Assembly: GCA_964360855.1 (NCBI GenBank)
Contig: CAYHXV010000001.1
Location: 20,042 to 84,041 of the forward strand
Length of the DNA: 64,000 nucleotides
Source of the DNA: an uncultured Candidatus Saccharibacteria bacterium
GTDB taxonomy: Bacteria > Patescibacteriota > Minisyncoccia > Phycocordibacterales > Phycocordibacteraceae
Direction of reading: 5' to 3'
Below are positions 1-64,000 of the stretch, in pieces. The notes under the pieces are model-generated. The model made no database searches. It saw only the letters and a list, made by a program, of their open reading frames with translations, and was not told the origin of the DNA. The number at the start of each line of letters is the position of its first letter. Within the stretch, counting starts at the first letter, position 1. Position numbers and translations under genes: made by a program.

Positions 1-823
1 CACGCTTTAATTCAGCAAGTCGTGCATCAAGTTCTTTCTTAATATCGTCCACTGCATGGAGTCTTTCCTCTTCGTTTGCCACGAAGTGCTTGGCAGGAAA
101 TACAAAGAGTGAGTCTGGTTCCGCAGTCTTCTCTCGAGAAATTGCATCGAGTGTCTCTATGCGACTTATCTTGTCTTCATCAAACACAATGCGATACAGT
201 ACCCGTTCGTTCACCGGTATAAGCTCCACCGTGTTCCCCACCGCTCTCAATTGTCCTGGAGACAGATCTGCGGTTGTTCGCAGGAAGTGAATGCCAATAA
301 GTTTTCGAATGAGCGCAGCACGATTCTCCACTGCGCCCTTTTCTAGTTTGATATGTACCTTCTCATACTGTGCGGGAGAGCCAAGGCCATAAATTGCTGA
401 AACAGACGCCACAATAATAACGTCTTTGCGGGTAAGAAGTGCCTGGGTTGCGGCATGACGCAGACGATCAATCTCGGCATTAATCTGCGCTTCCTTCTCT
501 ATATAGGTATCTGAGTGCGCCAGGTATGCCTCTGGCTGGTAGTAGTCATAGTAGGAAACAAAATAGTGGACGGCATTCTCCGGGAAGAATTCCTTGTATT
601 CTTGAGCCAACTGGGCCGCAAGTGTTTTGTTGTGTGCGAGCACCAGCGTGGGCTTATCGAGAGCAGCGATTACGTTTGCTGCAGTGAAGGTCTTGCCCGA
701 GCCCGTCACCCCAAGCAGGGTTTGGTGCCGCATGCCTTTCTTTAGGCCCTCGGAAAGTTTAGCTATGGCTGCAGGCTGATCTCCTGCAGGAGGGAATGGG
801 GTGTGGAGTTTGAAGTTCGCCAT
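1..823 (-). CDS. uvrB: Excinuclease ABC subunit B (UvrB), N-terminal ~274 aa; gene continues past window start
   Basis: Manual minus-strand translation from ATG at 821-823 gives MANFKLHTPFPPAGDQPAAI...GVTGSGKTFTAANVIAALDKPTLVLAHNKTLAAQL...YFVSYYDYYQPEAY, the UvrB Walker A and helicase motifs. The ORF is truncated by the window edge, so it is absent from the ORF track. Confidence 0.85.
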   Translation of the reverse strand, partial: MANFKLHTPFPPAGDQPAAIAKLSEGLKKGMRHQTLLGVTGSGKTFTAANVIAALDKPTLVLAHNKTLAAQLAQEYKEFFPENAVHYFVSYYDYYQPEAYLAHSDTYIEKEAQINAEIDRLRHAATQALLTRKDVIIVASVSAIYGLGSPAQYEKVHIKLEKGAVENRAALIRKLIGIHFLRTTADLSPGQLRAVGNTVELIPVNERVLYRIVFDEDKISRIETLDAISREKTAEPDSLFVFPAKHFVANEEERLHAVDDIKKELDARLAELKR

Positions 824-896
824 ACGTAGAGAGACGATACCATACCAGAGGTATACTGAGTCCAGGCATGTTCCTTGCCTTTTGCGGAGGTATGTT

Positions 897-1307
897 ATGA
901 GCATCCATACGTTAGCCTCGCATATATCTGAAGTACGAGACCGTGGACTCTCACTCAAGGACTCCTGGTTTGCACGGTTCGGCGACCTCGGAGCACAACC
1001 GGACTGGTTCGAGTTGTGGACAGTCGTCCCGCTCGAACACCTAACCACAGATGACCTCATCTGGGCACTTGTTGCGGCAGCACTAGATCCTGAAGCTGCA
1101 AACCTGGTTCTGTTTGTCTTTCCCGGCACGTGCATCAACCCGGTGCAAAAAATTGAGGATCTTGTAGGGGAACTTGCCGCATATGGATTTTCCCCATACA
1201 ACCTCGACTGGGCTTTTGAAGAATCAGATGGGGATCACGTGCTGTTCCTCTCGGTGTTTTCTGAGTCGGAGGCGTACCACGTCCAAGATTTGTTCTACCC
1301 AAACTAG
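897..1307 (+). CDS. Hypothetical protein (136 aa from internal ATG)
   Basis: ORF 801..1307. The 5' part overlaps the uvrB start on the other strand. An internal ATG at 897 is preceded by GGAGG 6 nt upstream. No recognisable domain. Confidence 0.4.
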   Translation: MSIHTLASHISEVRDRGLSLKDSWFARFGDLGAQPDWFELWTVVPLEHLTTDDLIWALVAAALDPEAANLVLFVFPGTCINPVQKIEDLVGELAAYGFSPYNLDWAFEESDGDHVLFLSVFSESEAYHVQDLFYPN

Positions 1308-1308
1308 T

Positions 1309-1343
1309 GCAGAGGGCCGGTCCTAGAGACCGGCCCTATCGCT
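1309..1343. terminator. Perfect 10-bp stem hairpin (AGGGCCGGTC-ctaga-GACCGGCCCT) between convergent genes
   Basis: Palindrome seen directly in the sequence, between the stop of the 897..1307 gene and the tgt stop. No strong T-tract on either side. Confidence 0.45.
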
Positions 1344-2577
1344 ATCCATAGTATTCCCGCACAAACTCCGCCCGATACTGCGCAAACCTTCCCTCTTCAA
1401 TTGCTTCACGAGCGCCATCCACCAAACGGGTGAGAAACGCGAGGTTATGCAGCGATGCAATGATTTGCCCAAGCATTTCACCACTGCGCAATAGATGCGC
1501 AACGTATGCCACGGTGAATCCTTCACTGCCGCTTGGAAGCGTCCTCTCTAGAGATAGCTCAGAAAGTGTCGTGATGTCACCCTTATACTTTTCATTCAAA
1601 ATATTCATCGCTCCTCCTTTCGTATAGAGCACCCCATGCCTGCCATGCCTAGTGGGTGAGACACAATCAAACGTATCCACACCGTGCGAAATCGCAAGCA
1701 ACAAGTCTCCTGGCTCCCCCACCCCAAGTCCATGCCGAGGCAACTCTTCTGGTAGCTCCTCGAGCGCTTCTAGGGTAAGGGCGAGCATGCTCTCTCCATA
1801 CTTCTTGCTGAAAGACCCTCCGAGACCAAAGCCATCAAACCCCATCGCAGCAATTGCGCGAGTACTCTCTCTTCGCAGGTCAGGAAACTGTCCGCCTTGA
1901 GCGATACCGTAGATGCCCTGAGTCTGGTTAGCACTAATGTTCTGTCGGTGTGCTTTCAACGAACGCTCTGCCCAGCGATGCGTACGGTACATTGCTTCCT
2001 TCTGATACTCATACTCGGCAGATGGAGAGGTGCACTCATCAAAAGCAAAGAAAAGATCAGCACCAAGTTTATGCTGTATCTCAACAGAACGCTCGGGAGT
2101 AAATCGGTGGAGGGAGCCGTCTAGATGTGAGGTGAAGGTGACCCCTTCCTCGTCTATAATGGCCAATTGCCCATGCTGGCTTTGCACGTCCGCATCAAAT
2201 ACCGAGACTCCTTGCTCTGTGGCATTCTTTTCTTCTTCGGACACCGTTTGAATATTCTTTCCAAACCCCGCTCCAAGCGAGAACACCTGAAAGCCACCAG
2301 AGTCTGAAATAGTTGGGCCACTCCAACCCATAAACTTTCCGAGTCCTCCAGCAGTTTCCACCAATGCTTCTCCGGGCTGAAGGTACAGATGGTACGTATT
2401 GGCAAGCACCACCTGAGTACCAAGCATTGTTAATTGCTCAGGGAGAATGCCCTTCACACCAGCCTTGGTACCCACGGGCACGAATGCAGGAGTACGTATA
2501 TCTCCATGCGGAGTGGAGAGCACGCCTGAGCGTGCTTTTCCTTCGCGAGCGCTAATTGAAAATCGAACGGGTCTCAT
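1342..2577 (-). CDS. tgt: Queuine tRNA-ribosyltransferase (tRNA-guanine transglycosylase)
   Basis: 411 aa. Motifs VPVGTKAGVKG, LFFAFDECTSP and HGVDTFDCVSPTRHGRHG (zinc site) are characteristic of Tgt. Confidence 0.9.
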   Translation of the reverse strand: MRPVRFSISAREGKARSGVLSTPHGDIRTPAFVPVGTKAGVKGILPEQLTMLGTQVVLANTYHLYLQPGEALVETAGGLGKFMGWSGPTISDSGGFQVFSLGAGFGKNIQTVSEEEKNATEQGVSVFDADVQSQHGQLAIIDEEGVTFTSHLDGSLHRFTPERSVEIQHKLGADLFFAFDECTSPSAEYEYQKEAMYRTHRWAERSLKAHRQNISANQTQGIYGIAQGGQFPDLRRESTRAIAAMGFDGFGLGGSFSKKYGESMLALTLEALEELPEELPRHGLGVGEPGDLLLAISHGVDTFDCVSPTRHGRHGVLYTKGGAMNILNEKYKGDITTLSELSLERTLPSGSEGFTVAYVAHLLRSGEMLGQIIASLHNLAFLTRLVDGAREAIEEGRFAQYRAEFVREYYG

Positions 2578-2635
2578 ATATAGGTACCGTATGGGGGAAT
2601 AGCGTATTTAGCAAGAAGGTGATGCCGCGGCGAAG

Positions 2636-2670
2636 CTTGACAAGAGGACAATACAGGTATATACTATGTA
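2636..2670 (+). promoter_or_regulatory. Candidate sigma70-type promoter (TTGACA ... TATACT/TATATA) upstream of the lipoprotein gene
   Basis: A TTGACA hexamer is followed 15-18 nt later by TATATACTA. It sits about 60-90 nt upstream of the ATG at 2727. Confidence 0.35.
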
Positions 2671-2726
2671 TGTACTTGCTCTTTCCGTATTTGGACAGAG
2701 CGCAACTCTGGAAAGGAAGTTTCCCC

Positions 2727-3293
2727 ATGACCAACAACAAAAGGACGTGGGGGCTCGTCCTCGCGTCGGCTGCTTCAGCTTTCGTTCTCGGTGGCTGCCA
2801 AACTGTTCCGGGGCCGTACAACGGTCTTGGTCGGGACGGCGCGTCCATGGTCTATGTTCACAAGAACCGGGACTATGGGCCCATGACGGCCGAAGAATAC
2901 GGCGTGGTCACCGACCATGCCAATGACTGCCTCGTCGATGGACGGCGGCAGATGGCCTCAGTCGGCGAGACGTCCGGCACCATGGCCGCAGTTGGTGCCG
3001 TCTCTGGCAGCATCAGTGGCTCCCTCGTCACGCAGTTCATTCCGGGAGGAAGGACCAGCGTGTACGGTCCCTACATCGGCACCATGAATGCTATCAACGG
3101 CGGAGTCGGGGGTCTGGCTATGCAGTCGTCCGTGACGACCAACTTTGTCGGCAGCTGCACCAACGGAGACTTGTCTGACCCTCTCACGCGCGAGAAGGTC
3201 CCGGGCGTCCACGCGTATCCGGCGCCGGTACGAAGCAACAACCGGACCGGCAGAGTTCCTTCCTGGATTACTGCCGCTCCCGCGACCGAGTAG
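2727..3293 (+). CDS. Putative lipoprotein, Gly/Ser-rich, unknown function
   Basis: Start ATG at 2727 with GGAAAGGAAG upstream. Signal peptide with lipobox (LASAASAFVLGGC). The longer ORF-track start at 2556 overlaps the tgt start region. Confidence 0.6.
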   Translation: MTNNKRTWGLVLASAASAFVLGGCQTVPGPYNGLGRDGASMVYVHKNRDYGPMTAEEYGVVTDHANDCLVDGRRQMASVGETSGTMAAVGAVSGSISGSLVTQFIPGGRTSVYGPYIGTMNAINGGVGGLAMQSSVTTNFVGSCTNGDLSDPLTREKVPGVHAYPAPVRSNNRTGRVPSWITAAPATE

Positions 3294-3313
3294 CGCTCTA
3301 CTTCAAACGACTG

Positions 3314-3346
3314 AACCCGCCCCTCAACAGGCGGGTTCTTTGTATT
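3314..3346 (+). terminator. Rho-independent terminator (CCCGCC-loop-GGCGGG + TTCTTTGTATTCTT)
   Basis: GC stem followed by a T-rich run, immediately after the lipoprotein stop. Confidence 0.6.
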
Positions 3347-3360
3347 CTTGTAAGGGAAGG

Positions 3361-3885
3361 CTACTTAACTTCGAGTAGTTCTACTTCAAAGATAAGGGTG
3401 GCGTTCGGGGGAATTGAACTGCCTGCTCCCTGACTGCCATACGCTAGGTCTGGTGGAATAATAAGTTGGCGCTTCCCGCCCACTTTCATACCCGCTACTC
3501 CCTGATCCCATCCCTTGATCACCTGCCCTGCTCCAAGTGCAAAGCTAAACGCCTGTCCTCGAGGCTTTGAAGCATCGAACACGGTGCCATCCGGAAGCAT
3601 GCCCACATAGTGAACAGATACCGTCTTACCAGATACCGCTTCTGCGCCCGTACCCACCACAATATCTTTTCCGGTGAGGGTGGTTGGTAATTGTGCAGGG
3701 GCACCTGCTGGTGTTTCATCTCCATTCATAGCGGTTGGTGAGGTGGTAAGGGTTGTAGTTGCGAACTCAGGCTCTGGCAAGTTCTGCGGAGCCATGAGGG
3801 CCGCGATGGGGGCTCCAAAGAACAGAAGACCCCCTGCTGCAACAACGGCGATAGCGACTGCAATTCCGGTGCCAGTGACATTCAT
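3361..3885 (-). CDS. Membrane-anchored FKBP-type peptidyl-prolyl cis-trans isomerase
   Basis: The C-terminal domain ([16 protein letters not shown]...[38 protein letters not shown]...[10 protein letters not shown]) is a canonical FKBP fold. The N-terminal hydrophobic segment looks like a membrane anchor. The ORF-track start at 3891 is a TTG; the ATG at 3885 is preferred. Confidence 0.85.
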
Positions 3886-3914
3886 AGGCAAATTGATACT
3901 AAAAATTAATACAG

Positions 3915-4220
3915 TTAGTCGGCTTCCGACACGGCTAGTATATCATCCGCAATACTCTCCACAGCCTCTTGCACAGCCTGTTCAGCCCCCGGCACGCGGG
4001 TGGTCAAAAAGGCCTCGAGTGCCTCCTCATCTGCTTCTGCCTCCATAAGTGCGACAAACTCCTCTCGCGTTGGCTCGTCCATGTTCTCAATCATGCGCGC
4101 CAGGGAGCTTTTGAAGATAACCGAATTCAGATCAAGCAGCAATTCATTCTGCTCCTCAAGTGGAAGTGCGGAAAGATCGAGTGCGTCCATGAGTTTCTGG
4201 AAACGATTGGTATCAGTCAT
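3915..4220 (-). CDS. Small acidic hypothetical protein (101 aa)
   Basis: ORF is 2 nt downstream of the 913-aa gene. Very acidic, helical-looking sequence ([10 protein letters not shown]...[12 protein letters not shown]). No known domain recognised. Confidence 0.55.
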
Positions 4221-4222
4221 AG

Positions 4223-6964
4223 TTACTTGATTCGACTAGTAAAGGCTTGTGGATCAATCACCCCAATCATTTCTGGACCCTCGGGAGTCACTCCAACATG
4301 AAACCCCGTACGAGGATCAAACACTGCACTGGTAATCCACTTCTGAGGGATACCGTTGTACATAGTGAGCTTCCCTGCTTCAAAGTATATTTTTTCACCG
4401 GGGTGTTCTCGCGCAAGTTCTTGTACCCGCCTCAAGAATTCGTTATTGGTGGCGTCCCCGCCGCCATACACCAACAGCTGCCTGCCGCCGGGCGCGGACT
4501 CATCCGGCACCCCATACAAGTGGGTCACTGCTGGCTCCACAGGAACCTGGTGTTCGTTTACGAATGGCTCAAGTGCGGACTGTACCGGAGCCTCAGGGGT
4601 AGCTGGGGGTAATTGCTCTGGGGCCGGAGGAGTAACCGTCGCCTGTTCAGGAACTGGTGCTGAGGGTGGAACCTGTTCAGGAACCAGAGCCGCAGGCTCG
4701 CTTGGTAGAGTGCTGTCTAGCTCTTCAGGCTGGGTGAGTGTGTTGTGATCAGAACCATCTACAAACGTCTCAGGAGTAAGTATGGGTGTTCCGCCCGCTT
4801 GTGCACGGTTGAGAGCGGCACTAGGATCTTCAACTGGTGCCGCCGCAACCTCGGGAGAGTGACTTGGTGCCTCCTGAATAGAAGCGTGGTGGCGCAAGTC
4901 TGGCTGCATGGGTCCATCAATGTGCTTGGTCACATACCCGTCCGGAGCTTCAGCGGTTGGTGCAGTGTGTTCAAAAACCAATTGTGGGTCCTTGCCCACC
5001 GCCTGATACCAGACATGCTGGTCGCTATCCACAAAGAGCTTGTCTCCAGGCTGCAGAGTAAGACTCTGTCCATCATGCGCCGCCCCTAGAGCATGCGTGA
5101 GGGCATTGGGGTTTTGCTCTAGGAAGTGTTTCAACTCAGGAGACGCGTGTTCAAGTGTCCCAACTTGGTGCCGCAAATCCACCAACAGTTGTCCGAACCC
5201 TTCTCCTGGTTTGGTACTTACCTCAAGCACTGAAGTGCTTGGTGCAGTTGGGTGCACGGGTGCAGCCTCTGTCCCTGTGTTGAGGGGTGCGCCCTCGTGG
5301 GGGGCTGGGGCTGCTGCTGCAGGCACGTCTAGATCAGTGCCTTGGTGAGTTGGGGTGGCATATTCGTATGATGCTGATGCTCCCCCAAACAGGTGATGGG
5401 TGTCTGGTGCTTCTACGCTGTGCTCGTGTCCCCCAGACGCATGATGACCAAAAAGAAATCCTAAGCCAAGTGAGGTAAAAGCACTTGCAATACGACTCTG
5501 ACGAGCAATTGATTCCTTAACTACAAGTGCCTCTTTTCTCTTTTGAGAAAGACGGCGCAAATTTTTCTCGTCTCCTAAATCACCAAGATCCTTTCGATTA
5601 GAAAGAAGTGCAGAAGCTTTTGTTTCAGTTCCTCGAAAATCATGGCCCTTCTCTATACCCATTTTAACCAGTGCACCAAAAGCACCACCCACACTGGTGA
5701 ACCGAGAAGCGCCTCCAATCCATTTCTTTGCTTCTGGATTCTTGCTTTTTTCTGCCCAAAATCGAAGCGCTGCAGACGTACCCGCAAGACCCAGCGGCGC
5801 AAGTCCAATGACACTTCCGCCAAGAAGGACGCCCGCAGCCGCACCAACACCAAGGAGAGCAGCGGATGTACCAAAAATACGCACTGCCGGAGGAAGTTCC
5901 TTATACCGTTCATAAAACTTATCGAGAGCTTTCTTGTCTCGCTCGTTAAGTCCCTCCTGGCGCTTTTCTAGCTCCCGTTCCTCAAGACCGTCCACAAACG
6001 TGCGCATGGTTACTACGCGTTCATACCGTTCCCGTAGTTTACTTTCATCAATAGAGCCCTTTCCCTTGTATTTCTTTAAACTTTCCAGAACGGCTTCTTT
6101 GGAGCGAGGTCGAAGTGCAAGTCGTGTGTCTAGGGCGGCCTGTTGCGCGGTGTAGTGCTCTGCGCGTGCGCGCACCCAGGCACGTCGTAGGTCCTTAATC
6201 TGAGTTGGAGTACCAAGCTCACCCACATAATTCTCAAGGGCAATGCCCGCAACACCTCGACCCTTGTGATATTCCTTCAACTTCTCGAAGTACAAACTTT
6301 CGGCGTTCTTAGATATTTCTTGCCGTTCCCCAAGTTCGCGCATTCGTCCAGGTACAAATGCCCGAAAAGGGTCTGTGCTTTGTGCTAACCGCGCCTTCTC
6401 ACTTGCAACGGCTTCTTCAAGAGCCGCTCTGGTCTCATGCGCAGTAGCATCTAGCGGTAAACCAGTTTCCGGATCAGAGTCACGCAGCATATCAGAAATA
6501 TCTGCCTTCTTTTCAACGATCTGCTCAACAGGCTCTTCTTGAGCAGTTGGAGCATCATCGAGAGGCACAGTCGGCGACTCTTCTGGTTGCAGCCGCTTCT
6601 TTAGCTTTTCTGGTTTAATTCCAAGAAACTTCGGTTTAGGTCCATCTTTAAAATCTGATTCTTTCTTAGGTGTCCCTCTTTTCCTGCGTGCTGCATCTCG
6701 AGCGCCTTTTGGTTTTCCGCCAAGACTCACGCGCACCTTTTCAGCTTCGTCTTGTATTGTGGGACCATCATTTGATACTGCTGCATTGCGGAGCGCCTCC
6801 TGAGCTCTCTCAAGATCCGTGAGGGGTGCTTTCTCAATCACTACCTCCGGCTGATTGATACCTGCTCGACGCGCCAAATCACTGAGACGATTCAATGGGC
6901 CTGATTCTGGACTCTTGGGTGCCATAGAATTAGGAAAGGTACCGCGCTCTAATAGTGCTTTCAA
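4223..6964 (-). CDS. Large membrane/low-complexity protein (913 aa); putative structural partner of the VirB4-family ATPase
   Basis: Lys/Glu-rich N-terminal ~380 aa. Central hydrophobic segments (IFGTSAALLGVGAAAGVLLGGSVIGLAPLGLAGTSAAL; ASAFTSLGLGFLF). A Pro/Ala/Glu-rich low-complexity region with nucleotide-level short repeats. Globular C-terminal ~100 aa. It overlaps the upstream ATPase gene by 35 nt, suggesting translational coupling. Confidence 0.7.
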   Translation of the reverse strand: MKALLERGTFPNSMAPKSPESGPLNRLSDLARRAGINQPEVVIEKAPLTDLERAQEALRNAAVSNDGPTIQDEAEKVRVSLGGKPKGARDAARRKRGTPKKESDFKDGPKPKFLGIKPEKLKKRLQPEESPTVPLDDAPTAQEEPVEQIVEKKADISDMLRDSDPETGLPLDATAHETRAALEEAVASEKARLAQSTDPFRAFVPGRMRELGERQEISKNAESLYFEKLKEYHKGRGVAGIALENYVGELGTPTQIKDLRRAWVRARAEHYTAQQAALDTRLALRPRSKEAVLESLKKYKGKGSIDESKLRERYERVVTMRTFVDGLEERELEKRQEGLNERDKKALDKFYERYKELPPAVRIFGTSAALLGVGAAAGVLLGGSVIGLAPLGLAGTSAALRFWAEKSKNPEAKKWIGGASRFTSVGGAFGALVKMGIEKGHDFRGTETKASALLSNRKDLGDLGDEKNLRRLSQKRKEALVVKESIARQSRIASAFTSLGLGFLFGHHASGGHEHSVEAPDTHHLFGGASASYEYATPTHQGTDLDVPAAAAPAPHEGAPLNTGTEAAPVHPTAPSTSVLEVSTKPGEGFGQLLVDLRHQVGTLEHASPELKHFLEQNPNALTHALGAAHDGQSLTLQPGDKLFVDSDQHVWYQAVGKDPQLVFEHTAPTAEAPDGYVTKHIDGPMQPDLRHHASIQEAPSHSPEVAAAPVEDPSAALNRAQAGGTPILTPETFVDGSDHNTLTQPEELDSTLPSEPAALVPEQVPPSAPVPEQATVTPPAPEQLPPATPEAPVQSALEPFVNEHQVPVEPAVTHLYGVPDESAPGGRQLLVYGGGDATNNEFLRRVQELAREHPGEKIYFEAGKLTMYNGIPQKWITSAVFDPRTGFHVGVTPEGPEMIGVIDPQAFTSRIK

Positions 6965-9656
6965 CCAACGCGCGATCTCTTCCGTAGGTAAGGAAGGATA
7001 GTTCGCGCAAGTCGTCTACTTGATCTGGATTGCCTGGACGCAGGTCAACCGTCTTCATGTTGAAGGGCTTTTGCGGAACTCCGCCAGAGAGAATACGCAT
7101 ATATGCATTGCGATTCTCAATATTAACGAAGTCGAGAGCGGTGAACACCGGAGCAAACTGTTTTGCAAAGAACTCCGCATCTTCCTCTCCCACGCGAAAT
7201 ACCGCCATGTTGCCCACGTTGCCAAATATAGCTCCCCTAATCTTCTCGTCTACTTGCGCTAAATACTGGTGCGCAATAGTGAGCGAGAGTTTATATTTTC
7301 GAGCTTCAGAAAGAATGCCGGGAATAGAGGAGGTGGTGATGTTCTGGAACTCATCAATGTAGAGGTAGAACGGTGGGAAGTTGGTACCCACTGAGTCTGC
7401 TCGAGAGAGTGCCGCCATGAACAACTTGCCCACAATAATGAGACCGAGGAGGTTAGCGTTTCGCTCTCCCAATCTTCCCTTTGAAAGATTTACCAGCAGA
7501 ATCTTCTTGTTGTCTATAATCTCACGGAACTTAAACGAGGACTCTTGCTGCCCAATGATCGGCCGCATGAAGTCGTTTGAGGTGAACTCATCAATCTTGT
7601 TGGTGATGTAGGGCACTAAATTCTGAAGCGATGCCTCACCCTCGGTCTTGGTGGCAATTTCATTCCAGAACTGATTCACCACCGGGTTGTTGCAGCGAGA
7701 AAGTTTTAGATTCCTAAATTCTGCGTTAGACATCACCCGACCAATGTCCATAAGGGTGGAGCCGGATGCAGGATCCTCCATTACTAACTGTGTTGCATTG
7801 GTGAAATACTGCACGAACATTGGTCCCATTGATTCAGGAACATCGCCATACAACTGTTGGAATATTGCCAGCATCTCATTCACAATGAACGACTTCTGCT
7901 CCGGTCTGCTCGGATCGTACTCAAGCATATTGAGTCCGAACGGTCGGTCTAGGTTTGCGGGATCAAAGTAAATAACATCCTCGTATCGCTCTGGCGGAAT
8001 GCTGGCCAGTACTTCTATAACATCGTTTCCGTGCGGATCGATAAAACAGACGCCATTGCCTGCGCGAATATCCTGATCAATAAGGGTACGGAGCATTCCG
8101 GACTTTCCCGAGCCCGTCTGTCCAATAACATATAAGTGTCGCAACCGGTCCTCTGGTGAAAGACGTATCTCAGATTCTTGTCCACGATAGGTGCTGGTAC
8201 CAAGTATCGTGCCCTCGGTAGGAAGTCCAATAGGAGCAGGGGCGCTCGCTGAGCGGGACTGCTTCAAATGCGGCGAAGACTCAATACCATCGGGAGGGAA
8301 GTGGAATACGGTGGTGAGCTCTCGAAGAGACAGAGGAAGGTTCGTGGCTTTCTCAAATAAACGAAAGGTGAAGTCACGAAAGAAACTCTTGAGACTCCCT
8401 GTATTTGGTCTACGAAATTCAAACCTGTTCCCTTTAGTATTTTCAAACTGATTAAACGGAGCTTCTATTTCAGCAAGGAGCTGCTCCGCACGCTCCTTCT
8501 GCATAGACGAAGCAACGATACGTATATTTGTCTGCACAATGGGAGCCGAGCGTTTTTTCTCCACCTGCTCAATTGCGGCTTCGTCCGTGGGTCGGATCTC
8601 GTCCAACTTTTTCGGAGACACAAACAAGCCTGCCGCCTCGCGAGCAAATTCACCCGCAAGAGTTTCTGGCAATGAAAATGCCCTTCCGCGCTTCTCACCC
8701 TTTCGCAGCTCATGCAGTATGCGCCCATAGTGCTCCACATAGTGGTTGCCGTTTGGTTTGAAGATAATTTGAAGAGACGCGCCCTCGTCCTCGGGAGCAA
8801 TCTTGGCGAAAGCGTTTAGAAGCGCATTCAGTGGGTCATAATCAAAATCCTGGTAGTCTTTGAGGGGCAACATTGGTCTATCTTTGAACTCCGCCACCGA
8901 ACCAGCAGCAGATCCCCCATCAACAAAGACGTTATAGTCGTTTGGTTGTGCTAAGGCCACCGCCTCAGGGAATATGGCATGCAGTTGTTTCTCGAACAGA
9001 TCGCAGCGAGAGTTTGGCACCGAGGCATAAAACATTAAGTGAGAGCGATCCACCGGTACTGCCAACTCAAGCGTCATATACGCGGGCTCACCGCTACGAG
9101 CTGTCTCAAGCGAAAGCATGCCTGAATAAAACTGTTCCATGCCAGAAACCAGTTCCCGCAGGGGGCGCACCCTGTTCCCTTCCTCCGTCTTGTGTTCGGG
9201 AAGCGCTATCTCATACAGCGTCATGTGCAGAGCCTTCCACTCTGGCTGATTCTCTGCGAGTCCCTGTATAGGCATACCGGCAATAAGGTACTGTACGAGG
9301 AAACGGTGGAAGTCGTCGTCCAAGTGCGGACTAGCGAGCTTCTCTAGTACCGCAAAGGCGTTGCGCACCCCTTTCTGTTCTAGCACCCCGCGCAGTTCAT
9401 TAATCGTCTCGTCCGAGCTTGCGGGATCAAGATTAAGGACAAGCTTTTCGGTCTCCTCGTGCGTTAGTGCATACCCCGGTGCAAAGGTATCCTCAGGAGC
9501 CGCGTACCGGTGGTGCACAATACGCTCTCGGGCAACCTCGGTACGTGGCCGTGATTCATTAAGCACTGCAAGTTCTGCTTCCTTGCTCGCAATTTGCTCA
9601 CGCAAATACGCAAGTTCCTCCTCGGGTGAGGTGATTGGGTTCAGGGGCCCTTCCAT
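6930..9656 (-). CDS. VirB4/TraC-like type IV secretion ATPase (FtsK/HerA superfamily; VirB4 vs VirD4 not resolved)
   Basis: 908 aa. Walker A GQTGSGKS is followed by CFIDPHGNDV (a T4SS DPxG motif). Walker B is FYLYIDEFQN. An ARKYKLSLTIAHQ (RK...AHQ) motif is present. The soluble ~500-aa N-terminal domain has no TM helices, which favours VirB4-like over coupling-protein architecture. Confidence 0.75.
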   Translation of the reverse strand: MEGPLNPITSPEEELAYLREQIASKEAELAVLNESRPRTEVARERIVHHRYAAPEDTFAPGYALTHEETEKLVLNLDPASSDETINELRGVLEQKGVRNAFAVLEKLASPHLDDDFHRFLVQYLIAGMPIQGLAENQPEWKALHMTLYEIALPEHKTEEGNRVRPLRELVSGMEQFYSGMLSLETARSGEPAYMTLELAVPVDRSHLMFYASVPNSRCDLFEKQLHAIFPEAVALAQPNDYNVFVDGGSAAGSVAEFKDRPMLPLKDYQDFDYDPLNALLNAFAKIAPEDEGASLQIIFKPNGNHYVEHYGRILHELRKGEKRGRAFSLPETLAGEFAREAAGLFVSPKKLDEIRPTDEAAIEQVEKKRSAPIVQTNIRIVASSMQKERAEQLLAEIEAPFNQFENTKGNRFEFRRPNTGSLKSFFRDFTFRLFEKATNLPLSLRELTTVFHFPPDGIESSPHLKQSRSASAPAPIGLPTEGTILGTSTYRGQESEIRLSPEDRLRHLYVIGQTGSGKSGMLRTLIDQDIRAGNGVCFIDPHGNDVIEVLASIPPERYEDVIYFDPANLDRPFGLNMLEYDPSRPEQKSFIVNEMLAIFQQLYGDVPESMGPMFVQYFTNATQLVMEDPASGSTLMDIGRVMSNAEFRNLKLSRCNNPVVNQFWNEIATKTEGEASLQNLVPYITNKIDEFTSNDFMRPIIGQQESSFKFREIIDNKKILLVNLSKGRLGERNANLLGLIIVGKLFMAALSRADSVGTNFPPFYLYIDEFQNITTSSIPGILSEARKYKLSLTIAHQYLAQVDEKIRGAIFGNVGNMAVFRVGEEDAEFFAKQFAPVFTALDFVNIENRNAYMRILSGGVPQKPFNMKTVDLRPGNPDQVDDLRELSFLTYGRDRALVESTIRARYLS

Positions 9657-9659
9657 GCC

Positions 9660-9700
9660 TTTAATTATACGACAGAGTCGCTAGTTCTAACGACAAAAAC
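9660..9700 (-). promoter_or_regulatory. Candidate promoter with perfect TATAAT close to the ATPase start (short leader)
   Basis: The minus-strand reading ...gtcgTATAATtaaaggcATG places a perfect TATAAT about 7 nt before the start codon. The -35 is weak (TTAGAA). Confidence 0.3.
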
Positions 9701-9714
9701 TGTATACAAACAAA

Positions 9715-10053
9715 CTACTCCCCCTTGCGAATAATGATATGAAAGAATCCGTTCACCACAGACACCACAATAGAGAAGAGTACCGCAATCCAGAATCCAC
9801 CAATAGAGAAGTCTGGCACCAACAGATCTGCCAGCATCACCAATAGTGCATTGATAACGAGAGAGAAGAGTCCCAGGGTAAGGATAGTAACCGGAAGAGT
9901 GAGAACGGTAATGATGGGCTTCAAGAAAATGTTAAAGACTCCAAGCACTATCGCCAACACAATTGCGCCAAGCAGAGTGACGTGCACACCAGGGACTATG
10001 TAGGCAGCAATGAGTATGGCAACGACAGAAACAATCCAGTGTATGAGCGTCAT
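9715..10053 (-). CDS. DUF360 / phage-holin-4-like small membrane protein
   Basis: 112 aa with four predicted TM helices. The sequence pattern resembles the YvlD/DUF360 family. Confidence 0.55.
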   Translation of the reverse strand: MTLIHWIVSVVAILIAAYIVPGVHVTLLGAIVLAIVLGVFNIFLKPIITVLTLPVTILTLGLFSLVINALLVMLADLLVPDFSIGGFWIAVLFSIVVSVVNGFFHIIIRKGE

Positions 10054-10067
10054 AGGTGTTCAGTATA

Positions 10068-10748
10068 CTACGGCTTCACAAACGTGAAGGACTGCACAAC
10101 CTTGTCGAGCAGTTCATACTGCTTCTCAAGCTCAGTGTCCGGAATGTCTTCAGGACTGTCCGGGTCGTCCCGATAACTTGAACCAACGGCAATCTTCTCG
10201 AGCGCTACGCAGTACCCTTCATGTAGCGCTCGATATGAAATGCCTTTTACATACTGCTGCATGCCAGCGTTCTGAAACGCAAAGGCCTTCCAAGTAGTGC
10301 CATTCAGCACCACGTCTGGAAGTACCGTCTCTCCTTGATTGGGAGTTACCTTTAAACACTGAGCGAGTTCTTTTTTGTCCATACTCACCCCAACACGAAT
10401 GAGTGCGGTGTAGTAGCGGGGATAGCTGTGGTCACTCACCGTTGTGAAAGGAGCAATTGAAACAACCGGCGTGCCGGTGGCGTTTGGGAGCGCATTTGTC
10501 CTCCAGTAGGTGCCCAGGTGATAGGAAGTGCCAAAGGTGTTCTCCACGACGGCCGCTTCAGGATACAGGAGCATAAAACCGTATATACCGTTGGTGTATA
10601 TTGCGTCCCCAGTGCTTAGTGGTGTAGTGCTTGCATTTGGAGAACCAGGAGGAATAGCCTGTTTACTAGTTGATACCAGATACCAGGCCACACCTCCTGC
10701 AATAAGCGCAAGCACGAGCAAAAAAACTGCGAGTCCAAAACGTGTCAT
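10068..10748 (-). CDS. Membrane-anchored hypothetical protein
   Basis: An N-terminal TM (FGLAVFLLVLALIAGGVAWYLV) is followed by a ~200-aa extracytoplasmic domain of unknown family. Confidence 0.55.
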   Translation of the reverse strand: MTRFGLAVFLLVLALIAGGVAWYLVSTSKQAIPPGSPNASTTPLSTGDAIYTNGIYGFMLLYPEAAVVENTFGTSYHLGTYWRTNALPNATGTPVVSIAPFTTVSDHSYPRYYTALIRVGVSMDKKELAQCLKVTPNQGETVLPDVVLNGTTWKAFAFQNAGMQQYVKGISYRALHEGYCVALEKIAVGSSYRDDPDSPEDIPDTELEKQYELLDKVVQSFTFVKP

Positions 10749-10792
10749 TACTCCCTAGTATACGCGGGAAGGGGAAATCTCCCCAATGTCTG

Positions 10793-12364
10793 CTACCTGG
10801 AAGCTTCGCGCAACTGTCGCACCACATATTCCTTGGGCAACACTGAAAGAAACCAACCTGCCTTGGGGCCTGAATCGCGATTGAGAAATACTCGATAAAG
10901 TGCGGTGAACAAGTCTTTTGGTGCTATCGGTACTTCTGTTTTGAGTACATGCAAACGTTCATGCAACTCCTCTCCCGTCTTTGAACCCGTTTCTACGAAA
11001 TCTGCAATGAGCGAAAGTGCACGCTTCTGCTCCGGTGAGAGAACAAGTCCTTCAGGCAGTGTTTCTTGGAGACGATACTGGTACTGCTCCGGTGCATAGG
11101 TTGAAAGCCAATACAGAGCATAGGTTTCGCGCTCTTCCAGGAGGCGCACTTCTTCAGTCGATAGTGCGCTTCCTTTTACTTTCTCGGCTTCAGCGAGAAG
11201 AGAGATGTGGGGCATTTGTGCAATGAACGCCACTTGCGAGAAACGCAGCTGCCACGATGCAGCTTCCCCTGCACGATCTTGAGGGAGTTTGGTGTACGCG
11301 TACAGACGAGTGAAGTCATCTGAGACACCCGTGCGCACCAGTTCCGCTAGGTCGTCATGCCAGTCATACAGGCGAGGTACCGAGTCCCCTTCTGGATCCA
11401 CGTCTACCTGCTGGGCGATTTCCTTGCCGATAAGAGCCAATCGAAAAAGTTCTGGCGGGAACAAATCACTCATATCCTTTGCGGAAGACCCACGACCCTT
11501 GGACGAGGACATTTTCTTGCCACCAACTAAAAAGAACTCATACGGAACATCAAACGGCGCTTCAAAGTCAAAAAGCTCTCGGGCAATGTGCGCCGCTACG
11601 TCGCGTGCCCCACCCTTTGTGGAGTGGTCCTTACCAGCGCCCTCTATATCAACCCCCTGTACTACCCACTTGGCTGCCCACTCAACTTTCCAGAATAGTT
11701 TCGCAGCACCCTTCCATGGCCTAACACGTCCCTGGTGGCCACAGGGCACCGTACCATCGGGAGATTTGTCACAGGTATAGCCAACGGTCTCTCCATCAAA
11801 ATCATGTGCTCGTACGGTCATCATCTTGCCACACTGCTCACACACCACCGACACCGGAAGCCACGTCTCGTCCTTACTACTTCCTGAAACTGCTTTTAGA
11901 ATTCTTCGAACGTCGTCCGTGCGAGAGAGCGCAATGCGCATAGATTCGTCCATCTTTCCAGACTGATAGAGCTCCGTTGCTCGATAGTAGCTTGGAAAAA
12001 AGCCGGCCTTCGCTATTACTGCCTGAAGTTCTGCACCAAAGTATTCAGCGTAATTAGCGTATCCTTCCTCAGGTGAGGGCACCATATAAAGAGGCCTGCC
12101 TAGATGTTCGGTAAATCGCGCTTGGTCAAGGTAGCCAGGAATATTATCGAAGGGGTCGAAATCGTTTAACTCATATCGGTACTCGTTTTTCATTCCGAGC
12201 TCATTGAGTGCCTCGCTCACGAGCCCATGAATAGCCACGCCACGCATACTCCCCACGTGGACCCTCCCGGAGAGGGTTTTTTCATCACGAATCAAAAAGG
12301 ACGTACCGTTTTTCGGAGTACGACTTTCTTGTATTTCTTTTGCGATGCGATCTGCCCAAAACAT
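10793..12364 (-). CDS. lysK: Lysine--tRNA ligase, class I (archaeal-type LysRS)
   Basis: 523 aa. HIGH-like HVGSMRG near the N-terminus, KMSSSKG (KMSKS) motif, and a Cys cluster (CEQCGKMM...C..C) typical of the class I LysRS zinc insertion. Confidence 0.7.
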   Translation of the reverse strand: MFWADRIAKEIQESRTPKNGTSFLIRDEKTLSGRVHVGSMRGVAIHGLVSEALNELGMKNEYRYELNDFDPFDNIPGYLDQARFTEHLGRPLYMVPSPEEGYANYAEYFGAELQAVIAKAGFFPSYYRATELYQSGKMDESMRIALSRTDDVRRILKAVSGSSKDETWLPVSVVCEQCGKMMTVRAHDFDGETVGYTCDKSPDGTVPCGHQGRVRPWKGAAKLFWKVEWAAKWVVQGVDIEGAGKDHSTKGGARDVAAHIARELFDFEAPFDVPYEFFLVGGKKMSSSKGRGSSAKDMSDLFPPELFRLALIGKEIAQQVDVDPEGDSVPRLYDWHDDLAELVRTGVSDDFTRLYAYTKLPQDRAGEAASWQLRFSQVAFIAQMPHISLLAEAEKVKGSALSTEEVRLLEERETYALYWLSTYAPEQYQYRLQETLPEGLVLSPEQKRALSLIADFVETGSKTGEELHERLHVLKTEVPIAPKDLFTALYRVFLNRDSGPKAGWFLSVLPKEYVVRQLREASR

Positions 12365-12392
12365 GAGGGTATCGTACCACGCGCGCTGTATC

Positions 12393-13328
12393 CTAGCGCA
12401 GCAATGAATTAACCGGAGGAACGAGCCGTGAGGGGTTTGGAACCGCTACCGGTATCGGCACTCCCGCTGATGACTCTATGGGCATACGAGCGTCCTCCTT
12501 CTTTTGATTCTCCCGCTCATGAATAAGCGTCTCGAGAAGTCGCTTACCCACCGCAGGGGTGCTGGTGGCAGTTGTTGAAGCCTCTTCCCCTGACACTGAC
12601 ATTCCGGTCAGGAGACTGGTTGCGCGTACCCGTGCCTTCTCGGACACCTTGGCGCCCTTCTTAGCACTCTGTGCAGCAGGTGCTTCAGCAGCACCTTCAC
12701 GCAGACGGGCCACCTTGCGCACCACCGCCTGTCTAATATTGGTATCGTGCTCCTGGCCAGCTTGTGCGCTCAACTGAGCTTCTAGATTTGCACGGATGGC
12801 CAGAGACTCTGAAGCATCTCCTGACTGTTCAAGCTTGTCTGCCTCGTGCAGTGCCTTATCCGCCTCACCCTCAAAGCGGGAAGCAAGTTCTGCCTCAGTC
12901 TTTGCAGAGAGCGTTCCGCGCTCACGCAATACCTCTGCTTCCTGTACTCGACGCAGGGCAAGGAAGCTGTGGAGACGCGCCTTAGCTTCACCCGAGCCAG
13001 CAAACACTGCGCGTGCAGGTTCGTTCACTTTTGTCTTCACGGCATAGAGTGGCTCTCCCGGTACCGCGTTCTCTGCCGCAAATGCTGTGGCGGTGCCACC
13101 GCCCACAATAACCGCAAGTGCGAGAACACTAACCGCGAGAGTACGCGAGTGTCCTATCACTGACCCAAGGAAAGTTAGGGAGTTGAACGGGGCAGCTTCA
13201 ACTGCAGGCATGGTGTGGAGCTCTGCATACGCCATCAGTTCCTCACGGATACGAGTTCGGACCCCGTCTCCAAGACGGACCTTTTTAAGCTTATGTATGA
13301 AATTGTGTTCAGTGTTATTCATGGACAT
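12393..13328 (-). CDS. Anti-sigma factor-like membrane protein (partner of the ECF sigma)
   Basis: Start ATG (MSMNNTEH...) overlaps the last codons of the sigma-factor gene (ATGTCCATGAATAA). A single TM (LAVSVLALAVIVGGG) is followed by a coiled-coil/charged extracytoplasmic region. The longer ORF-track start lies inside the sigma gene. Confidence 0.6.
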   Translation of the reverse strand: MSMNNTEHNFIHKLKKVRLGDGVRTRIREELMAYAELHTMPAVEAAPFNSLTFLGSVIGHSRTLAVSVLALAVIVGGGTATAFAAENAVPGEPLYAVKTKVNEPARAVFAGSGEAKARLHSFLALRRVQEAEVLRERGTLSAKTEAELASRFEGEADKALHEADKLEQSGDASESLAIRANLEAQLSAQAGQEHDTNIRQAVVRKVARLREGAAEAPAAQSAKKGAKVSEKARVRATSLLTGMSVSGEEASTTATSTPAVGKRLLETLIHERENQKKEDARMPIESSAGVPIPVAVPNPSRLVPPVNSLLR

Positions 13329-13821
13329 GTAGGTGTTCGCGAACTTTCTTGAGAGCACGGTTGATACGAACAGATATCGCATTGGGCGTTTCGCCACGAA
13401 GTTCTGCAATTTCTGCGGGGGAGAATCCCTCAACGAAGCGCAGAAGCAAGGACTCGCGGCTCGGTTCGTCCAATGTGTTGATAACGGCCAACACTTCCTC
13501 GTTCATCGCATTGTGGAGTATAGGCACCTCGTCTGTTCCTTTGGCTTCAAAGCCTTCTTCACTTAGGGCATCGAGTGATGCCTCCTTTTTCTTCCGGTAC
13601 CAGTCAATGATGAGGTTGCGCGCAATGGCATACAGGAGTGCTCTATCGTTTCGCAAGACTGTTTCCTTTCGCAGTGCCTGCCAAAAACGCATAAACACTT
13701 CCTGCGTTATATCCTCTGCACGTGCTCTATCACTTACTTTCACCAAGGCAAAGCGAAAGATCGCATCCGCATACTGATCGTATGTTTGGAGGAAGTATTC
13801 GTTAGCTTCGATCTGGTCCAT
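13315..13821 (-). CDS. ECF-type RNA polymerase sigma-70 family factor (sigma-24-like)
   Basis: 168 aa with region 2 (DAIFRFALVKVSDRARAEDITQEVFMRFWQAL) and region 4 (LSPAEIAELRGETPNAISVRINRALKKV). Confidence 0.85.
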   Translation of the reverse strand: MDQIEANEYFLQTYDQYADAIFRFALVKVSDRARAEDITQEVFMRFWQALRKETVLRNDRALLYAIARNLIIDWYRKKKEASLDALSEEGFEAKGTDEVPILHNAMNEEVLAVINTLDEPSRESLLLRFVEGFSPAEIAELRGETPNAISVRINRALKKVREHLHVHE

Positions 13822-13875
13822 AGAGTATGACGGCCACCTCCCGACATTCTGTCAAGGGAGGGGCCTCCTCTATGG

Positions 13876-13916
13876 TGCCATAAAAGCAACAGCGCGCCCA
13901 GTGGACGCGCTGTTGC
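13876..13916 (-). terminator. Hairpin terminator (GCAACAGCGCG...CGCGCTGTTGC + T-tract) downstream of the Lys-rich gene
   Basis: An 11-bp GC-rich stem is followed by TTTTAT on the minus strand. Confidence 0.5.
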
Positions 13917-13932
13917 TTCTTATGCTCGAGAA

Positions 13933-14421
13933 CTAGCGCGCCTTCTTGACCGCTTTCTTAACGAGCTTCTTCACTGCCTTCACTTCCTTCTTAACCAACT
14001 TCTTTACGGCACCCTTCTTGGTGACGGCCTTCACTGCCTTCTTCACCGCTACTGAGGGCTCAAGTTCACGCTTTAGCTCGCCCCAATTCTTCTGGAGCTC
14101 ACGAACTGCCATATCAACGTCGTCACTAGCAACTCCCTTCATACCACGGTATGAAGCTGCAGCTTTCTCAACTGCGGCAGCCACCGTCTTAGCGTCCACC
14201 TTCTTAAGGTTTTTAATCTGCTTCAGAGCATCACGCTTGAGTCCCTTTGCCCACACACTTGCTGCGTGGCGATGCTTCTTGGCGTTCTTGGTTCCATAAA
14301 AGTAATACGTTGCGGCACCTGCTGCGGCAACGGCAGCAAGCACACCTGCACCAATTTCTACCGCCTCAAGGGTGCTCATGCCTTTCTTGCTCACTGCCTT
14401 CTTTGTTGTCTTCTTTGCCAT
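13933..14421 (-). CDS. Lysine-rich histone H1-like protein with N-terminal hydrophobic segment
   Basis: C-terminal AKK/VKK repeats (KKAVKAVTKKGAVKKLVKKEVKAVKKLVKKAVKKAR) as in bacterial H1/Hc1-like nucleoid proteins. Hydrophobic stretch LEAVEIGAGVLAAVAAAGAATYYFY near the N-terminus. Confidence 0.55.
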   Translation of the reverse strand: MAKKTTKKAVSKKGMSTLEAVEIGAGVLAAVAAAGAATYYFYGTKNAKKHRHAASVWAKGLKRDALKQIKNLKKVDAKTVAAAVEKAAASYRGMKGVASDDVDMAVRELQKNWGELKRELEPSVAVKKAVKAVTKKGAVKKLVKKEVKAVKKLVKKAVKKAR

Positions 14422-14437
14422 AAATGTAATTAAATTG

Positions 14438-14713
14438 TTAGGACCGCTTTGTGCGGGTTTTTCTTTTCTTCATGCCGCTCAGGAACCCAAACAAGTGGCC
14501 AATGCGTAGACCTTCCTTGTGTACATGCTCACGCACGTTTTGAATGTCTTCCCGAAGCTGCTCTCCCTCACCGCGCACCAGTGCCGTTACCTCATCTATC
14601 TTTTTAAGTATGCCAAGTACGCGCAGAAGTACCATCGTCAAGAGCACGGACAGTACCGTCGTTGCAAGAGTTGCAACGACGAAGAAAATATCCATCTTGA
14701 GAAAGTTGTCCAT
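14438..14713 (-). CDS. Small membrane protein, DUF948-like (TM + coiled coil)
   Basis: Internal ATG at 14713 preceded by AGGATAGAGGAA. N-terminal TM (IFFVVATLATTVLSVLLTMVLL), then a charged helix. The longer ORF start overlaps the neighbouring gene. Confidence 0.45.
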   Translation of the reverse strand: MDNFLKMDIFFVVATLATTVLSVLLTMVLLRVLGILKKIDEVTALVRGEGEQLREDIQNVREHVHKEGLRIGHLFGFLSGMKKRKTRTKRS

Positions 14714-14813
14714 CTGTTCCTCTATCCTATCTTGCCTGTGGGGGTATGCAAGGGTGTGGGCAAGGAAAATCAAAAGACCCGCACCGTTTCCGGGGCGGGT
14801 CCTCCTGAAGGGG

Positions 14814-15380
14814 TCACACTTCCGACTTGGCTCTTGCAACCGCGGCAAGCACCGTGTCTTCCAGTGTGGAATGGATCGGGAAGTGTAGGCCGTCTCCAAG
14901 CGTGTCGTTCAGCTCTCGTTGGATTTGATCCAAGCCATAGAACCGAGGATCGGCTCCAACCACGACCCTGAGCTCTGGGTCTTGCTCCAGGTACGCAGTC
15001 CACTTTCCAATTTCCCGTCGGGAATCCATCGCAAATGGCTCAGGTCCCGGATGGGGGTGTTCTTCGGATTCGAAGGCCAACCAGAACATCAGGCATCCAT
15101 TTCTAGCTGCCCTCAGCATATGATAGTTTTCCCAGGCCAACTGGCGCGCGAATACCGGATCATCATTAGAAACGCCCTGAATCTGTTTCCCCAGCAATGG
15201 GTGACCCGGATAGTCTTTTTCGTACCGCATTGGGATGGCTGCAACGAAGTGAACAAGCTGCTTCTCAAGCTCCCCATAGGCTTGGTACTGCCAGTCTCCG
15301 CCGCCTCGGACTGGACCGGCGAGAAAGATTAAGGGCGGCATCCAGTTTGTAGCGCGTTTTTTCGGTAGAATTACACTCAT
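14814..15380 (-). CDS. Hypothetical protein, possibly nucleoside 2-deoxyribosyltransferase-like fold
   Basis: Start MSVILPKK with GGGAGA upstream. An N-terminal LIFLAGPVRGGGDWQ motif resembles the Rossmann-like NDT/YtoQ-type family. Weak assignment. Confidence 0.3.
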   Translation of the reverse strand: MSVILPKKRATNWMPPLIFLAGPVRGGGDWQYQAYGELEKQLVHFVAAIPMRYEKDYPGHPLLGKQIQGVSNDDPVFARQLAWENYHMLRAARNGCLMFWLAFESEEHPHPGPEPFAMDSRREIGKWTAYLEQDPELRVVVGADPRFYGLDQIQRELNDTLGDGLHFPIHSTLEDTVLAAVARAKSEV

Positions 15381-15430
15381 TTCACGTCTCCCTACTTCTA
15401 GGAAGAGTCTGCCAATATATATCAGTAAAG

Positions 15431-15670
15431 TCAAATAGAATCCGGTACTCTAACAAATCGGGGTCCCGAGTACCCAATCTCCGGTTTGTCCACCGTATCC
15501 ATAAACATTTCAAGCGGGCGTATAAAGAATTCAGGAATGTCTGCTTCGTACAGCCGCTTGTACAGCACCATCTTCTCCTCAGTTTCGGTGTGGAAAGCGA
15601 CCCCCAGCACCTCATAGTGTTTGGCGGGGTCTTTGAAGTGATAATAGATGCCAAGCTCAGGTTCTTTCAT
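15431..15670 (-). CDS. DUF1653 family protein
   Basis: 79 aa. YYHFKDPAKHYEVLGVAFHTETEEKMVLYKRLY matches the conserved DUF1653 core pattern. Confidence 0.65.
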   Translation of the reverse strand: MKEPELGIYYHFKDPAKHYEVLGVAFHTETEEKMVLYKRLYEADIPEFFIRPLEMFMDTVDKPEIGYSGPRFVRVPDSI

Positions 15671-15729
15671 TCACAGAGTATAGCAGTCTGCTCATATGAT
15701 AATTAGGCAACATGTGTTAGGGTGTGTCC

Positions 15730-16611
15730 ATGTCTTCCTCTCGCCGAAAACCTGGCTTCCAAATTAAGAAAGTGGTTGTTGCAAAGAAACCGACTCGTGC
15801 GGTTCGTCATGCGGTATCCAAAAGGAGAGTTGAGGCCAAGCCAGTGGAGTCACTTCCTCGTTTAGTTAAGCCTCGGGGTCCTGCTCCCCTCCCGAGTGCA
15901 ACCTTGTACCCCATGCGTATTAATAAGTACCTTGCCCAACAGGGGCATGCCACACGCCGTGAGGCTGATGCCCTTGTTGAAAAGAAGGCAGTGCTCATCA
16001 ATGGGCGCATCGCTCAAGTGGGAGACAAGATACTTGAGAGCGATGTTATTGAAGTACGTCGCAATGCCCGTCCCGGGCGCTATACGTACCTTGCCTTTAA
16101 TAAGCCGGTGGACGTTGATACCCATCGAGAAGACACGGGCTCTTCGAACGTGTTTGATCTGCTGCCTCCCGAAGTGAAACAGCTGAAGCTCTTTCCGGTG
16201 GGCAGACTTGATAAGGCTTCGCATGGACTCATCATTCTCACCAACGATGGCAGGATTACCGACCGTCTCTTGAATCCTGATCACGCGCACGAGAAGACAT
16301 ACGAGGTGCGCACGAAACAGCCGCTACGGACCACCTTCAAAGAGAACATGCAGTCTGGCGTGCTCATTGAAGGGTATATGACCAAACCTGCCAAGGTGAA
16401 TATTCTTGGCGAGAAGGCATTTCGTATTGTCCTTACCGAGGGAAAGAGTCACCAGATTCGACGTATGGTATCCGCACTCCACAACGAGGTATCAGACCTG
16501 CGGCGTATGAGCATTATGAATATTAAATTGAATGCGCTCAAGGCCGGGAGTTATCGAGCTATTGAAGGAGAGGAGCTGAAGGAGTTTTTGCATTCATTAG
16601 GGTTGGGGTAA
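15730..16611 (+). CDS. Pseudouridine synthase, RsuA/RluB family, with basic N-terminal extension and S4 domain
   Basis: S4-like MRINKYLAQQGHATRREADALVEKKAVLINGR. Catalytic core FPVGRLDKASHGLIILTNDG ... GKSHQIRRM. The ORF-track start at 15724 is a GTG; the ATG at 15730 is preferred. Confidence 0.85.
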   Translation: MSSSRRKPGFQIKKVVVAKKPTRAVRHAVSKRRVEAKPVESLPRLVKPRGPAPLPSATLYPMRINKYLAQQGHATRREADALVEKKAVLINGRIAQVGDKILESDVIEVRRNARPGRYTYLAFNKPVDVDTHREDTGSSNVFDLLPPEVKQLKLFPVGRLDKASHGLIILTNDGRITDRLLNPDHAHEKTYEVRTKQPLRTTFKENMQSGVLIEGYMTKPAKVNILGEKAFRIVLTEGKSHQIRRMVSALHNEVSDLRRMSIMNIKLNALKAGSYRAIEGEELKEFLHSLGLG

Positions 16612-16618
16612 GTAGCAA

Positions 16619-16647
16619 CCCCCGGACTTTTGATCCGGGGGTTTTTG
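16619..16647 (+). terminator. Rho-independent terminator (CCCCCGGA-loop-TCCGGGGG + TTTTT)
   Basis: Seen directly in the sequence, after the pseudouridine synthase stop. Confidence 0.7.
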
Positions 16648-16668
16648 GAGTGACTGGAGTGCGAATGT

Positions 16669-17064
16669 TTAGAGCTTCAAGGTACCCGCATTGCGGATGA
16701 GGAGGTGATAGTCAGTGCCCCAGACCTCGTCGCAGTCGAATGAGTCCTCGCACAAGCGCCAGCGCCCAGCATGACCAATGCTCCCAACGGAAACACCTCC
16801 CTCCACATTCTCCTTAAAGTAGAAATAGCGGTGATTGGTGCGCCGTGACTCCTCCATAGCCTCATCGTCGGTCACGGTGTGTTTGCCGTCGATGAGCCGC
16901 TGGGCGAGTTCTTCTATGGGGGTGTTCGGGGACACGTCAGCAATCGAAGCCGCCCATTCCCTGAAGCGCCCAGGGTGCGCTGGGACGAAGTCTGAGATTA
17001 GAGGGGTGGGTAACGACTCACGCATTGCCTTTCTCCATGGGCTGAACTCTCTATGAATAATCAT
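16669..17064 (-). CDS. Hypothetical protein (131 aa)
   Basis: ORF only; no recognisable motifs. Confidence 0.4.
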   Translation of the reverse strand: MIIHREFSPWRKAMRESLPTPLISDFVPAHPGRFREWAASIADVSPNTPIEELAQRLIDGKHTVTDDEAMEESRRTNHRYFYFKENVEGGVSVGSIGHAGRWRLCEDSFDCDEVWGTDYHLLIRNAGTLKL

Positions 17065-17123
17065 ACCACACGTATGACGAGTTTGTCAAATAAATGGTAC
17101 TTATCCCTTAACGCCAAGTAGAC

Positions 17124-17759
17124 CTATTTATTACTCACTTCAATTTGGCAGGTCTTTTCGTCACAATAAATTACTTCGCCGTGTGCGCTAATAGCACTGA
17201 AAACAAACGTACCATCGCTCAAATCATAGTCACCTTTTGTACCAAGACGCCATCCTTTAGGAAACCCATCTTGAGTAAACCTCTCTTGATCTTTATGAAT
17301 TGGGTAGTACCAGGATCCTGTAGGAGCAGATGCACACATACTGCCAGGATTTGGATTGTATTGTATTGTTGGATACTGCAAGTTGTACCCAGCCAATACG
17401 CACTGTAAAGCGATTTCGCGCCTGGATTCCATGAATTCAAGTACAGTTGACGCGGGAAGCACTTCTCTCTCGGGCACAAGTCCTCCCCAGCGGGTAATAA
17501 CTCCTATTGATGCAGTTGCAAATAGTACCAATAAAATTGAAAGAAGAGTCCAGCGCTTTTGGAAAGAAAGCGCCAGGAGTGCAACAAATACAACCACAAG
17601 AAGGAATACGCCTATAAAAAGCCTCGTTGGTTGGAAGTCATCCCCAATACCAATATGGAGGGTAAGTGGGTCAAGAATAAAACTCAGCCCTGCAGTAAAG
17701 ACCGCCACAAAAATTGGGACACCGCGCATCACTAAATGTTTATGGTTTGATGGATCCAT
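17124..17759 (-). CDS. Hypothetical membrane protein (211 aa)
   Basis: Three or four predicted TM helices in the N-terminal half, then a soluble C-terminal domain with two Cys. Confidence 0.45.
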   Translation of the reverse strand: MDPSNHKHLVMRGVPIFVAVFTAGLSFILDPLTLHIGIGDDFQPTRLFIGVFLLVVVFVALLALSFQKRWTLLSILLVLFATASIGVITRWGGLVPEREVLPASTVLEFMESRREIALQCVLAGYNLQYPTIQYNPNPGSMCASAPTGSWYYPIHKDQERFTQDGFPKGWRLGTKGDYDLSDGTFVFSAISAHGEVIYCDEKTCQIEVSNK

Positions 17760-17877
17760 GAGAGCGTAGATTACTTCTATTTTATCATGCCAGTTCCAAC
17801 ATCTACGAAAACAACCTATACTAACCTGTGTATGTCCTCCTCAGACCGTAAGCACTTTTTCGATATCCTCAAGAAAG

Positions 17878-18699
17878 TTATCGGCACGCCCTCAGTAAAA
17901 GCAAAGCGAACAGCGGCACCGGAGAAGCGCGATAGGTATACCGCCAAGCAAACTCGTCCAAGTACGCCTGCAGGTGCTGTGGAGAAACAAAAGCGTACGT
18001 CCCGCGGACCGAACGCTTAAACTGACCCCAGAAGCCTTCAATAGTGTTGGTGTGGCTTTCGCCCCAGGTGTAGTGGTTCTTGCCGTGTTTGACTGAAGTG
18101 TGCATGTAGCCATAGCCACGTCCTGTTAGGCGCCCATATGCCTGATACTCGTCGCTCATGATGTGCGTCTTCGGTTCTACATTCTTTTGAATGAGAGGAA
18201 GTACAACCTCAGCCTTGCGGCTTGATACTTTCTGCACCCGTACCGCTCCCTTGCGCTCAACCATGCCGAATACCGCACTCTTGTTCTTGAACTTAACGGC
18301 ATTCTTTCCGCCCTTGCCGTAGTACGTTTCGTCTACCTCAACCACGCCTGAGAGCGGGTCGCTGCCTTGCTCCATGAGCGCGCAGATCTGGTGCCCTATA
18401 CGCCATGCCGTCTTGTACGTAACGCCAAGCTGGCGCTGAAGCTCCATTGCAGAGACCCCGTTCTTCGAGGACGCGAATAGGAATATTGCATGGAACCAGA
18501 GGGAAAGCGGAGTCGAGGAGTTCTCGAAGATAGTCCCTGCAAGCGGGTGTATCTGGTGTCCTTGGGGATTCGCATACGCCTTGCGCTTATTCATACGGGA
18601 ATACTGCTTCGCTTCGGGGAACTTCTGGCGGAAGATGTAGTCCAAGCAGGCTTCGTCCGTAGGAAACTCTTTCTTCAAGTCTTTAATGGTGTACTTCAT
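17878..18699 (-). mobile_element. IS1595-family (ISXO2-like) DDE transposase gene; element ends not defined
   Basis: 273 aa. The GTIFENSSTPLSLWFHAIFLFASSKNGVSAMELQRQLGVTYKTAWRIGHQI and ...SDEYQAYGRL...HTSVKHGKNHYTWG...TNTIEGFWGQFKRS...YLDEFAWRYTYR motifs match IS1595 DDE transposases. The N-terminal zinc-ribbon region lacks the usual CxxC pairs. Confidence 0.75.
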
Positions 18700-18776
18700 T
18701 ACACCTATTGTATTCTATAGGCTACTTGGCGTAGAGGGATAGGTACCAAATAAGTAAATCTTATCCCCATTGACCC

Positions 18777-18790
18777 ATGAACCGTAGTTC
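18777..18790 (+). promoter_or_regulatory. Cheo-type LexA (SOS) box TGAACCGTAGTTCA in the lexA promoter
   Basis: A GAAC-N4-GTTC palindrome sits 17 nt upstream of the lexA ATG, within the spacer of a candidate TTGACC...TACACT promoter. Confidence 0.7.
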
Positions 18791-18806
18791 ACATACACTG
18801 GGAGTT

Positions 18807-19376
18807 ATGGACTACCACTCACGAAAACGTGCCGTTATGGGTTTCTGGCAGCAACACCGGCGTATGCCCGGGTATCAGGAGTTTATGAAAATACTCGGCG
18901 TGAAATCAAAGAACTCCGTATACCGCTTTATCGAGAAGCTCGTAGAGGAAGGCGTGTTGGAGAAAGACCTCCAAGGGAGACTCTCTCCCGGGCGAGAGCT
19001 TCGTGGCGTTCCCTTACTGGGACTCGTGGAGGCTGGCTTCCCCACTCCGGCCGAGGAAGAGATGCTTGATGTCATGGACTTTGATGAGTACCTCACCCCA
19101 AACAAAGAGTCGAGCTATGTGCTCAAGGTTAAGGGGGACTCCATGATAGAAGCCGGGATACACCCGGGAGACTTGGTGATCGTTGAGCGGAAACCAACAT
19201 ACAAGATAGGACAAATTGTTATTGCATCCATTGAGGGCGAATACACCATGAAGTATCTGCGGAAAAAGAACGAGAGCTACTATCTTGAACCCGCCAATAG
19301 TGCCTATAAGCCTATCTATCCGAAAGGCAACCTGAACATTGAAGCCGTGGTGACGGCCATTGTGCGCAAATACTAA
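18807..19376 (+). CDS. lexA: LexA repressor (S24 peptidase family)
   Basis: An N-terminal wHTH is followed by the S24 domain, with the catalytic serine in VKGDSMIEAGI and the lysine in KYLRKKN. Start at ATG 18807 with GGGAG upstream; the ORF-track TTG start at 18777 lies inside the SOS box. Confidence 0.85.
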   Translation: MDYHSRKRAVMGFWQQHRRMPGYQEFMKILGVKSKNSVYRFIEKLVEEGVLEKDLQGRLSPGRELRGVPLLGLVEAGFPTPAEEEMLDVMDFDEYLTPNKESSYVLKVKGDSMIEAGIHPGDLVIVERKPTYKIGQIVIASIEGEYTMKYLRKKNESYYLEPANSAYKPIYPKGNLNIEAVVTAIVRKY

Positions 19377-19381
19377 CGATC

Positions 19382-20632
19382 ATGATTCTCCATGTGGACG
19401 GGGATGCGTTCTTTGCCATGTGTGAGGTCTCACGCAGACCAGACTTACGTGGCCGGCCGGTGGTAACCGGAAGAGAACGCGGCATTGTCACCGCAGCAAC
19501 GTACGAAGCTAAGGCACTCGGTATTAGTCGCGCCACGCCAATACACGAAGTCCGGAGTCGCTTTCCGCAGGTAACCATACTCCCTTCGGACTATGAGCTC
19601 TATGCACTGGTCTCGAAACGCATGTATGCCATCACCCGCAGACACGCACCACTGGTTGAAGAATACGGAACGGACGAGTGCTTTGCTGATCTCTCTCACC
19701 TTGGCAATCCACTCGAATCTGCACGAACAATTAAAGAAGAACTCCAGAGTGAACTTAATATGACCTTCTCCCTCGGGATTGGTCCCACCAAGGTATTAGC
19801 GAAGCTCGCCTCCAAACATAAGAAGCCCGACGGGTTCTGGGTGATAACTCCGGAGAACCGTGAAGAGTGTCTGGCACAGACTCCGGTTCGCTTCGTGTGG
19901 GGACTTGGACCAAAGACCGCAAGCAGACTTGAGGGCATGGGGGTACTAACGGCGCTCGACTTCGTACGGCTTTCTAAGTCCTTCGTAGCTCGCGAATTCA
20001 ACGCACCAATTCTTGCACTCTGGGAAGAGTTAACCGGAAACAGCGTACTTCCGGTAGATTCTGCAAATGAAACCGATCAGAAGTCGGTGCAACGTACCCG
20101 CAGTTTCTACCCACCCACCACTGATCCCCAAAGGCTTTTCTCTGAGCTCTCCCAACATGTGGAGCATGGGTGCAGGAAGGTACGCAGACTGGGGATGGTT
20201 GCCACCGGTGCCAGTTTCTTCCTGAAGACCCAAGCATTTCGGTTCCATGGAGGAGCTATAAAACTCACGGTTGGTACTAGTAGCCCGGGAGACATCATTC
20301 CTCTCTTGCGCACTCAGTTTCTGAAGGTATATCAGAAAGATACCCTGTACCGCACCACCGGTATCACCCTGCATGGCCTAGTGCCTAGCGGGAACGCGCA
20401 GCAGGAGTTGTTTGATACGGAGCATAAAGTAGAGAAGAATGAACGACTCATGCTGGCGCTCGACGCACTTGAACACAAGTTTGGTGAACACACGCTCTAT
20501 TTGGGAACGAGCGCACGCAGCATCATGCGGGACCGGGCGCAACCCATTGCTTCGCAAATGCATACAGATGCACTCATACACACCAGCGAGGGTGCGAAGC
20601 GGTTTCCTATTCCGTATATGGGTACCGTTTGA
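19382..20632 (+). CDS. dinB: Y-family DNA polymerase (DinB/Pol IV-like)
   Basis: ILHVDGDAFFAMCEV...GRPVVTGRERGIVTAATYEAKALGI...EEYGTDECFADL is the Y-family palm. It lies 5 nt after the lexA stop, so it is an SOS operon. The gene ends with TGA. Confidence 0.85.
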   Translation: MILHVDGDAFFAMCEVSRRPDLRGRPVVTGRERGIVTAATYEAKALGISRATPIHEVRSRFPQVTILPSDYELYALVSKRMYAITRRHAPLVEEYGTDECFADLSHLGNPLESARTIKEELQSELNMTFSLGIGPTKVLAKLASKHKKPDGFWVITPENREECLAQTPVRFVWGLGPKTASRLEGMGVLTALDFVRLSKSFVAREFNAPILALWEELTGNSVLPVDSANETDQKSVQRTRSFYPPTTDPQRLFSELSQHVEHGCRKVRRLGMVATGASFFLKTQAFRFHGGAIKLTVGTSSPGDIIPLLRTQFLKVYQKDTLYRTTGITLHGLVPSGNAQQELFDTEHKVEKNERLMLALDALEHKFGEHTLYLGTSARSIMRDRAQPIASQMHTDALIHTSEGAKRFPIPYMGTV

Positions 20633-20704
20633 GAACTAAGTTATTCGGTATTCTGGTAAATAAAGAATCGCGCCCACCAGGGACGCGACTGAGTTTGCTT
20701 GTAA

Positions 20705-21325
20705 CTAGTGATTGTGTTGCTCAATGTTAATCACATGGGGCTTCCGAGGGTCTGCGTCGGGCGCAAGCAGAAGCAGCTCGCAATTGCCGAAATGAAACAA
20801 GGTGAGCATCGCAGGCCACGAGATCCCGTAATAGGACGCGTAGAGCATCTTCCCGAAATCCCCATGGGTCACCAGAAGGACTGAACCTTCCTGAGGCGCT
20901 CTTTCCACAGTGTTCGAAAGAGCATCATGTGCGCGCTCGAGAAGCATGGGAAAGGTCTCGGCTCCTTCAGGAGAGAGGAAATAAGTGATTGTGTCGGTCT
21001 TAACCACTTCAGGTGCGCACAACCGCTCAATATCGCTCGCTGGTCTGCCTGTCATCACGCCAAAATCCCGTTCAATGAGCAAGTCCACTACGACGGGAAC
21101 GGGTAGCTCGAGCCGTTCGCATACAACCTGAGCAGTTGTATGCGCACGTGATAGTGGTGAGGAATACACAGCATCAAACGTGTACCCTTCCCGAACAATA
21201 CCGTCGGCAAGCTGATGAGCCTGTCGCAGCCCCTGCTCGGTCAACGGCCTGTCTCGATGTCCATTGAGAATGCCTTCAGCATTGTCTTCGTTCTGGCCGT
21301 GTCGTGCAAGATAGATCTTCAACAT
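20705..21325 (-). CDS. Histidine phosphatase family protein (phosphoglycerate mutase-like)
   Basis: An RHG motif at the N-terminus (LARHGQNEDN) and the second catalytic His in a VLLVTHGDFG motif. Confidence 0.8.
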   Translation of the reverse strand: MLKIYLARHGQNEDNAEGILNGHRDRPLTEQGLRQAHQLADGIVREGYTFDAVYSSPLSRAHTTAQVVCERLELPVPVVVDLLIERDFGVMTGRPASDIERLCAPEVVKTDTITYFLSPEGAETFPMLLERAHDALSNTVERAPQEGSVLLVTHGDFGKMLYASYYGISWPAMLTLFHFGNCELLLLAPDADPRKPHVINIEQHNH

Positions 21326-21384
21326 TTTGTGCTCCTTACTGCGAATCTGGAGTTAGAATACCCTGAAAGGCGCAAATGTCTAGG

Positions 21385-21645
21385 CTATGGCAGTTCTATA
21401 TTCCTCATGCTTTCTTTCTCCCGATGAGATAGTTTTTTTATCGCGTGCTCCCGCACACTCGCCGCGCTTCTGTTTGCACACTGCTCGCTATATACCAAAA
21501 CAACCGGTCGCTTTGTTCGGGTGTACTTTGCACCTTTCGGGGACTCATTGTGCTCTTGAATTCGTCGAGAGATGTCTGTGGTGATACCGCTATACAGTGT
21601 TCCGTCCGCACACTCCACCATGTATACATGCCAGAGTGATTCCAT
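21385..21645 (-). CDS. GIY-YIG nuclease family protein (UPF0213-like)
   Basis: 86 aa. [29 protein letters not shown] is a GIY-YIG core. Confidence 0.75.
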
Positions 21646-21650
21646 AGTCT

Positions 21651-23141
21651 CTATTTCTTTCCGAGATCGAGCACATCGTCTATGCGAATCTGCGAGACAA
21701 ACTCTGGCACGTGGGAGACCAGCACCATAGCGCCCTCGTATTGATGCAGGGCCTTTGCTATCACGGGCAAGTGTCTAAAGTTGATGTGGTTAGTTGGCTC
21801 GTCTAGTACCAAGAGGCCAGGACGCATCAGAACAAGCCGCGCGAACGCTACCAGTCCCTTCTGCCCTTCAGACAAGGAACCAATCTTCTTGTTCATGGAT
21901 TCCGCCGTGATAATGAAGCCGGCGGCAACTTTGCGCATTGCCTCCTCTTCTGGTTTATCCATAGCGGCAAGCAGCTCTTCACGTACCGTGCGCTCAAAAT
22001 CAAGCGTGGAGAAGTCCTGACGATAGTACCCAACACGAACTCCTTTGGCGATGGTGGCGCCTTCTGCGGTTCCGTTGGCAAGGTGCTCGAGTAGAGTGGT
22101 CTTTCCAATACCATTAGGACCCTTCAACTGCAGGTGCTGCTTTTTCTTAAGTACGATATCTGCCTTGTGCGGCACCGGCACATGCTTCTTTGCGTCCATG
22201 GTGGTGAAGGAAGTGATGGAGAGAAGCTCACCAATGATTTCCGGCTGTGCCGGAATAACAAAAGGACGAATAGTCTTATCTTCCTTGCGCACGTCCACCT
22301 TGTCTTCTTCCATTTCCTCGATTGCGGTACGCATCTTCTTTGCTACGTTGCGCATCTTGCCTCCCTTCTGCGCAAAGAAGTTTGCCTTGTCCTTGTTGTC
22401 CTGAATCTGCTTTTCAAGCTGAGCATTCTTTCGGTTCTCGCGCTCAATACGAGCAGAGATTTCTTTCAGGAGATCATAATAGTTACCCACATACTGCTCG
22501 ATCTTTCTGGTGTGCACATCAAGATAGAGCACACCTTCGGTGAATGAGTTCAGGAATTCTGCATCATGGGAAATAACCATCACACTCTTCTCATAGTTCT
22601 TGAGGAAGGTGGTGAGGTGTTCAATACCGGCAGTGTCCAGGTTGTTGGTTGGCTCATCTAGGAGAAGTAGGTCGGGGTCCTGAATGAGTGCAGAAGCCAA
22701 GAGCAGGCGCGCCTGCTGCCCTCCTGAGAAACTCTTAATGATGCGATCATGCGGAGCGTGTAGGTTCACCACATCCAGTACCGCATCAATCTTGGGGTCT
22801 ATGTCGTATACCTTTTCGGTGAATCGCTTTTCAAAGAAGGCTCGGACCGTGAGGTCTCGCTCATCAAGTGCAATTACCTGAGAGGAGAGCGCAATGGAGA
22901 GCCCGCGGGGAATCTGTATCTTTCCGCTCTCAGGTTTGAGCGTGCCCATGATGAGGCTAAAGAGTGTAGATTTGCCAGCTCCATTTTGTCCCATGAGGGT
23001 CACCTTCATACCCCGACGTAGGGTAAAGTTCACCGTCTCAACGATAGGGTGATTGTGACCGTATCCAAATGACACGTCCTCGAATCTGACCAAGGCCTCT
23101 TTGGGAGGCCCTCCTTGTTCTGTATTGGTTTTACTTGCCAC
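21651..23141 (-). CDS. ABC-F family ATPase (tandem ABC domains, no TM; EttA/Uup-like)
   Basis: Two Walker A motifs (GQNGAGKST; GPNGIGKTT), two ABC signatures (LSGGQQARL; LSEGQKGLV) and an inter-domain charged linker. Confidence 0.85.
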
Positions 23142-23236
23142 GTTTCTGGTACTGTACCACGTTTTCGAGGGGTTGGTAAATATTACACAACCGTGCTATA
23201 TCTCTGTCCAGAGGTTGCAAGGAAAAGGAGTCTCGC

Positions 23237-23689
23237 ATGCGCCACGACGAATTGTATAAGCGGCTGTTGGAGATTCCTGAAGACCACTACGTCATGCACG
23301 GATCCCCGTATGAGTTGGAAATCATTGAGCCCCGTCGCACCGGACGCGATGATGTACCTGCCTACAACCACCTGGGCGTCTACGCAACTACTTGCATAGA
23401 AATTGCCCTGCTGTATGCGACCATCCACACAAAGCGAACCGAGTGGGGATTTGCACCACAAACAGCGGGCTCGACACTGGATGTCCGTGTGCCTCTGGGC
23501 TTCATCCACGGACCCGGTTTCGTGTATATCCTCCCGAAAGAGGGGTTTAGGAATCTCAGCCCCGCTGCCTTCGTATCACATAGACCTGTACGACCAGTAG
23601 AAGTCTTTCCGATAGACCGCGACGTTCTCTTCGAAATGATAGAGAACAGAACGGTGGAGGTCGGCATCTACGACCCGGCCCTCACCTAA
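23237..23689 (+). CDS. Hypothetical protein (150 aa)
   Basis: AAGGAAAAGGAG RBS before the ATG. No recognisable domain. Confidence 0.5.
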   Translation: MRHDELYKRLLEIPEDHYVMHGSPYELEIIEPRRTGRDDVPAYNHLGVYATTCIEIALLYATIHTKRTEWGFAPQTAGSTLDVRVPLGFIHGPGFVYILPKEGFRNLSPAAFVSHRPVRPVEVFPIDRDVLFEMIENRTVEVGIYDPALT

Positions 23690-23708
23690 TACGTGAGGGC
23701 CATTCGTT

Positions 23709-24956
23709 TTATGCGTTCTTGCCCGCCAAGTACCCTGTCGTCCAACACAACTGAAGCGAGTACCCGCCCGATGGTCTGCTGATATCAAGAAGGTCTCCCG
23801 TCACAAACAGGTTGCTAACCTTCTTCGAGCGCATCGTGCGCATGTCTACTTCCGTAAGAGACACTCCGCCATCTGCAACAACCGCTCTACTCATTCCCAT
23901 AAGACCCGAGACGGACACGGGTAAGGCCTTAAGAAGATCGATAAGTACTCTACGTTCTTCCTTCGTCACACTGTGCACTTTGGTGTCGGGACTAATAGCA
24001 GGCACCAGTGAAAGGAGAACTTCCACACTTCCTGGAGGAATAATCTGCGGCAGCGTGTTGCGCAACAACTTATTCTTGTTTGCATCAAACAGGGACACTA
24101 GCTCTGCATCAAGTATCCCAATGTCTTTGGTTGGAAACAGGTCTATGGTGGCGGTCACATTCCCTTCATACAGCAGGTCTGCCACATCTCCTGCGAGATT
24201 TAGAATCGTTGGCCCAGATAGTCCAAAGTGCGTAAGGAGAATATTCCCCTTCTTGGAGAACTTTCGTGCACCTTCCAGAAAGAAGGTGATCTTGGCATCC
24301 GTAAGCGTCTTCCCCTTTAGTTTCTTTATCCAGGAGTCTTTGCAGGCAAGCGGCACGATGGTTGGTGTGGGTGCCGTCACGGTATGCCCGAGCTCACTGA
24401 GCCAATCAAACCCGTCCCCGGTGGAGCCGGTCTCCGGATGCGATACCCCGCCAGTAGCAAATACGTATGAATGGGCAGAGAATTCAAATCCCTGCGCCAC
24501 CACTGAAGTTATGGCCCCGTTCTCTGTCTTGATCCGAGCAATTGCCGTACCGGTACGTATTTCCACCTTATTCTTGCGCAGGAACTGCTCGAGTGCAGCC
24601 ACCACACTTGGGGCATGCTCGGAAACAGGAAATGCACGCTTGCGCTGCTCCACCATAGTGGGCACACCTATGCGCTCAAAGAAAGCGGTTGCTTCTGCAA
24701 CTCCAAATTCACTGAACGCTGAGTATAGGAATGGCGCTGCTTCGCCATAGTTGGCCAGCAGTACATGCTCATCCTCCTCTGCGTTCAGAATATTGCACCG
24801 GCCGCCGCCCGATATCGCAAGCTTAGCGCCGAGATCTTCATTCTTTTCTATCAAGAGTACTCGCTTACCATTCTCGCTCGCTATGCCAGCGGCCATCATT
24901 CCTGCGGCGCCGCCACCCACAACAATAACGTCGTACGGGTGCTCACTCTTAGACAT
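23709..24956 (-). CDS. HI0933-family FAD-dependent oxidoreductase
   Basis: N-terminal dinucleotide-binding motif (YDVIVVGGGAAGMMAAGIASENGKRVLLIEK) and GGGRCN, typical of HI0933/BaiN-like flavoproteins. Confidence 0.8.
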   Translation of the reverse strand: MSKSEHPYDVIVVGGGAAGMMAAGIASENGKRVLLIEKNEDLGAKLAISGGGRCNILNAEEDEHVLLANYGEAAPFLYSAFSEFGVAEATAFFERIGVPTMVEQRKRAFPVSEHAPSVVAALEQFLRKNKVEIRTGTAIARIKTENGAITSVVAQGFEFSAHSYVFATGGVSHPETGSTGDGFDWLSELGHTVTAPTPTIVPLACKDSWIKKLKGKTLTDAKITFFLEGARKFSKKGNILLTHFGLSGPTILNLAGDVADLLYEGNVTATIDLFPTKDIGILDAELVSLFDANKNKLLRNTLPQIIPPGSVEVLLSLVPAISPDTKVHSVTKEERRVLIDLLKALPVSVSGLMGMSRAVVADGGVSLTEVDMRTMRSKKVSNLFVTGDLLDISRPSGGYSLQLCWTTGYLAGKNA

Positions 24957-25830
24957 TGAAAGAAGGTTGCGCCACCAGGTTCTCCATACATTCTACCGAA
25001 CAACAGGTTCCCTCTTCTTTCTGGCAGTTCTCGCATGCAAGGAAGTGCAGGTGGCAAAAGTTGTTTGCACAGTTTACATATTTCTCGGTGGAGTCTCCAC
25101 ACAATTTGCAACGACCAATTACCTCGCGGTCTCCTCCGAAGTCCATGGTGAGGCGCTTATCAAAGGTATAGAGCGTCCCCAGGAAGTCCTTTCCTGGATA
25201 CTGCTCCATGTATGCATGCATGCCATTCTCTAGCTGGTATACGTCCGTGAACCCATTCTCCAAAAGAAAGGCAGACATCTTTTCACACCGCACGCCGCCC
25301 GTGCAGACGGTGAGCACCGTTTTATCCTTGAGTGCTTCAAGCTTTGGAAGCGCCTCGGGCAAGTCACGGGAGTTTTCCAGTCCTGGGTTAATTGAATCCT
25401 TAAAATGCCCCGACTGATATTCGTAATCGTTGCGCATGTCTACCACCACAAAGTCCTTGCCTTCTTCATACCAGCTTCGCAGTTCCTCTGGCTTCAGGTG
25501 CGGAGCGGTACGCACGCGCGGGTCTACATTCTTTGGAAATCGTGTACCTACAATTTCATCCCGTACCTTTACGTATAGTTTGCTGAACGACGTTCCCGTT
25601 CCTTCACTTCTCTTCACATTCATATCGGCGAGACGCGGATCGCGCAGCATCTCTAGGGCGAAAGCTTCAGTATCTTCTCTTGATCCCTCGAGGGTACCGT
25701 TAATTCCCTCTTCTGCCACGAGCACCCGCCCAAGCAGGTGATGCTTGGTGGCAAGCACGCGAAGACTATCCCGAAGCTGTGCGGGGTCCTCGATGGTTAC
25801 ATATTTATAGAAGAGTAATACTTGGGGCAT
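24949..25830 (-). CDS. trhO: Rhodanese-domain tRNA uridine(34) hydroxylase-like protein (UPF0176/TrhO)
   Basis: LLFYKY...EEGINGT N-terminal motif, a rhodanese segment with CTGGVRCEK, and a C-terminal Cys cluster (CKLCGDS...CANNFC...CENC). Confidence 0.8.
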   Translation of the reverse strand: MPQVLLFYKYVTIEDPAQLRDSLRVLATKHHLLGRVLVAEEGINGTLEGSREDTEAFALEMLRDPRLADMNVKRSEGTGTSFSKLYVKVRDEIVGTRFPKNVDPRVRTAPHLKPEELRSWYEEGKDFVVVDMRNDYEYQSGHFKDSINPGLENSRDLPEALPKLEALKDKTVLTVCTGGVRCEKMSAFLLENGFTDVYQLENGMHAYMEQYPGKDFLGTLYTFDKRLTMDFGGDREVIGRCKLCGDSTEKYVNCANNFCHLHFLACENCQKEEGTCCSVECMENLVAQPSFNV

Positions 25831-25862
25831 CGATGGCAGTCTAGCAGGAATGGAGGAAATCG

Positions 25863-26396
25863 TCAGCCGGTGAGCGGGTACGCACCAACCTGCTTCCAGG
25901 TACTGGTGTCTCCCGGAGTGCTATACAAGTGCACGCTCTCCACTTCAAAGGAAGTGCCGTTCAAGTACTGCAGCGAGTCAATTGTCTGGAGTTTCTGATC
26001 CTGCGCATAGTTTCCATACAGCAGACTCAGATGTGGCAGGTACTGATTCTGCCGCATACCAAATAGTTCACCTGCCTGGCGATGTCTAAGCGAAATCTCT
26101 TCGGAATTACGCACTCTCATATACAGCGCTCTAAAGAATGAATCCTGGGCGCCGAAGCCTTCAAGGGTACAAGTGAAAGGCGTGAGCGTGCAGGCAAGTT
26201 CTTTAGTCTTTGCAATGAATTCCTCTTCACTACTCTCAGGAATCGCTGCAAGCAACGTGACATGCGGAACAAATACTGGCCCACCGTACTGAGCTGCAAG
26301 TGTGGCTATCACTGTGCTCAGGCGCTCGCGCGCCTCGCCCTTCGGTTCAAGAAGCAAATGATACCCCTCTGTCTTGTTGCTCGATGGGTCTATCAT
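25863..26396 (-). CDS. 2H phosphoesterase superfamily protein (LigT/CPDase-like)
   Basis: Two H-x-T/S-x motifs (HVTL ... HLSL) at the appropriate spacing. Start taken at the internal Met (MIDPSS). Confidence 0.6.
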   Translation of the reverse strand: MIDPSSNKTEGYHLLLEPKGEARERLSTVIATLAAQYGGPVFVPHVTLLAAIPESSEEEFIAKTKELACTLTPFTCTLEGFGAQDSFFRALYMRVRNSEEISLRHRQAGELFGMRQNQYLPHLSLLYGNYAQDQKLQTIDSLQYLNGTSFEVESVHLYSTPGDTSTWKQVGAYPLTG

Positions 26397-26397
26397 G

Positions 26398-26874
26398 TTA
26401 TTCCTGATCAAAGGCTTCCTGCAGTTTGGCAATGTCTATCTTGGTCATCTGCATCATTGCTTGCATGATGCGAGACGCTTGCGCAGGAGTTGCAGAGCTC
26501 ATGAGCTGCCCCATGACCGAGGGCACGATCTGCCACGATACTCCAAACCGGTCCTTCAGCCAGCCACACTGTTGCTTCTCTCCTCCACCCTCAGAAAGCT
26601 TTTCCCAAAACTCATCAACTTCTTCCTGTGTTTTGCAATCCACCACAAAAGAAATAGCAGGCGAAAAGCTAAACTGAGGGCCACCATTGAGAAGTAGGAA
26701 CTCCTGGCCATCAAGGATGATGGAACCAACAAGCATTGCGCCTTCTGGACCTGGAGCTCCTGCGGGGTTCCGTGTTGCACTCACTACCTTCGAATTCTTA
26801 AACACTGAAGTATAGAGATTCATGGCCTCCTCAGCCTGATCGTTGAACCAGAGGAAGGGGGTTATTTTTTGCAT
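26398..26874 (-). CDS. VOC/glyoxalase-fold protein (PhnB-like)
   Basis: MQKITPFLWFNDQAEEAMNLYTSVF ... DRFGVSWQIVP matches the PhnB/3-demethylubiquinone-9 methyltransferase-like VOC family. Confidence 0.7.
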   Translation of the reverse strand: MQKITPFLWFNDQAEEAMNLYTSVFKNSKVVSATRNPAGAPGPEGAMLVGSIILDGQEFLLLNGGPQFSFSPAISFVVDCKTQEEVDEFWEKLSEGGGEKQQCGWLKDRFGVSWQIVPSVMGQLMSSATPAQASRIMQAMMQMTKIDIAKLQEAFDQE

Positions 26875-26883
26875 AGAGCTATA

Positions 26884-27873
26884 TTAACGCAGCGCCGTTC
26901 GTCGGTACACAACCGAAGACCAGTACGCAGCCAGTACAAACACGAGCCCAATAGTTCCGGTTATCACCTCCGGCACATGGAAGAGGAGGTCGGCAAACAT
27001 AGAAATAGCAAGACCGAATATTGCCCAGTGTGCGCCGTGCTCAAGATACACCAGACTATCCAGTGTCTTTCGTTCAACAAGATAAATGGTGAGGGAGCGC
27101 ACATACCAGGCTCCAATACCAAGACCGGCCACTATGATGGGAAGAGCAGTGGTGAGGGCAAAAGCTCCCACCACACTGTCGAGCGAAAAGGCAGAGTCCA
27201 GAATGTTTAAGTAGATGAAAAGCGCCAGACCACTCTTGGCAGCACTGCCCACTTCAAGTGAGAAGGAACTTGCCAGCCCCTGCATAACAATAAAAAGCAC
27301 CATACCAATGATCCCAGCAACAAGGACCGTGCCCTGCTCCACACCCGGTACCAGAAATGAGATAGCAGCCAGAGCAGCCAGAGCAAGACCAATCTCAATT
27401 GCCTCAATGCGCCCCCAGCGCGATAGATGCCGTTCAATTGACCGTATCCAGTGCACATTCTTGTTGTCGTCAAGGAAGTACTTCAAGGAGACCATGAGCA
27501 AGAACACGCCACCAAAGGCGTAGATGGCGTAACGAGCTCCCTCAAGCAGGTGTCCATACTCTTCTGGCGCAAATGCGGCGAGCTTTGCAACAGCTAAAGG
27601 AGACAAGAGCACACTGACAGACACAATCAGTACCGGAAGCACCAATCGAGTCCCAAGTACGGCAATGAGCATGCCCCAGGTGAGGAAGCGTCTTCGCCAT
27701 ACGGCACTCATGCCGGAGAGCACCCGCGCATTAACCACGGCATTATCAAAGGAGAGGGTGACCTCAAGAATAGTCAGGAGTACGGCGGTGACAAAGGCTG
27801 CCCAGCCAAAGCCAAGTCCGATACCTATGAGTATAAGAAAGGAGACGAGTGTGGGAACGAGGAAATATTTCAT
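26884..27873 (-). CDS. DUF475/TerC-family integral membrane protein
   Basis: Multiple TM helices. The TLSFDNAVVNA motif is characteristic of the TerC/DUF475 family. Confidence 0.65.
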   Translation of the reverse strand: MKYFLVPTLVSFLILIGIGLGFGWAAFVTAVLLTILEVTLSFDNAVVNARVLSGMSAVWRRRFLTWGMLIAVLGTRLVLPVLIVSVSVLLSPLAVAKLAAFAPEEYGHLLEGARYAIYAFGGVFLLMVSLKYFLDDNKNVHWIRSIERHLSRWGRIEAIEIGLALAALAAISFLVPGVEQGTVLVAGIIGMVLFIVMQGLASSFSLEVGSAAKSGLALFIYLNILDSAFSLDSVVGAFALTTALPIIVAGLGIGAWYVRSLTIYLVERKTLDSLVYLEHGAHWAIFGLAISMFADLLFHVPEVITGTIGLVFVLAAYWSSVVYRRTALR

Positions 27874-27888
27874 TCGTGCAGTGTATCA

Positions 27889-28899
27889 CTATCGAGAATG
27901 ATCCACCGTGTCACCATTAATGGTGCCCACAGCTTTGGCGAGTCGTTCATAGCGCTCACTCAACTCAAACCACTTATCCTTGGGCACAGCTGTTTTGCCA
28001 AGATTGCGTAGACCCGTAAGTATCTCTGGCAGTGCGGCTCTGACGCTTCTGCGTTCGAGGCTTGCAAGTGCTTCTGCTTCAGTATCGATGGAGAACAATT
28101 CATCAATATCAACTGAGCTTTCAACTCTATCAAACAGTTCTTTTAGGTATATAAAGACACCTTCACTCAAGGACATCTCAGGTTGATTCTTTGCATGTTC
28201 TGCTTGCTCCTCTTCGAAGAGAACGTGAATCCTTTCGAGATAGGTTTCGCAACTCTTTCGAGTTCCTTGATCTGCAATTTCAGTTATTGCTGCACGTAGC
28301 GCGGTCTCATCAAAAGACAGTTTGATTTGTCCTTGTTTTTCATAGGTGTATTCCCATGGCCTGAACTCCGGCAAATACTTAACGGCTCCGTCGGCATTTT
28401 TCGAGTAGTTGCTTTCCTTTGGTCTAAAGCCCAGAGGTAGACCTATGCGCGTAAGATCAGCTTCCACCGAGGGTATCTTTCCACCCATTTCATTGAACAT
28501 CTTGGTCTCTGCGCCGTAGGTGGCCCGACCAGCTGCGCGCTGTTTTTGAAATGCTTCCTGACCTTTTGTGTGTGCGACTCGCTCTCTATCAATGGTCTGC
28601 TGGAAATCAAGCGTTTCTCCGACCTGATAGACGTCAGGGACGCTCTGTGGGAGCAAGAGGTGCGCAATCTTGGTGAGATAATAGACACCCTTTAATTTGC
28701 GTGGACTGTCTCGATCAATACCGACGACTTCAGTATGTAAAGCAATAGCCTCGCCTTTCGGTCCCGGTATAATAACTGCCCCTTTCGACTCAAGTATCGA
28801 AACCACTTTCTCTTCATTCAGCGGATTGACATGTACCTCCTTAGTATTTGAGGCACCAATTGGTTTCTTCCCCTCACTATTGAATCGGTCCAGTCTCAT
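27889..28899 (-). CDS. Hypothetical protein (336 aa)
   Basis: Long soluble ORF. No recognisable motifs. Confidence 0.5.
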   Translation of the reverse strand: MRLDRFNSEGKKPIGASNTKEVHVNPLNEEKVVSILESKGAVIIPGPKGEAIALHTEVVGIDRDSPRKLKGVYYLTKIAHLLLPQSVPDVYQVGETLDFQQTIDRERVAHTKGQEAFQKQRAAGRATYGAETKMFNEMGGKIPSVEADLTRIGLPLGFRPKESNYSKNADGAVKYLPEFRPWEYTYEKQGQIKLSFDETALRAAITEIADQGTRKSCETYLERIHVLFEEEQAEHAKNQPEMSLSEGVFIYLKELFDRVESSVDIDELFSIDTEAEALASLERRSVRAALPEILTGLRNLGKTAVPKDKWFELSERYERLAKAVGTINGDTVDHSR

Positions 28900-28988
28900 A
28901 CTGCTCAGTATAGCAACAGGAGGAACTTGAATGGAAACTCCTCTCTAAGGTAGGCAGTTATACCAACCGGACAAGAGGGAGAAATGTC

Positions 28989-29513
28989 ATGAAAACCGTC
29001 ATACGCCGGGCAACGCAAGAAGATGTTGCGCATATTGGCGCCATAAACAGCGCAGTCTTCCTCGGAGACAGAAAAGAGGGAGAGGGCGCCGTCTCCTGGG
29101 TGCAGTGTTGGTTCAACGCATTCCCCCTCTATCAGTACTTTGTTGTTGAAGAGGCGGGAGTGATCGTTGGCTACGCGGGCTGGCAACTGCATGGTGGGTT
29201 CCATCGCGCAGAGCCCGTCATTGAACTCGATCAGATCGGTGTGCTTCCCGCCAACCAAGGGAAAGGACTAGCTCCCAAACTCATTCAGCACTGTATGCAG
29301 GAGTTGCTTGAATGGGCCAAGGAGCACAACGATCGCATCGAGAGCCACCTCACCTTCGTGGTGTGGGCATACGCACTCAACTTCAATGCGGTGAGCGTGT
29401 ACGCCAAGTACTTTACCGATGGAGTGAGTGGTCTGCGCACTCAGTTTGGTGCCAGAGCTGAGAACATGCTCCGGGTGCGCATTCCTATCGTGCGGCCGGT
29501 CCGAGAGGAGTAG
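28989..29513 (+). CDS. GNAT family N-acetyltransferase
   Basis: VIVGYAGWQL...IELDQIGVLPANQGKGLAPKLIQ fits the acetyl-CoA binding motif A (Q/RxxGxG/A). Confidence 0.8.
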   Translation: MKTVIRRATQEDVAHIGAINSAVFLGDRKEGEGAVSWVQCWFNAFPLYQYFVVEEAGVIVGYAGWQLHGGFHRAEPVIELDQIGVLPANQGKGLAPKLIQHCMQELLEWAKEHNDRIESHLTFVVWAYALNFNAVSVYAKYFTDGVSGLRTQFGARAENMLRVRIPIVRPVREE

Positions 29514-29518
29514 CTAGT

Positions 29519-29556
29519 GCCCCGAGTGTAAAAGCTCGGGGCACTCTCACTTAACG
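29519..29556. terminator. 11-bp palindromic hairpin (AGTGCCCCGAG...CTCGGGGCACT) between convergent GNAT and YdeI-like genes
   Basis: Seen directly in the sequence. No clear T-tract. Confidence 0.4.
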
Positions 29557-29796
29557 ATGAGAGCAGCCCTCCCAACAGCAGGGTCTGCGCATTCCACCCT
29601 TAAGCTTAGACAGTGCTTTTTCAATACGGATAGCCCTCGTTTCCGCTTTCTTTCCAGAAGTAACCCAACAAATCCACTCGTTGCGCGCGAGAGGGGTGAT
29701 ATCTTGCCACAGTGTCAGTGCCGCAGAGGAGTCAGTTAGAGCCTTTCGTAAGTCCTCAGGCAGTTTGTGTACCGTGCCAGAGGCAAGTCCTTTCAT
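29551..29796 (-). CDS. YdeI/OmpD-associated-family-like small protein
   Basis: 81 aa. LPEDLRKAL...W..ITPLARNEWICWVTSGKKAETRAIRIEK resembles the PF13376 pattern. Confidence 0.45.
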   Translation of the reverse strand: MKGLASGTVHKLPEDLRKALTDSSAALTLWQDITPLARNEWICWVTSGKKAETRAIRIEKALSKLKGGMRRPCCWEGCSHR

Positions 29797-29945
29797 GGGG
29801 TAACTATAGCAATAAAAGACGTGCAGCAGAAAGGGGATCAGGAGCCTTTATTCGCGAACTGTCAATGATCAAGTCTGTATGGTGAGTTCTTGGAGTCTTA
29901 TACGATGCGTCTCGTATAAGAGGCTGGTATCTTGATCACCCACCT

Positions 29946-30626
29946 CTAGTTTGCAGGCTCATTAAATTTAAAGCTGGAAAGGATTTTCTGAAGAGTTGGA
30001 TTCAAGCCATTAATGGCGGGGCTGATCATGATCTTTAATCCATATTTGCTGTTGATCGGTACGATATATACAGCTGGAGATTGGTGTAAAAAGGCATATG
30101 CTTGAATTCCGCCGACTGTCGCGTTTGATGCGACTACTTTAGTAGTAACATTCTTCGCTTCTCTACAATACGTGCTCATGTTGAAGTCTGTACAGCTTAT
30201 GCTGACCCACTCCTTTTTAGACGAGTCATACATGATTTCAGCGGAAGGATCTTCACCGACCCGAAGATTCCCTATGGGAAGAACTTCGACCGAAGCTCTC
30301 ATTCTTTGTGCTGAATCTGATGAGGCGTAAGAAAAATTATAGGTATCCTCTCGCTTCCAATTAGAAGGTACTTCGAAGCCAAAGCCTCTCTCGTCCGCAT
30401 ACCGTATCCATTCCGTTTCGTTAGCAGTCTTGATAACTGGATTTTGTATTGCAGCCTCTCCTGCTATATCATTTTTTTCTGTCGTTGAAGTAGAAGAAGT
30501 GCTTGCCGCTTTCTTCATTTGGTCTGGACTGGAAACAGATCTCTTTGCAAAGACGTAATATCCTCCGATAGCGAGAATTACGATAAGTATGAGACCGAAT
30601 AGGATTTGATAGCGTTGAGTTTTCAT
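29946..30626 (-). CDS. Membrane-anchored hypothetical protein
   Basis: N-terminal TM (ILFGLILIVILAIGGYYVF), then a ~190-aa extracytoplasmic domain. Confidence 0.5.
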   Translation of the reverse strand: MKTQRYQILFGLILIVILAIGGYYVFAKRSVSSPDQMKKAASTSSTSTTEKNDIAGEAAIQNPVIKTANETEWIRYADERGFGFEVPSNWKREDTYNFSYASSDSAQRMRASVEVLPIGNLRVGEDPSAEIMYDSSKKEWVSISCTDFNMSTYCREAKNVTTKVVASNATVGGIQAYAFLHQSPAVYIVPINSKYGLKIMISPAINGLNPTLQKILSSFKFNEPAN

Positions 30627-30698
30627 GAAGAAATTGTATCACCCTTATAGTTTCCAGAGAGCCGTTAGATTTCTCGAACGCAAGAACCTAACACAACT

Positions 30699-30772
30699 TG
30701 GCTGGGAGATTAGGGATCGAACCTAAATTCACGGCTTCAAAGGCCGCTGTCCTACCATTAGACGATCTCCCA
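30699..30772 (-). tRNA. tRNA-Gln (anticodon TTG), CCA encoded
   Basis: Manual fold: acceptor TGGGAGA/TCTCCCA, anticodon stem GCGGC/GCCGT with loop CTTTGAA, T-arm TTAGG-TTCGATC-CCTAA, discriminator G. Confidence 0.8.
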
Positions 30773-30784
30773 ATAGCGCACAAA

Positions 30785-31819
30785 CTAATCTTGCCTAGAA
30801 ACCTCCAACACTGCAAGCTCGAGCGGCAGTGCTGGAATGGGGCTAAAGCGCATCCGACTCGCCGCATCGAGAAACATGCGCAGAGTGTTGTGTGTCAGCT
30901 TTGAATCTTTGGTACTCGCCAGTGCCTCCACTTCTCCATACACATCTGCCCCAAGCTCAGCTTGAATGTCTTTGCGCAGCTCTGGCGCGTGCCGCACCAG
31001 AAGCACCGAGCGCATGAATTCAAGCACCAACGAAAGATAGAGATTCATGTCCACGTCCTGCCCGCTCGCACTACGCACCGCAACCAGCGCCTCCTCTGTC
31101 TTCCCCTCAGACAGAGCCCGAACAAGCGCACACACTAGTGCATGCTTTGGCGCTCCGGTAGCTTGTTCAACCTCTACCAGAGACAGTTTCTTGTCCGTTG
31201 CCGAGGCAAGTACTTTCTCAAGCACCGAGAGTGCGTCACGGTATGAACCATCGGCAAGCATACCAATGAGATCTGCTCCAGCTAGCTCGAGGCTGTATCC
31301 CTCCTTCTTTGCCACACTCGCAACGAGCGTGGACAACCCTTCTCGGTTTGGCTTCCTAAACTCAAACACCTGGCAGCGAGACCGCACCGTCTCCGGAACT
31401 TTCTCAAGCTCAGTGGTGGCAAGAATGAAGATGGCATGTGCAGGAGGCTCCTCGAGCGTCTTCAAGAAAGCATTCCATGCTCCTTTAGATAGCATGTGTG
31501 CCTCGTCCAAGATGTACACCTTGTACGGGGAATTGAACGGCAGGGTGTACACCTGCTCGGTCAGAGAGCGTATCTCATCCACCCCGTTGTTTGAAGCAGC
31601 ATCAATCTCATAGAGATCTCTATCTGAAACTCCTAACTCTTGAGCAAAAATGCGCGCAACAGAAGTCTTCCCCAGTCCCCGACTTCCGGCAAACAAATAC
31701 GCATGTCCCACTTTCTTAAGAGAGAGTTGCTCCTGAAGCGGCCTCACGATCTGATCCTGCCCAATGAGGTCTTTAAAGGTGTGCGGACGATATGCGCGAT
31801 ACAGGGACTGGTGTGCCAT
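30785..31819 (-). CDS. dnaX: DNA polymerase III subunit gamma/tau, short form (~344 aa)
   Basis: AHQSLYRAYRPHTFKDLIGQDQIV...GSRGLGKTSVARIFA...YILDEAHML...SRCQVFEF are clamp-loader AAA+ motifs. Start MAHQSLY; the ORF-track upstream extension overlaps dus. Confidence 0.85.
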   Translation of the reverse strand: MAHQSLYRAYRPHTFKDLIGQDQIVRPLQEQLSLKKVGHAYLFAGSRGLGKTSVARIFAQELGVSDRDLYEIDAASNNGVDEIRSLTEQVYTLPFNSPYKVYILDEAHMLSKGAWNAFLKTLEEPPAHAIFILATTELEKVPETVRSRCQVFEFRKPNREGLSTLVASVAKKEGYSLELAGADLIGMLADGSYRDALSVLEKVLASATDKKLSLVEVEQATGAPKHALVCALVRALSEGKTEEALVAVRSASGQDVDMNLYLSLVLEFMRSVLLVRHAPELRKDIQAELGADVYGEVEALASTKDSKLTHNTLRMFLDAASRMRFSPIPALPLELAVLEVSRQD

Positions 31820-31826
31820 AGGGGGA

Positions 31827-32774
31827 TTATAGCAGTGCCCTAAACGAAGCGTAATCATCTGCTTCCATGAGTTTGGTGCGAAGCTCGCCAGACCCCTCAA
31901 ATCCCGTCACAAACGCTTTCACATGCTTCTTCAATATATGGAAGGACTTCTGGGGACGGAGCTGCTCATACCCACTTGCTAGCTCGAGCAGTGCCTTCAG
32001 TTTCTCCTCTCGGGAGACATCAAAGCGCTCGGTAAACAACCAAGGATTCCCGAATATTGCCCGCCCTAGCATAATGCCGTCTGCTCCAGACTCATGAGCG
32101 CGCACCCGTGCCTCTGCAATATCCTGCACATCCCCGTTCCCGAGTATGAGCGTCTCGGGACTCACTCGATCACGAATACGCACCGCTTCGGGCATCAATT
32201 CCCAGTGTGCGGGAACCTTACTCATTTCTTTGCGTGTACGCAGGTGCACGGTGAGGGCTGCTGGTTTTTCCTCAAGCACACTCGTTAACCACTCCCCCAT
32301 GTTCTCACTGTTGTATCCAATGCGCGTCTTCACCGAGACGGGCAGGCCACTCTGGGCTGCCGCTCGAATAATTTCCTTAGCGCGTTCAGGATTCTTAATC
32401 ATAGCGGCCCCACAACCCTGCTTTTCAATAGACTTATCAGGGCACCCCATATTGATGTCTACCCCATCAAATCCGAGAGAAGCACAAAGCTTCGCTGCGT
32501 ACGCCATGTTCTCCGGGTTACTCGAGAACAACTGCGCCACAATAGGGCGCTCTGCTTCGGAGAAGAGAAGATCCCGCATGAGCGGATTCTCTTCGTCCTT
32601 CATGCCCTTCTTTTCGCGTGTATGAAAAATACCATCCGCTGAAACAAACTCCGTCCAGGTGACGTCCGCCGCCCCATAGGCAGCGATTATCTTGCGGTAT
32701 GCCGGGTCCGTCACATCCGCCATGGGGGCGAGTGCAAAGAATGGCTTTGGTAGCTTGGTCCAGAATGAATCCAT
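31827..32774 (-). CDS. dus: tRNA-dihydrouridine synthase
   Basis: FALAPMADVTD..., VDINMGCPDKS, GCGAAMIK are Dus family motifs. Confidence 0.85.
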   Translation of the reverse strand: MDSFWTKLPKPFFALAPMADVTDPAYRKIIAAYGAADVTWTEFVSADGIFHTREKKGMKDEENPLMRDLLFSEAERPIVAQLFSSNPENMAYAAKLCASLGFDGVDINMGCPDKSIEKQGCGAAMIKNPERAKEIIRAAAQSGLPVSVKTRIGYNSENMGEWLTSVLEEKPAALTVHLRTRKEMSKVPAHWELMPEAVRIRDRVSPETLILGNGDVQDIAEARVRAHESGADGIMLGRAIFGNPWLFTERFDVSREEKLKALLELASGYEQLRPQKSFHILKKHVKAFVTGFEGSGELRTKLMEADDYASFRALL

Positions 32775-32806
32775 GTGTAATGACTACCGCATTGCCCACC
32801 CTCTGT

Positions 32807-33745
32807 CTACTCACTGCTTCCGCGCTTGCGCAGATACACCTTGCGCTCAAAGCGCAAATCAACATACTCAACACTTCCATCATTCAAGGAGAGTGTGGGG
32901 AATACACTTGCGGCAAGGGTAGCCGCTGCTCGCTCCTGGCCGATGATGTAGGTGATGCGAGTTCTCCCAGTTGTATAGAAATCAGCTTCGTCCCCTCGAA
33001 ACGCCACCTCTGCAATATTGGCGTTTAGTCCTTTCAGTGCACGCGCAAGCTGCAGAGTATTTGGAATACTCTCGGTGTTCGTTAGATGAGAGCGTATCGG
33101 CGTAAGGGGGTCTCCATCAATAGGCGCATACATACGAAGGTGAAGTGTTGAGGATGCCACCGGCACTTCTCCCGTATAGGGCGCAAAGATAAGTCCGTCC
33201 GGGTCTGCGGCATAACAAGGCTCCGTTGCTGTCTCGCGCGCAACACCGCACCATACAAAGGCACTGGTGCGCGCTATGGGCACCACATGGAGCGTGGTTA
33301 GCCCCTCAGGCTTGAATGAAACCGCAACAATATCGGGGTGCTCTTTGAGTATTCTCTTTCTAATGTCGGACTCTGGAATAAAGAACAGGGAGTTGCGCGG
33401 AACTATAAGGAAGTAGCTGCCCCTTAGGGCTCCCATACTTAGTTCGATCACACTCTCGCTACTAGCTCCCTCTGCGGTCACCTGCTGTATGCGAAGCGGC
33501 GGAAGCCAGACAAGATAAAACAAGCACGCGAGTGAAAGCACCACAACTATCGAGAGGCCAATAAAGAAAAACTTCTTAGCCCGTTTACGACGAAGCTTCA
33601 GTGGTTCACTCGAAACTGGCGGGCGAGCTTTACGAACTGCCTTCACGGGAGCAGCGCGTTTAACAGCGCTAGCAGCGCGAACGGGAACCGGTCGCGTTGC
33701 TGCTACCGGCTTACGCTCGATGTCCCAGGATTTCTTTGCCGACAT
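32807..33745 (-). CDS. ftsQ: Cell division protein FtsQ/DivIB-like (POTRA domain)
   Basis: Basic N-terminus, single TM (FFFIGLSIVVVLSLACLFYLVWL), then a POTRA-like region (IQQVTAEGASS...YFLIVP...I..HPDIVAVSF). Start at the internal Met, overlapping the serS 3' end by 35 nt. Confidence 0.6.
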   Translation of the reverse strand: MSAKKSWDIERKPVAATRPVPVRAASAVKRAAPVKAVRKARPPVSSEPLKLRRKRAKKFFFIGLSIVVVLSLACLFYLVWLPPLRIQQVTAEGASSESVIELSMGALRGSYFLIVPRNSLFFIPESDIRKRILKEHPDIVAVSFKPEGLTTLHVVPIARTSAFVWCGVARETATEPCYAADPDGLIFAPYTGEVPVASSTLHLRMYAPIDGDPLTPIRSHLTNTESIPNTLQLARALKGLNANIAEVAFRGDEADFYTTGRTRITYIIGQERAAATLAASVFPTLSLNDGSVEYVDLRFERKVYLRKRGSSE

Positions 33746-34979
33746 AGGGAACGAGTACCTCGGGCACACGTACCGTGCCGTCCTCCTGCTGATAGTTCTC
33801 AACTATAGATACCAAGATGCGTGGCGTTGGAATAGCTGTTGAATTCAAAGAGTGTGCGAAACGAAGTACCCCTGCTTCATCTCGATAGCGAATATTTAAT
33901 CTGCGGGTCTGGAAATCGTGGAAGTATGAAGCGGAACTAATCTCCCGATACGTATTCTCTCCGGGAACCCACAACTCAATATCATATTTCTTCACCTGTC
34001 CCAGACCCAAATCTCCTCCACAGTTAATAACCGTATGATACGGAATGCCCAAGAGTTCAATAAACTCTTCGGTGTTGCGGTTCAGCCAATCATGCAAGCG
34101 CACAGACTCAGTGTGGTCTGCTCGGCAAAGCACCACCTGCTCCCACTTCTGGAACTCGTGTACTCTGATAAGTCCCCGCACATCTTTTCCATGCGAGCCA
34201 GCTTCTCGTCTAAAGCAGGGAGAGAAGGCCAGGAACTTTGTTGTATCCTTTTCTAAATCAATCGTCTCATTCATGTAGTACCCCATAGTGGCTACTTCCG
34301 CCGTACCCGAGAGGTACTCCCCATCCTGGGTCTTATACAAATCCTCTTCACTCTGAGGCAAATACCCGGTTCCCATGAAAGTCTCTCGACGTACCAATGA
34401 AGGAACAATCATGGGCTCAAGGCCCTTTGCGGAAAAGTGCTTGAGCGCAAGTTGCGAAATCGCGTTGGCCAAGAGTACCCCGTCTCCCTTCAAGAAATAT
34501 CCCCGGAATCCCGCAACCTTGGTACCGCGTTCAAAGTCCGCCATGCCAAGGGCGGTCATAATATCCACATGGTTCTTGGGAGTGAAAGAGAACTGCGTTG
34601 GCTCTCCGTGTCTCGTCACTTCCACATTGTCCTGGTCCCCATCTCCCTCAGGCACCGTCATATCGGGAATGTTAGGCACGGAGAGCATAAGTGTCTGCCA
34701 CTCCTCGAGCACCGTCTTTAATTTCTCTTCCTGTTCCTGCATGCCGTCCTTAAGCATACGGAGGGACTCAAGAAGTTTATTCTTCTCCTCTCCTTGAATA
34801 TTGGTGATATTAAAGCTGGCACGATTCTGCTCTGCACGCCTGGCATCAAGTTCCTGCCGGAGACTCTTGCGCTCATCGTCCACCGCAATCAAGCGGTCGA
34901 TATCGACCTCAATATGCTTCTTGCGCGCGCCCTCCTTAATCAGGTCTGCGTTCTCCCGGATGAAATGGATATCAAGCAT
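33711..34979 (-). CDS. serS: Serine--tRNA ligase
   Basis: 422 aa with an N-terminal coiled-coil arm and class II motifs (FRREAGSHGKDVRGLIRVHEF; GTV). Overall SerRS layout. Confidence 0.9.
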   Translation of the reverse strand: MLDIHFIRENADLIKEGARKKHIEVDIDRLIAVDDERKSLRQELDARRAEQNRASFNITNIQGEEKNKLLESLRMLKDGMQEQEEKLKTVLEEWQTLMLSVPNIPDMTVPEGDGDQDNVEVTRHGEPTQFSFTPKNHVDIMTALGMADFERGTKVAGFRGYFLKGDGVLLANAISQLALKHFSAKGLEPMIVPSLVRRETFMGTGYLPQSEEDLYKTQDGEYLSGTAEVATMGYYMNETIDLEKDTTKFLAFSPCFRREAGSHGKDVRGLIRVHEFQKWEQVVLCRADHTESVRLHDWLNRNTEEFIELLGIPYHTVINCGGDLGLGQVKKYDIELWVPGENTYREISSASYFHDFQTRRLNIRYRDEAGVLRFAHSLNSTAIPTPRILVSIVENYQQEDGTVRVPEVLVPYVGKEILGHRA

Positions 34980-34984
34980 AGGAT

Positions 34985-35614
34985 TTATCGCTGATCAAGG
35001 GCTACCTTTCCCGCAAGCAGCACAAGTACTGCTCCCATTGCCTGTTCGACACGATGCAAAGAGCGAGTCAGTAAATTCTTAAAATAAGTCACGTTAAGGA
35101 AAAGTGTAAGGATTGAAAACCAAATACCAACAAGAACAGCAACCTCAAGGCCGTATGCAACTTTTAACACAAACGGTGTATTAATATTTATAACCTGGGT
35201 AAATATAGCAAGAAAGAATAGTGTTGCTTTTGGATTTAGTACATTGGTCAAGAAACCTTCCCTAAAGGAGGTAATGAGAGTTGTGTTTGGAGAGGTTTGA
35301 CTAAAAACTTCCTTCGCGCCCTCGGTTTTTTTGGAGAAGAGCATGTTAAGTCCTAGATAGAGCAGGTAGATAGCTCCGAGCCACTTAACGATAGTGAATG
35401 CAAGAATTGATTGCGAAACCAGTGTCCCTATGCCAATTATAGAATATGTGGCGTGCACTAAACAACCTGTAGCGACCCCGAGTGCTGTGACGATACCCGC
35501 ACGTTTGGAGCTGATAACGGCATTCTTGACCACCATAGCAAAATCGGGGCCAGGGCTCATGGCCCCAAGTAATGCCACTGCGCCTACAGAAAAAAATCCC
35601 AATACGTACTCCAT
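34985..35614 (-). CDS. LysE/RhtB family amino-acid exporter
   Basis: Six TM helices. N-terminal GAMSPGPDF motif typical of the LysE superfamily. Confidence 0.75.
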   Translation of the reverse strand: MEYVLGFFSVGAVALLGAMSPGPDFAMVVKNAVISSKRAGIVTALGVATGCLVHATYSIIGIGTLVSQSILAFTIVKWLGAIYLLYLGLNMLFSKKTEGAKEVFSQTSPNTTLITSFREGFLTNVLNPKATLFFLAIFTQVININTPFVLKVAYGLEVAVLVGIWFSILTLFLNVTYFKNLLTRSLHRVEQAMGAVLVLLAGKVALDQR

Positions 35615-35653
35615 AATAGAAAGCATAGTATGGAGAACGATTTGCGACAACTC

Positions 35654-36484
35654 ATGCCAGACGAATACCCCGCACAATTGCGGGAAATTCCCCAGGTTCC
35701 AAAGCATCTCTGGCTTCGCGGAACCCTCCCACCTTCCGACACAAAGTACCTGGCGGTGGTGGGTTCTAGAGCACTTACCCCCTACGGGCGGGAGGTTACC
35801 CGCACCCTTATTAAAGGACTCGCAGGATACCCCATCTCTATAGTTTCTGGATTAGCGTTGGGTACAGACGCAGAAGCACACCGAGCAGCGCTTGAATCCG
35901 GACTTCACACGGTTGCAATGCCAGGCTCAGGTATTGCAGACTCGGCCATTGCGCCTCGCACCAACTTTCAACTCGCTCAAGAAATTCTTAAGCAAGGCGG
36001 TGCCCTTCTCTCTGAATATCCGCCGGAGAGCCACGCAGCCACCTGGACATTCCCCCAGAGAAACAGACTCATGGTTGGGCTCTCGCATGCGGTACTGGTG
36101 ATAGAAGCAGGAGAGCGATCCGGCACTCTTATAACAGCCCGACTTGCCGGGGAATACAATCGAGACTTGTTGTGTGTCCCGCATCGTATTGGAGACGTGC
36201 ATGGATACGGTGCACACCTCTTTATTAGACTTGGTGCAGGACTCGTGAGTGAGAGCGCACACATTCTTGAGGCTCTGGGAATACGAGAGCGAGATGCTGT
36301 TGGTACTGCGCAAGTGCTCTCGCCAGACGAGCAGACGGTGTTCGACTTACTGGATAAACCACTGTCTCGCGAAGAGGTGATTGAACGCTCTTCCTTGTCT
36401 TCGGGAGACACGCTTTCGACACTGGTGATGCTTGAGCTGCGAGGGGTGGTGAAGGAAGAAATGGGGGTGTGGCGCAGGACATGA
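35654..36484 (+). CDS. dprA: DNA processing protein DprA (Smf)
   Basis: YLAVVGSRALTPYG...IVSGLALGTDAEAHRAAL is the DprA Rossmann-like domain. Start ambiguous (35630 or 35654). Confidence 0.85.
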   Translation: MPDEYPAQLREIPQVPKHLWLRGTLPPSDTKYLAVVGSRALTPYGREVTRTLIKGLAGYPISIVSGLALGTDAEAHRAALESGLHTVAMPGSGIADSAIAPRTNFQLAQEILKQGGALLSEYPPESHAATWTFPQRNRLMVGLSHAVLVIEAGERSGTLITARLAGEYNRDLLCVPHRIGDVHGYGAHLFIRLGAGLVSESAHILEALGIRERDAVGTAQVLSPDEQTVFDLLDKPLSREEVIERSSLSSGDTLSTLVMLELRGVVKEEMGVWRRT

Positions 36485-36536
36485 CAGAGAGGAATTTTAT
36501 GATATAGTTCGCTCGGATTAGAAAAAGGGACAAGTT

Positions 36537-36782
36537 ATGTCACTTCCGAAACCTGCCTGGCACTCCCTCTTTGAAGAAATGCCTACTCTCGCGAGTACTG
36601 ATGCACGACAAGATCTGAGTGCGACAATCCGATTGGTTGAGCAAGAACGGTCTCGAGTGCTGCTAACAACCTATGGTGCGCCACGCGCTGCGCTCATTTC
36701 GCTTCCCGATCTTGCACTGCTTCGCGTTCTCGATCAGCATCCTGGACTTCTGAAGAAAGTACGGTCTTTCATTCCAAACTGA
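36537..36782 (+). CDS. Phd/YefM-family antitoxin-like protein (no cognate toxin recognised)
   Basis: 81 aa. ARQDLSATIRLVEQERSRVLLTTYGAPRAALISLPDLALL fits the Phd/YefM N-terminal pattern. Confidence 0.45.
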   Translation: MSLPKPAWHSLFEEMPTLASTDARQDLSATIRLVEQERSRVLLTTYGAPRAALISLPDLALLRVLDQHPGLLKKVRSFIPN

Positions 36783-36793
36783 AGGAGATAGTA

Positions 36794-37165
36794 ATGCCTG
36801 TTATCAAGGTGTGGTGCTTGCCGCCACAATCTGAAGAGCAGTTGAAAGCGCTCTTTGACTCCATCATCGCGGCCACCGTCTCGGTGCGAGGATTCAACTT
36901 CAAAGGCATGACGGATACCACCGTTCTGTTTCCGTCCGACATGATGTCTTTCGGTATCGGAACCGATATCTGCATCGAAGCCGGAAGCCAGGCGTTCGCG
37001 CCTAGCAAGGTCGGTCAGGAAGAGCGCAACGCCTTCGCGCAAGCGATGGTTGGCGCCGTTGCCAAGCATTTCCCGAAAGCGAAGATTGAGTGCATCGCCT
37101 TCTCGTACAACTCGGGTGTTGACTGCGGGGTCGCTCACTACGAACCCGAGTCGAACTTGTCCTAG
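36794..37165 (+). CDS. Hypothetical protein, possibly tandem tautomerase-like fold
   Basis: Begins MPVIKVWCLPPQSEEQLKAL...FGIG, reminiscent of 4-OT-like tautomerases (Pro1). Weak assignment. Confidence 0.3.
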   Translation: MPVIKVWCLPPQSEEQLKALFDSIIAATVSVRGFNFKGMTDTTVLFPSDMMSFGIGTDICIEAGSQAFAPSKVGQEERNAFAQAMVGAVAKHFPKAKIECIAFSYNSGVDCGVAHYEPESNLS

Positions 37166-37257
37166 GGAAGGGCGCTCGAGCACACGTATCTGCATCTATT
37201 CTAAGGTCGCGTCCATGCCTATTGGATGCCCCAATAATCTGCATTGATGCAAACTTC

Positions 37258-37302
37258 CGCCCACCAAAGCCACTCGGCTTTGGTGGGTGGTTTCTGTTTT
37301 CT
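37258..37302 (+). terminator. Rho-independent terminator (CCCACCAAAGCC-loop-GGCTTTGGTGGG + T-rich)
   Basis: 12-bp stem followed by TGGTTTCTGTTTTCTT. Confidence 0.7.
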
Positions 37303-37353
37303 TAGAGGTTGTACCTTGACCTACCTATATAAGGTGCGGTATGAGTGAGCTAC

Positions 37354-39756
37354 ATGGCTTCCAAACTTCTCATTGTCGAGTCCCCCGCAAAGGCACGCAC
37401 TATTCAGCAGTATCTGGGTACCGGATACGAGGTGCTTGCTTCGGTGGGCCACGTGCGAGACCTGCCCAAGTCCAACAAGGATGCGGTGGATATTGAAAAC
37501 GACTTCACGCCACGGTACGTTATCTCGCCTGATAAACGCGAGGTGATTGAGAAGATAACAAGGGCAGCAGCGAAGGCAGACGAAATCTTCCTTGCTACTG
37601 ACCCGGACCGCGAAGGAGAAGCTATTGCCTGGCATATCAAAGAGGCAGTCGGCATGAAAAAGCCAAAGCGGGTTGTCTTTCATGAGATAACAAAAGCTGC
37701 AGTGGAGGAAGCACTTGAGCACCCGCGCCTCATAGACGAGAACCTCAGACAAGCACAAGAAGCCCGCCGGGTTCTAGACCGCATTGTGGGGTACGATCTC
37801 TCCGGACTTATCTGGAAGAAGGTGCGCTATGGTCTCTCTGCCGGACGCGTGCAATCTCCGGCACTGCGCATTCTTGCAGAGCGTGAACGTGAGATTAAAG
37901 CATTCGTTCCTGAAACTTATTATTCTCTTGATGCCCTCTTCAAAGCCAAGGGAGGAGAGTTCCCTGCCGCGTGTACCGTTGAACCAACAACCGCTGAAGA
38001 GTCCGAGCGCATTGTTACACTCGGACGCGCAAGCTCCTGGAGCATCGCTGAAATTAGTGAACGAGAGGAGGAGCGCAATCCGCGTCCTCCCTTCACCACC
38101 TCCACCCTACAACAGGTGGCGTCCACACGCCTTGGCTTCTCACCAAGTCGCACAATGCGCGCTGCACAGAAGCTCTATGAATCTGGCTTCATCACCTATA
38201 TGCGTACGGACTCGGTGAATCTTTCGGTGGACGCCGTCTCAAAGATTGCCGAGGTGGTGGTGAAGGAATTTGGAAAGGACTATCTTGAAACGCGCGCATA
38301 CAAAACTAAGAGCAAGAATGCACAGGAGGCACACGAAGCCGTGCGTCCAACAGACTCAAATCGCGCACACGCGGGAAGCCCTGGGGATGAACAGCACCTG
38401 TACGAATTAATCCGCGCACGCACCGTTGCCTCTCAAATGAAGGCAGCGAAAATGCTTCGCACCAGCGTGAAAGTGAAAGCAGCTGCGGATATTCCTCTCT
38501 TTAGTACGAACGGTTCTCGTTTACTCTTTCCGGGCTGGCTTGCCTGCGACACCAAGGCGCGAGGTGAAGATGTCGAACTGCCAAAGCTTGCAGAGGGTGA
38601 GGCGGTCTCCCTTGTGTCTCTCGGTTCTCTTGAAAAGCAAACGGAGCCACCGAACCGATACACCGAAGCAGGGCTGGTGAAGGAGCTCGAGAAGCGCGGT
38701 ATCGGGAGACCATCCACCTATGCCAGTATCATGAAGACTATTCAGGATCGTGGGTATGTGGAGAAGACGGGACGCACCCTCACTCCAACTGCCACCGGTA
38801 TGGTGGTGTCCGGCTGGCTTGAGGAGCACTTTGCGGAGTATGTCTCAGACTCCTTCACGGCAGAAATGGAAGACGAGCTTGATGAAATTGCACGCGGCGA
38901 GCGTGGATACGCTGCCACTCTGCAGGAGTTCTATACTCCCTTTGCGAAAGCGGTGGCAAGCAAGGAGGACTTGCCAAAGGCAACGTCTCTTGGAGCAGTT
39001 CCCGCAGAGTTTGTGTGTCCACTGTGTAGTGCCTCAATGGAATTCAAGTTAGGACGTGGAGGCATATTCATGAGCTGTACCCGGTATCCGGAGTGCGAAG
39101 GCGCTCGCCAAGAGGATGGGACGGAGGTGAAACCGGAAGAGGCAATTGGAAACGACCCAGCTACCGGCGGACCTATTTTTGTGAAGACCGGACGCTTTGG
39201 TCCGTATGTTGAATTGGTACTTCCAATGAAAGAAGTTGTTGCGGTTCCTGAGACTCCACTTTTGACCAAGTCCGGCAAGCCAAGCAAACGAAAACCAAAG
39301 AAGGTGGCCGGGCCAAAGCCGGAACTGCGACGCGCAAGTATTCCCGCAGGAGTACCGCTTGATACCGTGGATCTGAAGTTAGCACTGCACTATCTCTCTC
39401 TTCCTCGTGAGCTCGGAAGCCACCCAACCAGTGGCAAACCAATTATTGCTAACATTGGTCGCTTCGGTCCGTACGTGGGACACGATGGAGAGTTTCGTTC
39501 ACTCAAGAAGTTAGACGACCCATACACCATAACGCTTGAACGCGCGATTGCCGTGCTTGCCGAGCCAAAGCTTCCTCCAAAGGGCGTGACTATTATTCGT
39601 GAACTAGGGAAACATCCGAAGACTGGCAAAACACTCACCTTATACAAATCAAAGTCCGGGTATTTCTTAAAGAAAGGACTGCGTCGCATCTCACTTCCTG
39701 AGAGCATGAATCCGGATACTCTTTCCGCTGAAGAAGCGGCAAGCTACCTTACATAA
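37354..39756 (+). CDS. topA: DNA topoisomerase I
   Basis: TOPRIM (LLIVESPAKARTI...LATDPDREGEAIAWH). The catalytic Tyr region, a zinc ribbon (CPLCSASMEF...CTRYPEC) and repeated GRFGPYV C-terminal modules are all present. Start at ATG 37354; the ORF-track start is a GTG. Confidence 0.9.
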   Translation: MASKLLIVESPAKARTIQQYLGTGYEVLASVGHVRDLPKSNKDAVDIENDFTPRYVISPDKREVIEKITRAAAKADEIFLATDPDREGEAIAWHIKEAVGMKKPKRVVFHEITKAAVEEALEHPRLIDENLRQAQEARRVLDRIVGYDLSGLIWKKVRYGLSAGRVQSPALRILAEREREIKAFVPETYYSLDALFKAKGGEFPAACTVEPTTAEESERIVTLGRASSWSIAEISEREEERNPRPPFTTSTLQQVASTRLGFSPSRTMRAAQKLYESGFITYMRTDSVNLSVDAVSKIAEVVVKEFGKDYLETRAYKTKSKNAQEAHEAVRPTDSNRAHAGSPGDEQHLYELIRARTVASQMKAAKMLRTSVKVKAAADIPLFSTNGSRLLFPGWLACDTKARGEDVELPKLAEGEAVSLVSLGSLEKQTEPPNRYTEAGLVKELEKRGIGRPSTYASIMKTIQDRGYVEKTGRTLTPTATGMVVSGWLEEHFAEYVSDSFTAEMEDELDEIARGERGYAATLQEFYTPFAKAVASKEDLPKATSLGAVPAEFVCPLCSASMEFKLGRGGIFMSCTRYPECEGARQEDGTEVKPEEAIGNDPATGGPIFVKTGRFGPYVELVLPMKEVVAVPETPLLTKSGKPSKRKPKKVAGPKPELRRASIPAGVPLDTVDLKLALHYLSLPRELGSHPTSGKPIIANIGRFGPYVGHDGEFRSLKKLDDPYTITLERAIAVLAEPKLPPKGVTIIRELGKHPKTGKTLTLYKSKSGYFLKKGLRRISLPESMNPDTLSAEEAASYLT

Positions 39757-39794
39757 AGAGGAAGCCCGCAGTCTTTCGACTGCGGGGCTGATTC

Positions 39795-39965
39795 CTATCC
39801 GAGCAGCTCGAGCTGCTCGATTGTAGGACGGGGAGATTCTTCCTGGGGCGAATCGATGAAGAATTGAGGCTGATGTGCAGCCACACACTCTGAACCGTCC
39901 CGGGCGTCCCCTTGCTCATGAACTTCTCCGCAGAAAATGCAGAGAGTAGAAGTCGACATAACCAT
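39795..39965 (-). CDS. Small Cys-containing ORF (56 aa) with strong Shine-Dalgarno
   Basis: Manual translation gives MVMSTSTLCIFCGEVHEQGDARDGSECVAAHQ... GAGGAGGTG lies 5 nt upstream of the ATG. It is below the ORF-track cutoff. The longer overlapping track ORF 39749..40474 is in another frame. Confidence 0.3.
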   Translation of the reverse strand: MVMSTSTLCIFCGEVHEQGDARDGSECVAAHQPQFFIDSPQEESPRPTIEQLELLG

Positions 39966-40033
39966 GGTGCACCTCCTCTACTTTTATAACACACCTGTTT
40001 GTCGCAATTGAAGGGGCGCAGTATGCTGAGGAG

Positions 40034-41659
40034 ATGACCACCGTCAAGGAGATTCTCGGGCACATGAGCTCCCCCACACCAGAGGATAAGGCGTTGGTGG
40101 AGAAGGCATACGAATTTGCTAAGAATGCTCATGAGGGACATACCCGCTACTCTGGTGAGCCGTACTTCATACATCCAAGCGCAGTAGCCAAGCACCTCGC
40201 TGAACTTGGGCTGGACGCACCCACCATTGCCGCTGCCCTCCTGCACGACGCTATCGAGGACACGAATGTGACGCACGAAGAAGTAGAAAAGGAATTTGGC
40301 GCTGAGGTGCTCTTTTTGGTCGAGGGAGTTACCAAGCTCGGCCAACACAAGTACCAGGGCACAGAGCGCCATGCAGAGAGTCTGAGGCGCCTTCTGGTGG
40401 CTACCGCAGCTGATGTACGGGTACTTATCGTGAAGCTTGCAGACCGCTACCACAACATGACCACGCTTGAGCATGTGCCTGCAGAAAAACGTAAACGTAT
40501 CGCGCTTGAAACGCTTGAGATATACGCTCCCCTTGCAGACAGACTAGGTATGGGTCGCATTCGTAAGGACTTCGAGGACCTGGCATTTCCGTTCATAGAT
40601 CCCGATGCCTATCAGCATGCCGTTGAGGTACGCAAGCTTGCGGCAAAGGAAACAGAAGCAGGACTCACTAAGGTTCAGAAGGAAGTGCGTCATGCGCTTG
40701 CTCGCAAAGGTATTCGCGACTTCAGCACTGGCATTCGCATGAAGGGATTGTGGAGCTTGCATCAGAAGCTGAAGAGAAAAGGGGATGACATCACCCGCAT
40801 CCACGACATTGCCGCACTGCGTATTATTGTGCCAACCGTGAGTGACGCCTATACCGCGCTCGGGGTGCTGCATTCTCTCTGGAAACCGCTTCCGGGTGAA
40901 TTCAAAGACTACATAGCCGTACCAAAACCTTCAAGTGGCTATCAATCCCTCCATACAACCGTGGTGACGCCAGAGGCCGGTATTGTCGAGATTCAAATAC
41001 GCACTAAGGAAATGCACGAGCAAGCGGAGTTTGGTATTGCTTCGCACGGCTCATACAAAGCACTCGGGAAGAATGCAAAACAAAGTAGTGTGTCGAGACT
41101 CTCTCTTCCTTGGATAAAGGATCTGTTGCCGAACCTGCTCAACATGAAGCGCTCCACGCAGACAAGTGCGACGCCTTCGCTTAAGTCGACTCAAAAAAAT
41201 ACTTCAGTGGCACCCCGGTGGCTTTCGGACCTTGCTGATGCGCACGCAAAAGTCGCTGAGTCCGGAGAGTTTGTGGAGGGACTCAAGAATGATTTCTTCT
41301 CGCATCGCATCTTTGTGTTCAGTCCCCGGGGAGACGTAATAGACCTTCCCACAGGCTCAACACCCGTGGACTTTGCCTATGCCATACATAGTGATTTGGG
41401 AGAGCATATGCAGGGAGCTAAAATAAATGGGAAGTTGGTTTCTTTTGATACGGAGCTGCGCAACGGAGATATCATTGAAATATTAAAGAGCAAGAATGCA
41501 CGACCAACCGCCAAGTGGCATGACTACGCGCGCACGAGCATGGCGCGCCGGCATATCAGAAATTATCTCGATACGCATGAGCGCACACAATCAACAATTC
41601 CGGAGATAAAACCGTTGCGTATTAAGAAAAAGAAGAATCCAAAAGGTTCTAGACCGTAA
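40034..41659 (+). CDS. rel: Bifunctional (p)ppGpp synthetase/hydrolase, RelA/SpoT family (HD + synthetase + TGS; no ACT)
   Basis: HD motif HEGHTRYSGEPYFIHP...LLHDAIED. Synthetase core DIAALRIIV...YQSLHTTV...EIQIRT. TGS segment IFVFSPRGDVIDLPTGSTPVDFAY. Confidence 0.9.
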   Translation: MTTVKEILGHMSSPTPEDKALVEKAYEFAKNAHEGHTRYSGEPYFIHPSAVAKHLAELGLDAPTIAAALLHDAIEDTNVTHEEVEKEFGAEVLFLVEGVTKLGQHKYQGTERHAESLRRLLVATAADVRVLIVKLADRYHNMTTLEHVPAEKRKRIALETLEIYAPLADRLGMGRIRKDFEDLAFPFIDPDAYQHAVEVRKLAAKETEAGLTKVQKEVRHALARKGIRDFSTGIRMKGLWSLHQKLKRKGDDITRIHDIAALRIIVPTVSDAYTALGVLHSLWKPLPGEFKDYIAVPKPSSGYQSLHTTVVTPEAGIVEIQIRTKEMHEQAEFGIASHGSYKALGKNAKQSSVSRLSLPWIKDLLPNLLNMKRSTQTSATPSLKSTQKNTSVAPRWLSDLADAHAKVAESGEFVEGLKNDFFSHRIFVFSPRGDVIDLPTGSTPVDFAYAIHSDLGEHMQGAKINGKLVSFDTELRNGDIIEILKSKNARPTAKWHDYARTSMARRHIRNYLDTHERTQSTIPEIKPLRIKKKKNPKGSRP

Positions 41660-42677
41660 AGCTAGAAACAGAATACAAATCCTCTTCTGGTTGAGGTGGG
41701 GGTACTGGTAGCTGCTCTATAACAGGCGGCAACTGGGTAGTATTTGGAAATGTCTTTGGGGCGTCATCCGCAACAACTTCTGCAGGAGCTTCTTGCTCAA
41801 CTGCAAGCTCCGCCTCACGGGCTGCCAGAATTCCGGCAATGTGCGAGAGGTCTTCGGGAGAGAGGAATTCAATAAGCACTCTGCCGCCCTGAGGGCGGTT
41901 CTCAATAAGCACGCGAGTGCCAAGGGTTTCTGAAAGACTCTTCTCAAGCTCCATCATCTCGAGTGTTTTATCGTGTTTGCGAATGCGATCAGTAGCTATA
42001 CGGCGCGCTAGCTGCTCCACCATACGCACGCTCGTCTTCTTCATCACAATCTCTTTGAAGAGTGTGTTCAACTCCTCTGGTCTATCCTGAAGCATCAAAA
42101 GTGCGCGCCCATGTCCCTCCGTTATTTGATTTGAAACAATGGCTTCCTGCATAAATTCAGGCAGAAGCAGCAGGCGAATGGAGTTTGATACGTATTCACG
42201 ACTGCGTCCCACCTTTGCACCAACCTCTACATGCGAGAGACCGAATGCTTCGGCTAGTTGTGCAAACGCCTTGGCACGATCAATAGGATTTAAGTCTTCG
42301 CGCTGCAAGTTCTCGATGATGGCAAGCTCGAGCTTCATCTTGTCTGACTGCTCGCCAGCACGTATCACCACCGGTACTTCCCGCAACCCAATCAATTTCG
42401 AGGCACGAAGTCTGCGCTCTCCGGCGATGAGTTCATAGGCTGCTTGGAGACCCCCTCCGGCCTTTTCCATTTCCGTGCGTGTGACCACAAGCGGCTGCAG
42501 CACGCCATACTGGCGAATACTTTCCGCAAGTGCTTTCAGGCGGTCTTCATCAAACTCCCGCCTGGGCTGATAGGGGTTGGGTTGAATGCGGTCGGTCTCC
42601 ACCCAAAATACGGAGTCGTATTTGGTAGGTTCAACAAACTTTTGCCGGGTGGGGTCGGCACTGCCAAACATGTTCAT
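41649..42677 (-). CDS. parB: ParB/Spo0J chromosome partitioning protein with Pro-rich C-terminal tail
   Basis: ParB box (LIAGERRLRASKLIGL) and an HTH region. Confidence 0.85.
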   Translation of the reverse strand: MNMFGSADPTRQKFVEPTKYDSVFWVETDRIQPNPYQPRREFDEDRLKALAESIRQYGVLQPLVVTRTEMEKAGGGLQAAYELIAGERRLRASKLIGLREVPVVIRAGEQSDKMKLELAIIENLQREDLNPIDRAKAFAQLAEAFGLSHVEVGAKVGRSREYVSNSIRLLLLPEFMQEAIVSNQITEGHGRALLMLQDRPEELNTLFKEIVMKKTSVRMVEQLARRIATDRIRKHDKTLEMMELEKSLSETLGTRVLIENRPQGGRVLIEFLSPEDLSHIAGILAAREAELAVEQEAPAEVVADDAPKTFPNTTQLPPVIEQLPVPPPQPEEDLYSVSSFTV

Positions 42678-42736
42678 GCGGCAATTCTAACATGAGCGTT
42701 GCGAAGCAGACTATGAGCGCGTAGGATAATCCTATT

Positions 42737-42817
42737 GCCGGGGTGGCGGAATGGTATACGCGATTGATTCAAAACCAATTCCTGAAAGGGTTGAGGGTTC
42801 AAGTCCCTCCCCCGGCA
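42737..42817 (+). tRNA. tRNA-Leu (anticodon CAA), class II with long variable arm
   Basis: Acceptor GCCGGGG/CCCCGGC, anticodon loop TTCAAAA, variable stem CCT-GAA-AGG, T-arm GAGGG-TTCAAGT-CCCTC, discriminator A. No CCA. Confidence 0.75.
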
Positions 42818-42967
42818 CATATTGAGGGCCTGCAAATTATTGCTCTCATTTCACCCACGTTTACGGCATGGAAGGAGGGGGAGAATCCCTTCACCCCAGA
42901 CGGCAGAGAACTCGTTCCTCCCGTTCGCCCAAAAACGAACTGGCATGAGCTCACTCGTGACTACTAA

Positions 42968-43005
42968 AAGAACCGGCGACCCTCAAGGTCGCCGGAACTT
43001 TTTTA
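42968..43005 (+). terminator. Rho-independent terminator (CCGGCGACC-ctcaa-GGTCGCCGG + AACTTTTTT)
   Basis: A 9-bp perfect stem and T-tract lie about 150 nt downstream of tRNA-Leu(CAA). Confidence 0.7.
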
Positions 43006-43051
43006 GTGTGCTATCCTCTTACTTCCCGCAACGATAGTAATAGGATGTAAA

Positions 43052-43222
43052 ATGTCGTTTGGAGTGATTAATTTGTTCTTCCCCGTTGTTGTAGGCGTAC
43101 TGCTTGCACCCGCGACCACAACCCGTCGCGATGACGGCGCAAGCACAGACAAGCCGCCTCTGGTAGGCGGCGAAGACTTTGCCACGTGGGGTGTGTCCGA
43201 ACGCGCACGCTCACACGGCTAA
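43052..43222 (+). CDS. Candidate small hydrophobic protein (56 aa)
   Basis: MSFGVINLFFPVVVGVLLAPATTTRRDDG... has a single TM. AGGATG lies 7 nt upstream. Flanked by two terminators. Below the ORF-track cutoff. Confidence 0.25.
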   Translation: MSFGVINLFFPVVVGVLLAPATTTRRDDGASTDKPPLVGGEDFATWGVSERARSHG

Positions 43223-43233
43223 GGCAACAACGG

Positions 43234-43265
43234 GAAAAGCCCGCCGCAGAATGCGACGGGCTTTT
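43234..43265. terminator. Hairpin (GCCCGCCGCAGAATGCGACGGGC) + TTTTTC; bidirectional candidate
   Basis: Seen in the sequence just downstream of the peroxiredoxin stop (minus strand) and of the small ORF (plus strand). Confidence 0.5.
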
Positions 43266-43273
43266 TCATACTC

Positions 43274-43936
43274 CTAAATCTTCCCCACCAAATCCATTCC
43301 CGGCTCAAGCGTATCGTCTCCCGGTTCCCAACTAGCCGGACACACCTGCCCTGCGTGGCTCTCCACAAACTGCGCCGCTTGGAGCTTGCGCAGGGTCTCC
43401 TTTGCCGAGCGTCCCACGCTGTTATCGTGTATCTCCATGGTGCGCAGTGTTCCAGTTGGATCAACAATGAAGGTACCGCGCAGTGCAAGTCCCTCGTCCG
43501 GAGTGAGGACGGTGTCTCCTCCCTCGATAAGCACCCCAAAGGCGTTTGCAATCTTTCCGGATGGATCAGCACCCATAGGGAAGGTTATTTTCTTGATTGC
43601 TTCTGAGGTATCGTGCCAGGCTTTGTGCACAAACACGGTGTCCGTGGAGAAAGACACCACCTCCGTATTCATCTCCTTCATTTTTGGATAGAGGTTTGCC
43701 AGGTCTTCAAGTTCAGTTGGACACACGAAAGTGAAGTCTGCAGGGTAGAACATAATAACGAGCCACTTCCCTCGAAAGTCTGAGAACTTCATGGGTTTTA
43801 CCTCGTCGTTCTGGAATGCTTCGAATTCGTAGTCCGGAATGGTCTCGCCAATGCGTACGGAACTTGAATACTCTCGAAACGGATCGTGAAAGTCTCCACA
43901 GTACTCACAGTAATTACTCTTTTGTTCTTTAGTCAT
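43274..43936 (-). CDS. 2-Cys peroxiredoxin (AhpC/Prx1) with N-terminal CxxC-containing extension
   Basis: FYPADFTFVCPTE is the peroxidatic Cys and C-terminal VCP is the resolving Cys. A ~25-aa extension carries NYCEYCGDFH. Confidence 0.85.
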   Translation of the reverse strand: MTKEQKSNYCEYCGDFHDPFREYSSSVRIGETIPDYEFEAFQNDEVKPMKFSDFRGKWLVIMFYPADFTFVCPTELEDLANLYPKMKEMNTEVVSFSTDTVFVHKAWHDTSEAIKKITFPMGADPSGKIANAFGVLIEGGDTVLTPDEGLALRGTFIVDPTGTLRTMEIHDNSVGRSAKETLRKLQAAQFVESHAGQVCPASWEPGDDTLEPGMDLVGKI

Positions 43937-43989
43937 AGGTTGTGCCGTTATTTCAGGCTCATGATAGCATCCACTGTATTAGTACGCAC

Positions 43990-44817
43990 ATGAGCTCCCT
44001 GCCCCTAGTATGCGTCGTTGGACCCACCGCTTCGGGCAAGTCTGCTCGGGCGATTAGCCTTGCCAAAGAGCTAAACGGTGAAGTTATTTCAGTAGACTCA
44101 CGCCAGGTATACCGAACACTCGATATTGGTACTGAGAAGCTTTCTCAAGAGGAGATGGAGGGAATCCCTCATCATCTTATCGATATCAAAGACCCCCGAG
44201 AAACCTATAGCGCACAAGAATTTGTGGAAGACGCCACGCACCTCATAGCTGAAATTCAAGCACGGGGAAAGCGCCCCATACTTGCGGGAGGAACGCACTT
44301 TTATTTCGAAGCATTGTTGTATGGACTTCCCGAAACTCAGAAGCCAGACCCGGAACTGCGAACGGCGCTTGAACTGCTCCCAACCGAAGAGCTGGTGCGA
44401 CGCATTCAGGAAAGCGACCCGCATCGTGCAGAGCGCATAGATCTGCAGAACCGCAGACGACTGGTGCGCTCGCTTGAGATAATTGCGGAGCATGGGCATG
44501 TTCCTCTGCGCAATACAGAGAACCCTCGGTACGAAGTTGAATGGGTGGTGATTAACCCTGAGAGAGAGGTATTGCGCGAGCGCATTGGTATTCGTCTAGA
44601 GAGCGCATTTGAACGAGGTCTTGTGGAAGAAGTACGAAGGGTACGTGAGTATGTGGGGGACACTCGACTGAATGAACTTGGTCTTGAGTATCGGGTTATT
44701 GGAGAATACTTGCGTGGTGAGCGGAGTGAAGACTCCTTACTCCCAACCCTGCACTCGAAACTCTGGCATTACGCCAGGCATCAGAAGGCGTGGTTGCGAA
44801 AGTTACTTCTAGACTAG
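43990..44817 (+). CDS. miaA: tRNA dimethylallyltransferase
   Basis: Start MSSLPLVCVVGPTASGKSARAI (P-loop) ... VDSRQVYRTLDIGTEK are MiaA motifs. Confidence 0.85.
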   Translation: MSSLPLVCVVGPTASGKSARAISLAKELNGEVISVDSRQVYRTLDIGTEKLSQEEMEGIPHHLIDIKDPRETYSAQEFVEDATHLIAEIQARGKRPILAGGTHFYFEALLYGLPETQKPDPELRTALELLPTEELVRRIQESDPHRAERIDLQNRRRLVRSLEIIAEHGHVPLRNTENPRYEVEWVVINPEREVLRERIGIRLESAFERGLVEEVRRVREYVGDTRLNELGLEYRVIGEYLRGERSEDSLLPTLHSKLWHYARHQKAWLRKLLLD

Positions 44818-44818
44818 T

Positions 44819-45769
44819 TCAATACAACGAGAAGTGGCTTCCGGTTATGTGCCCATATCCGTTATCGCTCTTACAATACGCAGATATTCCTTTTGCTCGA
44901 GCAGCGTCACGGAGTGCGCAATCAAAAGTCTCAAAGACGGGACGTAGTCCCGCCAGCTGCGCTGCTGCAGCAAAGGAAGCAATGTTTGCAGCTGTATAGG
45001 TGGTGGGACTTCTGAACGAAGCATCAATACAGGTCCCATTCGCGTGGCATTTGTTGGTATGTGTTGACGTCGGAGGGAATGCCTCCGTTACCACCCAGGT
45101 GCCATTAAAGGTGGTATTGAGTTTCCCTATCTTTGGTGCAACGTTAGGATCAAGAGTGCAGTTGTTCGTGCACGTCACTCCATACGTCTTTAGTGAGACA
45201 CACGTAGGACATCCGGCAGTTCCGGTAGTGGTGCCTCCCGGCGTCGGTGTATTGACCACGAGCTGAGCGGCAGTAATTGCTCCAGAGAAAAGCTTCTGTG
45301 TTTCTGATTCCACAACGCAGGCCGAACCATTCCGCAATATACTATTCCACGGCCCCCACCCCGACTCGTTTGGGTTGTATAGCGTCTTCATAACAAAATC
45401 AACCATGAGCCAGGCGGTGAGCATGATGAGTAGCCCAATCGCCGCATTCCCGAGCATCTTCTTTGCACTACTGCGCGCTTCGGGATTGACTCCAGAAATA
45501 ATAAATAGGAACCCTGCCCACGCAATGATGATGGTGAAAATAAGAACACCAAATGAGATGCCAACGTTAATGAAGCGCTGTGCTATTTCCATAACTGCAC
45601 CAAAGGACAATGGAGCACCCTCAGGGCATGCAGGATCTATGTCGTGTGCACTGGGAACAATGTGGAAATTACTATCCAAGCTTGTTCCACTTGCCGCATG
45701 TGCAAAAGGCACCGCTACAGTACTGCCAAGCAATATGAGGAGGGTGATTACTAGTGTTCGGATATGCAT
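44819..45769 (-). CDS. Secreted TrbC/VirB2-like pilin module fused to Cys-rich C-terminal domain of unknown function
   Basis: Signal peptide. The N-terminal ~150 aa are paralogous to 46318..47322 (GISFGVLIFTIIIAWAGFLFI...NPEARS.AKKML.NAAIGLLIMLTAWLMVDFVMK.LY...WGPWNSIL). The C-terminal 150 aa are Cys-rich (CPTCVS...C.NNC...KCHANGTC) and end ...YGHITGSHF. Confidence 0.6.
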   Translation of the reverse strand: MHIRTLVITLLILLGSTVAVPFAHAASGTSLDSNFHIVPSAHDIDPACPEGAPLSFGAVMEIAQRFINVGISFGVLIFTIIIAWAGFLFIISGVNPEARSSAKKMLGNAAIGLLIMLTAWLMVDFVMKTLYNPNESGWGPWNSILRNGSACVVESETQKLFSGAITAAQLVVNTPTPGGTTTGTAGCPTCVSLKTYGVTCTNNCTLDPNVAPKIGKLNTTFNGTWVVTEAFPPTSTHTNKCHANGTCIDASFRSPTTYTAANIASFAAAAQLAGLRPVFETFDCALRDAARAKGISAYCKSDNGYGHITGSHFSLY

Positions 45770-45772
45770 ACG

Positions 45773-46321
45773 CTAAGGGAGCTTCACCGCACCCGGACAG
45801 AAACTGAGTCCAAGATTCTCATACTGCGAGTACACCTCACTCACGTCTGGCGTCACCGATATAATCGTATTTAAACTACAGAGCTCGCTATCCGAGAGCG
45901 CAAGCAAGTTTCTCAAGTACGTTTGTGCTTCTAACCGAGCTGCTCCAATAGGCTCGGCAATAAGTATTATGAGAAATTGTGAATCAGATTCAGAATACTG
46001 AATCGAGAAGGTGAATCCTTCGGTAGAATATTCCGGTCCGTATAAGTTATAGAATCGCCCACCAGGGGTATCCAGTGGTTCTTTTCCAGACAAGACGTTG
46101 GGTACCATTACCGCTTCTCCACTCCTCGCATGGACACTCATCGTCTTTGGCACGTACGTGGTGCTTCCTCCAGGATTCAGAATTCCTCCAAAGGGATTGA
46201 GAGGTTGCGTGCTCCCTGGTGACTGCCGTCCAAACATCTGAAGGCCCACATAGCCAAGTACACCAATACTCAGAACAATGAGCACGACCGCAACCACAAT
46301 AATAAGTCTCTGCTTCGTCAT
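45773..46321 (-). CDS. Membrane-anchored hypothetical protein in the pilin-fusion operon
   Basis: N-terminal TM (LIIVVAVVLIVLSIGVLGYVGL). Stop/start overlaps with both flanking genes. Confidence 0.55.
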   Translation of the reverse strand: MTKQRLIIVVAVVLIVLSIGVLGYVGLQMFGRQSPGSTQPLNPFGGILNPGGSTTYVPKTMSVHARSGEAVMVPNVLSGKEPLDTPGGRFYNLYGPEYSTEGFTFSIQYSESDSQFLIILIAEPIGAARLEAQTYLRNLLALSDSELCSLNTIISVTPDVSEVYSQYENLGLSFCPGAVKLP

Positions 46322-47322
46322 GGTAGTAATGATACCCCACGAGTAATCAGTGTCTGAAGAGCAAGTGGCAGTGGCGTGGAGCCTGCGTCAGCGAGCCCAC
46401 ACTTCCCTGCAGTAGACCACTCCTTCCAGCCGGTGCGCTTGTTGGTCGCAACCGCTTCGGCAATATTGGCACTCGCGGTCTTTGCTGCCGCCACACAGCG
46501 CGCGTAAAGTGCTTCATCCTTCACTCTCGCGGTATAGTTTTTGCCCGTAAAGGCGGAAGGGCAGTTAAGTCCCGCGACAGAATGGTAGGTGAGATTTATT
46601 TGAAATAGACCAAAAGAGAATGCGCGACGTTGAGGATCGTTATGCATGTAGTCACTACCACTAACGCGTTGCACAACACCGCCACTCTCGGCATAGCAAA
46701 TTTGTGCAGCCTGTCTCGCGGTTTCCTCAGAACCAAAAGCTGCAATGAAATTAGTATACGCACACGCTCCACTGGTGGGTATCCGACAACTCCCCGGTCC
46801 TCCTCCTGCCACTCCTGGAGTGCCGCCAGAGGTAGAGAGCTCTGCGGCGGTGATGGCGCCACTGAAGAGCGGTATTGTTTCAAATGAGGTCACACACATG
46901 TCGCCCCCGGTGAGGATACTGTTCCAGGGTCCGAACTCTCCCTTGGTACCATCAGGTCCGCTATAGAGCGCCTTCATAACAAAGTCCACAATAAGCCATG
47001 CGGAGAGCACAATGAGAAGTCCAACAGCAGCATTTATAAGCATCTTGTTTGCTTGGCTTCGAGCCTCGGGGTTTGCAGGTGTGGTGATATAGAGAAACCC
47101 GGCCCACGCAATGATGATAACGGCAAATAAAACACCTATCGATATCCCCCCGTTCACCAGGTTCTGAACGGTTCCTAATACTCCTGCAAATCCGCAGGGG
47201 CACGCTCTGCAGGCTTCGGGTACCAAGCTCCACCCAGAAGAAAGAAAGGGCATATCTGCAGCTGCCACAGAAAGCGGAAGCACACTGAGTGTTAGTAGGG
47301 AGAGAGCCCGCAACCGATTCAT
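46318..47322 (-). CDS. Secreted TrbC/VirB2-like pilin module fused to lytic transglycosylase/lysozyme-like domain (VirB1-like)
   Basis: Signal peptide plus an N-terminal two-helix pilin-like module paralogous to 44819..45769. C-terminal QICYAESGG...FGLFQIN...Y fits SLT/goose-lysozyme-family catalytic motifs (E-S ... GLMQ-like). Confidence 0.6.
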   Translation of the reverse strand: MNRLRALSLLTLSVLPLSVAAADMPFLSSGWSLVPEACRACPCGFAGVLGTVQNLVNGGISIGVLFAVIIIAWAGFLYITTPANPEARSQANKMLINAAVGLLIVLSAWLIVDFVMKALYSGPDGTKGEFGPWNSILTGGDMCVTSFETIPLFSGAITAAELSTSGGTPGVAGGGPGSCRIPTSGACAYTNFIAAFGSEETARQAAQICYAESGGVVQRVSGSDYMHNDPQRRAFSFGLFQINLTYHSVAGLNCPSAFTGKNYTARVKDEALYARCVAAAKTASANIAEAVATNKRTGWKEWSTAGKCGLADAGSTPLPLALQTLITRGVSLLP

Positions 47323-47401
47323 GGCTGTATTGTACCGTGTGCAGGAGCCTCTTCCCCGCTTTTCCCCGCCTCCTTTGTCTGGTATCGTGAAGAAGTTCCA
47401 A

Positions 47402-47475
47402 GGGCCTATAGTTTAATGGTAGAACATTGGTCTCCAAAACCAATAGTGTAGGTTCGATTCCTACTGGGCCCGCCA
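47402..47475 (+). tRNA. tRNA-Trp (anticodon CCA), CCA encoded
   Basis: Acceptor GGGCCTA/TGGGCCC, anticodon stem TTGGT/ACCAA with loop CTCCAAA, T-arm GTAGG-TTCGATT-CCTAC. Confidence 0.8.
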
Positions 47476-47486
47476 CATAAAACTCC

Positions 47487-47975
47487 ATGCTCATACCTGT
47501 AGTAGATGCTAACGATATTCAGATAGGGCTTAAAGAGCGCGAGGATATTACCTCTGGCGATATCTACCGTGTTTCTGCGCTTTGGCTCACGAACTCTAAT
47601 GGGGATGTTCTTCTCACACAGCGCTCATATACAAAGAAGAATAGCCCTGGTGCGTGGAGCGCGGCAGTTGCCGGGACGGTAGAGTGTTCAGAAAGTTACG
47701 AGGAAAATATACTGAAAGAGACTCAGGAGGAATTGGGATTTCTACTTTCTTCCAGCGAGCTTCGGCTTGGCCCCAAAAAGCGCATGCCGCATCTGTTTTG
47801 TCAGTGGTATTTTGCTACAAAGAACATCGCTCTCAATACACTCATTCTCCAGCCAGACGAAGTTATAGATGCGCAGTGGGTAACGCCCCAAGACTTACGA
47901 CGATGGGTCTCCGAACGACCTGAGGAATTTACTGGAAGCATGCCTCTAGTACTTGATGAGTTCCTTGCCCTATAG
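47487..47975 (+). CDS. NUDIX hydrolase
   Basis: Nudix box GTVECSESYEENILKETQEELG. Confidence 0.75.
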   Translation: MLIPVVDANDIQIGLKEREDITSGDIYRVSALWLTNSNGDVLLTQRSYTKKNSPGAWSAAVAGTVECSESYEENILKETQEELGFLLSSSELRLGPKKRMPHLFCQWYFATKNIALNTLILQPDEVIDAQWVTPQDLRRWVSERPEEFTGSMPLVLDEFLAL

Positions 47976-48034
47976 CCCCATTCCAGTTATCCCCACCCCC
48001 TCCAAAACCCCTTGACACCAAAACCCCCTTCCTG

Positions 48035-48122
48035 TAGTCTTCGTAAGTGCTTGTGAGCTTTTGGTTTCGGCCAGACTTTCACAGGCACACTGGAGAAACG
48101 GCTTTCGGGCCGTTTTTCCATT
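48035..48122 (+). ncRNA. Candidate small RNA (~75-85 nt): near-consensus promoter, 10-bp internal stem, intrinsic terminator
   Basis: TTGACA-17nt-TAGTCT promoter. The transcribed segment contains a GTGCTTGTGA/TCACAGGCAC perfect stem with a 22-nt loop, then ACGGC...GCCGT + TTTTT. No coding potential. Confidence 0.4.
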
Positions 48123-48139
48123 TCCCCCTTTCAATAGTT

Positions 48140-48170
48140 AAAAGGAAAACCGCCCTCTCGGGCGGTTTTC
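48140..48170. terminator. Bidirectional terminator hairpin (CCGCCC-tctc-GGGCGG flanked by T-runs)
   Basis: Seen in the sequence immediately downstream of the rpmG stop; T-rich on both strands. Confidence 0.6.
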
Positions 48171-48172
48171 TC

Positions 48173-48325
48173 TTACTTCTTCACTTCCTTATATAGCTCG
48201 TGCTTCCTGGTGTTTGGATCGTAATGCTTGAATTCAAGCTTTCGGGTGACCTTCTTCTTATTCTTCGTGGTCATACGAATATGTCCTGAGGGGGACTTCA
48301 TTTTCTGCAGGCGGTCTTGTGACAT
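48173..48325 (-). CDS. rpmG: 50S ribosomal protein L33
   Basis: C-terminal TTKNKKKVTRKLEFKHYDPNTRKHELYKEVKK matches the L33 consensus. This is a non-zinc form. Start ambiguous. Confidence 0.7.
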   Translation of the reverse strand: MSQDRLQKMKSPSGHIRMTTKNKKKVTRKLEFKHYDPNTRKHELYKEVKK

Positions 48326-48353
48326 AGGTAGGGAGACTATACCAGCCTGGGCA

Positions 48354-51035
48354 CTAGGACGCAACCGCGTGAGGAACCTTCACCCGCACCTTTCGCGCAG
48401 TCTTCTGCACCTCGAATGTTGGTATCCCTGCTTTAAGCACCACCCGCACACTTCCCCCCTCCATAATCCCTTGCCCAACCATGAGGCTCGCTATGGGGGT
48501 CAGAATCTTGTCCTGAATAACGCGCTTCAAGGGACGAGCTCCGTACTGTGGGTTGTATCCCTTTTCTGCCAGCCAGGTCTTCACCTCGGGAGAAAGCTCA
48601 AGGGTGATGCGCTTAGAACTAAGGCGCGCAACCACTTCCTTCACCTGCTTCTCCACAATCTTCTCAAGTGCTTCCTTGCTCAAGACATCAAAGATAACGA
48701 TGTCGTCCAAACGATTCAGGAACTCAGGACGGAACTGCGCTTTGAGTGCTTGCATCACGCGCTCCTTGATTTGTTCCCGCTCGGCCTCCCCTTCGGCACT
48801 CGACGCGGCAAAACCAATACCGCTCAAGCGATCGATAAACTCAGAACCAATGTTACTGGTCAGCACAATGATGGTGTTCTTGAAGTTCACCTTGCGTCCC
48901 TTGCCGTCCGTGAGGTGTCCGGAGTCAAGAACCTGTAAGAGGATGTTGAATACCTCTGGGTGCGCCTTCTCTATTTCGTCAAACAACACCACCGCGTACG
49001 GTCGATGACGAATACGCTCGGTGAGTGTTCCTGCCTCTTCGTATCCCACATAGCCAGGAGGAGCGCCAATCAGCTTTGAAACTGAGTGCTTCTCCATGAA
49101 CTCAGACATATCCACCCGAACCAAAGCCTCGGGATCGTTAAACATAAACTCAGCTAATTTGCGCGAGAGTTCTGTCTTGCCAACACCCGTTGGCCCCATA
49201 AACAGGAAGGAGCCAATGGGGCGGTTTGGGTCACTAATGCCCACACGGGAGCGCTTCACCGCGTCCGTGATGGTTTGCACCGCAGGGTCCTGCCCAATTA
49301 CCGAAGCGCGGAGTTCTTCTTCCATACGCGCGAGCTTTGCTGCTTCTTCCTCAAGCATCTTGAGAACCGGAATACCTGTCCAGCGAGCAACCACTCCGGC
49401 AATCTCCTGCTCCGTTACTTCCTCGTGCAATACCCTGCGTGACTTCTGCAATGTCTTTAGACGCTTGCTCTTTATTTCGAGCTCCTTTTGGAGGGCAGGC
49501 ATTTGTCCATACCTAATCTCTGCGGCGGTACCAAGATCTGCAGTGGCTTCGGCATTGTCTGAGGCAACGCGCATTTTATCCAATTCGCCCTTCAGCGCAC
49601 GAATGCTTTCAATGACCTCCTTTTCATTGCGCCACTTGAGCTCAAGTTCGCTCGTCTTCTCTCGTAAGTCCGCAATCTCTGTATCAATAGCGCTAATACG
49701 CTCTCGAATCTCCTTCCCGCTCTCTCCCTCTTCGTCCTTCTTTAAGGCTTCGCGCTCAATTTCAAGCCGACGAATCCTTCTATCTGTCTCTTCAAGAGCA
49801 GGAGGCTTGTTCTCTAGTGCAATGCGCAACCCTGAAGCGGCTTCATCAATAAGGTCGATTGCTTTATCCGGGAGAAACCTGTCGGTGATATAGCGACTCG
49901 AGAGGTCAACCGCCGCAACAAGCGCGCCGTCCGTAATGCGGACTCCATGGAAGAGTTCATACCGGTCGCGCAGCCCCCGCAGAATTGCCACCGCATCCTC
50001 AATTGAAGGCTCATTTACATACACCGGCTGGAACCTGCGCGTGAGCGCACCATCTTTCTCAATGTGCTGCTGGTATTCCTTCAGGGTAGTGGCTCCAATC
50101 ATACGAATTTCCCCTCGGGAAAGTGCGGGCTTCAGCATGTTGCTCGCGTCCAGTGCGCCATCTGCGCTTCCGGCTCCCACAATGGTATGTAGCTCGTCCA
50201 CAAAGAGAATCACCTTGCCTTCGGAGCGCTCCACCTCCTTCATCACATTCTTCATACGCTCCTCAAATTCCCCACGGTACTTGGTACCTGCAACCATCAT
50301 TCCCAAATCAAGGGAGAGAAGCTCCTTACCCTTTAGAGACTCTGGTACGTCCCCACTCGCAATGCGTGCAGCGAGTCCTTCAGCAACGGTGGTCTTGCCC
50401 GTTCCTGGCTCTCCAATCAGTACGGGATTGTTCTTGGTTCTGCGAGACAATATTTGAATCACCCGATGAATCTCCTGATCGCGGCCAATAACTGGGTCTA
50501 ACACGTTATCCGCCGCAAGTTTGGTCAGGTTGCGGGTGAATTTGGCGAGGGCACGAAACTTCTTTTCTCCAGTTGCCTGCCCATCCTTAGAATTTTTCAG
50601 TTCTTTCAAAACATTCATGACCGTATCCACATCAATTTTGAATTGTTTCAATATCTCATCCGCAGGGCCCGGATGTTCAATACTCGCAACAAACAAGTGC
50701 TCGGTGCCCACGAATGAATCATTCATACGGGCGGCGACTTTAGCTGCTGCTTCAAGAGCAGCTGCAAGCTCAGGGGTCAGATACAAATTATAGGAAGGAG
50801 AAAGGGTACTCGAGCTTTCCGGCATCTCAAGAGACTCAAGTATGGTGTCTGCCAGAAGCAACGTATCAACATTCATATGATCAAGCACGGAGAACACGAG
50901 ACTTTCCTCCTGATATATAAGGGCAGCCAGCAAGTGAAGCGGGCTCACATGATTTTGTCCACGCTCAATAGCAAGCTCGTGCGATTTCTTTATCGCTTCT
51001 TTGGCCTTGGTAGTGAAGTTTTTGAAAGGGGGCAT
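48354..51035 (-). CDS. clpB: ATP-dependent chaperone ClpB
   Basis: 893 aa. Clp N-domain, two AAA+ modules (GEPGTGKT; GPTGVGKT) and a long middle coiled-coil. Confidence 0.9.
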
Positions 51036-51081
51036 AGAGAAGGTGAGCTACGCTAGTAATGACGCTATCGGCGCCTCCTCC

Positions 51082-51837
51082 TTACTTGGCAGGTGAGGAG
51101 GTTGCGGAAAGGAGGGTGAGGATCTTATCACTAGAGGCGATGAGTCCCGGAACTCCGGTGGCAATACCGATCAAGTCCCCTGAAATGTTTACCACACCAG
51201 CGCCAGCAGGAACACCGGGCAAATCGGCATGCACGCCGTCCGCATCAACCTTGGAAATAATGGCGGTGGTGGCGCTGCCATCACGCGTAATACCAACTGC
51301 GGTCTGTCCTTGTTTAAGTGCTGCACTCTTTACTAAGTCCGGAGAACCAATACTCGGTAGTTTTGCTGAATCAGCAAATCCATAAATGGTGAGAGTTGCG
51401 CCTGCGCGCGAAACAGAAGCGGGTACGCCAACACCTCCAGGGAATACAATGATCGCTTCCTTAGGAAGTCCCACACCCGTTGCCGTTACCACCGCGCGTG
51501 CTTTAGGGATATAGGTTGCCGTTGCAATAGCCGGAGTGGAAGTGCTCTGATTGTATATGTACACGGTGCGTGCGGCATTGGCGCCAATTGCGGCCGCAAG
51601 CAAATCTTCGTCCTTAATAACTACGGTTGTTTGCTTGGTGACAATACCCGGAATCTGGGTAGTCTGCGCAGCACTTTCCACCGTACGCTCGACGATGTGG
51701 TTAATGGTTTGCGTTACCGTTGGAGGAGCCTGATCGAGTAGAGAAACGGTAAGCACCGCGGTAGCAATCGCCGTGACGAAGTTCACCAGGATGGTGAGGA
51801 GGAGGAGTTGTGTTTTGTTTAGGTCTTCAATATCCAT
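51082..51837 (-). CDS. Membrane-anchored hypothetical protein
   Basis: N-terminal TM, then an Ala/Thr/Gly/Val-rich extracytoplasmic region. No catalytic motifs. Confidence 0.5.
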   Translation of the reverse strand: MDIEDLNKTQLLLLTILVNFVTAIATAVLTVSLLDQAPPTVTQTINHIVERTVESAAQTTQIPGIVTKQTTVVIKDEDLLAAAIGANAARTVYIYNQSTSTPAIATATYIPKARAVVTATGVGLPKEAIIVFPGGVGVPASVSRAGATLTIYGFADSAKLPSIGSPDLVKSAALKQGQTAVGITRDGSATTAIISKVDADGVHADLPGVPAGAGVVNISGDLIGIATGVPGLIASSDKILTLLSATSSPAK

Positions 51838-51839
51838 GG

Positions 51840-53006
51840 CTAGAGTATACCAGTGCTGTCCAGAAACTTCACCGCCGCAACCACTGCGTGTGCAGCTCGA
51901 GTAATCTCACTCTCGGAGGTTGTTGGTCCCCAAGAAATTCGGAGCGTGGTGCGGGCGCGTTCCTCGTCTCCCGTCAAACCAAGTACTGCGCGAGACCCCT
52001 CTTCATTTGTCTCACAACTACTACGCGTAGAGACCGCAACCCTCGCCTTGTCGAGTAGAGCGACCAAGTAATCAGTGTCGCGCCCTAGGAGAGAAATATT
52101 TAGAATGTGTGGCGTTTGTTCCTTCCCTTCGTTCACCACAAGTCGAGGTATCGAAGCAACTATAGCAAGAAATGTCGCGCGAAACTCCTGAGCACGAGTG
52201 AGGAATGATTCTCGTGACTCGTGTGCTTCTTGAAGCGCAGCAGCAAAAGCACTTGCGAGTGCTGATGATGGAGTTCCCGAGCGCAGCCCTCGCTCTTGTC
52301 CACCACCCGCATACAGTGGAGCGAGTGGCACCCGACGAGGTGCTATGAGTGCACCAATCCCTCGCACACCACCCACCTTCTGTGCATCAAGGGTGAGCAT
52401 ATCGGCCCCAAGGCGGGTGAGTTCAAAGGGAGCCACAAACGGGAGCTGGCTTGCGTCCACAAACAGGACTACCCCTTCGTGTACTCTATCGAGTACACGC
52501 CGAATGTCTCGCACCGGAGTGATAGCCCCCGTCTCGCCGCAGACCGCAGACACTGCGACGAGTACGGTGTTTGTGCGAATTTGCGTTGCGAGTGCGTTTA
52601 GATCAAGTTCTCCATCTTTGTATATAAGGGCTTCAGTCTGTACACCTTCTGTACGAAGCCTGTCTATGTTCTTTGTGACGGAGCTGTGTGCGCCTTGTGT
52701 GTACAGGACATGCAGGTCTTCATAGGGTCTCCCTAGAGCTTTGATATGCCCAAGAAGCCCAAGAGCGTTTGCTTCGGTTGCAGAGCCCGTGAATATAACC
52801 GCCTCCGTTTTCACTTCAGCACATGTGGCAATAGTGGCTCGAGCTTGCTCTAGTACCTCTCGAGCCTGCCTACCTTCCTCGTGTACAGAGCCAGGATTGC
52901 CATATAGGTGTGCGCACACTTCGAAAGCTCGCTGAGCCTTTGGGGAGACTGGGGCTGCGGCAGCCCAGTCTAGATAGACCCTCGATTTCTGAAGAAATGA
53001 AAACAT
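51840..53006 (-). CDS. Cysteine desulfurase / class V aminotransferase (IscS/NifS-like)
   Basis: PLP-lysine context LDAQKVGGVRGIGAL with N-terminal YLDWAAAAP. Class V fold. Confidence 0.75.
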   Translation of the reverse strand: MFSFLQKSRVYLDWAAAAPVSPKAQRAFEVCAHLYGNPGSVHEEGRQAREVLEQARATIATCAEVKTEAVIFTGSATEANALGLLGHIKALGRPYEDLHVLYTQGAHSSVTKNIDRLRTEGVQTEALIYKDGELDLNALATQIRTNTVLVAVSAVCGETGAITPVRDIRRVLDRVHEGVVLFVDASQLPFVAPFELTRLGADMLTLDAQKVGGVRGIGALIAPRRVPLAPLYAGGGQERGLRSGTPSSALASAFAAALQEAHESRESFLTRAQEFRATFLAIVASIPRLVVNEGKEQTPHILNISLLGRDTDYLVALLDKARVAVSTRSSCETNEEGSRAVLGLTGDEERARTTLRISWGPTTSESEITRAAHAVVAAVKFLDSTGIL

Positions 53007-53057
53007 AGGTAAAGCCTAGGCTACTTTTCTTTTTGAAGCAATCCAATTAATTGAAAA

Positions 53058-53087
53058 CCCCTTAGTTTGTGATATAATCCCGAAATT
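53058..53087 (+). promoter_or_regulatory. Candidate promoter TTGAAA-16-TATAAT ending 9 nt before the infB ATG (leaderless or near-leaderless)
   Basis: ...TTGAAAacccctTAGTTTGTGATATAATcccgaaattATG. No Shine-Dalgarno between the -10 and the start codon. Confidence 0.45.
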
Positions 53088-54569
53088 ATGGCTTCTACTC
53101 CCCGCCCGCCCATTGTTGCTGTTATGGGACATATCGACCACGGAAAGTCGTCTCTTCTCGACTATATCCGCAAGGCAAACGTCACCGAAGGCGAAGCGGG
53201 TGGTATTACCCAGCATGTGTCGGCCTACGAAGCGGAACATGAACACGAAGGTACCGCTCGCAAGATTACTTTCCTCGACACTCCCGGACACGAGGCGTTC
53301 CGCGCACTTCGTGCACGCGGTGCCCAGGCAGCAGACGTGGCAATTTTGGTAGTGGCAGCAGACGATGGGGTGAAGCCCCAGACGCTTGAGGCATACGAGG
53401 CTATTCAGGAAGCGGGTACCCCGTTTGTGGTCGCATTCACCAAGATTGATAAGAACGGTGCTGATGTTGAGAAGGCAAAGTATGCCGTTCTTGAACACGG
53501 CATCTACTTGGAAGGACTGGGCGGTTCTATTTCATACGTTGGCGTATCTTCAGAGACGGGAGAGGGTATTCCCGAGCTTCTTGATTTGGTGCTCCTCACC
53601 GCAGACATGGCGGAACTCACCACCGATCCTTCTCTCCCGGCCTCTGGCTTCGTTTTGGAGTCTTCCCAAGACCCCAAGCAAGGCACCACCGCCACACTCA
53701 TTCTAAAAGACGGTACGCTTAGTCTAGGAAATGTCGTGGTGGCAGGAAGCGCTATGGTGCCCGTGCGTTTCATCGAGAACTTTGCGGGAAAGCGCATTGA
53801 TACTGCTACCGCTTCGCAACCTATTCGTGTTGCCGGCTGGAATGTGTTGCCTCCCTCGGGAACTCCCTTTGTGTCCACTAATTCAAAGAAGGAAGCGGAG
53901 AAGCTTGTGGCGACCCCTGAGCGTCCTTCACTTCGTTTGAGTACTCTGACTGCTGAGGAGAAAGACAAGACGCTGCTCCCCCTCATCATAAAGGCAGACG
54001 CCTCCGGCAGTATTGCCGCTATCAAGCACGAGCTGGATAAGATAACGCACGATCGGGTGATTGTGCGAATCATTTCTGAAGGACTGGGGAGTGTTTCTGA
54101 GAGCGACGTGAAGACGGCGCAAGCAGGGGGGGCCGTCATCATTGCTTTCACGGTGAGCACAGACAACTCGGCACGTGAACTTGCTGAGCGTGCAGGAATT
54201 GCTATCGAAACCTTCTCCATTATTTATGACTTGGCCGAACGCATTTCAGCACTCGTAAAGGAACGTTCCCCGCGCATGATGGAAGAAGAGATTCTTGGGG
54301 CCGCTAAGATTTTGAAGGTATTCAGTGTAGCGGGCGTGAAGCACGTACTCGGTGCTCGCTGGGAGCAAGGTGCTCTCACTGTGGGTGACATGGTGAAGGT
54401 GGACCGTCGGGGTATTCCCCTCGGAAATATGAAGCTCACCAACCTTCAGCAGGTCCGTCAGGACGTGAGGGAAATACACGTGGAGGGTGAGTTTGGGTTG
54501 CAGCTTGAAGGTAAGGTTGAGATTGCTGCGGGAGACACCATTCAAACCTTCACCATGACAGAAAAATAA
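53088..54569 (+). CDS. infB: Translation initiation factor IF-2, short form
   Basis: Starts directly with the G domain ([18 protein letters not shown]...DTPGHEAF...TKID), then domains II-IV. No N-terminal extension. Confidence 0.9.
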
Positions 54570-54570
54570 T

Positions 54571-54918
54571 ATGAGTATCCGAGACAATCGCATTAGTATT
54601 CAGCTCATGGAGCAGGCGGGTGCATATATTGCACGCGAGGCAGGGAGAAGTACCCTCATCACCCCTACGCGTGTGGCGCTCTCGAAGGATGGAAAAGACG
54701 CCACGATATTTGTGAGCGTGTACCCCACCACCGATACCGATAACGCACTTGCCTTCTTGCTTCGGCACAAGGACCTATTCCGAAATAGTTTGCGCAAGAG
54801 TACGCGTATTGGGCGCATTCCTTATATCCGCTTTGAGTTTGATCAGGGAGAGGCGAATCGCCAGCACATAGACGATATTTCGCGAGAAATCACAGGAGGA
54901 GCTAATCCGGAAGCGTAG
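54571..54918 (+). CDS. rbfA: Ribosome-binding factor A
   Basis: RISIQLMEQAGAYIARE...TRVALSKDGKDATIFVS. Conserved infB-rbfA order. Confidence 0.8.
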   Translation: MSIRDNRISIQLMEQAGAYIAREAGRSTLITPTRVALSKDGKDATIFVSVYPTTDTDNALAFLLRHKDLFRNSLRKSTRIGRIPYIRFEFDQGEANRQHIDDISREITGGANPEA

Positions 54919-55150
54919 CTCCGGTGTGAACGGCCAGTGACTTTATCTGACGCGTGTGTCGCGCGATCGCTACGGCTCCAGCCGCATGTTCTTCAAGGCT
55001 TGCAGAGATAAGTCCGGTTAGTCCATCTATCTTCACTCCTATAGAATCAATTTTGTCGTGGAGCTCGCCGACCTCAAGTGTAAGGTCTGCGAGTGCTTCT
55101 TTGGTGGCAAAGACGCCCTTGAGTTTCGTAATATCCTGATCCGTAATCAT
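54902..55150 (-). CDS. Possible small coiled-coil protein (82 aa)
   Basis: Internal Met of a longer track ORF that would otherwise run through two tRNA genes. No RBS. Weak. Confidence 0.2.
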   Translation of the reverse strand: MITDQDITKLKGVFATKEALADLTLEVGELHDKIDSIGVKIDGLTGLISASLEEHAAGAVAIARHTRQIKSLAVHTGATLPD

Positions 55151-55176
55151 CGGGAATATGATAGCATGCGAATATT

Positions 55177-55248
55177 GGCCCAGTGGTGAAGCAGAAACAC
55201 GACTGATTGCAAACCAGTTATGCGCGGGTGCGATTCCCGCCTGGGCCT
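55177..55248 (+). tRNA. tRNA-Cys (anticodon GCA), non-canonical D and T loops
   Basis: Perfect acceptor GGCCCAG/CTGGGCC with discriminator U. Anticodon loop TTGCAAA. T-arm GCGGG-TGCGATT-CCCGC, with G where U55 is expected. 3-bp D stem and D-loop AGCAGAA without GG. Confidence 0.55.
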
Positions 55249-55276
55249 CAAACAAGTGTGGTATCTTCCTCTTTAG

Positions 55277-55362
55277 GCTGGGGTGATGGAATGGTAGACA
55301 TAGAGGACTTAAACTCCTCAGGCAGCAATGCCGTGCGGGTTCAAGTCCCGCCCCCAGCACCA
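55277..55362 (+). tRNA. tRNA-Leu (anticodon TAA), CCA encoded
   Basis: Acceptor GCTGGGG/CCCCAGC. Anticodon stem GAGGA/TCCTC with loop CTTAAAC. Long variable arm. T-arm GCGGG-TTCAAGT-CCCGC. Confidence 0.8.
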
Positions 55363-55368
55363 ATAGCT

Positions 55369-56517
55369 ATGAATATTTTAGATAAGTTGCGTTTTAAGTT
55401 TTCCTCCAACAAACCCCTCATCGAGGTGGGTATTTCAAAGTCTGCACTCTTGCACAATCTCCACACGTATCAGAAGGCATTCCCGGAACTTCAGATTGCA
55501 CCCGTACTGAAAAGTAACGCCTATGGGCACGACCTTGGTCTCGTAGCGCGTCTCTTGGATCGAGAGAACATTGCGTTCTTCATGGTTGACTCGCTATACG
55601 AGGCGAGACGGCTTAGAAGTGCTGGAGCAGGCTCACGCATAATGGTGATGGGGTATGTACGTCCTGAGGAGATGGCCGCTTCGCGACTTTCACGAGTGGA
55701 CTTTGCCATAACGGACATTGACCAGGTGCGTGCCCTTCTCTTGCTCGCCCATACTCCTATCCGGGTTCATTTGAAGATTGATACGGGTATGCACCGCCAG
55801 GGCATTCCTCTCAGTCTGCTTTCGGAGACCGTGGCATTGTTGAAGCAGAATTCCAACCTGATAGTGGCGGGTGTGTGTTCGCACTTCGCAGACGCGGACA
55901 CCGCCAATTCAACACACACGAACCTCCAGCTCACCCACTGGAAAACGGCTCTTGCACTCTGCATGCTCGAGTTCCCTTCCATTGAGTACCGCCACTTTGG
56001 GGCCACCAAGGGCATGCGCTTCGCAAAAGAAGCAAATACGAATGTTGCACGATTGGGTATTGGTCTCTATGGGTTTGATACGGCTCCTGAGCACGATACA
56101 ACACTAGAACCGGTCCTCGAAATGCGCTCCCTTATTGGTGAGCTTCGAGTGGTGCCCAAGGGAGATTCGGTGGGATACAACGCAACACACACCACTGTTC
56201 GGGAGACGCGTGTGGGAACCGTCCCTGCGGGGTACTTTGAAGGAATTGATCGTCGGCTCTCAAACAACGGCACGGTACAAGTGCGGGGAGTTGCCTGTCC
56301 CATCATTGGACGCGTCTCCATGAATATGACCACCATAGACGTTACCGATATTCCCGATGTTGCGGTTGGAGACCCGGTGACGCTCATTAGTCGCAATCTG
56401 GAAGCGCCGAACTCAGTGCCCAGCATCGCACGAAGCGTGAGCACGGACGCATATCGAGAGAGTGAGTATGTGGTGCTTGTCCACATACCCCAGCACCTGA
56501 AGCGGGTACTTGAATAA
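55369..56517 (+). CDS. alr: Alanine racemase
   Basis: PLP-lysine motif APVLKSNAYGHDLG. Start at MNILDK, 7 nt after tRNA-Leu(TAA). The ORF-track start at 55207 would span two tRNAs. Confidence 0.85.
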   Translation: MNILDKLRFKFSSNKPLIEVGISKSALLHNLHTYQKAFPELQIAPVLKSNAYGHDLGLVARLLDRENIAFFMVDSLYEARRLRSAGAGSRIMVMGYVRPEEMAASRLSRVDFAITDIDQVRALLLLAHTPIRVHLKIDTGMHRQGIPLSLLSETVALLKQNSNLIVAGVCSHFADADTANSTHTNLQLTHWKTALALCMLEFPSIEYRHFGATKGMRFAKEANTNVARLGIGLYGFDTAPEHDTTLEPVLEMRSLIGELRVVPKGDSVGYNATHTTVRETRVGTVPAGYFEGIDRRLSNNGTVQVRGVACPIIGRVSMNMTTIDVTDIPDVAVGDPVTLISRNLEAPNSVPSIARSVSTDAYRESEYVVLVHIPQHLKRVLE

Positions 56518-56569
56518 GTCCCTTCTTTTGTATATGATTCGTTCAATCCACTCTGGTGGATAGTTGTTT

Positions 56570-56642
56570 GCGCCCTTAGCTCAGTTGGTAGAGCAACTCC
56601 CTCTTAAGGAGATGGTCCCTGGTTCGAATCCAGGAGGGCGCA
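56570..56642 (+). tRNA. tRNA-Lys (anticodon CTT)
   Basis: Acceptor GCGCCCT/AGGGCGC, D-arm GCTC-AGTTGGTA-GAGC, anticodon loop CTCTTAA, T-arm CCTGG-TTCGAAT-CCAGG. Confidence 0.8.
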
Positions 56643-56683
56643 CACTCGCTTCGTCGATTCTCTTGGTGTACAGTATTCATATT

Positions 56684-56765
56684 GCCCGGGTGGTGAAATT
56701 GGTATACACGCTTGCCTTAGGAGCAGGTCCCTTCGGGGGTGGAGGTTCAAGTCCTCTCCCGGGCA
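56684..56765 (+). tRNA. tRNA-Leu (anticodon TAG)
   Basis: Acceptor GCCCGGG/CCCGGGC. Anticodon stem CTTGC/GCAGG with loop CTTAGGA. Variable arm CCC-TTCG-GGG. T-arm GGAGG-TTCAAGT-CCTCT. Confidence 0.75.
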
Positions 56766-56881
56766 CACACACTTGACTTTTAGTATTATTTCGTGGTATA
56801 CTGTATTCAGACCCTAGCTCCTTGAAAGCATCAAGGTGCGGGTATTCATCAACCGGAACATAGGCCAAGGAGGCCACCTCG

Positions 56882-57964
56882 ATGTCCCTACTCACCACGA
56901 CTATGATTGCGGGTGGCGTTGCGCTTGGAGCCTACTTCGGTGGTCCCTTCGCTCTCGTCCCGCTCGCAAACAACGATACCTTCGTTACCTACATCTCTCC
57001 CGGAGACGGGAAAATGATTCTGAAGGGTGGCGAATTCCATGACTTCTTTATCTCGCTACCAGGTTCTCACCTGAATCGTCCTGGCGCCAGCTACTACGAA
57101 AAGAAGGAGCGGCCGTGGGAAATCCTCCCCAACGCTCCGGGCACCATTGACGACGACTACGATGAGCGTCCAGCGTGGATGAAGACGTTCGGCTACTTCC
57201 CCGTCGGCATTCCGTTCCAACGGAGCGTGAACGAGGAGGTGTTCGAGTGGAAGGAAGAGTCCGGCGGACAAATCATTCCTCGCCGGGAGCTAACGCGTAA
57301 ATTCAAGGTGAATGCCTTCCCGTATGTCATCGTGCAAACGGAAGTCATTTCGCGAGACGGACTCCCCCTACGGCTGACATACATCGTCGGCCTGCGTATC
57401 ATCAATCCACACAAGGCTTTGATCGAAACCGAGGATTGGTTGGTTCAGCTCGAGGCCGCAATCCAACAAGCTGTTCGCAACTGGGCAGCTGGATTCAAGT
57501 TCATGGAGCTCATCTCCCAGACTGATGCTCGCGGCAGTAAAGCCAGAATGAAGGAAAACTTCGAACTAGAAGTGTGCAAGCTTAGCAATGAGATGCGCAT
57601 CAGGTTCGGCGTTGCTGTCGAGACCGCGGACCTGAAGGCTCCCATGCCTGAAGGCCCGAAAGCCCAAGCCCATCTGGACAGTATCGCTGCCCCCTTCGCT
57701 GCCAAGCAAGCCGCGGAGGTGAAAGTGATAGACGCCACTGCGCAAGCGGCGGCCGAGGAAGCGGTTGGGATGGTCAAGGCCAAGGTCGACAAAGCTTTAG
57801 CCGAGGCCGCTGTGGCGGGCGAGGTTGCCCGCTACAAAGCAGCTGAAGAAAACAAGGAAGGCGCATCTGTTGTTATCGCTGGCGAAGCGCTTAAGGGCGC
57901 AACAGTATTTGCGATGCCAGCGGGTGTATCAAAGCTTGTCGACAAGCTGGGCGAAAAACTCTAA
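56882..57964 (+). CDS. Membrane-anchored protein, possibly SPFH/band-7-like
   Basis: AAGGAGG RBS. An N-terminal hydrophobic segment is followed by VIVQTEVISRDGLPLRLTYIVGLRIINPHKALIETEDWLVQLEAAIQQAVRNW, which resembles the SPFH core, and an Ala/Glu-rich coiled tail. Confidence 0.4.
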   Translation: MSLLTTTMIAGGVALGAYFGGPFALVPLANNDTFVTYISPGDGKMILKGGEFHDFFISLPGSHLNRPGASYYEKKERPWEILPNAPGTIDDDYDERPAWMKTFGYFPVGIPFQRSVNEEVFEWKEESGGQIIPRRELTRKFKVNAFPYVIVQTEVISRDGLPLRLTYIVGLRIINPHKALIETEDWLVQLEAAIQQAVRNWAAGFKFMELISQTDARGSKARMKENFELEVCKLSNEMRIRFGVAVETADLKAPMPEGPKAQAHLDSIAAPFAAKQAAEVKVIDATAQAAAEEAVGMVKAKVDKALAEAAVAGEVARYKAAEENKEGASVVIAGEALKGATVFAMPAGVSKLVDKLGEKL

Positions 57965-57977
57965 GGGAGCTGAAGGA

Positions 57978-58739
57978 ATGACTCGTAGGAAGAAAACTAT
58001 CCTTCAGAGAATTCCTCTGGGGGTGAAGCTGCTGATTGGACTCATCATCCTGTCATTTGTAATCGCGATGATGGGTAAGTCCTCGGCTCCGGTGGAAACC
58101 GGTCTCTGGATCTTCACCATCATCCTTGTAGTGAGCGCAGTAGTGCTGATTCTCGTTGCTCTCTTCGTCTCCTATCGAAAGAAGGGGGAACAAAAAAGAG
58201 CACGTGACGAGCGCGTTCAAGAAGTGGATACCAACGCGGATAAGGCTCATACGCCACCCCCAACCGCTCCACCGGCTCCGGCCGGTGGGCACACCAGCAA
58301 GAGTGGGGGTCTGCTTCGCTTCTCCTTCAACCTTCTGGTCCTCGGTCTCGTGTGCCTCGTGCTGTGGTTCTTCGGAACCCTAGTATACCGGTACATTGGT
58401 CTCGGAGAGGCTCCGGCACTGCGCACACAAAACTCCGGTTTCGTGGCGCAGAGTCCTCGCATACGCCCCTCCCAACCCACTTGGACCTCTGTCAGTGCCC
58501 CAAGCACTGGTTGGCTCGTGGTATCGGTTCTTCCGGGGCACACCCTCTCACACTGCGACCAGGCCACAAGCCTGGTGCGTTGTGCGGCGGCAGACCCCGT
58601 TGGATACCGAGCCAAGTGCACGGACGAACAAGGGCACGACCATCTATGGCCAGAATCCTGCACGAAGACCACCTTCATGTCCTTTCAATCGAAAACGGGT
58701 CAATCAGCCCCCATTCGTCTGAAAGACAATGAACCTTGA
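57978..58739 (+). CDS. Hypothetical membrane protein (253 aa)
   Basis: Start MTRRKKT with AAGGAA RBS. Two to three TM helices, a Pro-rich linker and a C-terminal Cys/His-containing region. Confidence 0.45.
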   Translation: MTRRKKTILQRIPLGVKLLIGLIILSFVIAMMGKSSAPVETGLWIFTIILVVSAVVLILVALFVSYRKKGEQKRARDERVQEVDTNADKAHTPPPTAPPAPAGGHTSKSGGLLRFSFNLLVLGLVCLVLWFFGTLVYRYIGLGEAPALRTQNSGFVAQSPRIRPSQPTWTSVSAPSTGWLVVSVLPGHTLSHCDQATSLVRCAAADPVGYRAKCTDEQGHDHLWPESCTKTTFMSFQSKTGQSAPIRLKDNEP

Positions 58740-58797
58740 TGCACTTGCGCTCTGCGCACACCGCTCTCCCTTCCACAAGGAGAGCGGTTTTTCATGT

Positions 58798-59043
58798 CTA
58801 GGGTGCGCCCACCGTCTGCTTAATAACCGCAATGATGGCATTGGCACCAAATAAAATAACGAGTCCAATGATGCCCCACAACATATGCTGCTGCCCCACC
58901 TTTCGTTTCTCATCATTATCGGCTCCTGCAATAAACTGCACCACCCCCCATGCAAAAAGCACGAATGCAGAAAGCGACAAGAGAACAACGATAGGCATCA
59001 GTATCGCCAATTCTATTTTGGTGAGAAATTGTTGGTATGTCAT
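58798..59043 (-). CDS. TrbC/VirB2-like pilin paralog 1 (81 aa)
   Basis: Two hydrophobic helices flank an acidic/basic loop (FVLFAWGVVQFIAGADNDEKRKVGQQHMLWGIIGLVILFG). Paralogous to the four genes upstream. Confidence 0.55.
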   Translation of the reverse strand: MTYQQFLTKIELAILMPIVVLLSLSAFVLFAWGVVQFIAGADNDEKRKVGQQHMLWGIIGLVILFGANAIIAVIKQTVGAP

Positions 59044-59110
59044 AGGTATATTCTAGCAAACGACCGCACCAAAAAGCGCGGTCGTCCACAGAGAAACTCG
59101 GTTTTCACTC

Positions 59111-59473
59111 CTATCGATTCACATTCGTTGGTGCCGTTGGGTAACTTGGTGTGCGGCTATTTAGATTAACCGAACCGGTAAGGATACTCACCAATCCCCA
59201 TACCGATACCATCACAAAGAACCCAATGAGTCCGTAGAGCATAAGTGCTCTACCTTTCTCTTTTGCTGCCTCATCATTGGCACCAATAATGAACACTTGG
59301 AACACGCCCCAAATGAACACAATAAACGCAAGAGCAAATACCACCGGCACTGCAACAGTGTTGATAAGACCAATTATAAAGGCACCGACATCCTGAACAC
59401 TTCCAACTGTAGTCTGGGCTGCCGCAAGAAATGGCAACGCAAGCAAGGCACCAATAAATCCGAGTTTCTTCAT
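59111..59473 (-). CDS. TrbC/VirB2-like pilin paralog 2 (120 aa, signal peptide)
   Basis: MKKLGFIGALLALPFLAAAQ signal peptide, then VVFALAFIVFIWGVFQVFIIGANDEAAKEKGRALMLYGLIGFFVMVSVWGLV. Confidence 0.6.
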   Translation of the reverse strand: MKKLGFIGALLALPFLAAAQTTVGSVQDVGAFIIGLINTVAVPVVFALAFIVFIWGVFQVFIIGANDEAAKEKGRALMLYGLIGFFVMVSVWGLVSILTGSVNLNSRTPSYPTAPTNVNR

Positions 59474-59557
59474 AGAGAATAGTTAGCTAGATACCTCTAT
59501 AGGATAGACCAGCTGTGGTAAGCGTCAATAGAGTAATGCGTGTACTGGGGAAAACTG

Positions 59558-60043
59558 TTAAATGGATATAAGGGGGTTACTTGAGGACGGTGGCACTTCA
59601 GCTGGTGCTGGATCATTGTTAGGGACAATAGTTTCAAACACATTCTTGTTTTGTGACTCAGTCCCAGCTTTCTGGGTTCCCTGCCCAAAGGTGGGAAAGT
59701 CTGGCGTTCGGTTGTCCAGGTTCCCAAATAAACTTCCGAACAAATTAACGAGTCCCCAAATAGAAATCATCACCGCAAATCCAATAACAGACCAGAGTAC
59801 AAACTTTGCTCCTTCCTTGCGTTTCTCCTCATTTGCACCATTCAATATAAATGCTTGAAAGACACCCCAAATAAATACTATGAACGCAATGGCAAATACC
59901 ACCGGTACCACTACCGTATTTAGGATGCCAATGATGGAAGCTGAAATATCTTCTATAGGGGCCGTGTTCAGTCCTCCAGACTGCGCAGACGCTGAAGGAG
60001 CTCCGAGTACCAGAGCGAGTACGATAAAAAGGTATTTTTTCAT
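59558..60043 (-). CDS. TrbC/VirB2-like pilin paralog 3 (signal peptide; extended C-terminal tail)
   Basis: Start at MKKYLFIVLALVLGAPSASA. Core VVFAIAFIVFIWGVFQAFILNGANEEKRKEGAKFVLWSVIGFAVMISIWGLV is near-identical in pattern to paralog 2. Confidence 0.6.
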   Translation of the reverse strand: MKKYLFIVLALVLGAPSASAQSGGLNTAPIEDISASIIGILNTVVVPVVFAIAFIVFIWGVFQAFILNGANEEKRKEGAKFVLWSVIGFAVMISIWGLVNLFGSLFGNLDNRTPDFPTFGQGTQKAGTESQNKNVFETIVPNNDPAPAEVPPSSSNPLISI

Positions 60044-60092
60044 ATATCCATAGCCTAGCAGGCAACGGGTCTCGCGCAAGACGTTATCCCAC

Positions 60093-60332
60093 CTAGGCGG
60101 GCAGTACGCTCAGCAAGAGCCGTACAATACCCCACACACCAAATAGCACCACAAACCCTATCATGCCCCACAACATGAACACTCTTCCTTTTTGTCTCCC
60201 TTCCTCACCCTCCATAAAGAAGAACCGCACCATACCAATGAGGAAGAGCAGGAAGGCAAGGGCATACAATAGCGGCATCACCGCCGTGTCTACTACCTTC
60301 ACCAAACTATCAACCAATTGCGCAAAGGTCAT
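60093..60332 (-). CDS. TrbC/VirB2-like pilin paralog 4 (79 aa)
   Basis: LLYALAFLLFLIGMVRFFFMEGEEGRQKGRVFMLWGMIGFVVLFGVWGIV. Start overlaps the stop of paralog 5. Confidence 0.55.
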   Translation of the reverse strand: MTFAQLVDSLVKVVDTAVMPLLYALAFLLFLIGMVRFFFMEGEEGRQKGRVFMLWGMIGFVVLFGVWGIVRLLLSVLPA

Positions 60333-60730
60333 CGTAAGGAATCAACGGTAGAACCAATCACCATGCCAATGGTTTGGGCTCCCAGAAGCACCAACCCACC
60401 TATCACCGTCCACATAAGCGCACTGCGCGCGTTCTTAAGCTCCTCTTCTTTTCCTTGTGCCTTAACAAACAGGAAGCCAACATAAACAATAGCGAGGGTA
60501 AGCACAATGGTACCTAGCTGCACCACCGCACCTAAGATGGCATCGAGAAAGTCAGGGAGCGAGTTAATACTGTTGAGCGGGTTGGTAAGGCCACCACCAC
60601 CTGATTCTGGAGCACTAGGAGCGCCTACAGAACTCGTTGCACTGAGGACAAGATGTGGACCCAAAAAACTGAAAGTTAGAAACACTGCCAGGAATCCTAC
60701 CGTACGAAGTGTTTGTAAAAAGTGTTTCAT
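60329..60730 (-). CDS. TrbC/VirB2-like pilin paralog 5 (133 aa, signal peptide)
   Basis: Signal peptide, Gly-rich spacer, then TIVLTLAIVYVGFLFVKAQGKEEELKNARSALMWTVIGGLVLLGAQTIGMV. Start overlaps the stop of the SBP-fold gene. Confidence 0.55.
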   Translation of the reverse strand: MKHFLQTLRTVGFLAVFLTFSFLGPHLVLSATSSVGAPSAPESGGGGLTNPLNSINSLPDFLDAILGAVVQLGTIVLTLAIVYVGFLFVKAQGKEEELKNARSALMWTVIGGLVLLGAQTIGMVIGSTVDSLR

Positions 60731-62028
60731 TTAAATGTTGCGCTAATAGCCTGATCAAGCGTACCAAGAGCGTCGGACACTCCCTGTCGCCCACTCGTCA
60801 CACTACTCACCATGGTAGCAAAGAGAGTGTCCGTCTTTAGTGGTGCTGGGGACAGCCATCCGCGCGCCACCAGTGCCTGCGGGAAATACACGGACTCATA
60901 CAAGTCACCCTGTGCAGGAATAAGTAGCGCACGCTGTGCAGGAACCATGTGGAGTGCACGCGCCAGTGTTGGCAATACCTCTGAAGCAGATAATGCGTAC
61001 GCAGTACGCAGAGCTCCTTCAGGATTAGCAGAGGCCTTAGGTATAGCAAATCCATATATGCGACCATACGTGGTACGGGTTTCAGAAGTAGCGGGGTGCG
61101 GGACTGATGCCATATCAAAGTCTAAGTTTGGATTCCCTGCAGCAATAAGAGACACCTCAGATGCAAACCCAAAGTAGAGGGAGAGGTCACCAGCGAGAAA
61201 CGCCTGTCGGTCTCCCGCAATGCTTCGATTCCAGCTGTAGCTAGTCTTCGCGGGATTTGCAAACTGTAGATAGTAGTTCAATGCAGACACCGCAGGCGAA
61301 GGGCCAGCACTGTCTCCCACGGGGCGGGTAAGCGTTGCCGAGATACTGTCTAGAGTTCGCTCGGTAATAGAGTACCCGGACTGTAACAATAGAAGTGACA
61401 CCACTGCCCGCGCATTCTCACTATTTTCGTATGCACCAAATGCCAGACCACTTCGCACAATCGCTCCTGAAGCATCTTGGCGGGTAAGTACCGGAGACAA
61501 GCCCGCCACTGCTTCCCACGTCGGAGGAGCCACTGCAGCTCCCACACTTGCTAGGTGTGTGCGGTTGTAATACAGGACGAGGGGGTCAAGCACAAACGGT
61601 ATGGCATAGGCGCCCTTGCCCGCGAGAAAGAGTTCCGCCTCGGGTAGATAGGTATCCCGGAAGGTACGCTCACTGGTAGCAGAATTCGAAATGAGTTGAA
61701 TTTTGTTTTGTTCAGCCGCAAGTTGCTCTTGTGAAATAAGAATTAAATCGGGACCATTTCCAGAAGCAATTGCGTCAGACAATTGCTCGTCAAATGTGCT
61801 TAGTTGTTTTTCCTCATAGGACACTTTGGCAAGCTCCCCATGTGTCTGCTTTAAGGTAGCCAGTGCCTCCTGCATCGTTCGCGCGGGCAGGGTGCCCCAC
61901 ACAGTAACTGGCCCCACGGGCTTCACGCCGCCAGTAAATCCTTGGAAGTTTGCAAAGAGAAACAAGCCCACCAGTGCGGTAATACCAAACACCGCCATGA
62001 GAATTATTTGAAAGGGTTTCATTTGCAT
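60727..62028 (-). CDS. Extracellular solute-binding-protein-fold protein (family 1-like), first gene of the pilin array operon
   Basis: N-terminal TM/signal anchor. A segment (GPDLILISQEQL...YAIPFVLDPLVLYYNRTHL) resembles sugar-type ABC substrate-binding proteins. No adjacent permease or ATPase genes. Confidence 0.45.
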   Translation of the reverse strand: MQMKPFQIILMAVFGITALVGLFLFANFQGFTGGVKPVGPVTVWGTLPARTMQEALATLKQTHGELAKVSYEEKQLSTFDEQLSDAIASGNGPDLILISQEQLAAEQNKIQLISNSATSERTFRDTYLPEAELFLAGKGAYAIPFVLDPLVLYYNRTHLASVGAAVAPPTWEAVAGLSPVLTRQDASGAIVRSGLAFGAYENSENARAVVSLLLLQSGYSITERTLDSISATLTRPVGDSAGPSPAVSALNYYLQFANPAKTSYSWNRSIAGDRQAFLAGDLSLYFGFASEVSLIAAGNPNLDFDMASVPHPATSETRTTYGRIYGFAIPKASANPEGALRTAYALSASEVLPTLARALHMVPAQRALLIPAQGDLYESVYFPQALVARGWLSPAPLKTDTLFATMVSSVTSGRQGVSDALGTLDQAISATFK

Positions 62029-62049
62029 AGATAAATCATACCGTACTCC

Positions 62050-62583
62050 TTATGCAGGAGCCGTGAACACAATGGAGTAGTGGTGCGGACCGGCACGGAA
62101 GTCCTTCAGCTTGTGAAAACCGTTCGTAATGAATAATTCAAGAGCAGTTGGTTCCGGAACTACATGACGCGGGTGCGGACCCATACCTTCATAACTTCCC
62201 GCCCAATCAATAACGAGAAGCCGTCCTCCTGGCTTGAGGATTCTTTTGATCTCAAGCACAGCAGGAACCTTGTCCTCAAGTTGAAAGAGCGTGTTGGAAA
62301 GAATCACCGCGTCCATTGAGTGTTCCTTGAGCGTGGTGCCACCCTGCTTTTCTATGTTTCCCCACACCGTCTCTATGTTTTTAAGTCCCCGCGTCTGTGC
62401 GTTGTCTAGTAAGTGTCGCAAGACTTCTTCTTGCACATCTATCGCGTACACTCTCCCGGTGTTTCCAACGATATTCGCTGCACTAAGGGCATAGTGCCCC
62501 ACACCACTTCCCAAATCCGCAACCTTCATGCCTTCACGGAGTCCCAACTGAAGGACGTTACTCTGGGGGTCGCTAAAGTTCAT
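62050..62583 (-). CDS. Class I SAM-dependent methyltransferase
   Basis: SAM motif I VADLGSGVGHYAL, plus motif II (RVYAIDV) and post-II motifs (GGRLLVIDW). Confidence 0.75.
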   Translation of the reverse strand: MNFSDPQSNVLQLGLREGMKVADLGSGVGHYALSAANIVGNTGRVYAIDVQEEVLRHLLDNAQTRGLKNIETVWGNIEKQGGTTLKEHSMDAVILSNTLFQLEDKVPAVLEIKRILKPGGRLLVIDWAGSYEGMGPHPRHVVPEPTALELFITNGFHKLKDFRAGPHHYSIVFTAPA

Positions 62584-62642
62584 TACTCTTAAAATAACAC
62601 GAGCCACCCAAAGGGTGGCTCGTATCAACAGGCAAAGATGAG

Positions 62643-62996
62643 TTATTGCGAGAGGGGAGTTGCGAGTGTAATTTCTCCGTTCTTGTGCAGAGTGGCCGTA
62701 AGCGGGAAGCCGGAACCAGTCGTTAACTCTACTGTTACATCTACGTTTTCGTCGAGTGTTCGACTATGGTCATACTTTCCTTTCCCGCGCTCTTCTGGAG
62801 TAGCCACGTTGAATCTCTCAATCCAGCTCACAAAACTCTCAACAGGAGTGCCCGTTACGGTCATTGCCATCCACGTACTTAATGCCTGCCCATCGAGATT
62901 GTGTGATAGAGCACTCAATACCTGTTCCTCGCTAGTAAGCACGCTCTTCTCCCGATTAACCGTTGGTGTTGCAAAACTTTCAAATCTTTCAGTCAT
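62643..62996 (-). CDS. Hypothetical protein (117 aa)
   Basis: ORF only. Confidence 0.4.
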   Translation of the reverse strand: MTERFESFATPTVNREKSVLTSEEQVLSALSHNLDGQALSTWMAMTVTGTPVESFVSWIERFNVATPEERGKGKYDHSRTLDENVDVTVELTTGSGFPLTATLHKNGEITLATPLSQ

Positions 62997-63012
62997 AAGT
63001 ATTTTTAGTGTG

Positions 63013-64000
63013 TTATAGCGCTACCATACTGGCAATCGAATCCCCCTCCCGCATCTTCATAATACGAACACCCTGAGTGGCACGGGAGAGACTTGGAATC
63101 TCACCCGTGGACACTCGTATTACCTGCCCCTTCTTTGATATCACCACGATCTCTTCCTCCTCACTCTTCCCGCCAACCAACACCTTTGCCCCAATAATGC
63201 TTCCGGTCTTTGCAGTTACGTCTGCAGTCTTAATACCTGAACCTCCGCGTCCCTGTATTTTGTATTCGCTCAGTAGGGTCTTCTTGCCATAGCCCTTATC
63301 CATAAGGATAAGAAGGGTAGCTCCCTTAGCTTCAGCCGGGACTACCTCCGCAGAGACAATCCGATCTCCCTTCTTAACGGTCATACCGCGGACTCCTGCG
63401 GCCGTGCGCCCCATGGCGCGGGTCTCCCCTTCGTCAAAGCGAATACTTTGTCCGGCACTCGTCACAATAGATACGCTGTCTCCTTCACTCGTGAGTTGTG
63501 CCGTCACTAACTTGTCTGAGCCCTTAAGGGCAATAGCAATGATGCCCGAACGGCGCACGTCAGCGAAGTTCTTGGCTTCCACCTTCTTCACCACTCCTTC
63601 CTGCGTCACAAAGAATACCGAAAGCGCGTCCCGAGCGGCGCCCTTCGGCACGGCCAGCACACTGGTTACCTTCTCATCACTTGCAATAGAGAGGAAGTTC
63701 ATAATGGACTTGCCCTTCGTTGCGCGCTTGCCTTCCGGAAGCTCGTACATCTTGAGCTGATATGCCTTGCCGTAGTCGGTGAAGAAGAGGAGGTCAGAAT
63801 GCGCGCTTGCTGAGAGGAAGTGGGTCACCACATCCTCTTCCTTGGTAGACATATCAATCACGCCAATGCCGCCGCGCTTCTGTGCTTTGTATTCGTCCGG
63901 GTTGGCGCGCTTCACGTACCCGCCTTGGGTCAGCACCAGTACACTCTCCTCGTCTGGAACGAGATCTTCTACGGAAATATTCTTCACCCCGCTCTTCACG
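63013..64000 (-). CDS. gyrA: DNA gyrase subunit A, C-terminal beta-pinwheel domain (gene continues beyond window end)
   Basis: A GyrA-box-like QKRGGIG is followed by repeated blades (VLTQGGYVKR...; LFFTDYGKAYQLK...; FFVTQEGVVKK...; IVTSAGQSIRF...; ILMDKGYGKK...; VVISKKGQVIRV...). Confidence 0.75.
   Translation of the reverse strand, partial: VKSGVKNISVEDLVPDEESVLVLTQGGYVKRANPDEYKAQKRGGIGVIDMSTKEEDVVTHFLSASAHSDLLFFTDYGKAYQLKMYELPEGKRATKGKSIMNFLSIASDEKVTSVLAVPKGAARDALSVFFVTQEGVVKKVEAKNFADVRRSGIIAIALKGSDKLVTAQLTSEGDSVSIVTSAGQSIRFDEGETRAMGRTAAGVRGMTVKKGDRIVSAEVVPAEAKGATLLILMDKGYGKKTLLSEYKIQGRGGSGIKTADVTAKTGSIIGAKVLVGGKSEEEEIVVISKKGQVIRVSTGEIPSLSRATQGVRIMKMREGDSIASMVAL

Follow-up and report, generated by a model that had tools for sequence, protein, structure and literature searches.

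A chromosomal ATPase, very probably of the type IV coupling-protein class, and the membrane protein/DUF5663 cassette that recurs beside it

What is a large secretion-type ATPase doing in the chromosome of an ultra-small bacterium, closely followed by genes for a large membrane protein, a small acidic protein and a membrane-anchored FKBP? The initial annotation of the 64,000-nucleotide stretch of DNA analysed here (the window) had read these genes as a minimal or divergent type IV secretion system (T4SS) built on a VirB4-family ATPase. We re-read the five ORFs concerned and confirmed their positions, on the minus strand throughout; their motifs also stood, and it was the family of the ATPase and the nature of the system that we had to revise.

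The ATPase and its family

The ATPase (6930..9656, minus strand) is a 908-aa protein of the DUF8128 family with no TM segment, its highest 19-residue hydropathy (1.57) falling within the ATPase core, in agreement with the TM-free N-terminal region first described. Its RecA-like nucleotide-binding domain (6930..8216) has an all-helical insertion at residues ~585-715, shows ~80% column identity across 77 species and contains Walker A (8097-8120) and Walker B (7341-7367). The expected motif set is in place, with GQTGSGKS at residues 513-520, IDPHG at 539-543, YLYIDEFQN at 764-772 and RKYKLSLTIAHQ at 786-797, none of K518, D768, E769, R786 and Q797 varies among 70 homologues, and the catalytic motifs are intact. 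Upstream of this domain lies an alpha/beta DUF8128 N-domain (residues ~141-480, 8217..9236), delimited by model secondary structure and hhalign, preceded by an N-terminal helical module (residues 1-~135, 9252..9656) with the motif SPHLDDDFHRFL. In other Parcubacteria this N-module exists as its own gene of 123-155 aa, immediately 5' of the ATPase: at a median of -13 nt, 28 loci have a ~141-aa gene there, separate upstream genes are matched by an HMM built on residues 1-160 (L084, E 1e-10; L081, 2.5e-7), and family members of ~800 aa begin to align only at query residue ~141. Judged by these alignments, the first ~135 residues are the fused form of a small gene that other lineages keep apart.

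We are confident that this ATPase belongs to the coupling-protein (VirD4/TrwB) class rather than to VirB4. In Pfam and NCBIfam the ATPase and its family match DUF87, TraG-D_C, TrwB_AAD_bind, T4SS-DNA_transf and TraD/VirD4-like models, with no VirB4 model among the matches of the ATPase, and neither the window protein nor any of seven distant relatives gives a Pfam match to CagE_TrbE_VirB or AAA_10. Profile searching of PDB sequences returned TrwB (5.9e-7) and DotL (2e-6), then HerA, and never VirB4. By hhalign, both halves resemble coupling proteins of Gram-positive plasmids (probability 97-100%, E 4e-11 to 6e-47), the DUF8128 N-domain aligning with the N-terminal region of the Shouchella coupling protein at E 4e-11 and with that from Embleya at 6.5e-10, whereas against the VirB4 proteins that two of these same plasmids encode the probabilities spanned 0-49% (N-domain at most 1.2%, C-domain 3.6-49%). 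Foldseek gives a target-normalised TM of 0.65-0.68 with TrwB, and assigns its top E-values to full-length TrwK/VirB4 in alignments across both halves. The protein thus keeps its place among T4SS-related ATPases, as a coupling protein and not as the VirB4 first proposed. That proposal was to fall if the best match were FtsK or HerA without T4SS domains, and here the evidence is divided: DUF87/HerA-central is the top Pfam match, but coupling-protein domains are present as well.

A large membrane protein and an acidic DUF5663 protein

The gene downstream (4223..6925, minus strand) encodes a fast-evolving membrane protein of 900 aa, its start and conserved regions taken from alignment. It had been described as a 913-aa protein overlapping the ATPase by 35 nt, figures that stem from the longest-ORF start, a TTG at 6964; close homologues instead start at the equivalent of ATG 6925, 4 nt past the ATPase stop, and for the identical protein (P0393) the NCBI annotation gives 890 aa. 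A charged helical N-terminal half leads into a Gly/Ala-rich TM hairpin and a third TM segment (~5429-5896), followed by Pro-rich spacers and small predicted-external domains; at an AlphaFold mean pLDDT of 45 the globular C-terminus once suggested is weakly supported. The protein has no Pfam, PDB or Foldseek match and only 9 database homologues. Its identity is 22-43% where the ATPase shows 62-83%. An iterative HMM nevertheless joins 50 of the 57 proteins at its position and, without ATPase false positives, also reaches proteins of an arrangement in which they lie upstream of the ATPase. E/K-rich and G/A-rich stretches give these alignments a compositional bias (33.6 bits), so that the E-values overstate the homology between the two arrangements.

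Two nucleotides past this ORF starts a 101-aa acidic cytoplasmic protein (3915..4220, minus strand; pI 4.05), matching both size and spacing in the first description, which we assign to Pfam DUF5663 (PF18908, E 1.6e-5). Its HMM matches members at distant loci at 2e-24 to 2e-16, and a PDB profile search gave chance-level matches only. In 44/47 cases the DUF5663 gene directly follows an ORF of at least 450 aa, which in 42 has a predicted TM segment, and this pair, a large mid-TM protein followed by DUF5663, forms a cassette that turns up repeatedly next to the ATPase, with two different gene orders. In the second it lies upstream of the ATPase, with the small N-module gene between them and completely different genes around. 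Among loci with adequate flanks, 32/48 close and 12/33 diverse ones have DUF5663 within 10 kb of the ATPase and invariably on its strand (at the diverse loci, 7 upstream and 5 downstream of the ATPase); 16/48 and 21/33, respectively, have no cassette. In 10 close relatives that lack the large and acidic genes the ATPase abuts the FKBP gene, and two further close loci have just a 128- or 163-aa ORF at the cassette position. Since it is missing from many loci, the cassette is either not obligatory or encoded elsewhere.

The suspected linkage of the large and acidic proteins to the ATPase is therefore supported by this recurrence, and we consider it more likely than not that the three form a functional module. 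A self-contained minimal T4SS is not what emerges, given about three TM segments and a cassette missing in 10 close relatives.

Promoter, neighbours and conservation

A TATAAT -10 box of the leaderless type (9664..9669, minus strand, read directly) ends exactly 7 nt 5' of the ATPase ATG, as had been estimated. The box is conserved: at 67/76 related loci a TA[TC]A[ACT]T box precedes, by 6-9 nt, an ATG/GTG close to where the ATPase begins, counted whatever the frame of that codon. The same arrangement is found at 7/72 window genes. Spacers of 4, 2 and 23 nt separate the ATPase, large-protein, DUF5663 and FKBP genes; the first three appear to share one transcript, the FKBP gene is probably co-transcribed with them, and a GC-rich hairpin (3313..3338) between FKBP and a convergent 245-aa ORF likely ends the unit. 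The FKBP-type PPIase (3361..3891, minus strand; PF00254, FKBP_C, E 3e-37) has a hydrophobic N-terminal anchor, in line with the membrane anchoring first reported. It adjoins the ATPase in 68/80 close loci, cassette-less ones included, and keeps its place by the ATPase and tgt with or without the large protein, yet only 8 of the ~77 diverse metagenome loci in which an ATPase ORF occurs showed it; independent of the large protein and absent around distant ATPase relatives, it does not behave as the dedicated folding factor once envisaged. On the other side, the DUF360 gene (9715..10053, minus strand; PF04020, E 2.6e-29; 4-5 predicted TM segments) is where it had been reported; it has its own TATACT box, 8 nt 5' of its ATG, and is outside the ATPase transcription unit and module. 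In relatives other genes often separate it from the ATPase, and the adjacency of both FKBP and DUF360 looks like lineage-specific synteny rather than demonstrated partnership.

The ATPase is conserved at housekeeping level in this group of ultra-small bacteria: identity is 62-83% across 80 species representatives, comparable figures for tgt being 59-87%. Housekeeping genes surround it (LysRS, tgt, map, adk, ndk and dnaX), and all close loci are collinear with one another over a single stretch of chromosome (sigma factor, LysRS, DUF360, ATPase, FKBP, tgt). GC content is uniform across the region. Across 159 loci neither VirB4 nor relaxase lies within 10 kb of the ATPase, and no integrase or defence partner stands beside it; no VirB6/8/9/10/11 or relaxase domain was found either, as the initial annotation had observed. 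Relatives of the ATPase fall into 20,858 clusters (50% identity) at E<=1e-3, and NCBI names for family members include 'type IV secretion system DNA-binding domain-containing', 'TraM recognition domain-containing' and 'DUF87 domain-containing'. There is also a weak NCBIfam similarity to CedD, an archaeal DNA-import ATPase.

In the available text of the survey by Quinonero-Coronel et al. 2025 (PMC12102498), 2,918 Patescibacteria genomes yield 5,713 homologues of coupling proteins, each genome having about two that resemble VirD4. Only 148 of the 5,713 lie near virB4, almost all being distant from it, and the genuine VirB4 cluster is separate. Its authors raise exaptation of these orphan homologues as a possibility, and they report that in the one Patescibacterium with Tn-seq data the coupling-protein homologue was non-essential where the T4SS was essential. 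The window ATPase is almost certainly one of the orphans surveyed; that text describes neither the DUF8128 architecture nor an N-module in fused or split form, nor the DUF5663/large-protein cassette or the leaderless promoter, and we found no paper mentioning DUF8128 or DUF5663.

Possible function and comparison with known systems

Overall we lean slightly towards reading the ATPase as a domesticated coupling-protein motor, assisted by a cassette that serves as tether and adaptor. The 908-aa protein would be a chromosomally fixed type IV coupling protein of the FtsK-HerA superfamily, expected to form hexamers, of a subfamily in which the soluble DUF8128 N-domain replaces, or adds to, the usual N-terminal TM anchor; in the window lineage a small helical accessory protein would have become fused to its N-terminus, and transcription from its own -10 box would yield a leaderless mRNA. 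The 900-aa protein, with its charged cytoplasmic half, about three TM segments and variable Pro-rich outer half, may tether the TM-less motor to the membrane and link it to the cell surface, and DUF5663 may be an adaptor or chaperone, like the small acidic partners of other coupling proteins. Such a motor could drive the ATP-dependent recruitment or translocation of a protein or nucleic-acid substrate, most economically by feeding the VirB4-type T4SS of Patescibacteria, which is encoded at another site, near dnaA. Cooperation with a distant T4SS is a tentative suggestion that we rate at rather less than even, and the non-essential homologue (PMC12102498) counts against a strict partnership.

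That homologue counts in favour of an apparatus independent of any T4SS, in which the ATPase hexamer, N-module, DUF5663 and an envelope-spanning large protein would make up a Parcubacteria-specific translocation or surface-coupling machine, the ATPase having been exapted from conjugation. It might serve to exchange nucleic acids or proteins at the interface with a host, or to pump DNA in division or uptake. Housekeeping-level conservation and neighbourhoods, the rarity of homologues near virB4, the exaptation raised in the survey, a membrane protein of its own and the resemblance to CedD speak for such a machine; we regard it as unlikely, however, in view of the many loci without the cassette, about three TM segments that make no obvious channel, and nearest non-CPR relatives that are ordinary conjugative coupling proteins. 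It is less probable still that only the ATPase is meaningful and that the large protein, DUF5663 and FKBP lie beside it through inherited gene order alone. While the close loci do all fall in one collinear block, and the cassette is dispensable in 10 close relatives and missing from most diverse loci, it also recurs by the ATPase in another order among completely different neighbours, always on the ATPase strand, and in the window with spacers of only 2-4 nt.

A VirB4-based minimal T4SS or pilus, with the 913-aa and acidic proteins replacing channel parts and FKBP as folding factor, can draw on the Foldseek E-values for full-length TrwK and the TM-free N-terminal half, but is very improbable against the profile and hhalign results, the separate VirB4 cluster of Patescibacteria (PMC12102498) and the inconstancy of cassette and FKBP as partners; profile, hhalign and neighbourhood evidence largely refute it. 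Hardly credible, finally, is the idea that the ATPase is left over from an integrated conjugative element or acts in defence as a HerA/MADS-type ATPase: relatives do occur on conjugative plasmids and PADLOC gives weak matches (mad8 1.4e-10, HerA models 7e-6 or weaker), but these are limited to the generic P-loop core, the 159 loci show no relaxase, integrase, VirB4 or defence partner, GC content is uniform, and the fixed synteny and cross-species conservation of the ATPase count against it.

The domesticated motor that we favour can be set beside several known systems. Small acidic adaptors or partners that are encoded with a coupling protein or act on one include IcmS/IcmW/LvgA with DotL and TraM with TraD; DUF5663 is similarly small, acidic and encoded beside a coupling protein, though without detectable sequence similarity to them, and its proposed role is drawn from this analogy. 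VirB4 proteins (TrwK, TraC, Gram-positive AAA_10 VirB4) share the large TM-free N-terminal half and, as TrwK, the best Foldseek E-values, yet neither half has sequence-profile similarity to them, and VirB4 is a separate gene both on the relatives' plasmids and in Patescibacteria. With the coupling proteins TrwB (R388), VirD4, DotL/IcmO and Cag-beta the window ATPase has in common the RecA-like domain, Walker A/B and all-helical insertion, and its profile matches include TrwB and DotL, with TraG-D_C and TrwB_AAD_bind in its family; unlike them it begins with 480 soluble residues, the helical module and DUF8128, in place of an N-terminal TM anchor, and is chromosomal, with no relaxase or T4SS genes nearby and housekeeping-level conservation.

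Closest among non-CPR proteins are the ordinary conjugative coupling proteins of Gram-positive plasmids. A tblastn search of plasmids gave 585 records, and on those of Shouchella clausii (NZ_CP012476), Bacillus subtilis (NZ_OX419568) and Embleya (NZ_CP108778) a Replic_Relax relaxase gene lies directly 3' of the DUF87/DUF8128-type homologue, which is 24-29% identical to the window ATPase over 60-82% of the query. On each plasmid a separate ATPase occupies the VirB4 position; Pfam assigns it to the AAA_10/TraG type in Shouchella and Embleya, and in B. subtilis it is an ATP-binding protein encoded 3' of a TcpE gene. The plasmid genes differ in lying within conjugation clusters that include a relaxase, a VirB4 and either TcpE or PrgI, none of which accompanies the window gene. 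The latter in turn has an extra fused N-module and the DUF5663 cassette, and a scan of two of the plasmids (Shouchella, Embleya) found neither. Plasmid and window proteins share a two-domain architecture, a DUF8128-like N-domain joined to a coupling-protein ATPase, and the Shouchella protein, like that of the window, has no TM segment.

The cluster and its chromosomal setting

All of the open reading frames that had been described for this cluster are present on the minus strand of the window, running from a DUF360 gene (9715-10053, 112 aa; Pfam PF04020, E 2.6e-29) through the ATPase gene (6930-9656, 908 aa), a large ORF (4223-6964, 913 aa when taken as the longest ORF) and an acidic ORF (3915-4220, 101 aa) to an FKBP gene (3361-3891, 176 aa). 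The DUF360 and FKBP identities hold, the latter with a Pfam FKBP_C match that covers the full domain (127 bits, E 3e-37), and the acidic protein matches DUF5663 (PF18908, E 1.6e-5; 25.9 bits vs a gathering cut-off of 23.7) over profile positions 6-82 of 84. The reported 35-nt overlap between the ATPase gene and the large ORF hinges on a TTG at 6964 and did not stand; close homologues begin where the window has the ATG at 6925, which lies 4 nt past the ATPase stop, and NCBI gives an identical protein a length of 890 aa. Upstream of the DUF360 gene is hyp226 (10068-10748, minus strand), a 226-aa N-terminally anchored protein with no match in a Pfam search; 43 of 80 related loci conserve its place ahead of DUF360 and the ATPase. 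On the other side, a 245-aa ORF on the plus strand (2556-3293) has an internal Met and, after it, a lipobox-like LVLASAASAFVLGGC; it is without a Pfam match and has a homologue in only 4/80 related loci.

The window is ordinary chromosome, of uniform GC content, and contains tgt and genes for a class-I LysRS, an ECF sigma factor, TopA, ClpB, RelA/SpoT, IF-2, SerRS and alanine racemase. No VirB4 candidate was present among its other ORFs of at least 600 aa, nor was a paralogue of the ATPase found within it. Homologues of the ATPase are named as Patescibacteria, Parcubacteria, Paceibacterota or Kaiserbacteria. Many of the 80 close loci (L001-L080, species representatives) are titled ‘uncultured Candidatus Saccharibacteria’ and are 62-83% identical to Paceibacterota genes, and one locus (L028) is titled ‘Bacillota bacterium’ and a 50%-identical protein (P0121) ‘Patiriisocius sp.’; such titles look like mislabelled or mis-binned MAGs.

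As had been noted, a perfect TATAAT lies 7 nt ahead of the ATPase ATG (9669-9664). We find that hyp226, DUF360 and the ATPase are three consecutive genes each with its own TATA[AC]T box 7-8 nt ahead of the ATG, that the large, DUF5663 and FKBP genes have no such box before them, and that successive spacers in the run of ATPase, large, DUF5663 and FKBP genes measure 4, 2 and 23 nt. Moreover, a TA[TC]A[ACT]T box stands 6-9 nt before an ATG or GTG near the ATPase start in 67/76 related loci. We infer that the ATPase, the large protein, DUF5663 and perhaps FKBP likely form one transcription unit with a leaderless mRNA. It probably ends at a perfect 9-bp GC-rich hairpin between the convergent 245-aa ORF and FKBP (3313-3338, GAACCCGCC-N8-GGCGGGTTC), likely a shared terminator, which has a good T-run on the plus strand but a weak one on the minus strand. 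Across the window a TATA[AC]T box precedes an in-frame start codon by 6-9 nt in 7 of 72 ORFs (9664-9669, the 10062-10067 and 10757 regions, 28899, 51837, 53088 and ~31819), these being 7 of the 33 such hexamers on both strands, and this points to leaderless transcription being frequent in this genome. Separately, the motif TTATCCTC, absent from the window, recurs ~45-55 nt upstream of the ATPase start, ahead of the promoter, in many relatives (L004-L006, L008, L010, L013, L015, L016, L020, L028 and L029), where it could be a regulatory site or a terminator tail.

Class of the ATPase

The ATPase had been labelled a member of the VirB4 family, a label that the Pfam searches contradict. The VirB4 models (CagE_TrbE_VirB, AAA_10 and TraC_F_IV) have no match in the window ATPase at E<=0.01, and VirB4 Pfam models have none in seven distant relatives at E<=0.001, whereas in the same test the genuine VirB4 of the Shouchella plasmid scores 1e-115 with AAA_10. 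What the window ATPase does match is TraG-D_C, which passes at 26.7 bits vs a gathering cut-off of 22, and DUF87, with TrwB_AAD_bind, T4SS-DNA_transf and FtsK below threshold and no FtsK_SpoIIIE domain above it. The seven distant relatives match TrwB_AAD_bind (29.5-72.5 vs a required 20.5 bits), TraG-D_C and DUF87. NCBIfam returned only fragments of TraD/VirD4-like models, and the window ATPase falls far below the cut-offs of the full-length coupling-protein equivalogs. A profile built from 70 family members and searched against PDB sequences found TrwB (5.9e-7) and DotL (2e-6), then HerA (6e-3), with no VirB4 among the hits. In the 70-sequence alignment the ATPase motifs are as previously read, with K518, D768, E769, R786 and Q797 invariant. 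Across 77 species, mean column identity in the C-terminal half is about 80%.

The AlphaFold model (pLDDT 83.5) predicts a helical N-module (residues 1-125), an alpha/beta domain (145-450) that corresponds to Pfam DUF8128 in precomputed annotation, and a RecA-like domain with an all-helical insertion of eight helices (585-715) between Walker A and Walker B. DUF8128 (PF26449) is likewise annotated on nearly every listed homologue (42-97% identity). No N-terminal TM anchor was found, and no hydrophobic segment lies outside the ATPase core. When the model was searched with Foldseek the lowest E-values went to full-length TrwK/VirB4, at TM <=0.32, but the best superposition was with TrwB, at a target-normalised TM of 0.65-0.68 over ~430 columns, which is nearly the whole of soluble TrwB.

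We regard the relatives outside the CPR as the decisive evidence on class. Searching plasmids with the ATPase by tblastn returned 585 records, and the homologues from Shouchella clausii, Embleya and Bacillus subtilis plasmids (812-913 aa) are directly followed by a Replic_Relax relaxase. All three conjugation clusters hold a separate ATPase at the VirB4 position, of AAA_10/TraG-type by Pfam in Shouchella and Embleya and an ATP-binding protein after TcpE in B. subtilis, and PrgI or TcpE occurs in the Embleya and B. subtilis clusters. In hhalign the DUF8128 domain aligns with the plasmid coupling proteins at E 4e-11 and 6.5e-10 and the ATPase domain at 2e-31 and 6e-47, whereas against VirB4 of the same plasmids, here two Gram-positive proteins, the N-domain gives a probability of <=1.2% and the C-domain one of 3.6-49%. 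Taken together, the models, the predicted structure and the comparison with plasmid relatives therefore argue that the ATPase is of the coupling-protein class with a DUF8128 N-domain and no TM anchor, and is not a VirB4; as its residues and profiles show, it is a catalytically intact enzyme of that class.

Other identities were considered. The ATPase does not fit a HerA helicase or translocase, which would have a HAS-barrel N-domain, HerA_C and a NurA or defence partner: its DUF87 match (HerA central domain) is limited to the P-loop stretch at 492-543, and HerA structures score below both TrwB and VirB4. A role in defence was suggested by PADLOC matches that proved confined to the P-loop core; there is no partner gene, and no nuclease or defence neighbour of the ATPase was found. 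That the gene belongs to a mobile element was rejected in view of synteny, conservation and the uniform GC content. Some family members (P0170, P0175, P0181 and P0183, family representatives) reach 1,200-2,000 aa through long C-terminal extensions without a Pfam match, and near residue 820 P0170 has what looks like a second P-loop.

A two-gene cassette and an N-module recur with the ATPase

An ORF of 490-1360 aa lies just past the ATPase stop in 56 of the 68 close loci having both the ATPase and FKBP, with a ~100-aa acidic protein next after it in most of these, and an iterative HMM joins 50/57 of the large proteins at this position. In 10 close loci (e.g. L023, L047, L056 and L058) the ATPase is followed directly by FKBP without the cassette, in two more (L032 and L066) the gap holds only a 128- or 163-aa ORF, and all 12 lack a DUF5663 gene within 10 kb. 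Distant lineages have an ATPase of ~800 aa with 40-45% identity and a different arrangement, in which the large protein comes first, then DUF5663, then a gene of 123-155 aa and last the ATPase. Among loci flanked on each side by at least 5 kb, DUF5663 occurs in 32 of 48 close loci and in 12 of 33 diverse ones, either upstream or downstream of the ATPase but in every case on its strand; diverse metagenome loci were gathered with the ATPase alignment as query. For 44 of 47 DUF5663 genes an ORF of 450 aa or more stands within 150 nt upstream, and in 42 of these cases it has a predicted TM segment. The large-protein HMM also picks up the versions from the upstream arrangement and does not match ATPases; this link needs caution because the HMM alignments are compositionally biased. 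The recurrence of the cassette in two gene orders nevertheless supports the earlier proposal that the large and acidic proteins are functionally tied to the ATPase.

The small upstream gene, which forms a 28-locus cluster at a median of -13 nt from the ATPase, finds its homologous stretch in residues ~20-135 of the window ATPase (E 1e-10 and 2.5e-7), with which it shares the motif D-x-F-H-D/R-x-L; in the window lineage the two genes are therefore fused. That the ATPase recurs with both the two-gene cassette and the N-module is thus shown. FKBP had been cast as a dedicated folding factor; outside the window lineage, FKBP and tgt come after the ATPase in no more than a few loci, at 47-49% identity, and DUF360 is often parted from the ATPase by intervening genes, and we judge FKBP and DUF360 to be bystanders. 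With the cassette absent from some loci and no VirB4 components in the cluster, the gene-neighbourhood comparison also goes against a minimal VirB4-based T4SS module. The initial annotation was thus largely right in what it observed and wrong in its VirB4/minimal-T4SS interpretation.

Alignment of the large protein reveals a charged helical N-terminal half, a conserved juxtamembrane/TM core (RIFGTSAALLG...SAALRFWAEK...GGAFGA...LFGH), and then Pro-rich spacers and small conserved domains that are probably external. The structural comparison proposed for it was run and gave little: its AlphaFold model (900-aa form, from the 9 homologues available) has a mean pLDDT of 45, Foldseek against the PDB gave nothing at E<=0.001 and a PDB profile search no match to known folds. 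The best-predicted folded piece (window 4970-5270, residues ~565-665; block-mean pLDDT 58-83) is modelled as beta-alpha-alpha-beta plus strands and carries a conserved PGEGFGQLL...LQPGDKLFVD. By eye it resembles LysM, an idea that we dropped because there is no Pfam match even at E<=10; Foldseek gave it no support either. The DUF5663 protein is acidic (pI 4.05) with no TM segment, and was compared by PDB profile search of its sequence only, with chance-level matches.

Conservation, possible roles and comparison with known systems

At E<=1e-3 the very large ATPase family comprises 20,858 clusters (50% identity), and at 1e-30 it comprises 5,261. Across the 80 species representatives identity to the window ATPase is 62-83%, and in the same loci it is 59-87% for tgt, 45-75% for FKBP, 32-72% for DUF5663 and 22-43% for the large protein. 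In other lineages its neighbours are map, adk, ndk, dnaX, GtrA or RmuC. The ATPase gene is shown to be a fixed part of the chromosome, with the conservation of a core gene. As side observations, the complete-looking genome OZ246412.1 encodes, 7.5 kb upstream of its DUF8128 ATPase, a second coupling-protein-like paralogue that contains a zf_Tbcl_2 domain, and on another contig the ATPase is directly 3' of a cluster for a type IV pilus with pilin, PilB-like and PilC-like genes; the sites are L084 1-421 and L086 1-7465.

This orphan context, with no VirB4 or relaxase near, agrees with a survey by Quinonero-Coronel et al. 2025 (PMC12102498), which places the genuine VirB4 cluster of Patescibacteria near dnaA, counts 5,713 VirD4-type homologues in 2,918 genomes with only 148 near virB4, and raises their exaptation. 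Orphan coupling-protein homologues in Patescibacteria are thus already on record; in the passages of the survey consulted we found no description of the architecture, the split or fused N-module, the cassette or the leaderless promoter, and we found no paper mentioning DUF8128 or DUF5663.

We propose that a TM-less motor may be held at the membrane by the cytoplasmic half of the large protein. IcmS/IcmW with DotL, and TraM with TraD, are precedents for adaptor or chaperone partners of coupling proteins, and by analogy DUF5663 might be one. The motor would then recruit or translocate a substrate, either for a T4SS encoded elsewhere or alone. We think it rather improbable that the ATPase, N-module, DUF5663 and an envelope-spanning large protein make up an undescribed Parcubacteria-wide machine independent of the VirB4 T4SS; such a machine would be a conjugation motor turned into a core cellular device, e.g. 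for moving nucleic acid or protein across the membrane at the host interface, with the large protein's hypervariable outer half as its surface-exposed specificity element. This T4SS-independent reading is kept alive because in Southlakia epibionticum the survey reports the coupling-protein homologue as non-essential and the T4SS as essential (PMC12102498).

Patescibacteria account for much of bacterial diversity and live at the expense of host cells, and the few envelope machines that they conserve offer the best clues to this lifestyle. Here is an ATPase as conserved as tRNA-modification and aminoacyl-tRNA synthetase genes, yet descended from a conjugation coupling protein and with neither a relaxase nor a T4SS beside it, and it bears on why these bacteria carry about two orphan coupling-protein homologues per genome. 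Assigning it outside VirB4 averts a wrong ‘minimal T4SS’ annotation, and the DUF5663 and large mid-TM families, now tied to it, form with the split or fused N-module a defined four-part module.

Of the systems with which it can be compared, VirB4 has as companions VirB3, VirB6 or VirB8-type membrane components, none of which is seen by Pfam in the window cluster. Association with a relaxase and/or a T4SS is found in the nearest non-CPR relatives, whereas none of 159 CPR loci has a VirB4-like or relaxase-like gene within 10 kb. With type IV coupling proteins the window ATPase shares the P-loop domain, Walker A and B, the conserved Arg and Gln, the model matches and, in its predicted structure, the all-alpha insertion in the nucleotide-binding domain. 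However, it is without their N-terminal TM anchor; the Embleya relative has this anchor, while the Shouchella relative, like the window ATPase, does without it.

What the first reader, a model, noticed from the sequence alone, without database searches (positions are those of the whole stretch)
44819..47322. Operon of two secreted proteins that fuse a VirB2-like pilin module to enzymatic/Cys-rich domains (one VirB1-like lytic transglycosylase)
Seen in sequence: ORFs 46318..47322 and 44819..45769 share a paralogous N-terminal ~150 aa (signal peptide, CxxC/C pair, two-helix pilin-like module GIS.GVL...IIIAWAGFL.I...NPEARS..KML.NAA.GLLI.L.AW..VDFVMK.LY...GPWNSIL) but have unrelated C-termini. The first carries AESGG...FGLFQIN...Y, matching the catalytic E-S and GLMQ-type motifs of SLT/goose-lysozyme lytic transglycosylases, which is the VirB1 function. 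The second carries a Cys-rich domain ending ...YGHITGSHF. A TM-anchored 182-aa protein is sandwiched between them, with overlapping stops and starts. Inference: in canonical T4SSs, VirB1 (peptidoglycan lysis) and VirB2 (pilin) are separate polypeptides. A covalent fusion would place the cell-wall-cutting activity on the pilin-like scaffold. That would be a notable architectural variant, possibly acting on the peptidoglycan of a host cell.
Basis: partly seen in the sequence, partly recalled or inferred. Interest (0 to 1): 0.8.

Follow-up and report, generated by a model that had tools for sequence, protein, structure and literature searches.

The report
Pilin-anchored cell-wall hydrolase gene cassette
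An uncultured ultrasmall (Patescibacteria) bacterium carries a conserved three-gene cassette in which a conjugation-type pilin module is fused to a lysozyme-like enzyme in one protein and to a zinc peptidase in another, an arrangement I found in no paper and which may explain how these epibionts cut through cell walls.

Summary
ORFs 46318..47322 (A, 334 aa) and 44819..45769 (C, 316 aa) share a 143-aa N-terminal module (56% identity, E 3e-44). It consists of a signal peptide and a two-helix hairpin. The hairpin matches Pfam PF18895 T4SS_pilin above threshold and is homologous to the five small pilins at 58.8-60.7 kb (hhalign 98-98.7%).

The cassette pilin-glycosidase / 180-aa membrane protein B / pilin-peptidase recurs in about 40 of 74 species-level Paceibacteria loci, usually between clpB and miaA. 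The glycosidase stays constant. The peptidase domain is swapped among at least six sequence families.

The cassette is never next to a T4SS ATPase. In one lineage, however, pilin-SLT plus B lies inside a small-pilin array.

Best reading: these are modular VirB2-type pilins that tether or present peptidoglycan hydrolases. Their target, own wall or host wall, is unresolved. VirB1 membership is not shown. This is a new variant of a known kind, with interest about 0.65.

The parts
46318..47322 (-). Gene A: modular pilin-glycosidase, 334 aa
   Evidence: ORF. PF18895 at 40.6 bits against a 26.6 cut-off; PF18896 SLT_3 at 19.1 bits against 27. 366 homologues found.
47254..47322 (-). A: Sec-type signal peptide, about aa 1-23 (MNRLRALSLLTLSVLPLSVAAAD)
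   Evidence: Hydrophobic segment 4-27. AF2 helix 3-23. The cleavage site is inferred.
46963..47190 (-). A: two-helix pilin hairpin, aa 45-120, with an NPE-containing loop at 81-96
   Evidence: AF2 helices 45-80 and 85-120. PF18895 matches residues 51-115. hhalign to small pilins: prob 98%, E 2e-13. NF045849 pilin-like conjugal transfer protein, 37.7 bits.
46783..46962 (-). A: conserved post-TM segment with invariant C143, followed by a low-confidence Gly/Pro/Thr-rich linker (aa 121-180)
   Evidence: pLDDT 39-57 over residues 121-180. Invariant C143.
46387..46782 (-). A: lysozyme-like (SLT_3-type) catalytic domain, aa 181-312; invariant E212, G238, Q241 and conserved Cys at 179, 187, 209, 254, 276, 308 (four invariant, two at 92%)
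45773..46321 (-). Gene B: bitopic membrane protein, 182 aa. N-terminal TM helix, then an extracytoplasmic domain with invariant R129, C148, C175 and a C-terminal GLSFCPGAxxLP. Function unknown.
   Evidence: ORF. Single hydrophobic segment 1-31. 35-sequence alignment. No Pfam, NCBIfam or PDB relative. 901 cluster representatives, nearly all stand-alone. Follows the pilin-SLT gene in nearly all loci.
44819..45769 (-). Gene C: modular pilin-peptidase, 316 aa
   Evidence: ORF. PF18895 at 32.3 bits against a 26.6 cut-off. 149 homologues found.
45377..45604 (-). C: two-helix pilin hairpin, aa 56-131
   Evidence: AF2 helices 56-91 and 96-131, pLDDT 82-95. hhalign to small pilins: prob 98.7%, E 1.5e-16.
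44822..45217 (-). C: LAS (Hedgehog/DD-peptidase) zinc-peptidase-fold domain, aa 185-316. Putative Zn triad H242-x6-D249 ... H312. Invariant E229, H237, E280. Conserved Cys at 187, 190, 200, 204, 241, 247, 284, 299.
58798..60730 (-). Related element: array of five small VirB2-like pilin genes (81, 120, 173, 79 and 133 aa) downstream of an SBP_bac_1 gene
   Evidence: PF18895 hits at 25.9-33.4 bits. These are the homologues of the A and C N-terminal modules. The locus is syntenic with L072, where pilin-SLT plus B sits inside the array.
6930..9656 (-). Possible partner, uncertain: 908-aa VirB4/VirD4-superfamily ATPase (DUF87 + TraG-D_C)
   Evidence: Pfam DUF87 5.5e-7 and TraG-D_C 6e-6. Only weak TraD/VirD4-like NCBIfam hits. 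It lies 37 kb from the cassette.

Best explanation
A-B-C is a conserved, chromosomally fixed Paceibacteria (Parcubacteria) cassette. It encodes two 'modular' VirB2-type pilins.

**Architecture of A and C.** Each has a Sec signal peptide and a two-helix PF18895 pilin hairpin. A conserved Cys-containing segment and a flexible linker of about 40-60 residues follow. The C-terminus is a disulfide-rich extracytoplasmic enzyme domain. A carries a lysozyme-like glycan-strand-cleaving domain, either a muramidase or a lytic transglycosylase. C carries a LAS-family zinc peptidase that should cut the peptide stem or cross-link.

**Proposed mechanism.** After insertion and signal-peptide cleavage, the hairpin sits in the membrane like a VirB2 propilin, with both ends outside. 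The enzymes are therefore tethered facing the wall. Because the anchor is a pilin module, the T4SS/pilus assembly machinery recruits them or incorporates them as minor subunits. Glycan and peptide bonds are then cut exactly where the pilus or channel must cross peptidoglycan. The wall in question could be the cell's own, the host's, or both. B, the always-adjacent bitopic protein, is a partner or regulator of the glycosidase.

**Shown:** architecture, homologies, folds, conserved catalytic residues, cassette conservation, domain swapping.

**Inferred:** topology, enzymatic activity, coupling to the T4SS or pilus, target wall, role of B.
For: **Paralogous N-termini:**

**Pilin identity of the N-terminal module**
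- PF18895 above gathering score for both proteins.
- TrbC/VirB2 hits in 10/83 and 18/58 orthologues.
- NF045849 hit.
- hhalign to the window's small pilins: 98% and 98.7%.
- Hairpin in the AF2 models.
- Three hydrophobic segments.

**Glycosidase**
- Invariant E212, G238, Q241.
- 56/83 orthologues hit SLT_3.

**Peptidase**
- H242 in at least 90% of sequences; D249 and H312 invariant.
- A Pfam VanY domain occupies the same gene position in other genomes.

**Cassette conservation**
- Same synteny in three look-ups.
- 37 canonical cassettes plus variants among 74 species loci.

**Link to the pilus system**
- In L072, pilin-SLT (PF18896 39.4 bits, PF18895 36.4 bits) and a B homologue (hhalign 99.6%) lie inside a small-pilin array.
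- That array sits in the GyrA-SBP locus, syntenic with the window's own pilin array.
- L073 and L078 show similar adjacency.

**Precedent.** In Southlakia epibionticum the T4SS cluster encodes a lysozyme-like/cysteine-peptidase protein and a protein with a Hedgehog/DD-peptidase domain next to virB4. Both are essential (PMC10633639 supplements; PMC12102498). Gram-positive T4SSs use membrane-anchored glycosidase+peptidase hydrolases (PMC12102498).
Against: - No VirB4/VirD4-like gene lies within +/-6 kb of the cassette in any of 74 loci. In the window the nearest such ATPase is 37 kb away.
- The usual neighbours are housekeeping genes: clpB, miaA, prx, parB, relA, topA.
- PMC12102498 reports that in Paceibacteria other VirB1 homologues are already associated with virB4. 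This cassette is therefore not needed to fill a missing VirB1 role.
- No T4SS pilus has yet been seen in Patescibacteria. PMC12857230 speaks only of a 'potential to elaborate conjugative pili'.
- Fold searches return generic helical hairpins, not conjugative pilins, for the N-terminal module.
- The relative domain arrangement is uncertain (pTM 0.48-0.50).
- No enzymatic activity has been measured.
Confidence: 0.55

Rival explanations
1. A and C are housekeeping autolysins. They remodel the cell's own peptidoglycan during growth and division. The pilin hairpin has been exapted as a two-helix membrane anchor, and there is no functional link to the T4SS or a pilus.
For: The cassette is single-copy and sits at a fixed position among housekeeping genes: clpB, NUDIX, miaA, prx, parB, relA/spoT, topA. 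It is never next to a T4SS ATPase. The window encodes alanine racemase, so the organism probably builds its own peptidoglycan. A glycosidase plus peptidase pair is typical of autolysin sets (general knowledge).
Against: The anchor remains recognisably a full pilin module, including the loop motif, and stays homologous to co-resident small pilins. In L072, L073 and L078 the pilin-SLT/B genes lie within or beside small-pilin arrays. An enzyme acting on the cell's own conserved wall gives no obvious reason for repeated replacement of the peptidase by unrelated families among close relatives.
Confidence: 0.28
2. A and C are polymorphic antibacterial effectors. A conserved N-terminal delivery module, the pilin, carries swappable cell-wall-degrading toxin domains against hosts or competitors. 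B is the immunity protein.
For: The C-terminal domain of the third gene is exchanged at the linker among at least six families: VanY, C-type LAS, 'hxh', 'm15x' and two Cys-His clusters. One DUF4329 case is also known from the homologue search, with no locus position determined. Meanwhile the N-terminal module stays 64-79% identical. B is extracytoplasmic and membrane-anchored, as many peptidoglycan-hydrolase immunity proteins are (the comparison rests on general knowledge). Bacteria-killing T4SSs that deliver peptidoglycan hydrolases exist (PMC6536674, listed; not read).
Against: No gene that co-varies with the swapped domain follows the third gene; convergent miaA abuts it. B precedes the variable gene and is conserved whatever the peptidase type. 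The locus is single-copy and syntenic, with no orphan toxin or immunity cassettes. The glycosidase is invariant. Two TM helices argue for membrane retention unless the protein is extracted by a pilus machinery.
Confidence: 0.12
3. The C-terminal domains are non-catalytic peptidoglycan-binding or adhesion modules. They would be pseudo-enzymes, as in Hedgehog-type ligand domains, used only to attach to a wall.
For: The top fold matches for C are Hedgehog signalling domains, which are not known as peptidases in that role. The window's A scores below the SLT_3 gathering threshold.
Against: The catalytic Glu (E212) and GLxQ are invariant in 83 sequences. The H-x6-D...H zinc triad and further acidic and His residues are conserved across 58 sequences: D249 and H312 are invariant, and H242 is present in at least 90%. 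Bona fide VanY domains replace the C-type domain in other genomes.
Confidence: 0.05

Closest known systems
VirB2/TrbC-like T4SS pilins of Patescibacteria (Pfam PF18895; pilin arrays of Southlakia epibionticum SEML1_0014-0019; PMC10633639, PMC12102498)
   Same: The N-terminal modules of A and C match the same profile above threshold. They share the signal peptide, the two hydrophobic helices and the charged loop. They are homologous to the five small pilins in the same window.
   Different: Described pilins are about 80-180 aa with no extra domain and are often near virB4. A and C carry a C-terminal linker plus enzyme domain of about 190 aa and lie away from any T4SS ATPase. None of the papers searched or read mentions such fusions.
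VirB1-type and Gram-positive T4SS cell-wall hydrolases (VirB1; PrgK of pCF10, TraG of pIP501, TrsG/CD419 profiles), as summarised in PMC12102498
   Same: They provide membrane-tethered glycan-cleaving plus peptide-cleaving activities associated with a conjugation-type apparatus in monoderms. The domain is lysozyme/SLT-like with a catalytic Glu.
   Different: Those enzymes are single polypeptides with a simple TM anchor and SLT + CHAP domains, encoded inside the T4SS operon. Here the two activities sit on two polypeptides, each on a pilin hairpin. The glycosidase belongs to SLT_3 rather than SLT (PF01464 not matched). The peptidase is LAS-type. The genes are not in a T4SS operon.
Southlakia epibionticum SEML1_0006 (lysozyme-like x2 + cysteine proteinase) and SEML1_0007 (1113 aa, C-terminal Hedgehog/DD-peptidase), next to virB4 and essential (PMC10633639 supplement)
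   Same: They show the same pairing of a lysozyme-like enzyme with a Hedgehog/DD-peptidase-fold enzyme in a patescibacterial T4SS context.
   Different: The Southlakia proteins are large, and the supplement lists no pilin module for them. They are encoded directly beside virB4. No sequence comparison with A or C was run.
LAS metallopeptidases (MEROPS M15: VanX, VanY, LdcB; MepA; phage L-alanoyl-D-glutamate peptidases; Hedgehog N-domain)
   Different: No Pfam, NCBIfam or PDB sequence-level match exists. hhalign to the VanY-type paralogues is negative. The domain has about 8 conserved cysteines and ends in an H-x4-H (GHITGSHF) rather than HxH or ExxH.
Modular type IV pilins (e.g. Streptococcus sanguinis PilB and PilC; PMC8179133)
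   Same: The design principle is the same. A functional module is grafted by a linker onto the C-terminus of a small pilin module, probably for presentation by a filament.
   Different: That is an unrelated pilin superfamily: type IV pilins with a class III signal peptide, assembled by T4P machinery. The modules described there are mostly adhesive, not peptidoglycan hydrolases. Presentation by a filament is unproven here.

Membership tests
VirB2/TrbC-like T4SS pilin (PF18895 / PF04956) | Profile match above the curated threshold | tested here: met
   PF18895: A 40.6 bits and C 32.3 bits against a 26.6 cut-off. 82/83 and 55/58 orthologues match. TrbC hits reach 4.4e-7 in orthologues.
VirB2/TrbC-like T4SS pilin (PF18895 / PF04956) | Signal peptide followed by two hydrophobic helices joined by a short charged loop | tested here: met
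   Hydropathy segments. AF2 helices 45-80/85-120 in A and 56-91/96-131 in C.
VirB2/TrbC-like T4SS pilin (PF18895 / PF04956) | Small protein with no additional globular domain | tested here: not met
   A is 334 aa and C is 316 aa. Each has a well-folded C-terminal enzyme domain of about 130 aa.
VirB2/TrbC-like T4SS pilin (PF18895 / PF04956) | Encoded with T4SS genes (virB4 neighbourhood) or in a pilin array | tested here: inconclusive
   No VirB4-like hit within +/-6 kb in 74 loci. However, pilin-SLT plus B lies inside a small-pilin array in L072 and beside small pilins in L073 and L078.
VirB2/TrbC-like T4SS pilin (PF18895 / PF04956) | Polymerises into a T4SS pilus | not testable with these tools
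   Needs microscopy or biochemistry. Fold searches gave only generic hairpin matches.
VirB1 / family-1 lytic transglycosylase (PF01464 SLT) | SLT profile match | tested here: not met
   The window protein has no PF01464 hit. Only 3 of 83 orthologues hit it at E <= 0.01.
VirB1 / family-1 lytic transglycosylase (PF01464 SLT) | Lysozyme-like fold with catalytic Glu (E-S) and a GLxQ motif | tested here: met
VirB1 / family-1 lytic transglycosylase (PF01464 SLT) | Encoded within a T4SS gene cluster | tested here: not met
VirB1 / family-1 lytic transglycosylase (PF01464 SLT) | Produces 1,6-anhydro-MurNAc (non-hydrolytic cleavage) | not testable with these tools
   Needs muropeptide analysis. The nearly invariant D224 and S236 leave both chemistries open.
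PF18896 SLT_3 lysozyme-like domain | Profile match above the gathering score | tested here: inconclusive
   The window protein scores 19.1 bits against a 27 cut-off. 56/83 orthologues match at E <= 0.01, best 6.4e-9. The L072 orthologue scores 39.4 bits.
LAS zinc peptidases (M15 / Hedgehog-DD-peptidase fold) | LAS fold | tested here: met
LAS zinc peptidases (M15 / Hedgehog-DD-peptidase fold) | Conserved H-x(3-6)-D and a downstream His as zinc ligands | tested here: met
   H242 is present in at least 90% of sequences; D249 and H312 are invariant in 58. The assignment is by motif, not by structural superposition.
LAS zinc peptidases (M15 / Hedgehog-DD-peptidase fold) | Sequence-profile membership in a named family (VanY, Peptidase_M15_x) | tested here: not met
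   No such Pfam hit at E <= 0.1 in any of 58 members. No NCBIfam or PDB hit. hhalign to the VanY-type paralogues is negative.
Polymorphic toxin / immunity system | Conserved N-terminal module with variable C-terminal enzymatic domain | tested here: met
Polymorphic toxin / immunity system | Cognate immunity gene immediately downstream that co-varies with the toxin domain | tested here: not met
   Convergent miaA follows the variable gene. B lies upstream and is conserved whatever the domain type.

The most novel reading that the evidence does not exclude
The T4SS pilus of Paceibacteria is a 'tooled' filament. Minor VirB2-type pilins carry a universal glycan-cutting enzyme and an exchangeable peptide-cutting enzyme on flexible linkers. 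The pilus can thus bore through the host's cell wall at the epibiont-host contact. The swappable peptidase module would be matched to the host's peptidoglycan chemotype and so act as a host-range determinant. B would protect or gate the producer's own wall.
Probability: 0.2. Interest if true: 0.85.

Novelty: new variant of a known kind. Interest (0 to 1): 0.65.

Why it matters
Patescibacteria are a very large share of bacterial diversity, and the cultivated ones live attached to host cells. Their T4SS and VirB2-like pilins are essential in the one species tested genetically (PMC10633639). What the system does, and how it crosses two cell walls, is unknown (PMC12102498, PMC12857230).

A conserved cassette that joins the pilin module covalently to a glycosidase and to interchangeable peptidases gives a concrete, testable mechanism for wall penetration or remodelling. 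It also offers a candidate marker of host specificity.

It extends the 'modular pilin' idea from type IV pili to conjugation-type pilins. It defines two uncharacterised families as well: the Cys-rich LAS domain of C and protein B, which has 901 cluster representatives.

Tried and rejected
- **PDB sequence-profile searches** for A, C and B families found nothing meaningful.
- **Pfam and NCBIfam** gave no family for C's C-terminal domain or for B.
- **Foldseek against PDB** with the C model returned only weak Hedgehog hits and generic hairpins, with no conjugative pilin. Fold search therefore cannot confirm the pilin identity.
- **Promoter and terminator scan** of 44.6-47.6 kb was not above chance.
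- **tblastn of A** against 72,556 plasmids and 50,697 phage records found no match. The fusion is thus not a known plasmid, ICE or phage gene in those sets.
- **hhalign between the alternative peptidase clusters** was negative, except C-type against 'hxh' at 79%. I do not claim they are one family. Calling 'hxh' and 'm15x' LAS-like and 'chapA/B' Cys-His peptidases rests only on motifs, plus a weak NlpC/P60 hit at E 0.03.
- **The 908-aa ATPase** at 6930..9656 could not be assigned to VirB4 or VirD4.
- **The adjacent 913-aa protein** has no family hit. Reading its sequence shows no LAS motif.
- **Gene-calling artefact or chance similarity** is rejected, given conservation across 74 species loci.
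Full report
**1. Observation**

Three co-directional minus-strand ORFs occupy 44819-47322: A (46318..47322, 334 aa), B (45773..46321, 182 aa) and C (44819..45769, 316 aa).
- A and B overlap by 4 nt. B and C are separated by 3 nt.
- C ends 1 nt from the convergent miaA gene (43942..44817).
- BLASTP of A against C gives 56% identity over 143 N-terminal residues, E 3e-44, with no similarity afterwards.
- Hydropathy shows a signal-peptide-like segment plus two long hydrophobic segments in A (4-27, 52-83, 92-121) and in C (1-26, 62-96, 105-131). B has a single N-terminal segment.

The one correction is that only the A/B junction overlaps.

**2. The shared N-terminal module is a VirB2-like pilin module**

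- Both proteins match Pfam PF18895 (T4SS_pilin) above the gathering score: 40.6 and 32.3 bits against 26.6.
- The five small genes at 58798-60730 match the same family.
- A profile of small pilins aligns to the A family at 98% probability (E 2e-13) and to the C family at 98.7% (E 1.5e-16). Each alignment covers the whole 76-78-column hairpin.
- Some orthologues also hit TrbC/VirB2 (PF04956), down to 4.4e-7.
- A nearly reaches NCBIfam NF045849, 'pilin-like conjugal transfer protein' (37.7 bits against 40).
- AlphaFold2 models show the hairpin: A helices 45-80 and 85-120, C helices 56-91 and 96-131.

Two caveats apply.
- Structure searches return only generic helical hairpins for this part, so the pilin identity rests on sequence profiles.
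- 'Pilin' for PF18895 in Patescibacteria is itself inferred from gene neighbourhood and essentiality. No pilus has been observed (PMC12102498, PMC12857230).

**3. C-terminal domain of A**

- An 83-sequence alignment of full-length homologues has invariant E212 (in AESGG), G238 and Q241 (GLFQIN). It also has conserved cysteines, four invariant and two at 92%.
- The window protein scores below threshold on PF18896 SLT_3 (19.1 bits against 27). However, 56 of 83 orthologues match at E <= 0.01 (best 6.4e-9), and three match PF01464 SLT.
- Residues 181-310 are modelled at pLDDT above 90.

A lysozyme-like fold with a conserved catalytic Glu is therefore supported. Whether the chemistry is hydrolytic or lytic-transglycosylase cannot be decided. 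Membership of VirB1/SLT proper is not met.

**4. C-terminal domain of C**

- No Pfam, NCBIfam or PDB sequence match exists.
- The domain is modelled at pLDDT above 90.
- In 58 orthologues D249 and H312 are invariant and H242 is nearly so. H242-A-N-G-T-C-I-D249 reproduces the VanY-type H-x-x-G-x-A-x-D zinc motif.

C is therefore a pilin module fused to a divergent, Cys-rich LAS zinc peptidase.

**5. The cassette is conserved and the peptidase is swappable**

- Homologues are all from Patescibacteria/Paceibacterota MAGs.
- Three context look-ups show the same order: clpB ... (NUDIX) - pilin-SLT - ~180-aa protein - pilin-peptidase - miaA (convergent) - prx - parB - relA/spoT - topA. The window has the same order.
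- A scan of one genome per GTDB species found 198 related stretches and returned 74 distinct loci.
- HMM annotation of their ORFs gave 37 canonical pilin-SLT/B/pilin-X cassettes, plus variants with two B genes or permuted order.
- X was 'm15x' (11), VanY (10), 'hxh' (9), the C-type LAS (4) or two Cys-His clusters (3). In the homologue search, one pilin-module paralogue (P0092) carries DUF4329. Its locus position was not determined.
- These domain clusters are mutually undetectable by hhalign, except C-type against 'hxh' at 79%. Only VanY and DUF4329 are recognised by Pfam.
- Third-gene N-terminal modules 64-77% identical to C carry 'hxh' or VanY domains. Loci that share C's LAS type have N-terminal modules only 40-56% identical (see also P0152, P0149 and P0164). 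The C-terminal domain has therefore been replaced repeatedly at the linker.
- The glycosidase and B stay constant.

**6. Protein B**

- B follows the pilin-SLT gene almost everywhere.
- It has an N-terminal TM helix, a variable linker and a conserved domain of about 110 aa. R129, C148 and C175 are invariant, and the C-terminus reads GLSFCPGAxxLP.
- It has no relative in Pfam, NCBIfam or the PDB.
- A search of 1.84 billion representatives found 901 relatives (263 at E <= 1e-10). Nearly all are stand-alone proteins of 150-220 aa.
- Its function is unknown. I infer a partner or regulator of the glycosidase.

**7. Relation to the T4SS**

*Against a direct link.*
- No VirB4/VirD4-like gene lies within 6 kb of the cassette in any locus.
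- The window's only such ATPase (6930..9656; DUF87 + TraG-D_C, weak TraD/VirD4 hits) is 37 kb away.
- PMC12102498 reports other VirB1 homologues near virB4 in Paceibacteria.

*For a link.*
- In L072 the order is GyrA - PD-(D/E)XK - SBP_bac_1 - pilin - pilin-SLT - B homologue - pilin - pilin - pilin.
- There the pilin-SLT protein scores PF18896 39.4 bits and PF18895 36.4 bits. The B homologue aligns at hhalign 99.6%.
- The window's small-pilin array lies in the syntenic locus: GyrA (63013..63999) - methyltransferase - SBP_bac_1 (60727..62028).
- In another lineage the fused pilin and B are thus members of the ordinary pilin array. L073 and L078 show B or pilin-SLT beside small pilins.
- In the only genetically studied patescibacterium, the T4SS cluster encodes a lysozyme-like/cysteine-peptidase protein (SEML1_0006) and a Hedgehog/DD-peptidase-containing protein (SEML1_0007) next to virB4. 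Both are essential (PMC10633639 supplement). The same two activities are paired there.

**8. Mechanism**

*Shown:* architecture, homologies, folds, conserved catalytic residues, cassette conservation, domain swapping.

*Inferred:*
- Sec insertion and signal-peptide cleavage give a hairpin with both ends outside. This follows from the order of one cleavable signal peptide and two TM helices, the basic inter-helix loop, and the many conserved cysteines in the C-terminal domains.
- A disordered linker of about 40-60 residues (pLDDT below 60) tethers the enzyme toward the wall.
- The pilin module recruits the enzymes to the pilus or T4SS assembly site, or incorporates them as minor subunits.

The contrast between a constant glycosidase and a variable peptidase parallels peptidoglycan chemistry. 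My own knowledge is that the glycan backbone is universal while stems and cross-links vary between taxa. This mildly favours a target that differs between lineages, such as host walls, but non-orthologous displacement is an alternative.

My confidences:
- about 0.85 that these are membrane-tethered peptidoglycan-cleaving enzymes on pilin-derived anchors;
- 0.55 that they work with the pilus or T4SS;
- about 0.2 that they are pilus-borne tools against the host wall.

Rivals are housekeeping autolysins (0.28), polymorphic toxin with B as immunity (0.12) and non-catalytic binding modules (0.05).

**9. Comparison and novelty**

The parts are known kinds: VirB2-like pilins, lysozyme-like glycosidases, LAS peptidases and T4SS-associated wall hydrolases. 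What is new is their covalent combination, the three-gene cassette with B, and the modular exchange of the peptidase.
- Full-text searches and reading of the two most relevant recent papers found no mention of such fusions.
- Public annotations call the fused proteins 'pilin' or 'hypothetical protein'.
- The domain co-occurrence is visible in precomputed Pfam annotations (for example P0008, P0009, P0109), so it is in the databases but not interpreted.
- The closest conceptual precedent is the modular type IV pilin (PMC8179133), in an unrelated pilin superfamily.

Verdict: new variant of a known kind, interest 0.65.

Noticed in passing
window 58798-62028 (- strand): Five tandem, divergent small PF18895 pilin genes (81, 120, 173, 79 and 133 aa) lie directly downstream of an SBP_bac_1 solute-binding-protein gene (60727..62028), with gyrA at 63013..63999. 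The same GyrA-SBP-pilin-array arrangement recurs in L072. The conserved SBP-pilin linkage is unexplained.
   Followed up: partly
window 4223-9656 (- strand): A 908-aa DUF87 + TraG-D_C ATPase (weak TraD/VirD4-like hits) overlaps by 35 nt a 913-aa ORF. By eye that ORF is charged and Pro/Ala-rich, and it has no Pfam or NCBIfam family. No VirB3/PrgI or VirB6 gene was recognised beside them. Whether this is the VirB4 or the coupling protein of the organism's T4SS is undecided.
   Followed up: partly
A residues ~36-43 and C143; C residue ~48 and C151 (window 46894-47217 and 45317-45628): 82/83 A-type and 57/58 C-type proteins have at least one Cys in the mature N-terminal segment before helix 1. All have an invariant Cys just after helix 2. 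A disulfide could staple the two outer ends of the hairpin, reminiscent of head-to-tail cyclisation of TrbC/VirB2 pilins (own knowledge). No coordinates were available to check this.
   Followed up: partly
L014, L034, L042, L070: Cassette variants. L014 has pilin-hxh, B, pilin-SLT, B. L034 has pilin-hxh directly before pilin-SLT, B. L042 and L070 have two tandem B genes. L050, L054, L055, L075 and L077 have only a single pilin-peptidase gene beside miaA.
   Followed up: no
P0092; P0093/P0149 and P0094/P0098 clusters: Pilin modules also occur fused to DUF4329 (E 3.5e-19). They are fused as well to two unclassified Cys...His domains that look CHAP/NlpC-P60-like by motif (only a weak NlpC_P60 hit, E 0.03). 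The range of cargo domains on this pilin module may be wider than sampled here.
   Followed up: partly
window 55207-56517 (+): An alanine racemase gene (Pfam 1e-48 and 2e-31). Its mechanically called ORF start runs across tRNA-Cys and tRNA-Leu, so the true start is probably near 55369. Its presence suggests the organism makes D-Ala for its own peptidoglycan.
   Followed up: no
L005-L078 record titles: Many loci with typical Paceibacteria synteny are labelled 'uncultured Candidatus Saccharibacteria', and a few 'Bdellovibrionales', 'Bacillota' or 'Rectinemataceae' (the last). These look like automatic or erroneous taxonomic labels. The class-level distribution of the cassette should be re-derived from GTDB taxonomy.
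   Followed up: no
window 45773-46321 and 901 relatives: Protein B defines a large, unnamed family of small bitopic proteins with an invariant Arg and Cys pair. It is absent from Pfam and NCBIfam.
   Followed up: partly

What the first reader, a model, noticed from the sequence alone, without database searches (positions are those of the whole stretch)
48035..48122. Candidate small RNA with near-consensus promoter and intrinsic terminator, convergent with rpmG
Seen in sequence: TTGACA, a 17-nt spacer and TAGTCT lie about 7 nt before a segment with no coding potential. That segment forms a perfect 10-bp stem (GTGCTTGTGA/TCACAGGCAC) closing a 22-nt loop that itself contains a GGCC palindrome. 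Next comes a GC hairpin plus TTTTT. A second, bidirectional terminator follows before the rpmG stop. The element is too short for tmRNA, RNase P or 6S RNA, and it lacks the GGAAGGAAGCAGC-type SRP RNA domain IV motif, so its identity is unknown.
Basis: seen in the sequence. Interest (0 to 1): 0.55.

Follow-up and report, generated by a model that had tools for sequence, protein, structure and literature searches.

The report
Conserved two-hairpin small RNA in Paceibacteria
This is very probably a real, previously uncatalogued small RNA gene of about 75 bases, with its own promoter, a long hairpin and a terminator, found in a lineage of ultra-small Patescibacteria; its shape is strongly conserved but its function is unknown.

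Summary
TTGACA-17 nt-TAGTCT (48012-48040) lies 6 nt before a 42-nt hairpin (48047-48088). A 2-nt linker and a second, terminator-type hairpin (48091-48120) follow. rpmG's own bidirectional terminator (48144-48171) comes next.

The window comes from a Patescibacteria (Paceibacteria/Parcubacteria) genome. I found the same element in 14 other distinct sequences. Five came purely from clpB-rpmG synteny and one lies in a different gene context.

On the 15-sequence alignment 92.9% of cells pair, against 37-51% when the partners are slid. 24 of 30 pairs show compensatory double changes. G·U pairs outnumber A·C (34 vs 12), and covariance-model scores favour the + strand (61-95 bits vs 39 or less). In most members the promoter geometry is conserved, with a purine start at the first base of the stem.

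No Rfam 15 family matches. The SRP RNA motifs are absent. No ORF and no single-stranded seed is conserved.

Best reading: an independently transcribed, probably abundant, structured small RNA. Its 5' hairpin seems to act through shape, most likely by binding a protein. That mechanism is inferred, not shown. It is a new small-RNA family of a familiar kind, of moderate interest. No expression data could be consulted.

The parts
48005..48008 (+). A-tract just upstream of the -35 box, inside a C-rich stretch; resembles an UP element
   Evidence: Sequence. An A-run at the same offset recurs in most homologues. Calling it an UP element is inference from E. coli promoter knowledge.
48012..48017 (+). 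-35 hexamer TTGACA
   Evidence: TTGACA (TTGACG in L128) is present in all homologues with upstream sequence except L134, L136 and L097; the L088 locus is cut off upstream of its -10 box.
48035..48040 (+). -10 hexamer TAGTCT, 17-nt spacer from the -35 box
   Evidence: Homologues have TAnnnT (TATCTT, TAGAGT, TACATT, TAGTAT, TATAAT), always 6 nt before a purine that is the first base of the stem.
48047..48088 (+). Hairpin 1, starting at the inferred transcription start. Lower stem 48047-48057/48078-48088 (11 pairs), 2x2 internal loop 48058-59/48076-77, upper stem 48060-65/48070-75, UUCG tetraloop 48066-69
   Evidence: Fold. 15 of its 17 pairs show compensatory double changes across 15 sequences. 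Apical loops are UNCG-like in nearly all members.
48089..48090 (+). 2-nt linker (AC)
   Evidence: The linker is AC, GC or AA in homologues.
48091..48120 (+). Hairpin 2: GC-rich stem-loop (UUCG loop) lengthened by pairing of GGAGAAA with UUUUUCC; the presumed intrinsic terminator and 3' protective hairpin
   Evidence: Fold. 99% of cells pair and 9 of 13 pairs show compensatory changes. Not flagged by the simple scan because the T-run lies inside the extended stem.
48121..48123 (+). Short U tail after hairpin 2
48144..48171 (.). Bidirectional terminator of rpmG-clpB. It is a neighbour, not part of the RNA.
   Evidence: 12 pairs, flagged on both strands. It lies directly after the rpmG stop and is present in the homologous loci.
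48173..48325 (-). rpmG (ribosomal protein L33, 50 aa), convergent neighbour, downstream of clpB (48354-51035, minus strand)
   Evidence: Pfam Ribosomal_L33 on the orthologues.

Best explanation
A stand-alone gene for a small non-coding RNA of about 70-77 nt, in a Paceibacteria (Patescibacteria/CPR) genome.

A near-consensus sigma-70-type promoter, with an upstream A-tract, starts transcription at or next to G48047, the first base of a 42-nt hairpin. That hairpin has an 11-bp lower stem, a small internal loop, a short upper stem and a UNCG-class tetraloop. After a 2-nt linker, a GC-rich hairpin with paired A- and U-tracts ends the transcript and caps its 3' end.

The RNA therefore has almost no single-stranded sequence, and both ends are buried in helices. 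That predicts a stable and probably abundant molecule. Evolution keeps the helices while the sequence changes freely, and no unpaired seed is conserved. The active part is therefore most likely the shape of hairpin 1, read by a protein (a double-strand-RNA-binding or other RNA-binding partner that it binds, sequesters or scaffolds), not base-pairing with a target mRNA.

Shown: the structure, its conservation and covariation, the strand, the promoter geometry, single copy, and absence from Rfam.
Inferred: transcription, the 5' and 3' ends, abundance, and the protein-binding mode of action.

My sub-probabilities are about 0.85 that it is a genuine expressed structured small RNA, and about 0.35-0.4 that it acts by shape-specific protein binding.
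For: - Stability: fold -42.6 kcal/mol, z = -6.7.
- Homologues found by clpB synteny alone: L001 and L003, then L131, L137, L128/L129, L136 and L134.
- Homologues found by pattern scan: L085, L088, L090, L093, L103, L119, L123, L125 and L097. L097 lies in an unrelated AT-rich context between pilT and gap.
- Covariation, 15 sequences: 92.9% of cells paired against 37-51% for slid partners; 24 of 30 pairs with double changes; 0 of 500 shuffles reach the observed score. RNAalifold independently predicts essentially the same two helices.
- Strand: model hits score 61-95 bits on the + strand and 39 or less on the reverse. There are 34 G·U cells against 12 A·C. Mean fold energy is -44.7 kcal/mol on the + strand and -36.9 on the reverse.
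- Promoter: TTGACA/17 nt/TAnnnT/6 nt/purine is kept while the upstream genes differ.
- Not coding: the first codon is GUG in some members and ACG or ACU in others, and indels shift the frame.
- No recurring complementary target in the neighbourhood.
- No Rfam family.
Against: - There are no expression data, so transcription and the ends are predictions.
- The simple terminator scan did not flag hairpin 2. In L128 and L137 the U-tract is short.
- L134, L136 and L097 lack a clear TTGACA -35 box.
- The element is missing from the syntenic slot in L002, L004, L130, L132 and L135. It is therefore either dispensable or located elsewhere in those genomes.
- No partner protein has been identified, and no unpaired nucleotides are conserved that would mark a binding site.
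- Nine of the homologues were found through a pattern in hairpin 2, so the sequence conservation of that part is inflated by ascertainment.
Confidence: 0.6

Rival explanations
1. A base-pairing regulatory small RNA. The semi-conserved stretch ACUGGARAAAC (linker plus 5' flank of hairpin 2, containing an SD-like GGAG/GGAA) would be exposed and pair with target RNAs. Alternatively it would mimic a ribosome-binding site.
For: ACUGGARAAAC is identical in the window and in the synteny-derived L001, L003 and L131. The layout of a 5' hairpin, a short conserved stretch and a terminator resembles many trans-acting small RNAs.
Against: - In synteny-derived members the stretch changes together with its 3' partner (GCCGGAAAGGC/GCCUUUCCG in L128, CGGAAAAGC/GCUUUUCC in L136, UGAAAAAGU/ACUUUUUCA in L134). 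It therefore behaves as a helix strand, not a seed.
- Only 2 nt are predicted to be unpaired.
- No recurrent complementary site was found in the flanking 14-64 kb of nine genomes.
- A-tract/U-tract flanks are generic features of bidirectional terminators.
Confidence: 0.15
2. A highly reduced, non-canonical SRP (4.5S) RNA. In these streamlined genomes the hairpin would be the Ffh-binding RNA.
For: - It is the right size and shape class: a roughly 42-nt hairpin with an internal loop and a tetraloop, like SRP domain IV.
- It has a strong, stable-RNA-type promoter and is single copy.
- No SRP RNA was detected in the 64-kb window.
- The ffs-dnaX linkage known to me from Firmicutes and Actinobacteria is absent here, because dus abuts dnaX.
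Against: - No SRP family scores even at E<=10 on this region or at E<=1 on homologues.
- The tetraloop is UNCG-class, not GNRA.
- The internal loop varies in size and sequence, and no conserved AGCA/AGG-type loop nucleotides are present.
- The element is missing from the syntenic slot in five related genomes.
- The window covers only about a tenth of the genome, so a canonical ffs may simply lie elsewhere.
Confidence: 0.05
3. A cis-acting transcription-insulation cassette. A strong convergent promoter plus tandem terminators would block or modulate read-through from rpmG-clpB, or make antisense RNA to read-through transcripts. The hairpin would serve only to stabilise or terminate.
For: Twelve of the 14 distinct homologues are convergent with rpmG-clpB and lie within about 30-60 nt of its terminator. 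Hairpin 2 is symmetric enough to terminate in both directions. In L134 it directly abuts the rpmG stop.
Against: - rpmG has its own strong bidirectional terminator in between.
- In L128/L129 two genes separate the element from rpmG, and there it converges on a different gene.
- In L097 it sits between co-directional pilT and gap.
- A pure insulator gives no reason for 15 of the 17 hairpin-1 pairs to keep pairing through compensatory changes.
Confidence: 0.1
4. A DNA-level palindrome: a binding site for a dimeric protein, a recombination site, or a REP-like element, not an RNA.
For: A 42-bp inverted repeat lies next to a hotspot of variable genes between tRNA-Trp and rpmG.
Against: - The half-sites are not conserved in sequence but covary to keep pairing. 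That is the signature of a folded single strand, not of a protein-DNA site.
- There are 34 G·U cells against 12 A·C, and the + strand folds better on average.
- It is single copy.
- A promoter sits at a fixed distance upstream and a terminator downstream.
Confidence: 0.04

Closest known systems
Generic bacterial trans-encoded small RNA genes (own sigma-70 promoter, 5' stem-loop, Rho-independent terminator, 50-300 nt)
   Same: A stand-alone intergenic unit with a near-consensus promoter and a terminator hairpin. Size is about 75 nt. It is restricted to one lineage and non-coding.
   Different: It has almost no single-stranded region and no conserved seed. The conservation is purely structural, which is unusual for base-pairing regulators and points to recognition by shape.
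Plasmid-type two-hairpin antisense RNAs (FinP, about 79 nt: stem-loop I, short spacer, stem-loop II/terminator; RNAI, RF00106)
   Same: The overall architecture and length are the same: a 5' hairpin, a very short linker, a terminator hairpin and a strong constitutive-looking promoter. RNAI is among the best sub-threshold Rfam hits (24.7-29.2 bits). The FinP comparison is from my own knowledge.
   Different: The Rfam hits fall below the gathering score of 47 and cover only the two tandem terminators, not hairpin 1. No gene on the opposite strand overlaps the element. The locus is chromosomal and no FinO/ProQ-type partner is known here.
Bacterial small SRP RNA (4.5S RNA, RF00169)
   Same: A small, probably abundant, single-copy hairpin RNA with an internal loop and a tetraloop, found in a streamlined genome.
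   Different: It has a UNCG-class rather than a GNRA tetraloop. It has no conserved symmetric or asymmetric loop nucleotides. There is no covariance-model match even at E<=10.
Cyanobacterial Yfr1-type small RNAs (two stem-loops flanking a conserved unpaired motif); from my own knowledge
   Same: A short RNA built of a 5' stem-loop and a terminator stem-loop, conserved within one lineage.
   Different: Yfr1 acts through an ultraconserved single-stranded 11-mer between the hairpins. Here the linker is only 2 nt and is not conserved.

Membership tests
Any Rfam 15 family | Covariance-model score at or above the family's gathering threshold | tested here: not met
   The whole window at gathering thresholds gives only 7 tRNAs. 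The local region at E<=10 gives only sub-threshold hits driven by the terminators, the best being 26 bits against a cut-off of 55. Seven homologous loci give the same picture.
Bacterial small SRP RNA (RF00169) | GNRA tetraloop capping helix 8 | tested here: not met
   The apical loops are UUCG, UACG, CUCG, UCCG, CACG and CUUG.
Bacterial small SRP RNA (RF00169) | Invariant nucleotides in the symmetric and asymmetric internal loops (the Ffh M-domain binding site) | tested here: not met
   The internal loop varies from 2x2 to about 5x5 with no invariant unpaired base. No SRP model hit appears at E<=10.
Bacterial small SRP RNA (RF00169) | It is the only SRP-like RNA in the genome, with no canonical ffs elsewhere | not testable with these tools
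   Only 64 kb of this genome, and about 20-kb pieces of relatives, could be read.
6S RNA | An RNA of about 150-200 nt with a large central bubble that mimics an open promoter | tested here: not met
   The element is about 75 nt with two plain hairpins and has no Rfam hit.
Stand-alone small RNA gene (generic class) | Own promoter at a fixed distance from the RNA 5' end | tested here: met
   TTGACA-17-TAnnnT-6 nt-purine is conserved in most homologues although the upstream genes differ. This is predicted, not mapped.
Stand-alone small RNA gene (generic class) | Intrinsic terminator at the 3' end | tested here: inconclusive
   A GC-rich stem followed by U4-5 is present in all members and covaries. 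However, the consensus scan did not flag it, and the U-run is short in L128 and L137.
Stand-alone small RNA gene (generic class) | Secondary structure conserved through compensatory changes, and strand-specific | tested here: met
   24 of 30 pairs show double changes, with 92.9% of cells paired against 37-51% for slid partners. There are 34 G·U against 12 A·C. The + strand scores far above the reverse strand.
Stand-alone small RNA gene (generic class) | A discrete transcript is detected | not testable with these tools
   No RNA-seq resource was available.
cis-antisense RNA (RNAI/FinP/CopA type) | An overlapping target transcript encoded on the opposite strand | tested here: not met
   The opposite strand holds no conserved gene. 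rpmG ends behind its own terminator 24 nt downstream. RNAI scores 24.7 bits against a cut-off of 47.

The most novel reading that the evidence does not exclude
The hairpin is the RNA subunit of a housekeeping ribonucleoprotein specific to this CPR lineage. In the extreme version it is a non-canonical replacement for SRP RNA, whose usual GNRA tetraloop and loop motifs have been lost. The points in favour are the stable-RNA-type promoter, the burial of both ends in helices, and purely structural conservation in a genome of about 0.6-0.7 Mb that keeps little non-essential RNA.
Probability: 0.12. Interest if true: 0.8.

Novelty: new member of a known kind. Interest (0 to 1): 0.45.

Why it matters
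Patescibacteria (the Candidate Phyla Radiation) make up a large share of bacterial diversity. They have tiny genomes and are mostly uncultured, and my literature searches found almost nothing on their non-coding RNAs beyond the universal ones.

A small RNA with strong covariation support and a strong promoter, kept across many Paceibacteria genomes, is a concrete handle on RNA-based regulation or a lineage-specific RNP in these organisms. It is also a ready candidate for a new Rfam family; the alignments and models exist as A2 and R2.

It does not overturn anything. New lineage-specific small RNAs are found regularly.

Tried and rejected
- Rfam at gathering thresholds and at E<=10 or E<=1, on the window and on homologues: nothing but tRNAs and terminator-driven noise.
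- SRP RNA: rejected on the tetraloop class, the lack of conserved loop bases and the lack of any model hit. I could not check for a canonical ffs elsewhere. I looked upstream of dnaX, the ffs position I recall from Firmicutes and Actinobacteria, but dus abuts dnaX there.
- Small ORF or leaderless peptide: the 49-aa GTG ORF at 48047-48196 is not conserved. Some homologues start with ACG or ACU, and indels shift the frame.
- Second copies or repeats: none in the window or in related loci.
- Nearby complementary targets: only chance 11-14-mers, and none recur across genomes.
- Proximity to a replication origin or terminus: the GC-skew profile shows no switch.
- Functional link to the upstream NUDIX gene: NUDIX lies directly upstream only in the window and L134, and elsewhere the neighbour differs.
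- Obligatory link to rpmG: broken in L128/L129 and L097.
- Literature searches for CPR/Patescibacteria small RNAs or SRP RNA returned nothing relevant.
- The ACTGGARAAAC...GTTTTTCCAT pattern scan also returned about 35 unrelated chance hits, mostly coding or generic terminators, which I discarded.

Full report
**What is in the sequence**

One search shows TTGACA (48012-48017), a 17-nt spacer, TAGTCT (48035-48040) and six more bases. A 42-nt hairpin follows at 48047-48088.

ViennaRNA folds 48035-48122 into two hairpins at -42.6 kcal/mol. The z-score is -6.7 and none of 200 dinucleotide shuffles folds as well.

- Hairpin 1 has an 11-pair lower stem (two of them G·U), a 2x2 internal loop, a 6-pair upper stem and a UUCG tetraloop.
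- A 2-nt linker (AC) follows.
- Hairpin 2 (48091-48120) is a GC-rich stem with a UUCG loop. It is lengthened by GGAGAAA pairing with UUUUUCC and is followed by UUU.

Otherwise the description is accurate.

The second hairpin, 48144-48171, is flagged as terminator-like on both strands. It directly abuts the stop codon of rpmG (48173-48325, minus strand), which follows clpB (48354-51035, minus strand). The simple scan did not flag hairpin 2 because its T-run lies inside the extended stem.

The full promoter pattern TTGACA-N16-18-TAnnnT occurs only three times in 64 kb. The element itself occurs once.

**Where the window comes from**

The ClpB protein is 100% identical to a 'Patescibacteria group bacterium' protein. 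It is 81-92% identical to many proteins labelled Candidatus Paceibacterota or Parcubacteria. The gene neighbourhood (T4SS-pilin paralogues, IF-2, RbfA, ParB, RelA/SpoT) matches those genomes.

**Homologues**

- *By clpB synteny alone.* The same element lies downstream of rpmG, on the convergent strand, in L001 and L003. Further clpB-based look-ups found it in L131, L137, L136, L134 and L128/L129.
- *By pattern scan.* One metagenome scan with a pattern taken from hairpin 2 added L085, L088, L090, L093, L103, L119, L123, L125 and L097.
- *Context.* All pattern-derived members except L097 are again convergent with rpmG-clpB. L097 comes from an AT-rich genome and sits between pilT and gap, followed by its own second terminator. 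In L128/L129 two inserted genes separate the element from rpmG.
- *Absences.* It is missing from the fetched regions of L002, L004-L009, L130, L132 and L135.

**Structure conservation**

On 11 sequences aligned by MAFFT, 93.6% of cells pair, against 39-55% when the partners are slid. 16 of 30 pairs show double changes.

On the 15-sequence model-based alignment A2:

| Measure | Value |
|---|---|
| Cells paired | 92.9% (slid partners 37-51%) |
| Pairs with compensatory double changes | 24 of 30 |
| Shuffles reaching the observed covariation score | 0 of 500 |

RNAalifold predicts essentially the same two helices on its own. The alignment was fitted to the model, which favours the structure somewhat. 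The MAFFT alignment and the per-sequence minimum-energy folds agree with it.

Hairpin 2 is not invariant. In synteny-derived members its A/U-rich base changes on both strands together (L128, L134, L136, L137). It is therefore a helix and not a seed.

The apical loops of hairpin 1 are almost all UNCG-class. The internal-loop region varies in size and sequence, and no unpaired base is invariant.

**Strand and transcription signals**

- Model hits score 61-95 bits on the + strand and at most 39 bits on the reverse strand.
- The helices hold 34 G·U cells against 12 A·C.
- Mean fold energy is -44.7 kcal/mol on the + strand and -36.9 on the reverse.
- In most members the upstream sequence reads A-tract, TTGACA, 17 nt, TAnnnT, 6 nt, then a purine that is the first base of the stem. 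The genes further upstream differ between genomes.
- L134 and L136 keep the -10 box and the spacing but have a different -35 region. L097 has TATAAT.

Together this argues for a dedicated and probably strong promoter, with transcription starting at the base of hairpin 1. No expression data could be consulted.

**What it is not**

- No Rfam 15 family reaches threshold in the window.
- At E<=10 the local region gives only terminator-driven sub-threshold hits to rnk leader, RNAI, Leu/Phe leaders and GcvB. Seven homologous loci behave the same way.
- SRP RNA is excluded as a family assignment: the tetraloop class is wrong, no loop nucleotides are conserved, and there is no model hit.
- It is not coding.
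- It is not a repeat.
- It has no overlapping antisense gene.
- No complementary target recurs nearby.

**How it most likely works**

The RNA is essentially two helices joined by two nucleotides, with both ends base-paired. Selection keeps the helices, the stable tetraloops and the promoter, but not the sequence.

This pattern fits an RNA recognised by shape, most simply a stable small RNA that binds or sequesters a protein. It does not fit a seed-pairing regulator.

Hairpin 2 is most simply the intrinsic terminator and 3' protective structure. It may also back up termination of rpmG-clpB from the other side.

I put about 0.85 on 'a genuine expressed structured small RNA' and about 0.35-0.4 on the protein-binding mechanism. 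The rivals are:

| Rival | Probability |
|---|---|
| Base-pairing small RNA acting through ACUGGARAAAC | ~0.15 |
| Convergent-transcription insulator | ~0.1 |
| Non-canonical SRP RNA | ~0.05 |
| DNA-level palindrome | ~0.04 |

**Novelty and interest**

This is a new small-RNA family of a familiar architectural kind, in a phylum whose non-coding RNAs are hardly charted. Literature searches found nothing relevant.

It is well supported as a structure but functionally open. Interest is moderate, and would be higher if it proved to be the RNA of a lineage-specific housekeeping RNP.

Noticed in passing
window 47402-48172, compared with L128, L130, L132, L134, L135, L136 and L137 at about 12700-16500: The slot between tRNA-Trp and rpmG is a hotspot of variable genes in this lineage. 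It holds NUDIX in the window and L134, a response regulator in L132, a 69-aa ORF in L130, a sigma-70 factor in L136, DUF1295 in L137 and two large genes in L128. In L135 an alternative oxidase follows clpB where rpmG would be. The small RNA sits at the edge of this slot.
   Followed up: partly
window 30832-30845 (-) and 47973-47986 (+): The exact 14-mer TAGCCCCATTCCAG occurs twice. One copy is inside the 3' end of dnaX (30785-31900, minus strand). The other starts at the NUDIX stop codon, just upstream of the small-RNA promoter. It may be chance.
   Followed up: partly
L089 1883-2076, L110 1043-1236, L127 36-229: By-catch of the pattern scan. Unrelated metagenome contigs carry tandem units of about 155 nt, each ending in ACTGGAAAAAC...GTTTTTCCAT and preceded by similar 'GCCATTT.AGG...TTTTTTGAAATGGTTTTTAGC' sequence. 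This looks like a repeated structured element or array of unknown nature.
   Followed up: no
window 30785-32774 (-): dnaX is preceded directly by a dihydrouridine synthase gene (dus), with overlapping ORF calls, and is followed by tRNA-Gln. No SRP RNA gene lies upstream of dnaX, unlike the ffs-dnaX arrangement I know from Firmicutes and Actinobacteria. No SRP RNA, tmRNA, RNase P or 6S RNA was detected anywhere in the 64 kb.
   Followed up: partly
window 45773-47322 (-), and L128-L137 at about 300-4000 and 13300-16900: There are multiple paralogous T4SS_pilin (PF18895) genes, some fused to VanY-like domains. They lie in conserved clusters on both sides of the clpB region in all relatives.
   Followed up: no
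window 48325-48364: The mechanical ORF list starts rpmG at a TTG (48364) that overlaps the clpB stop. Comparison with the 50-51-aa orthologues puts the real start at the ATG at 48325. rpmG therefore follows clpB after a gap of about 30 nt, probably as one operon.
   Followed up: yes
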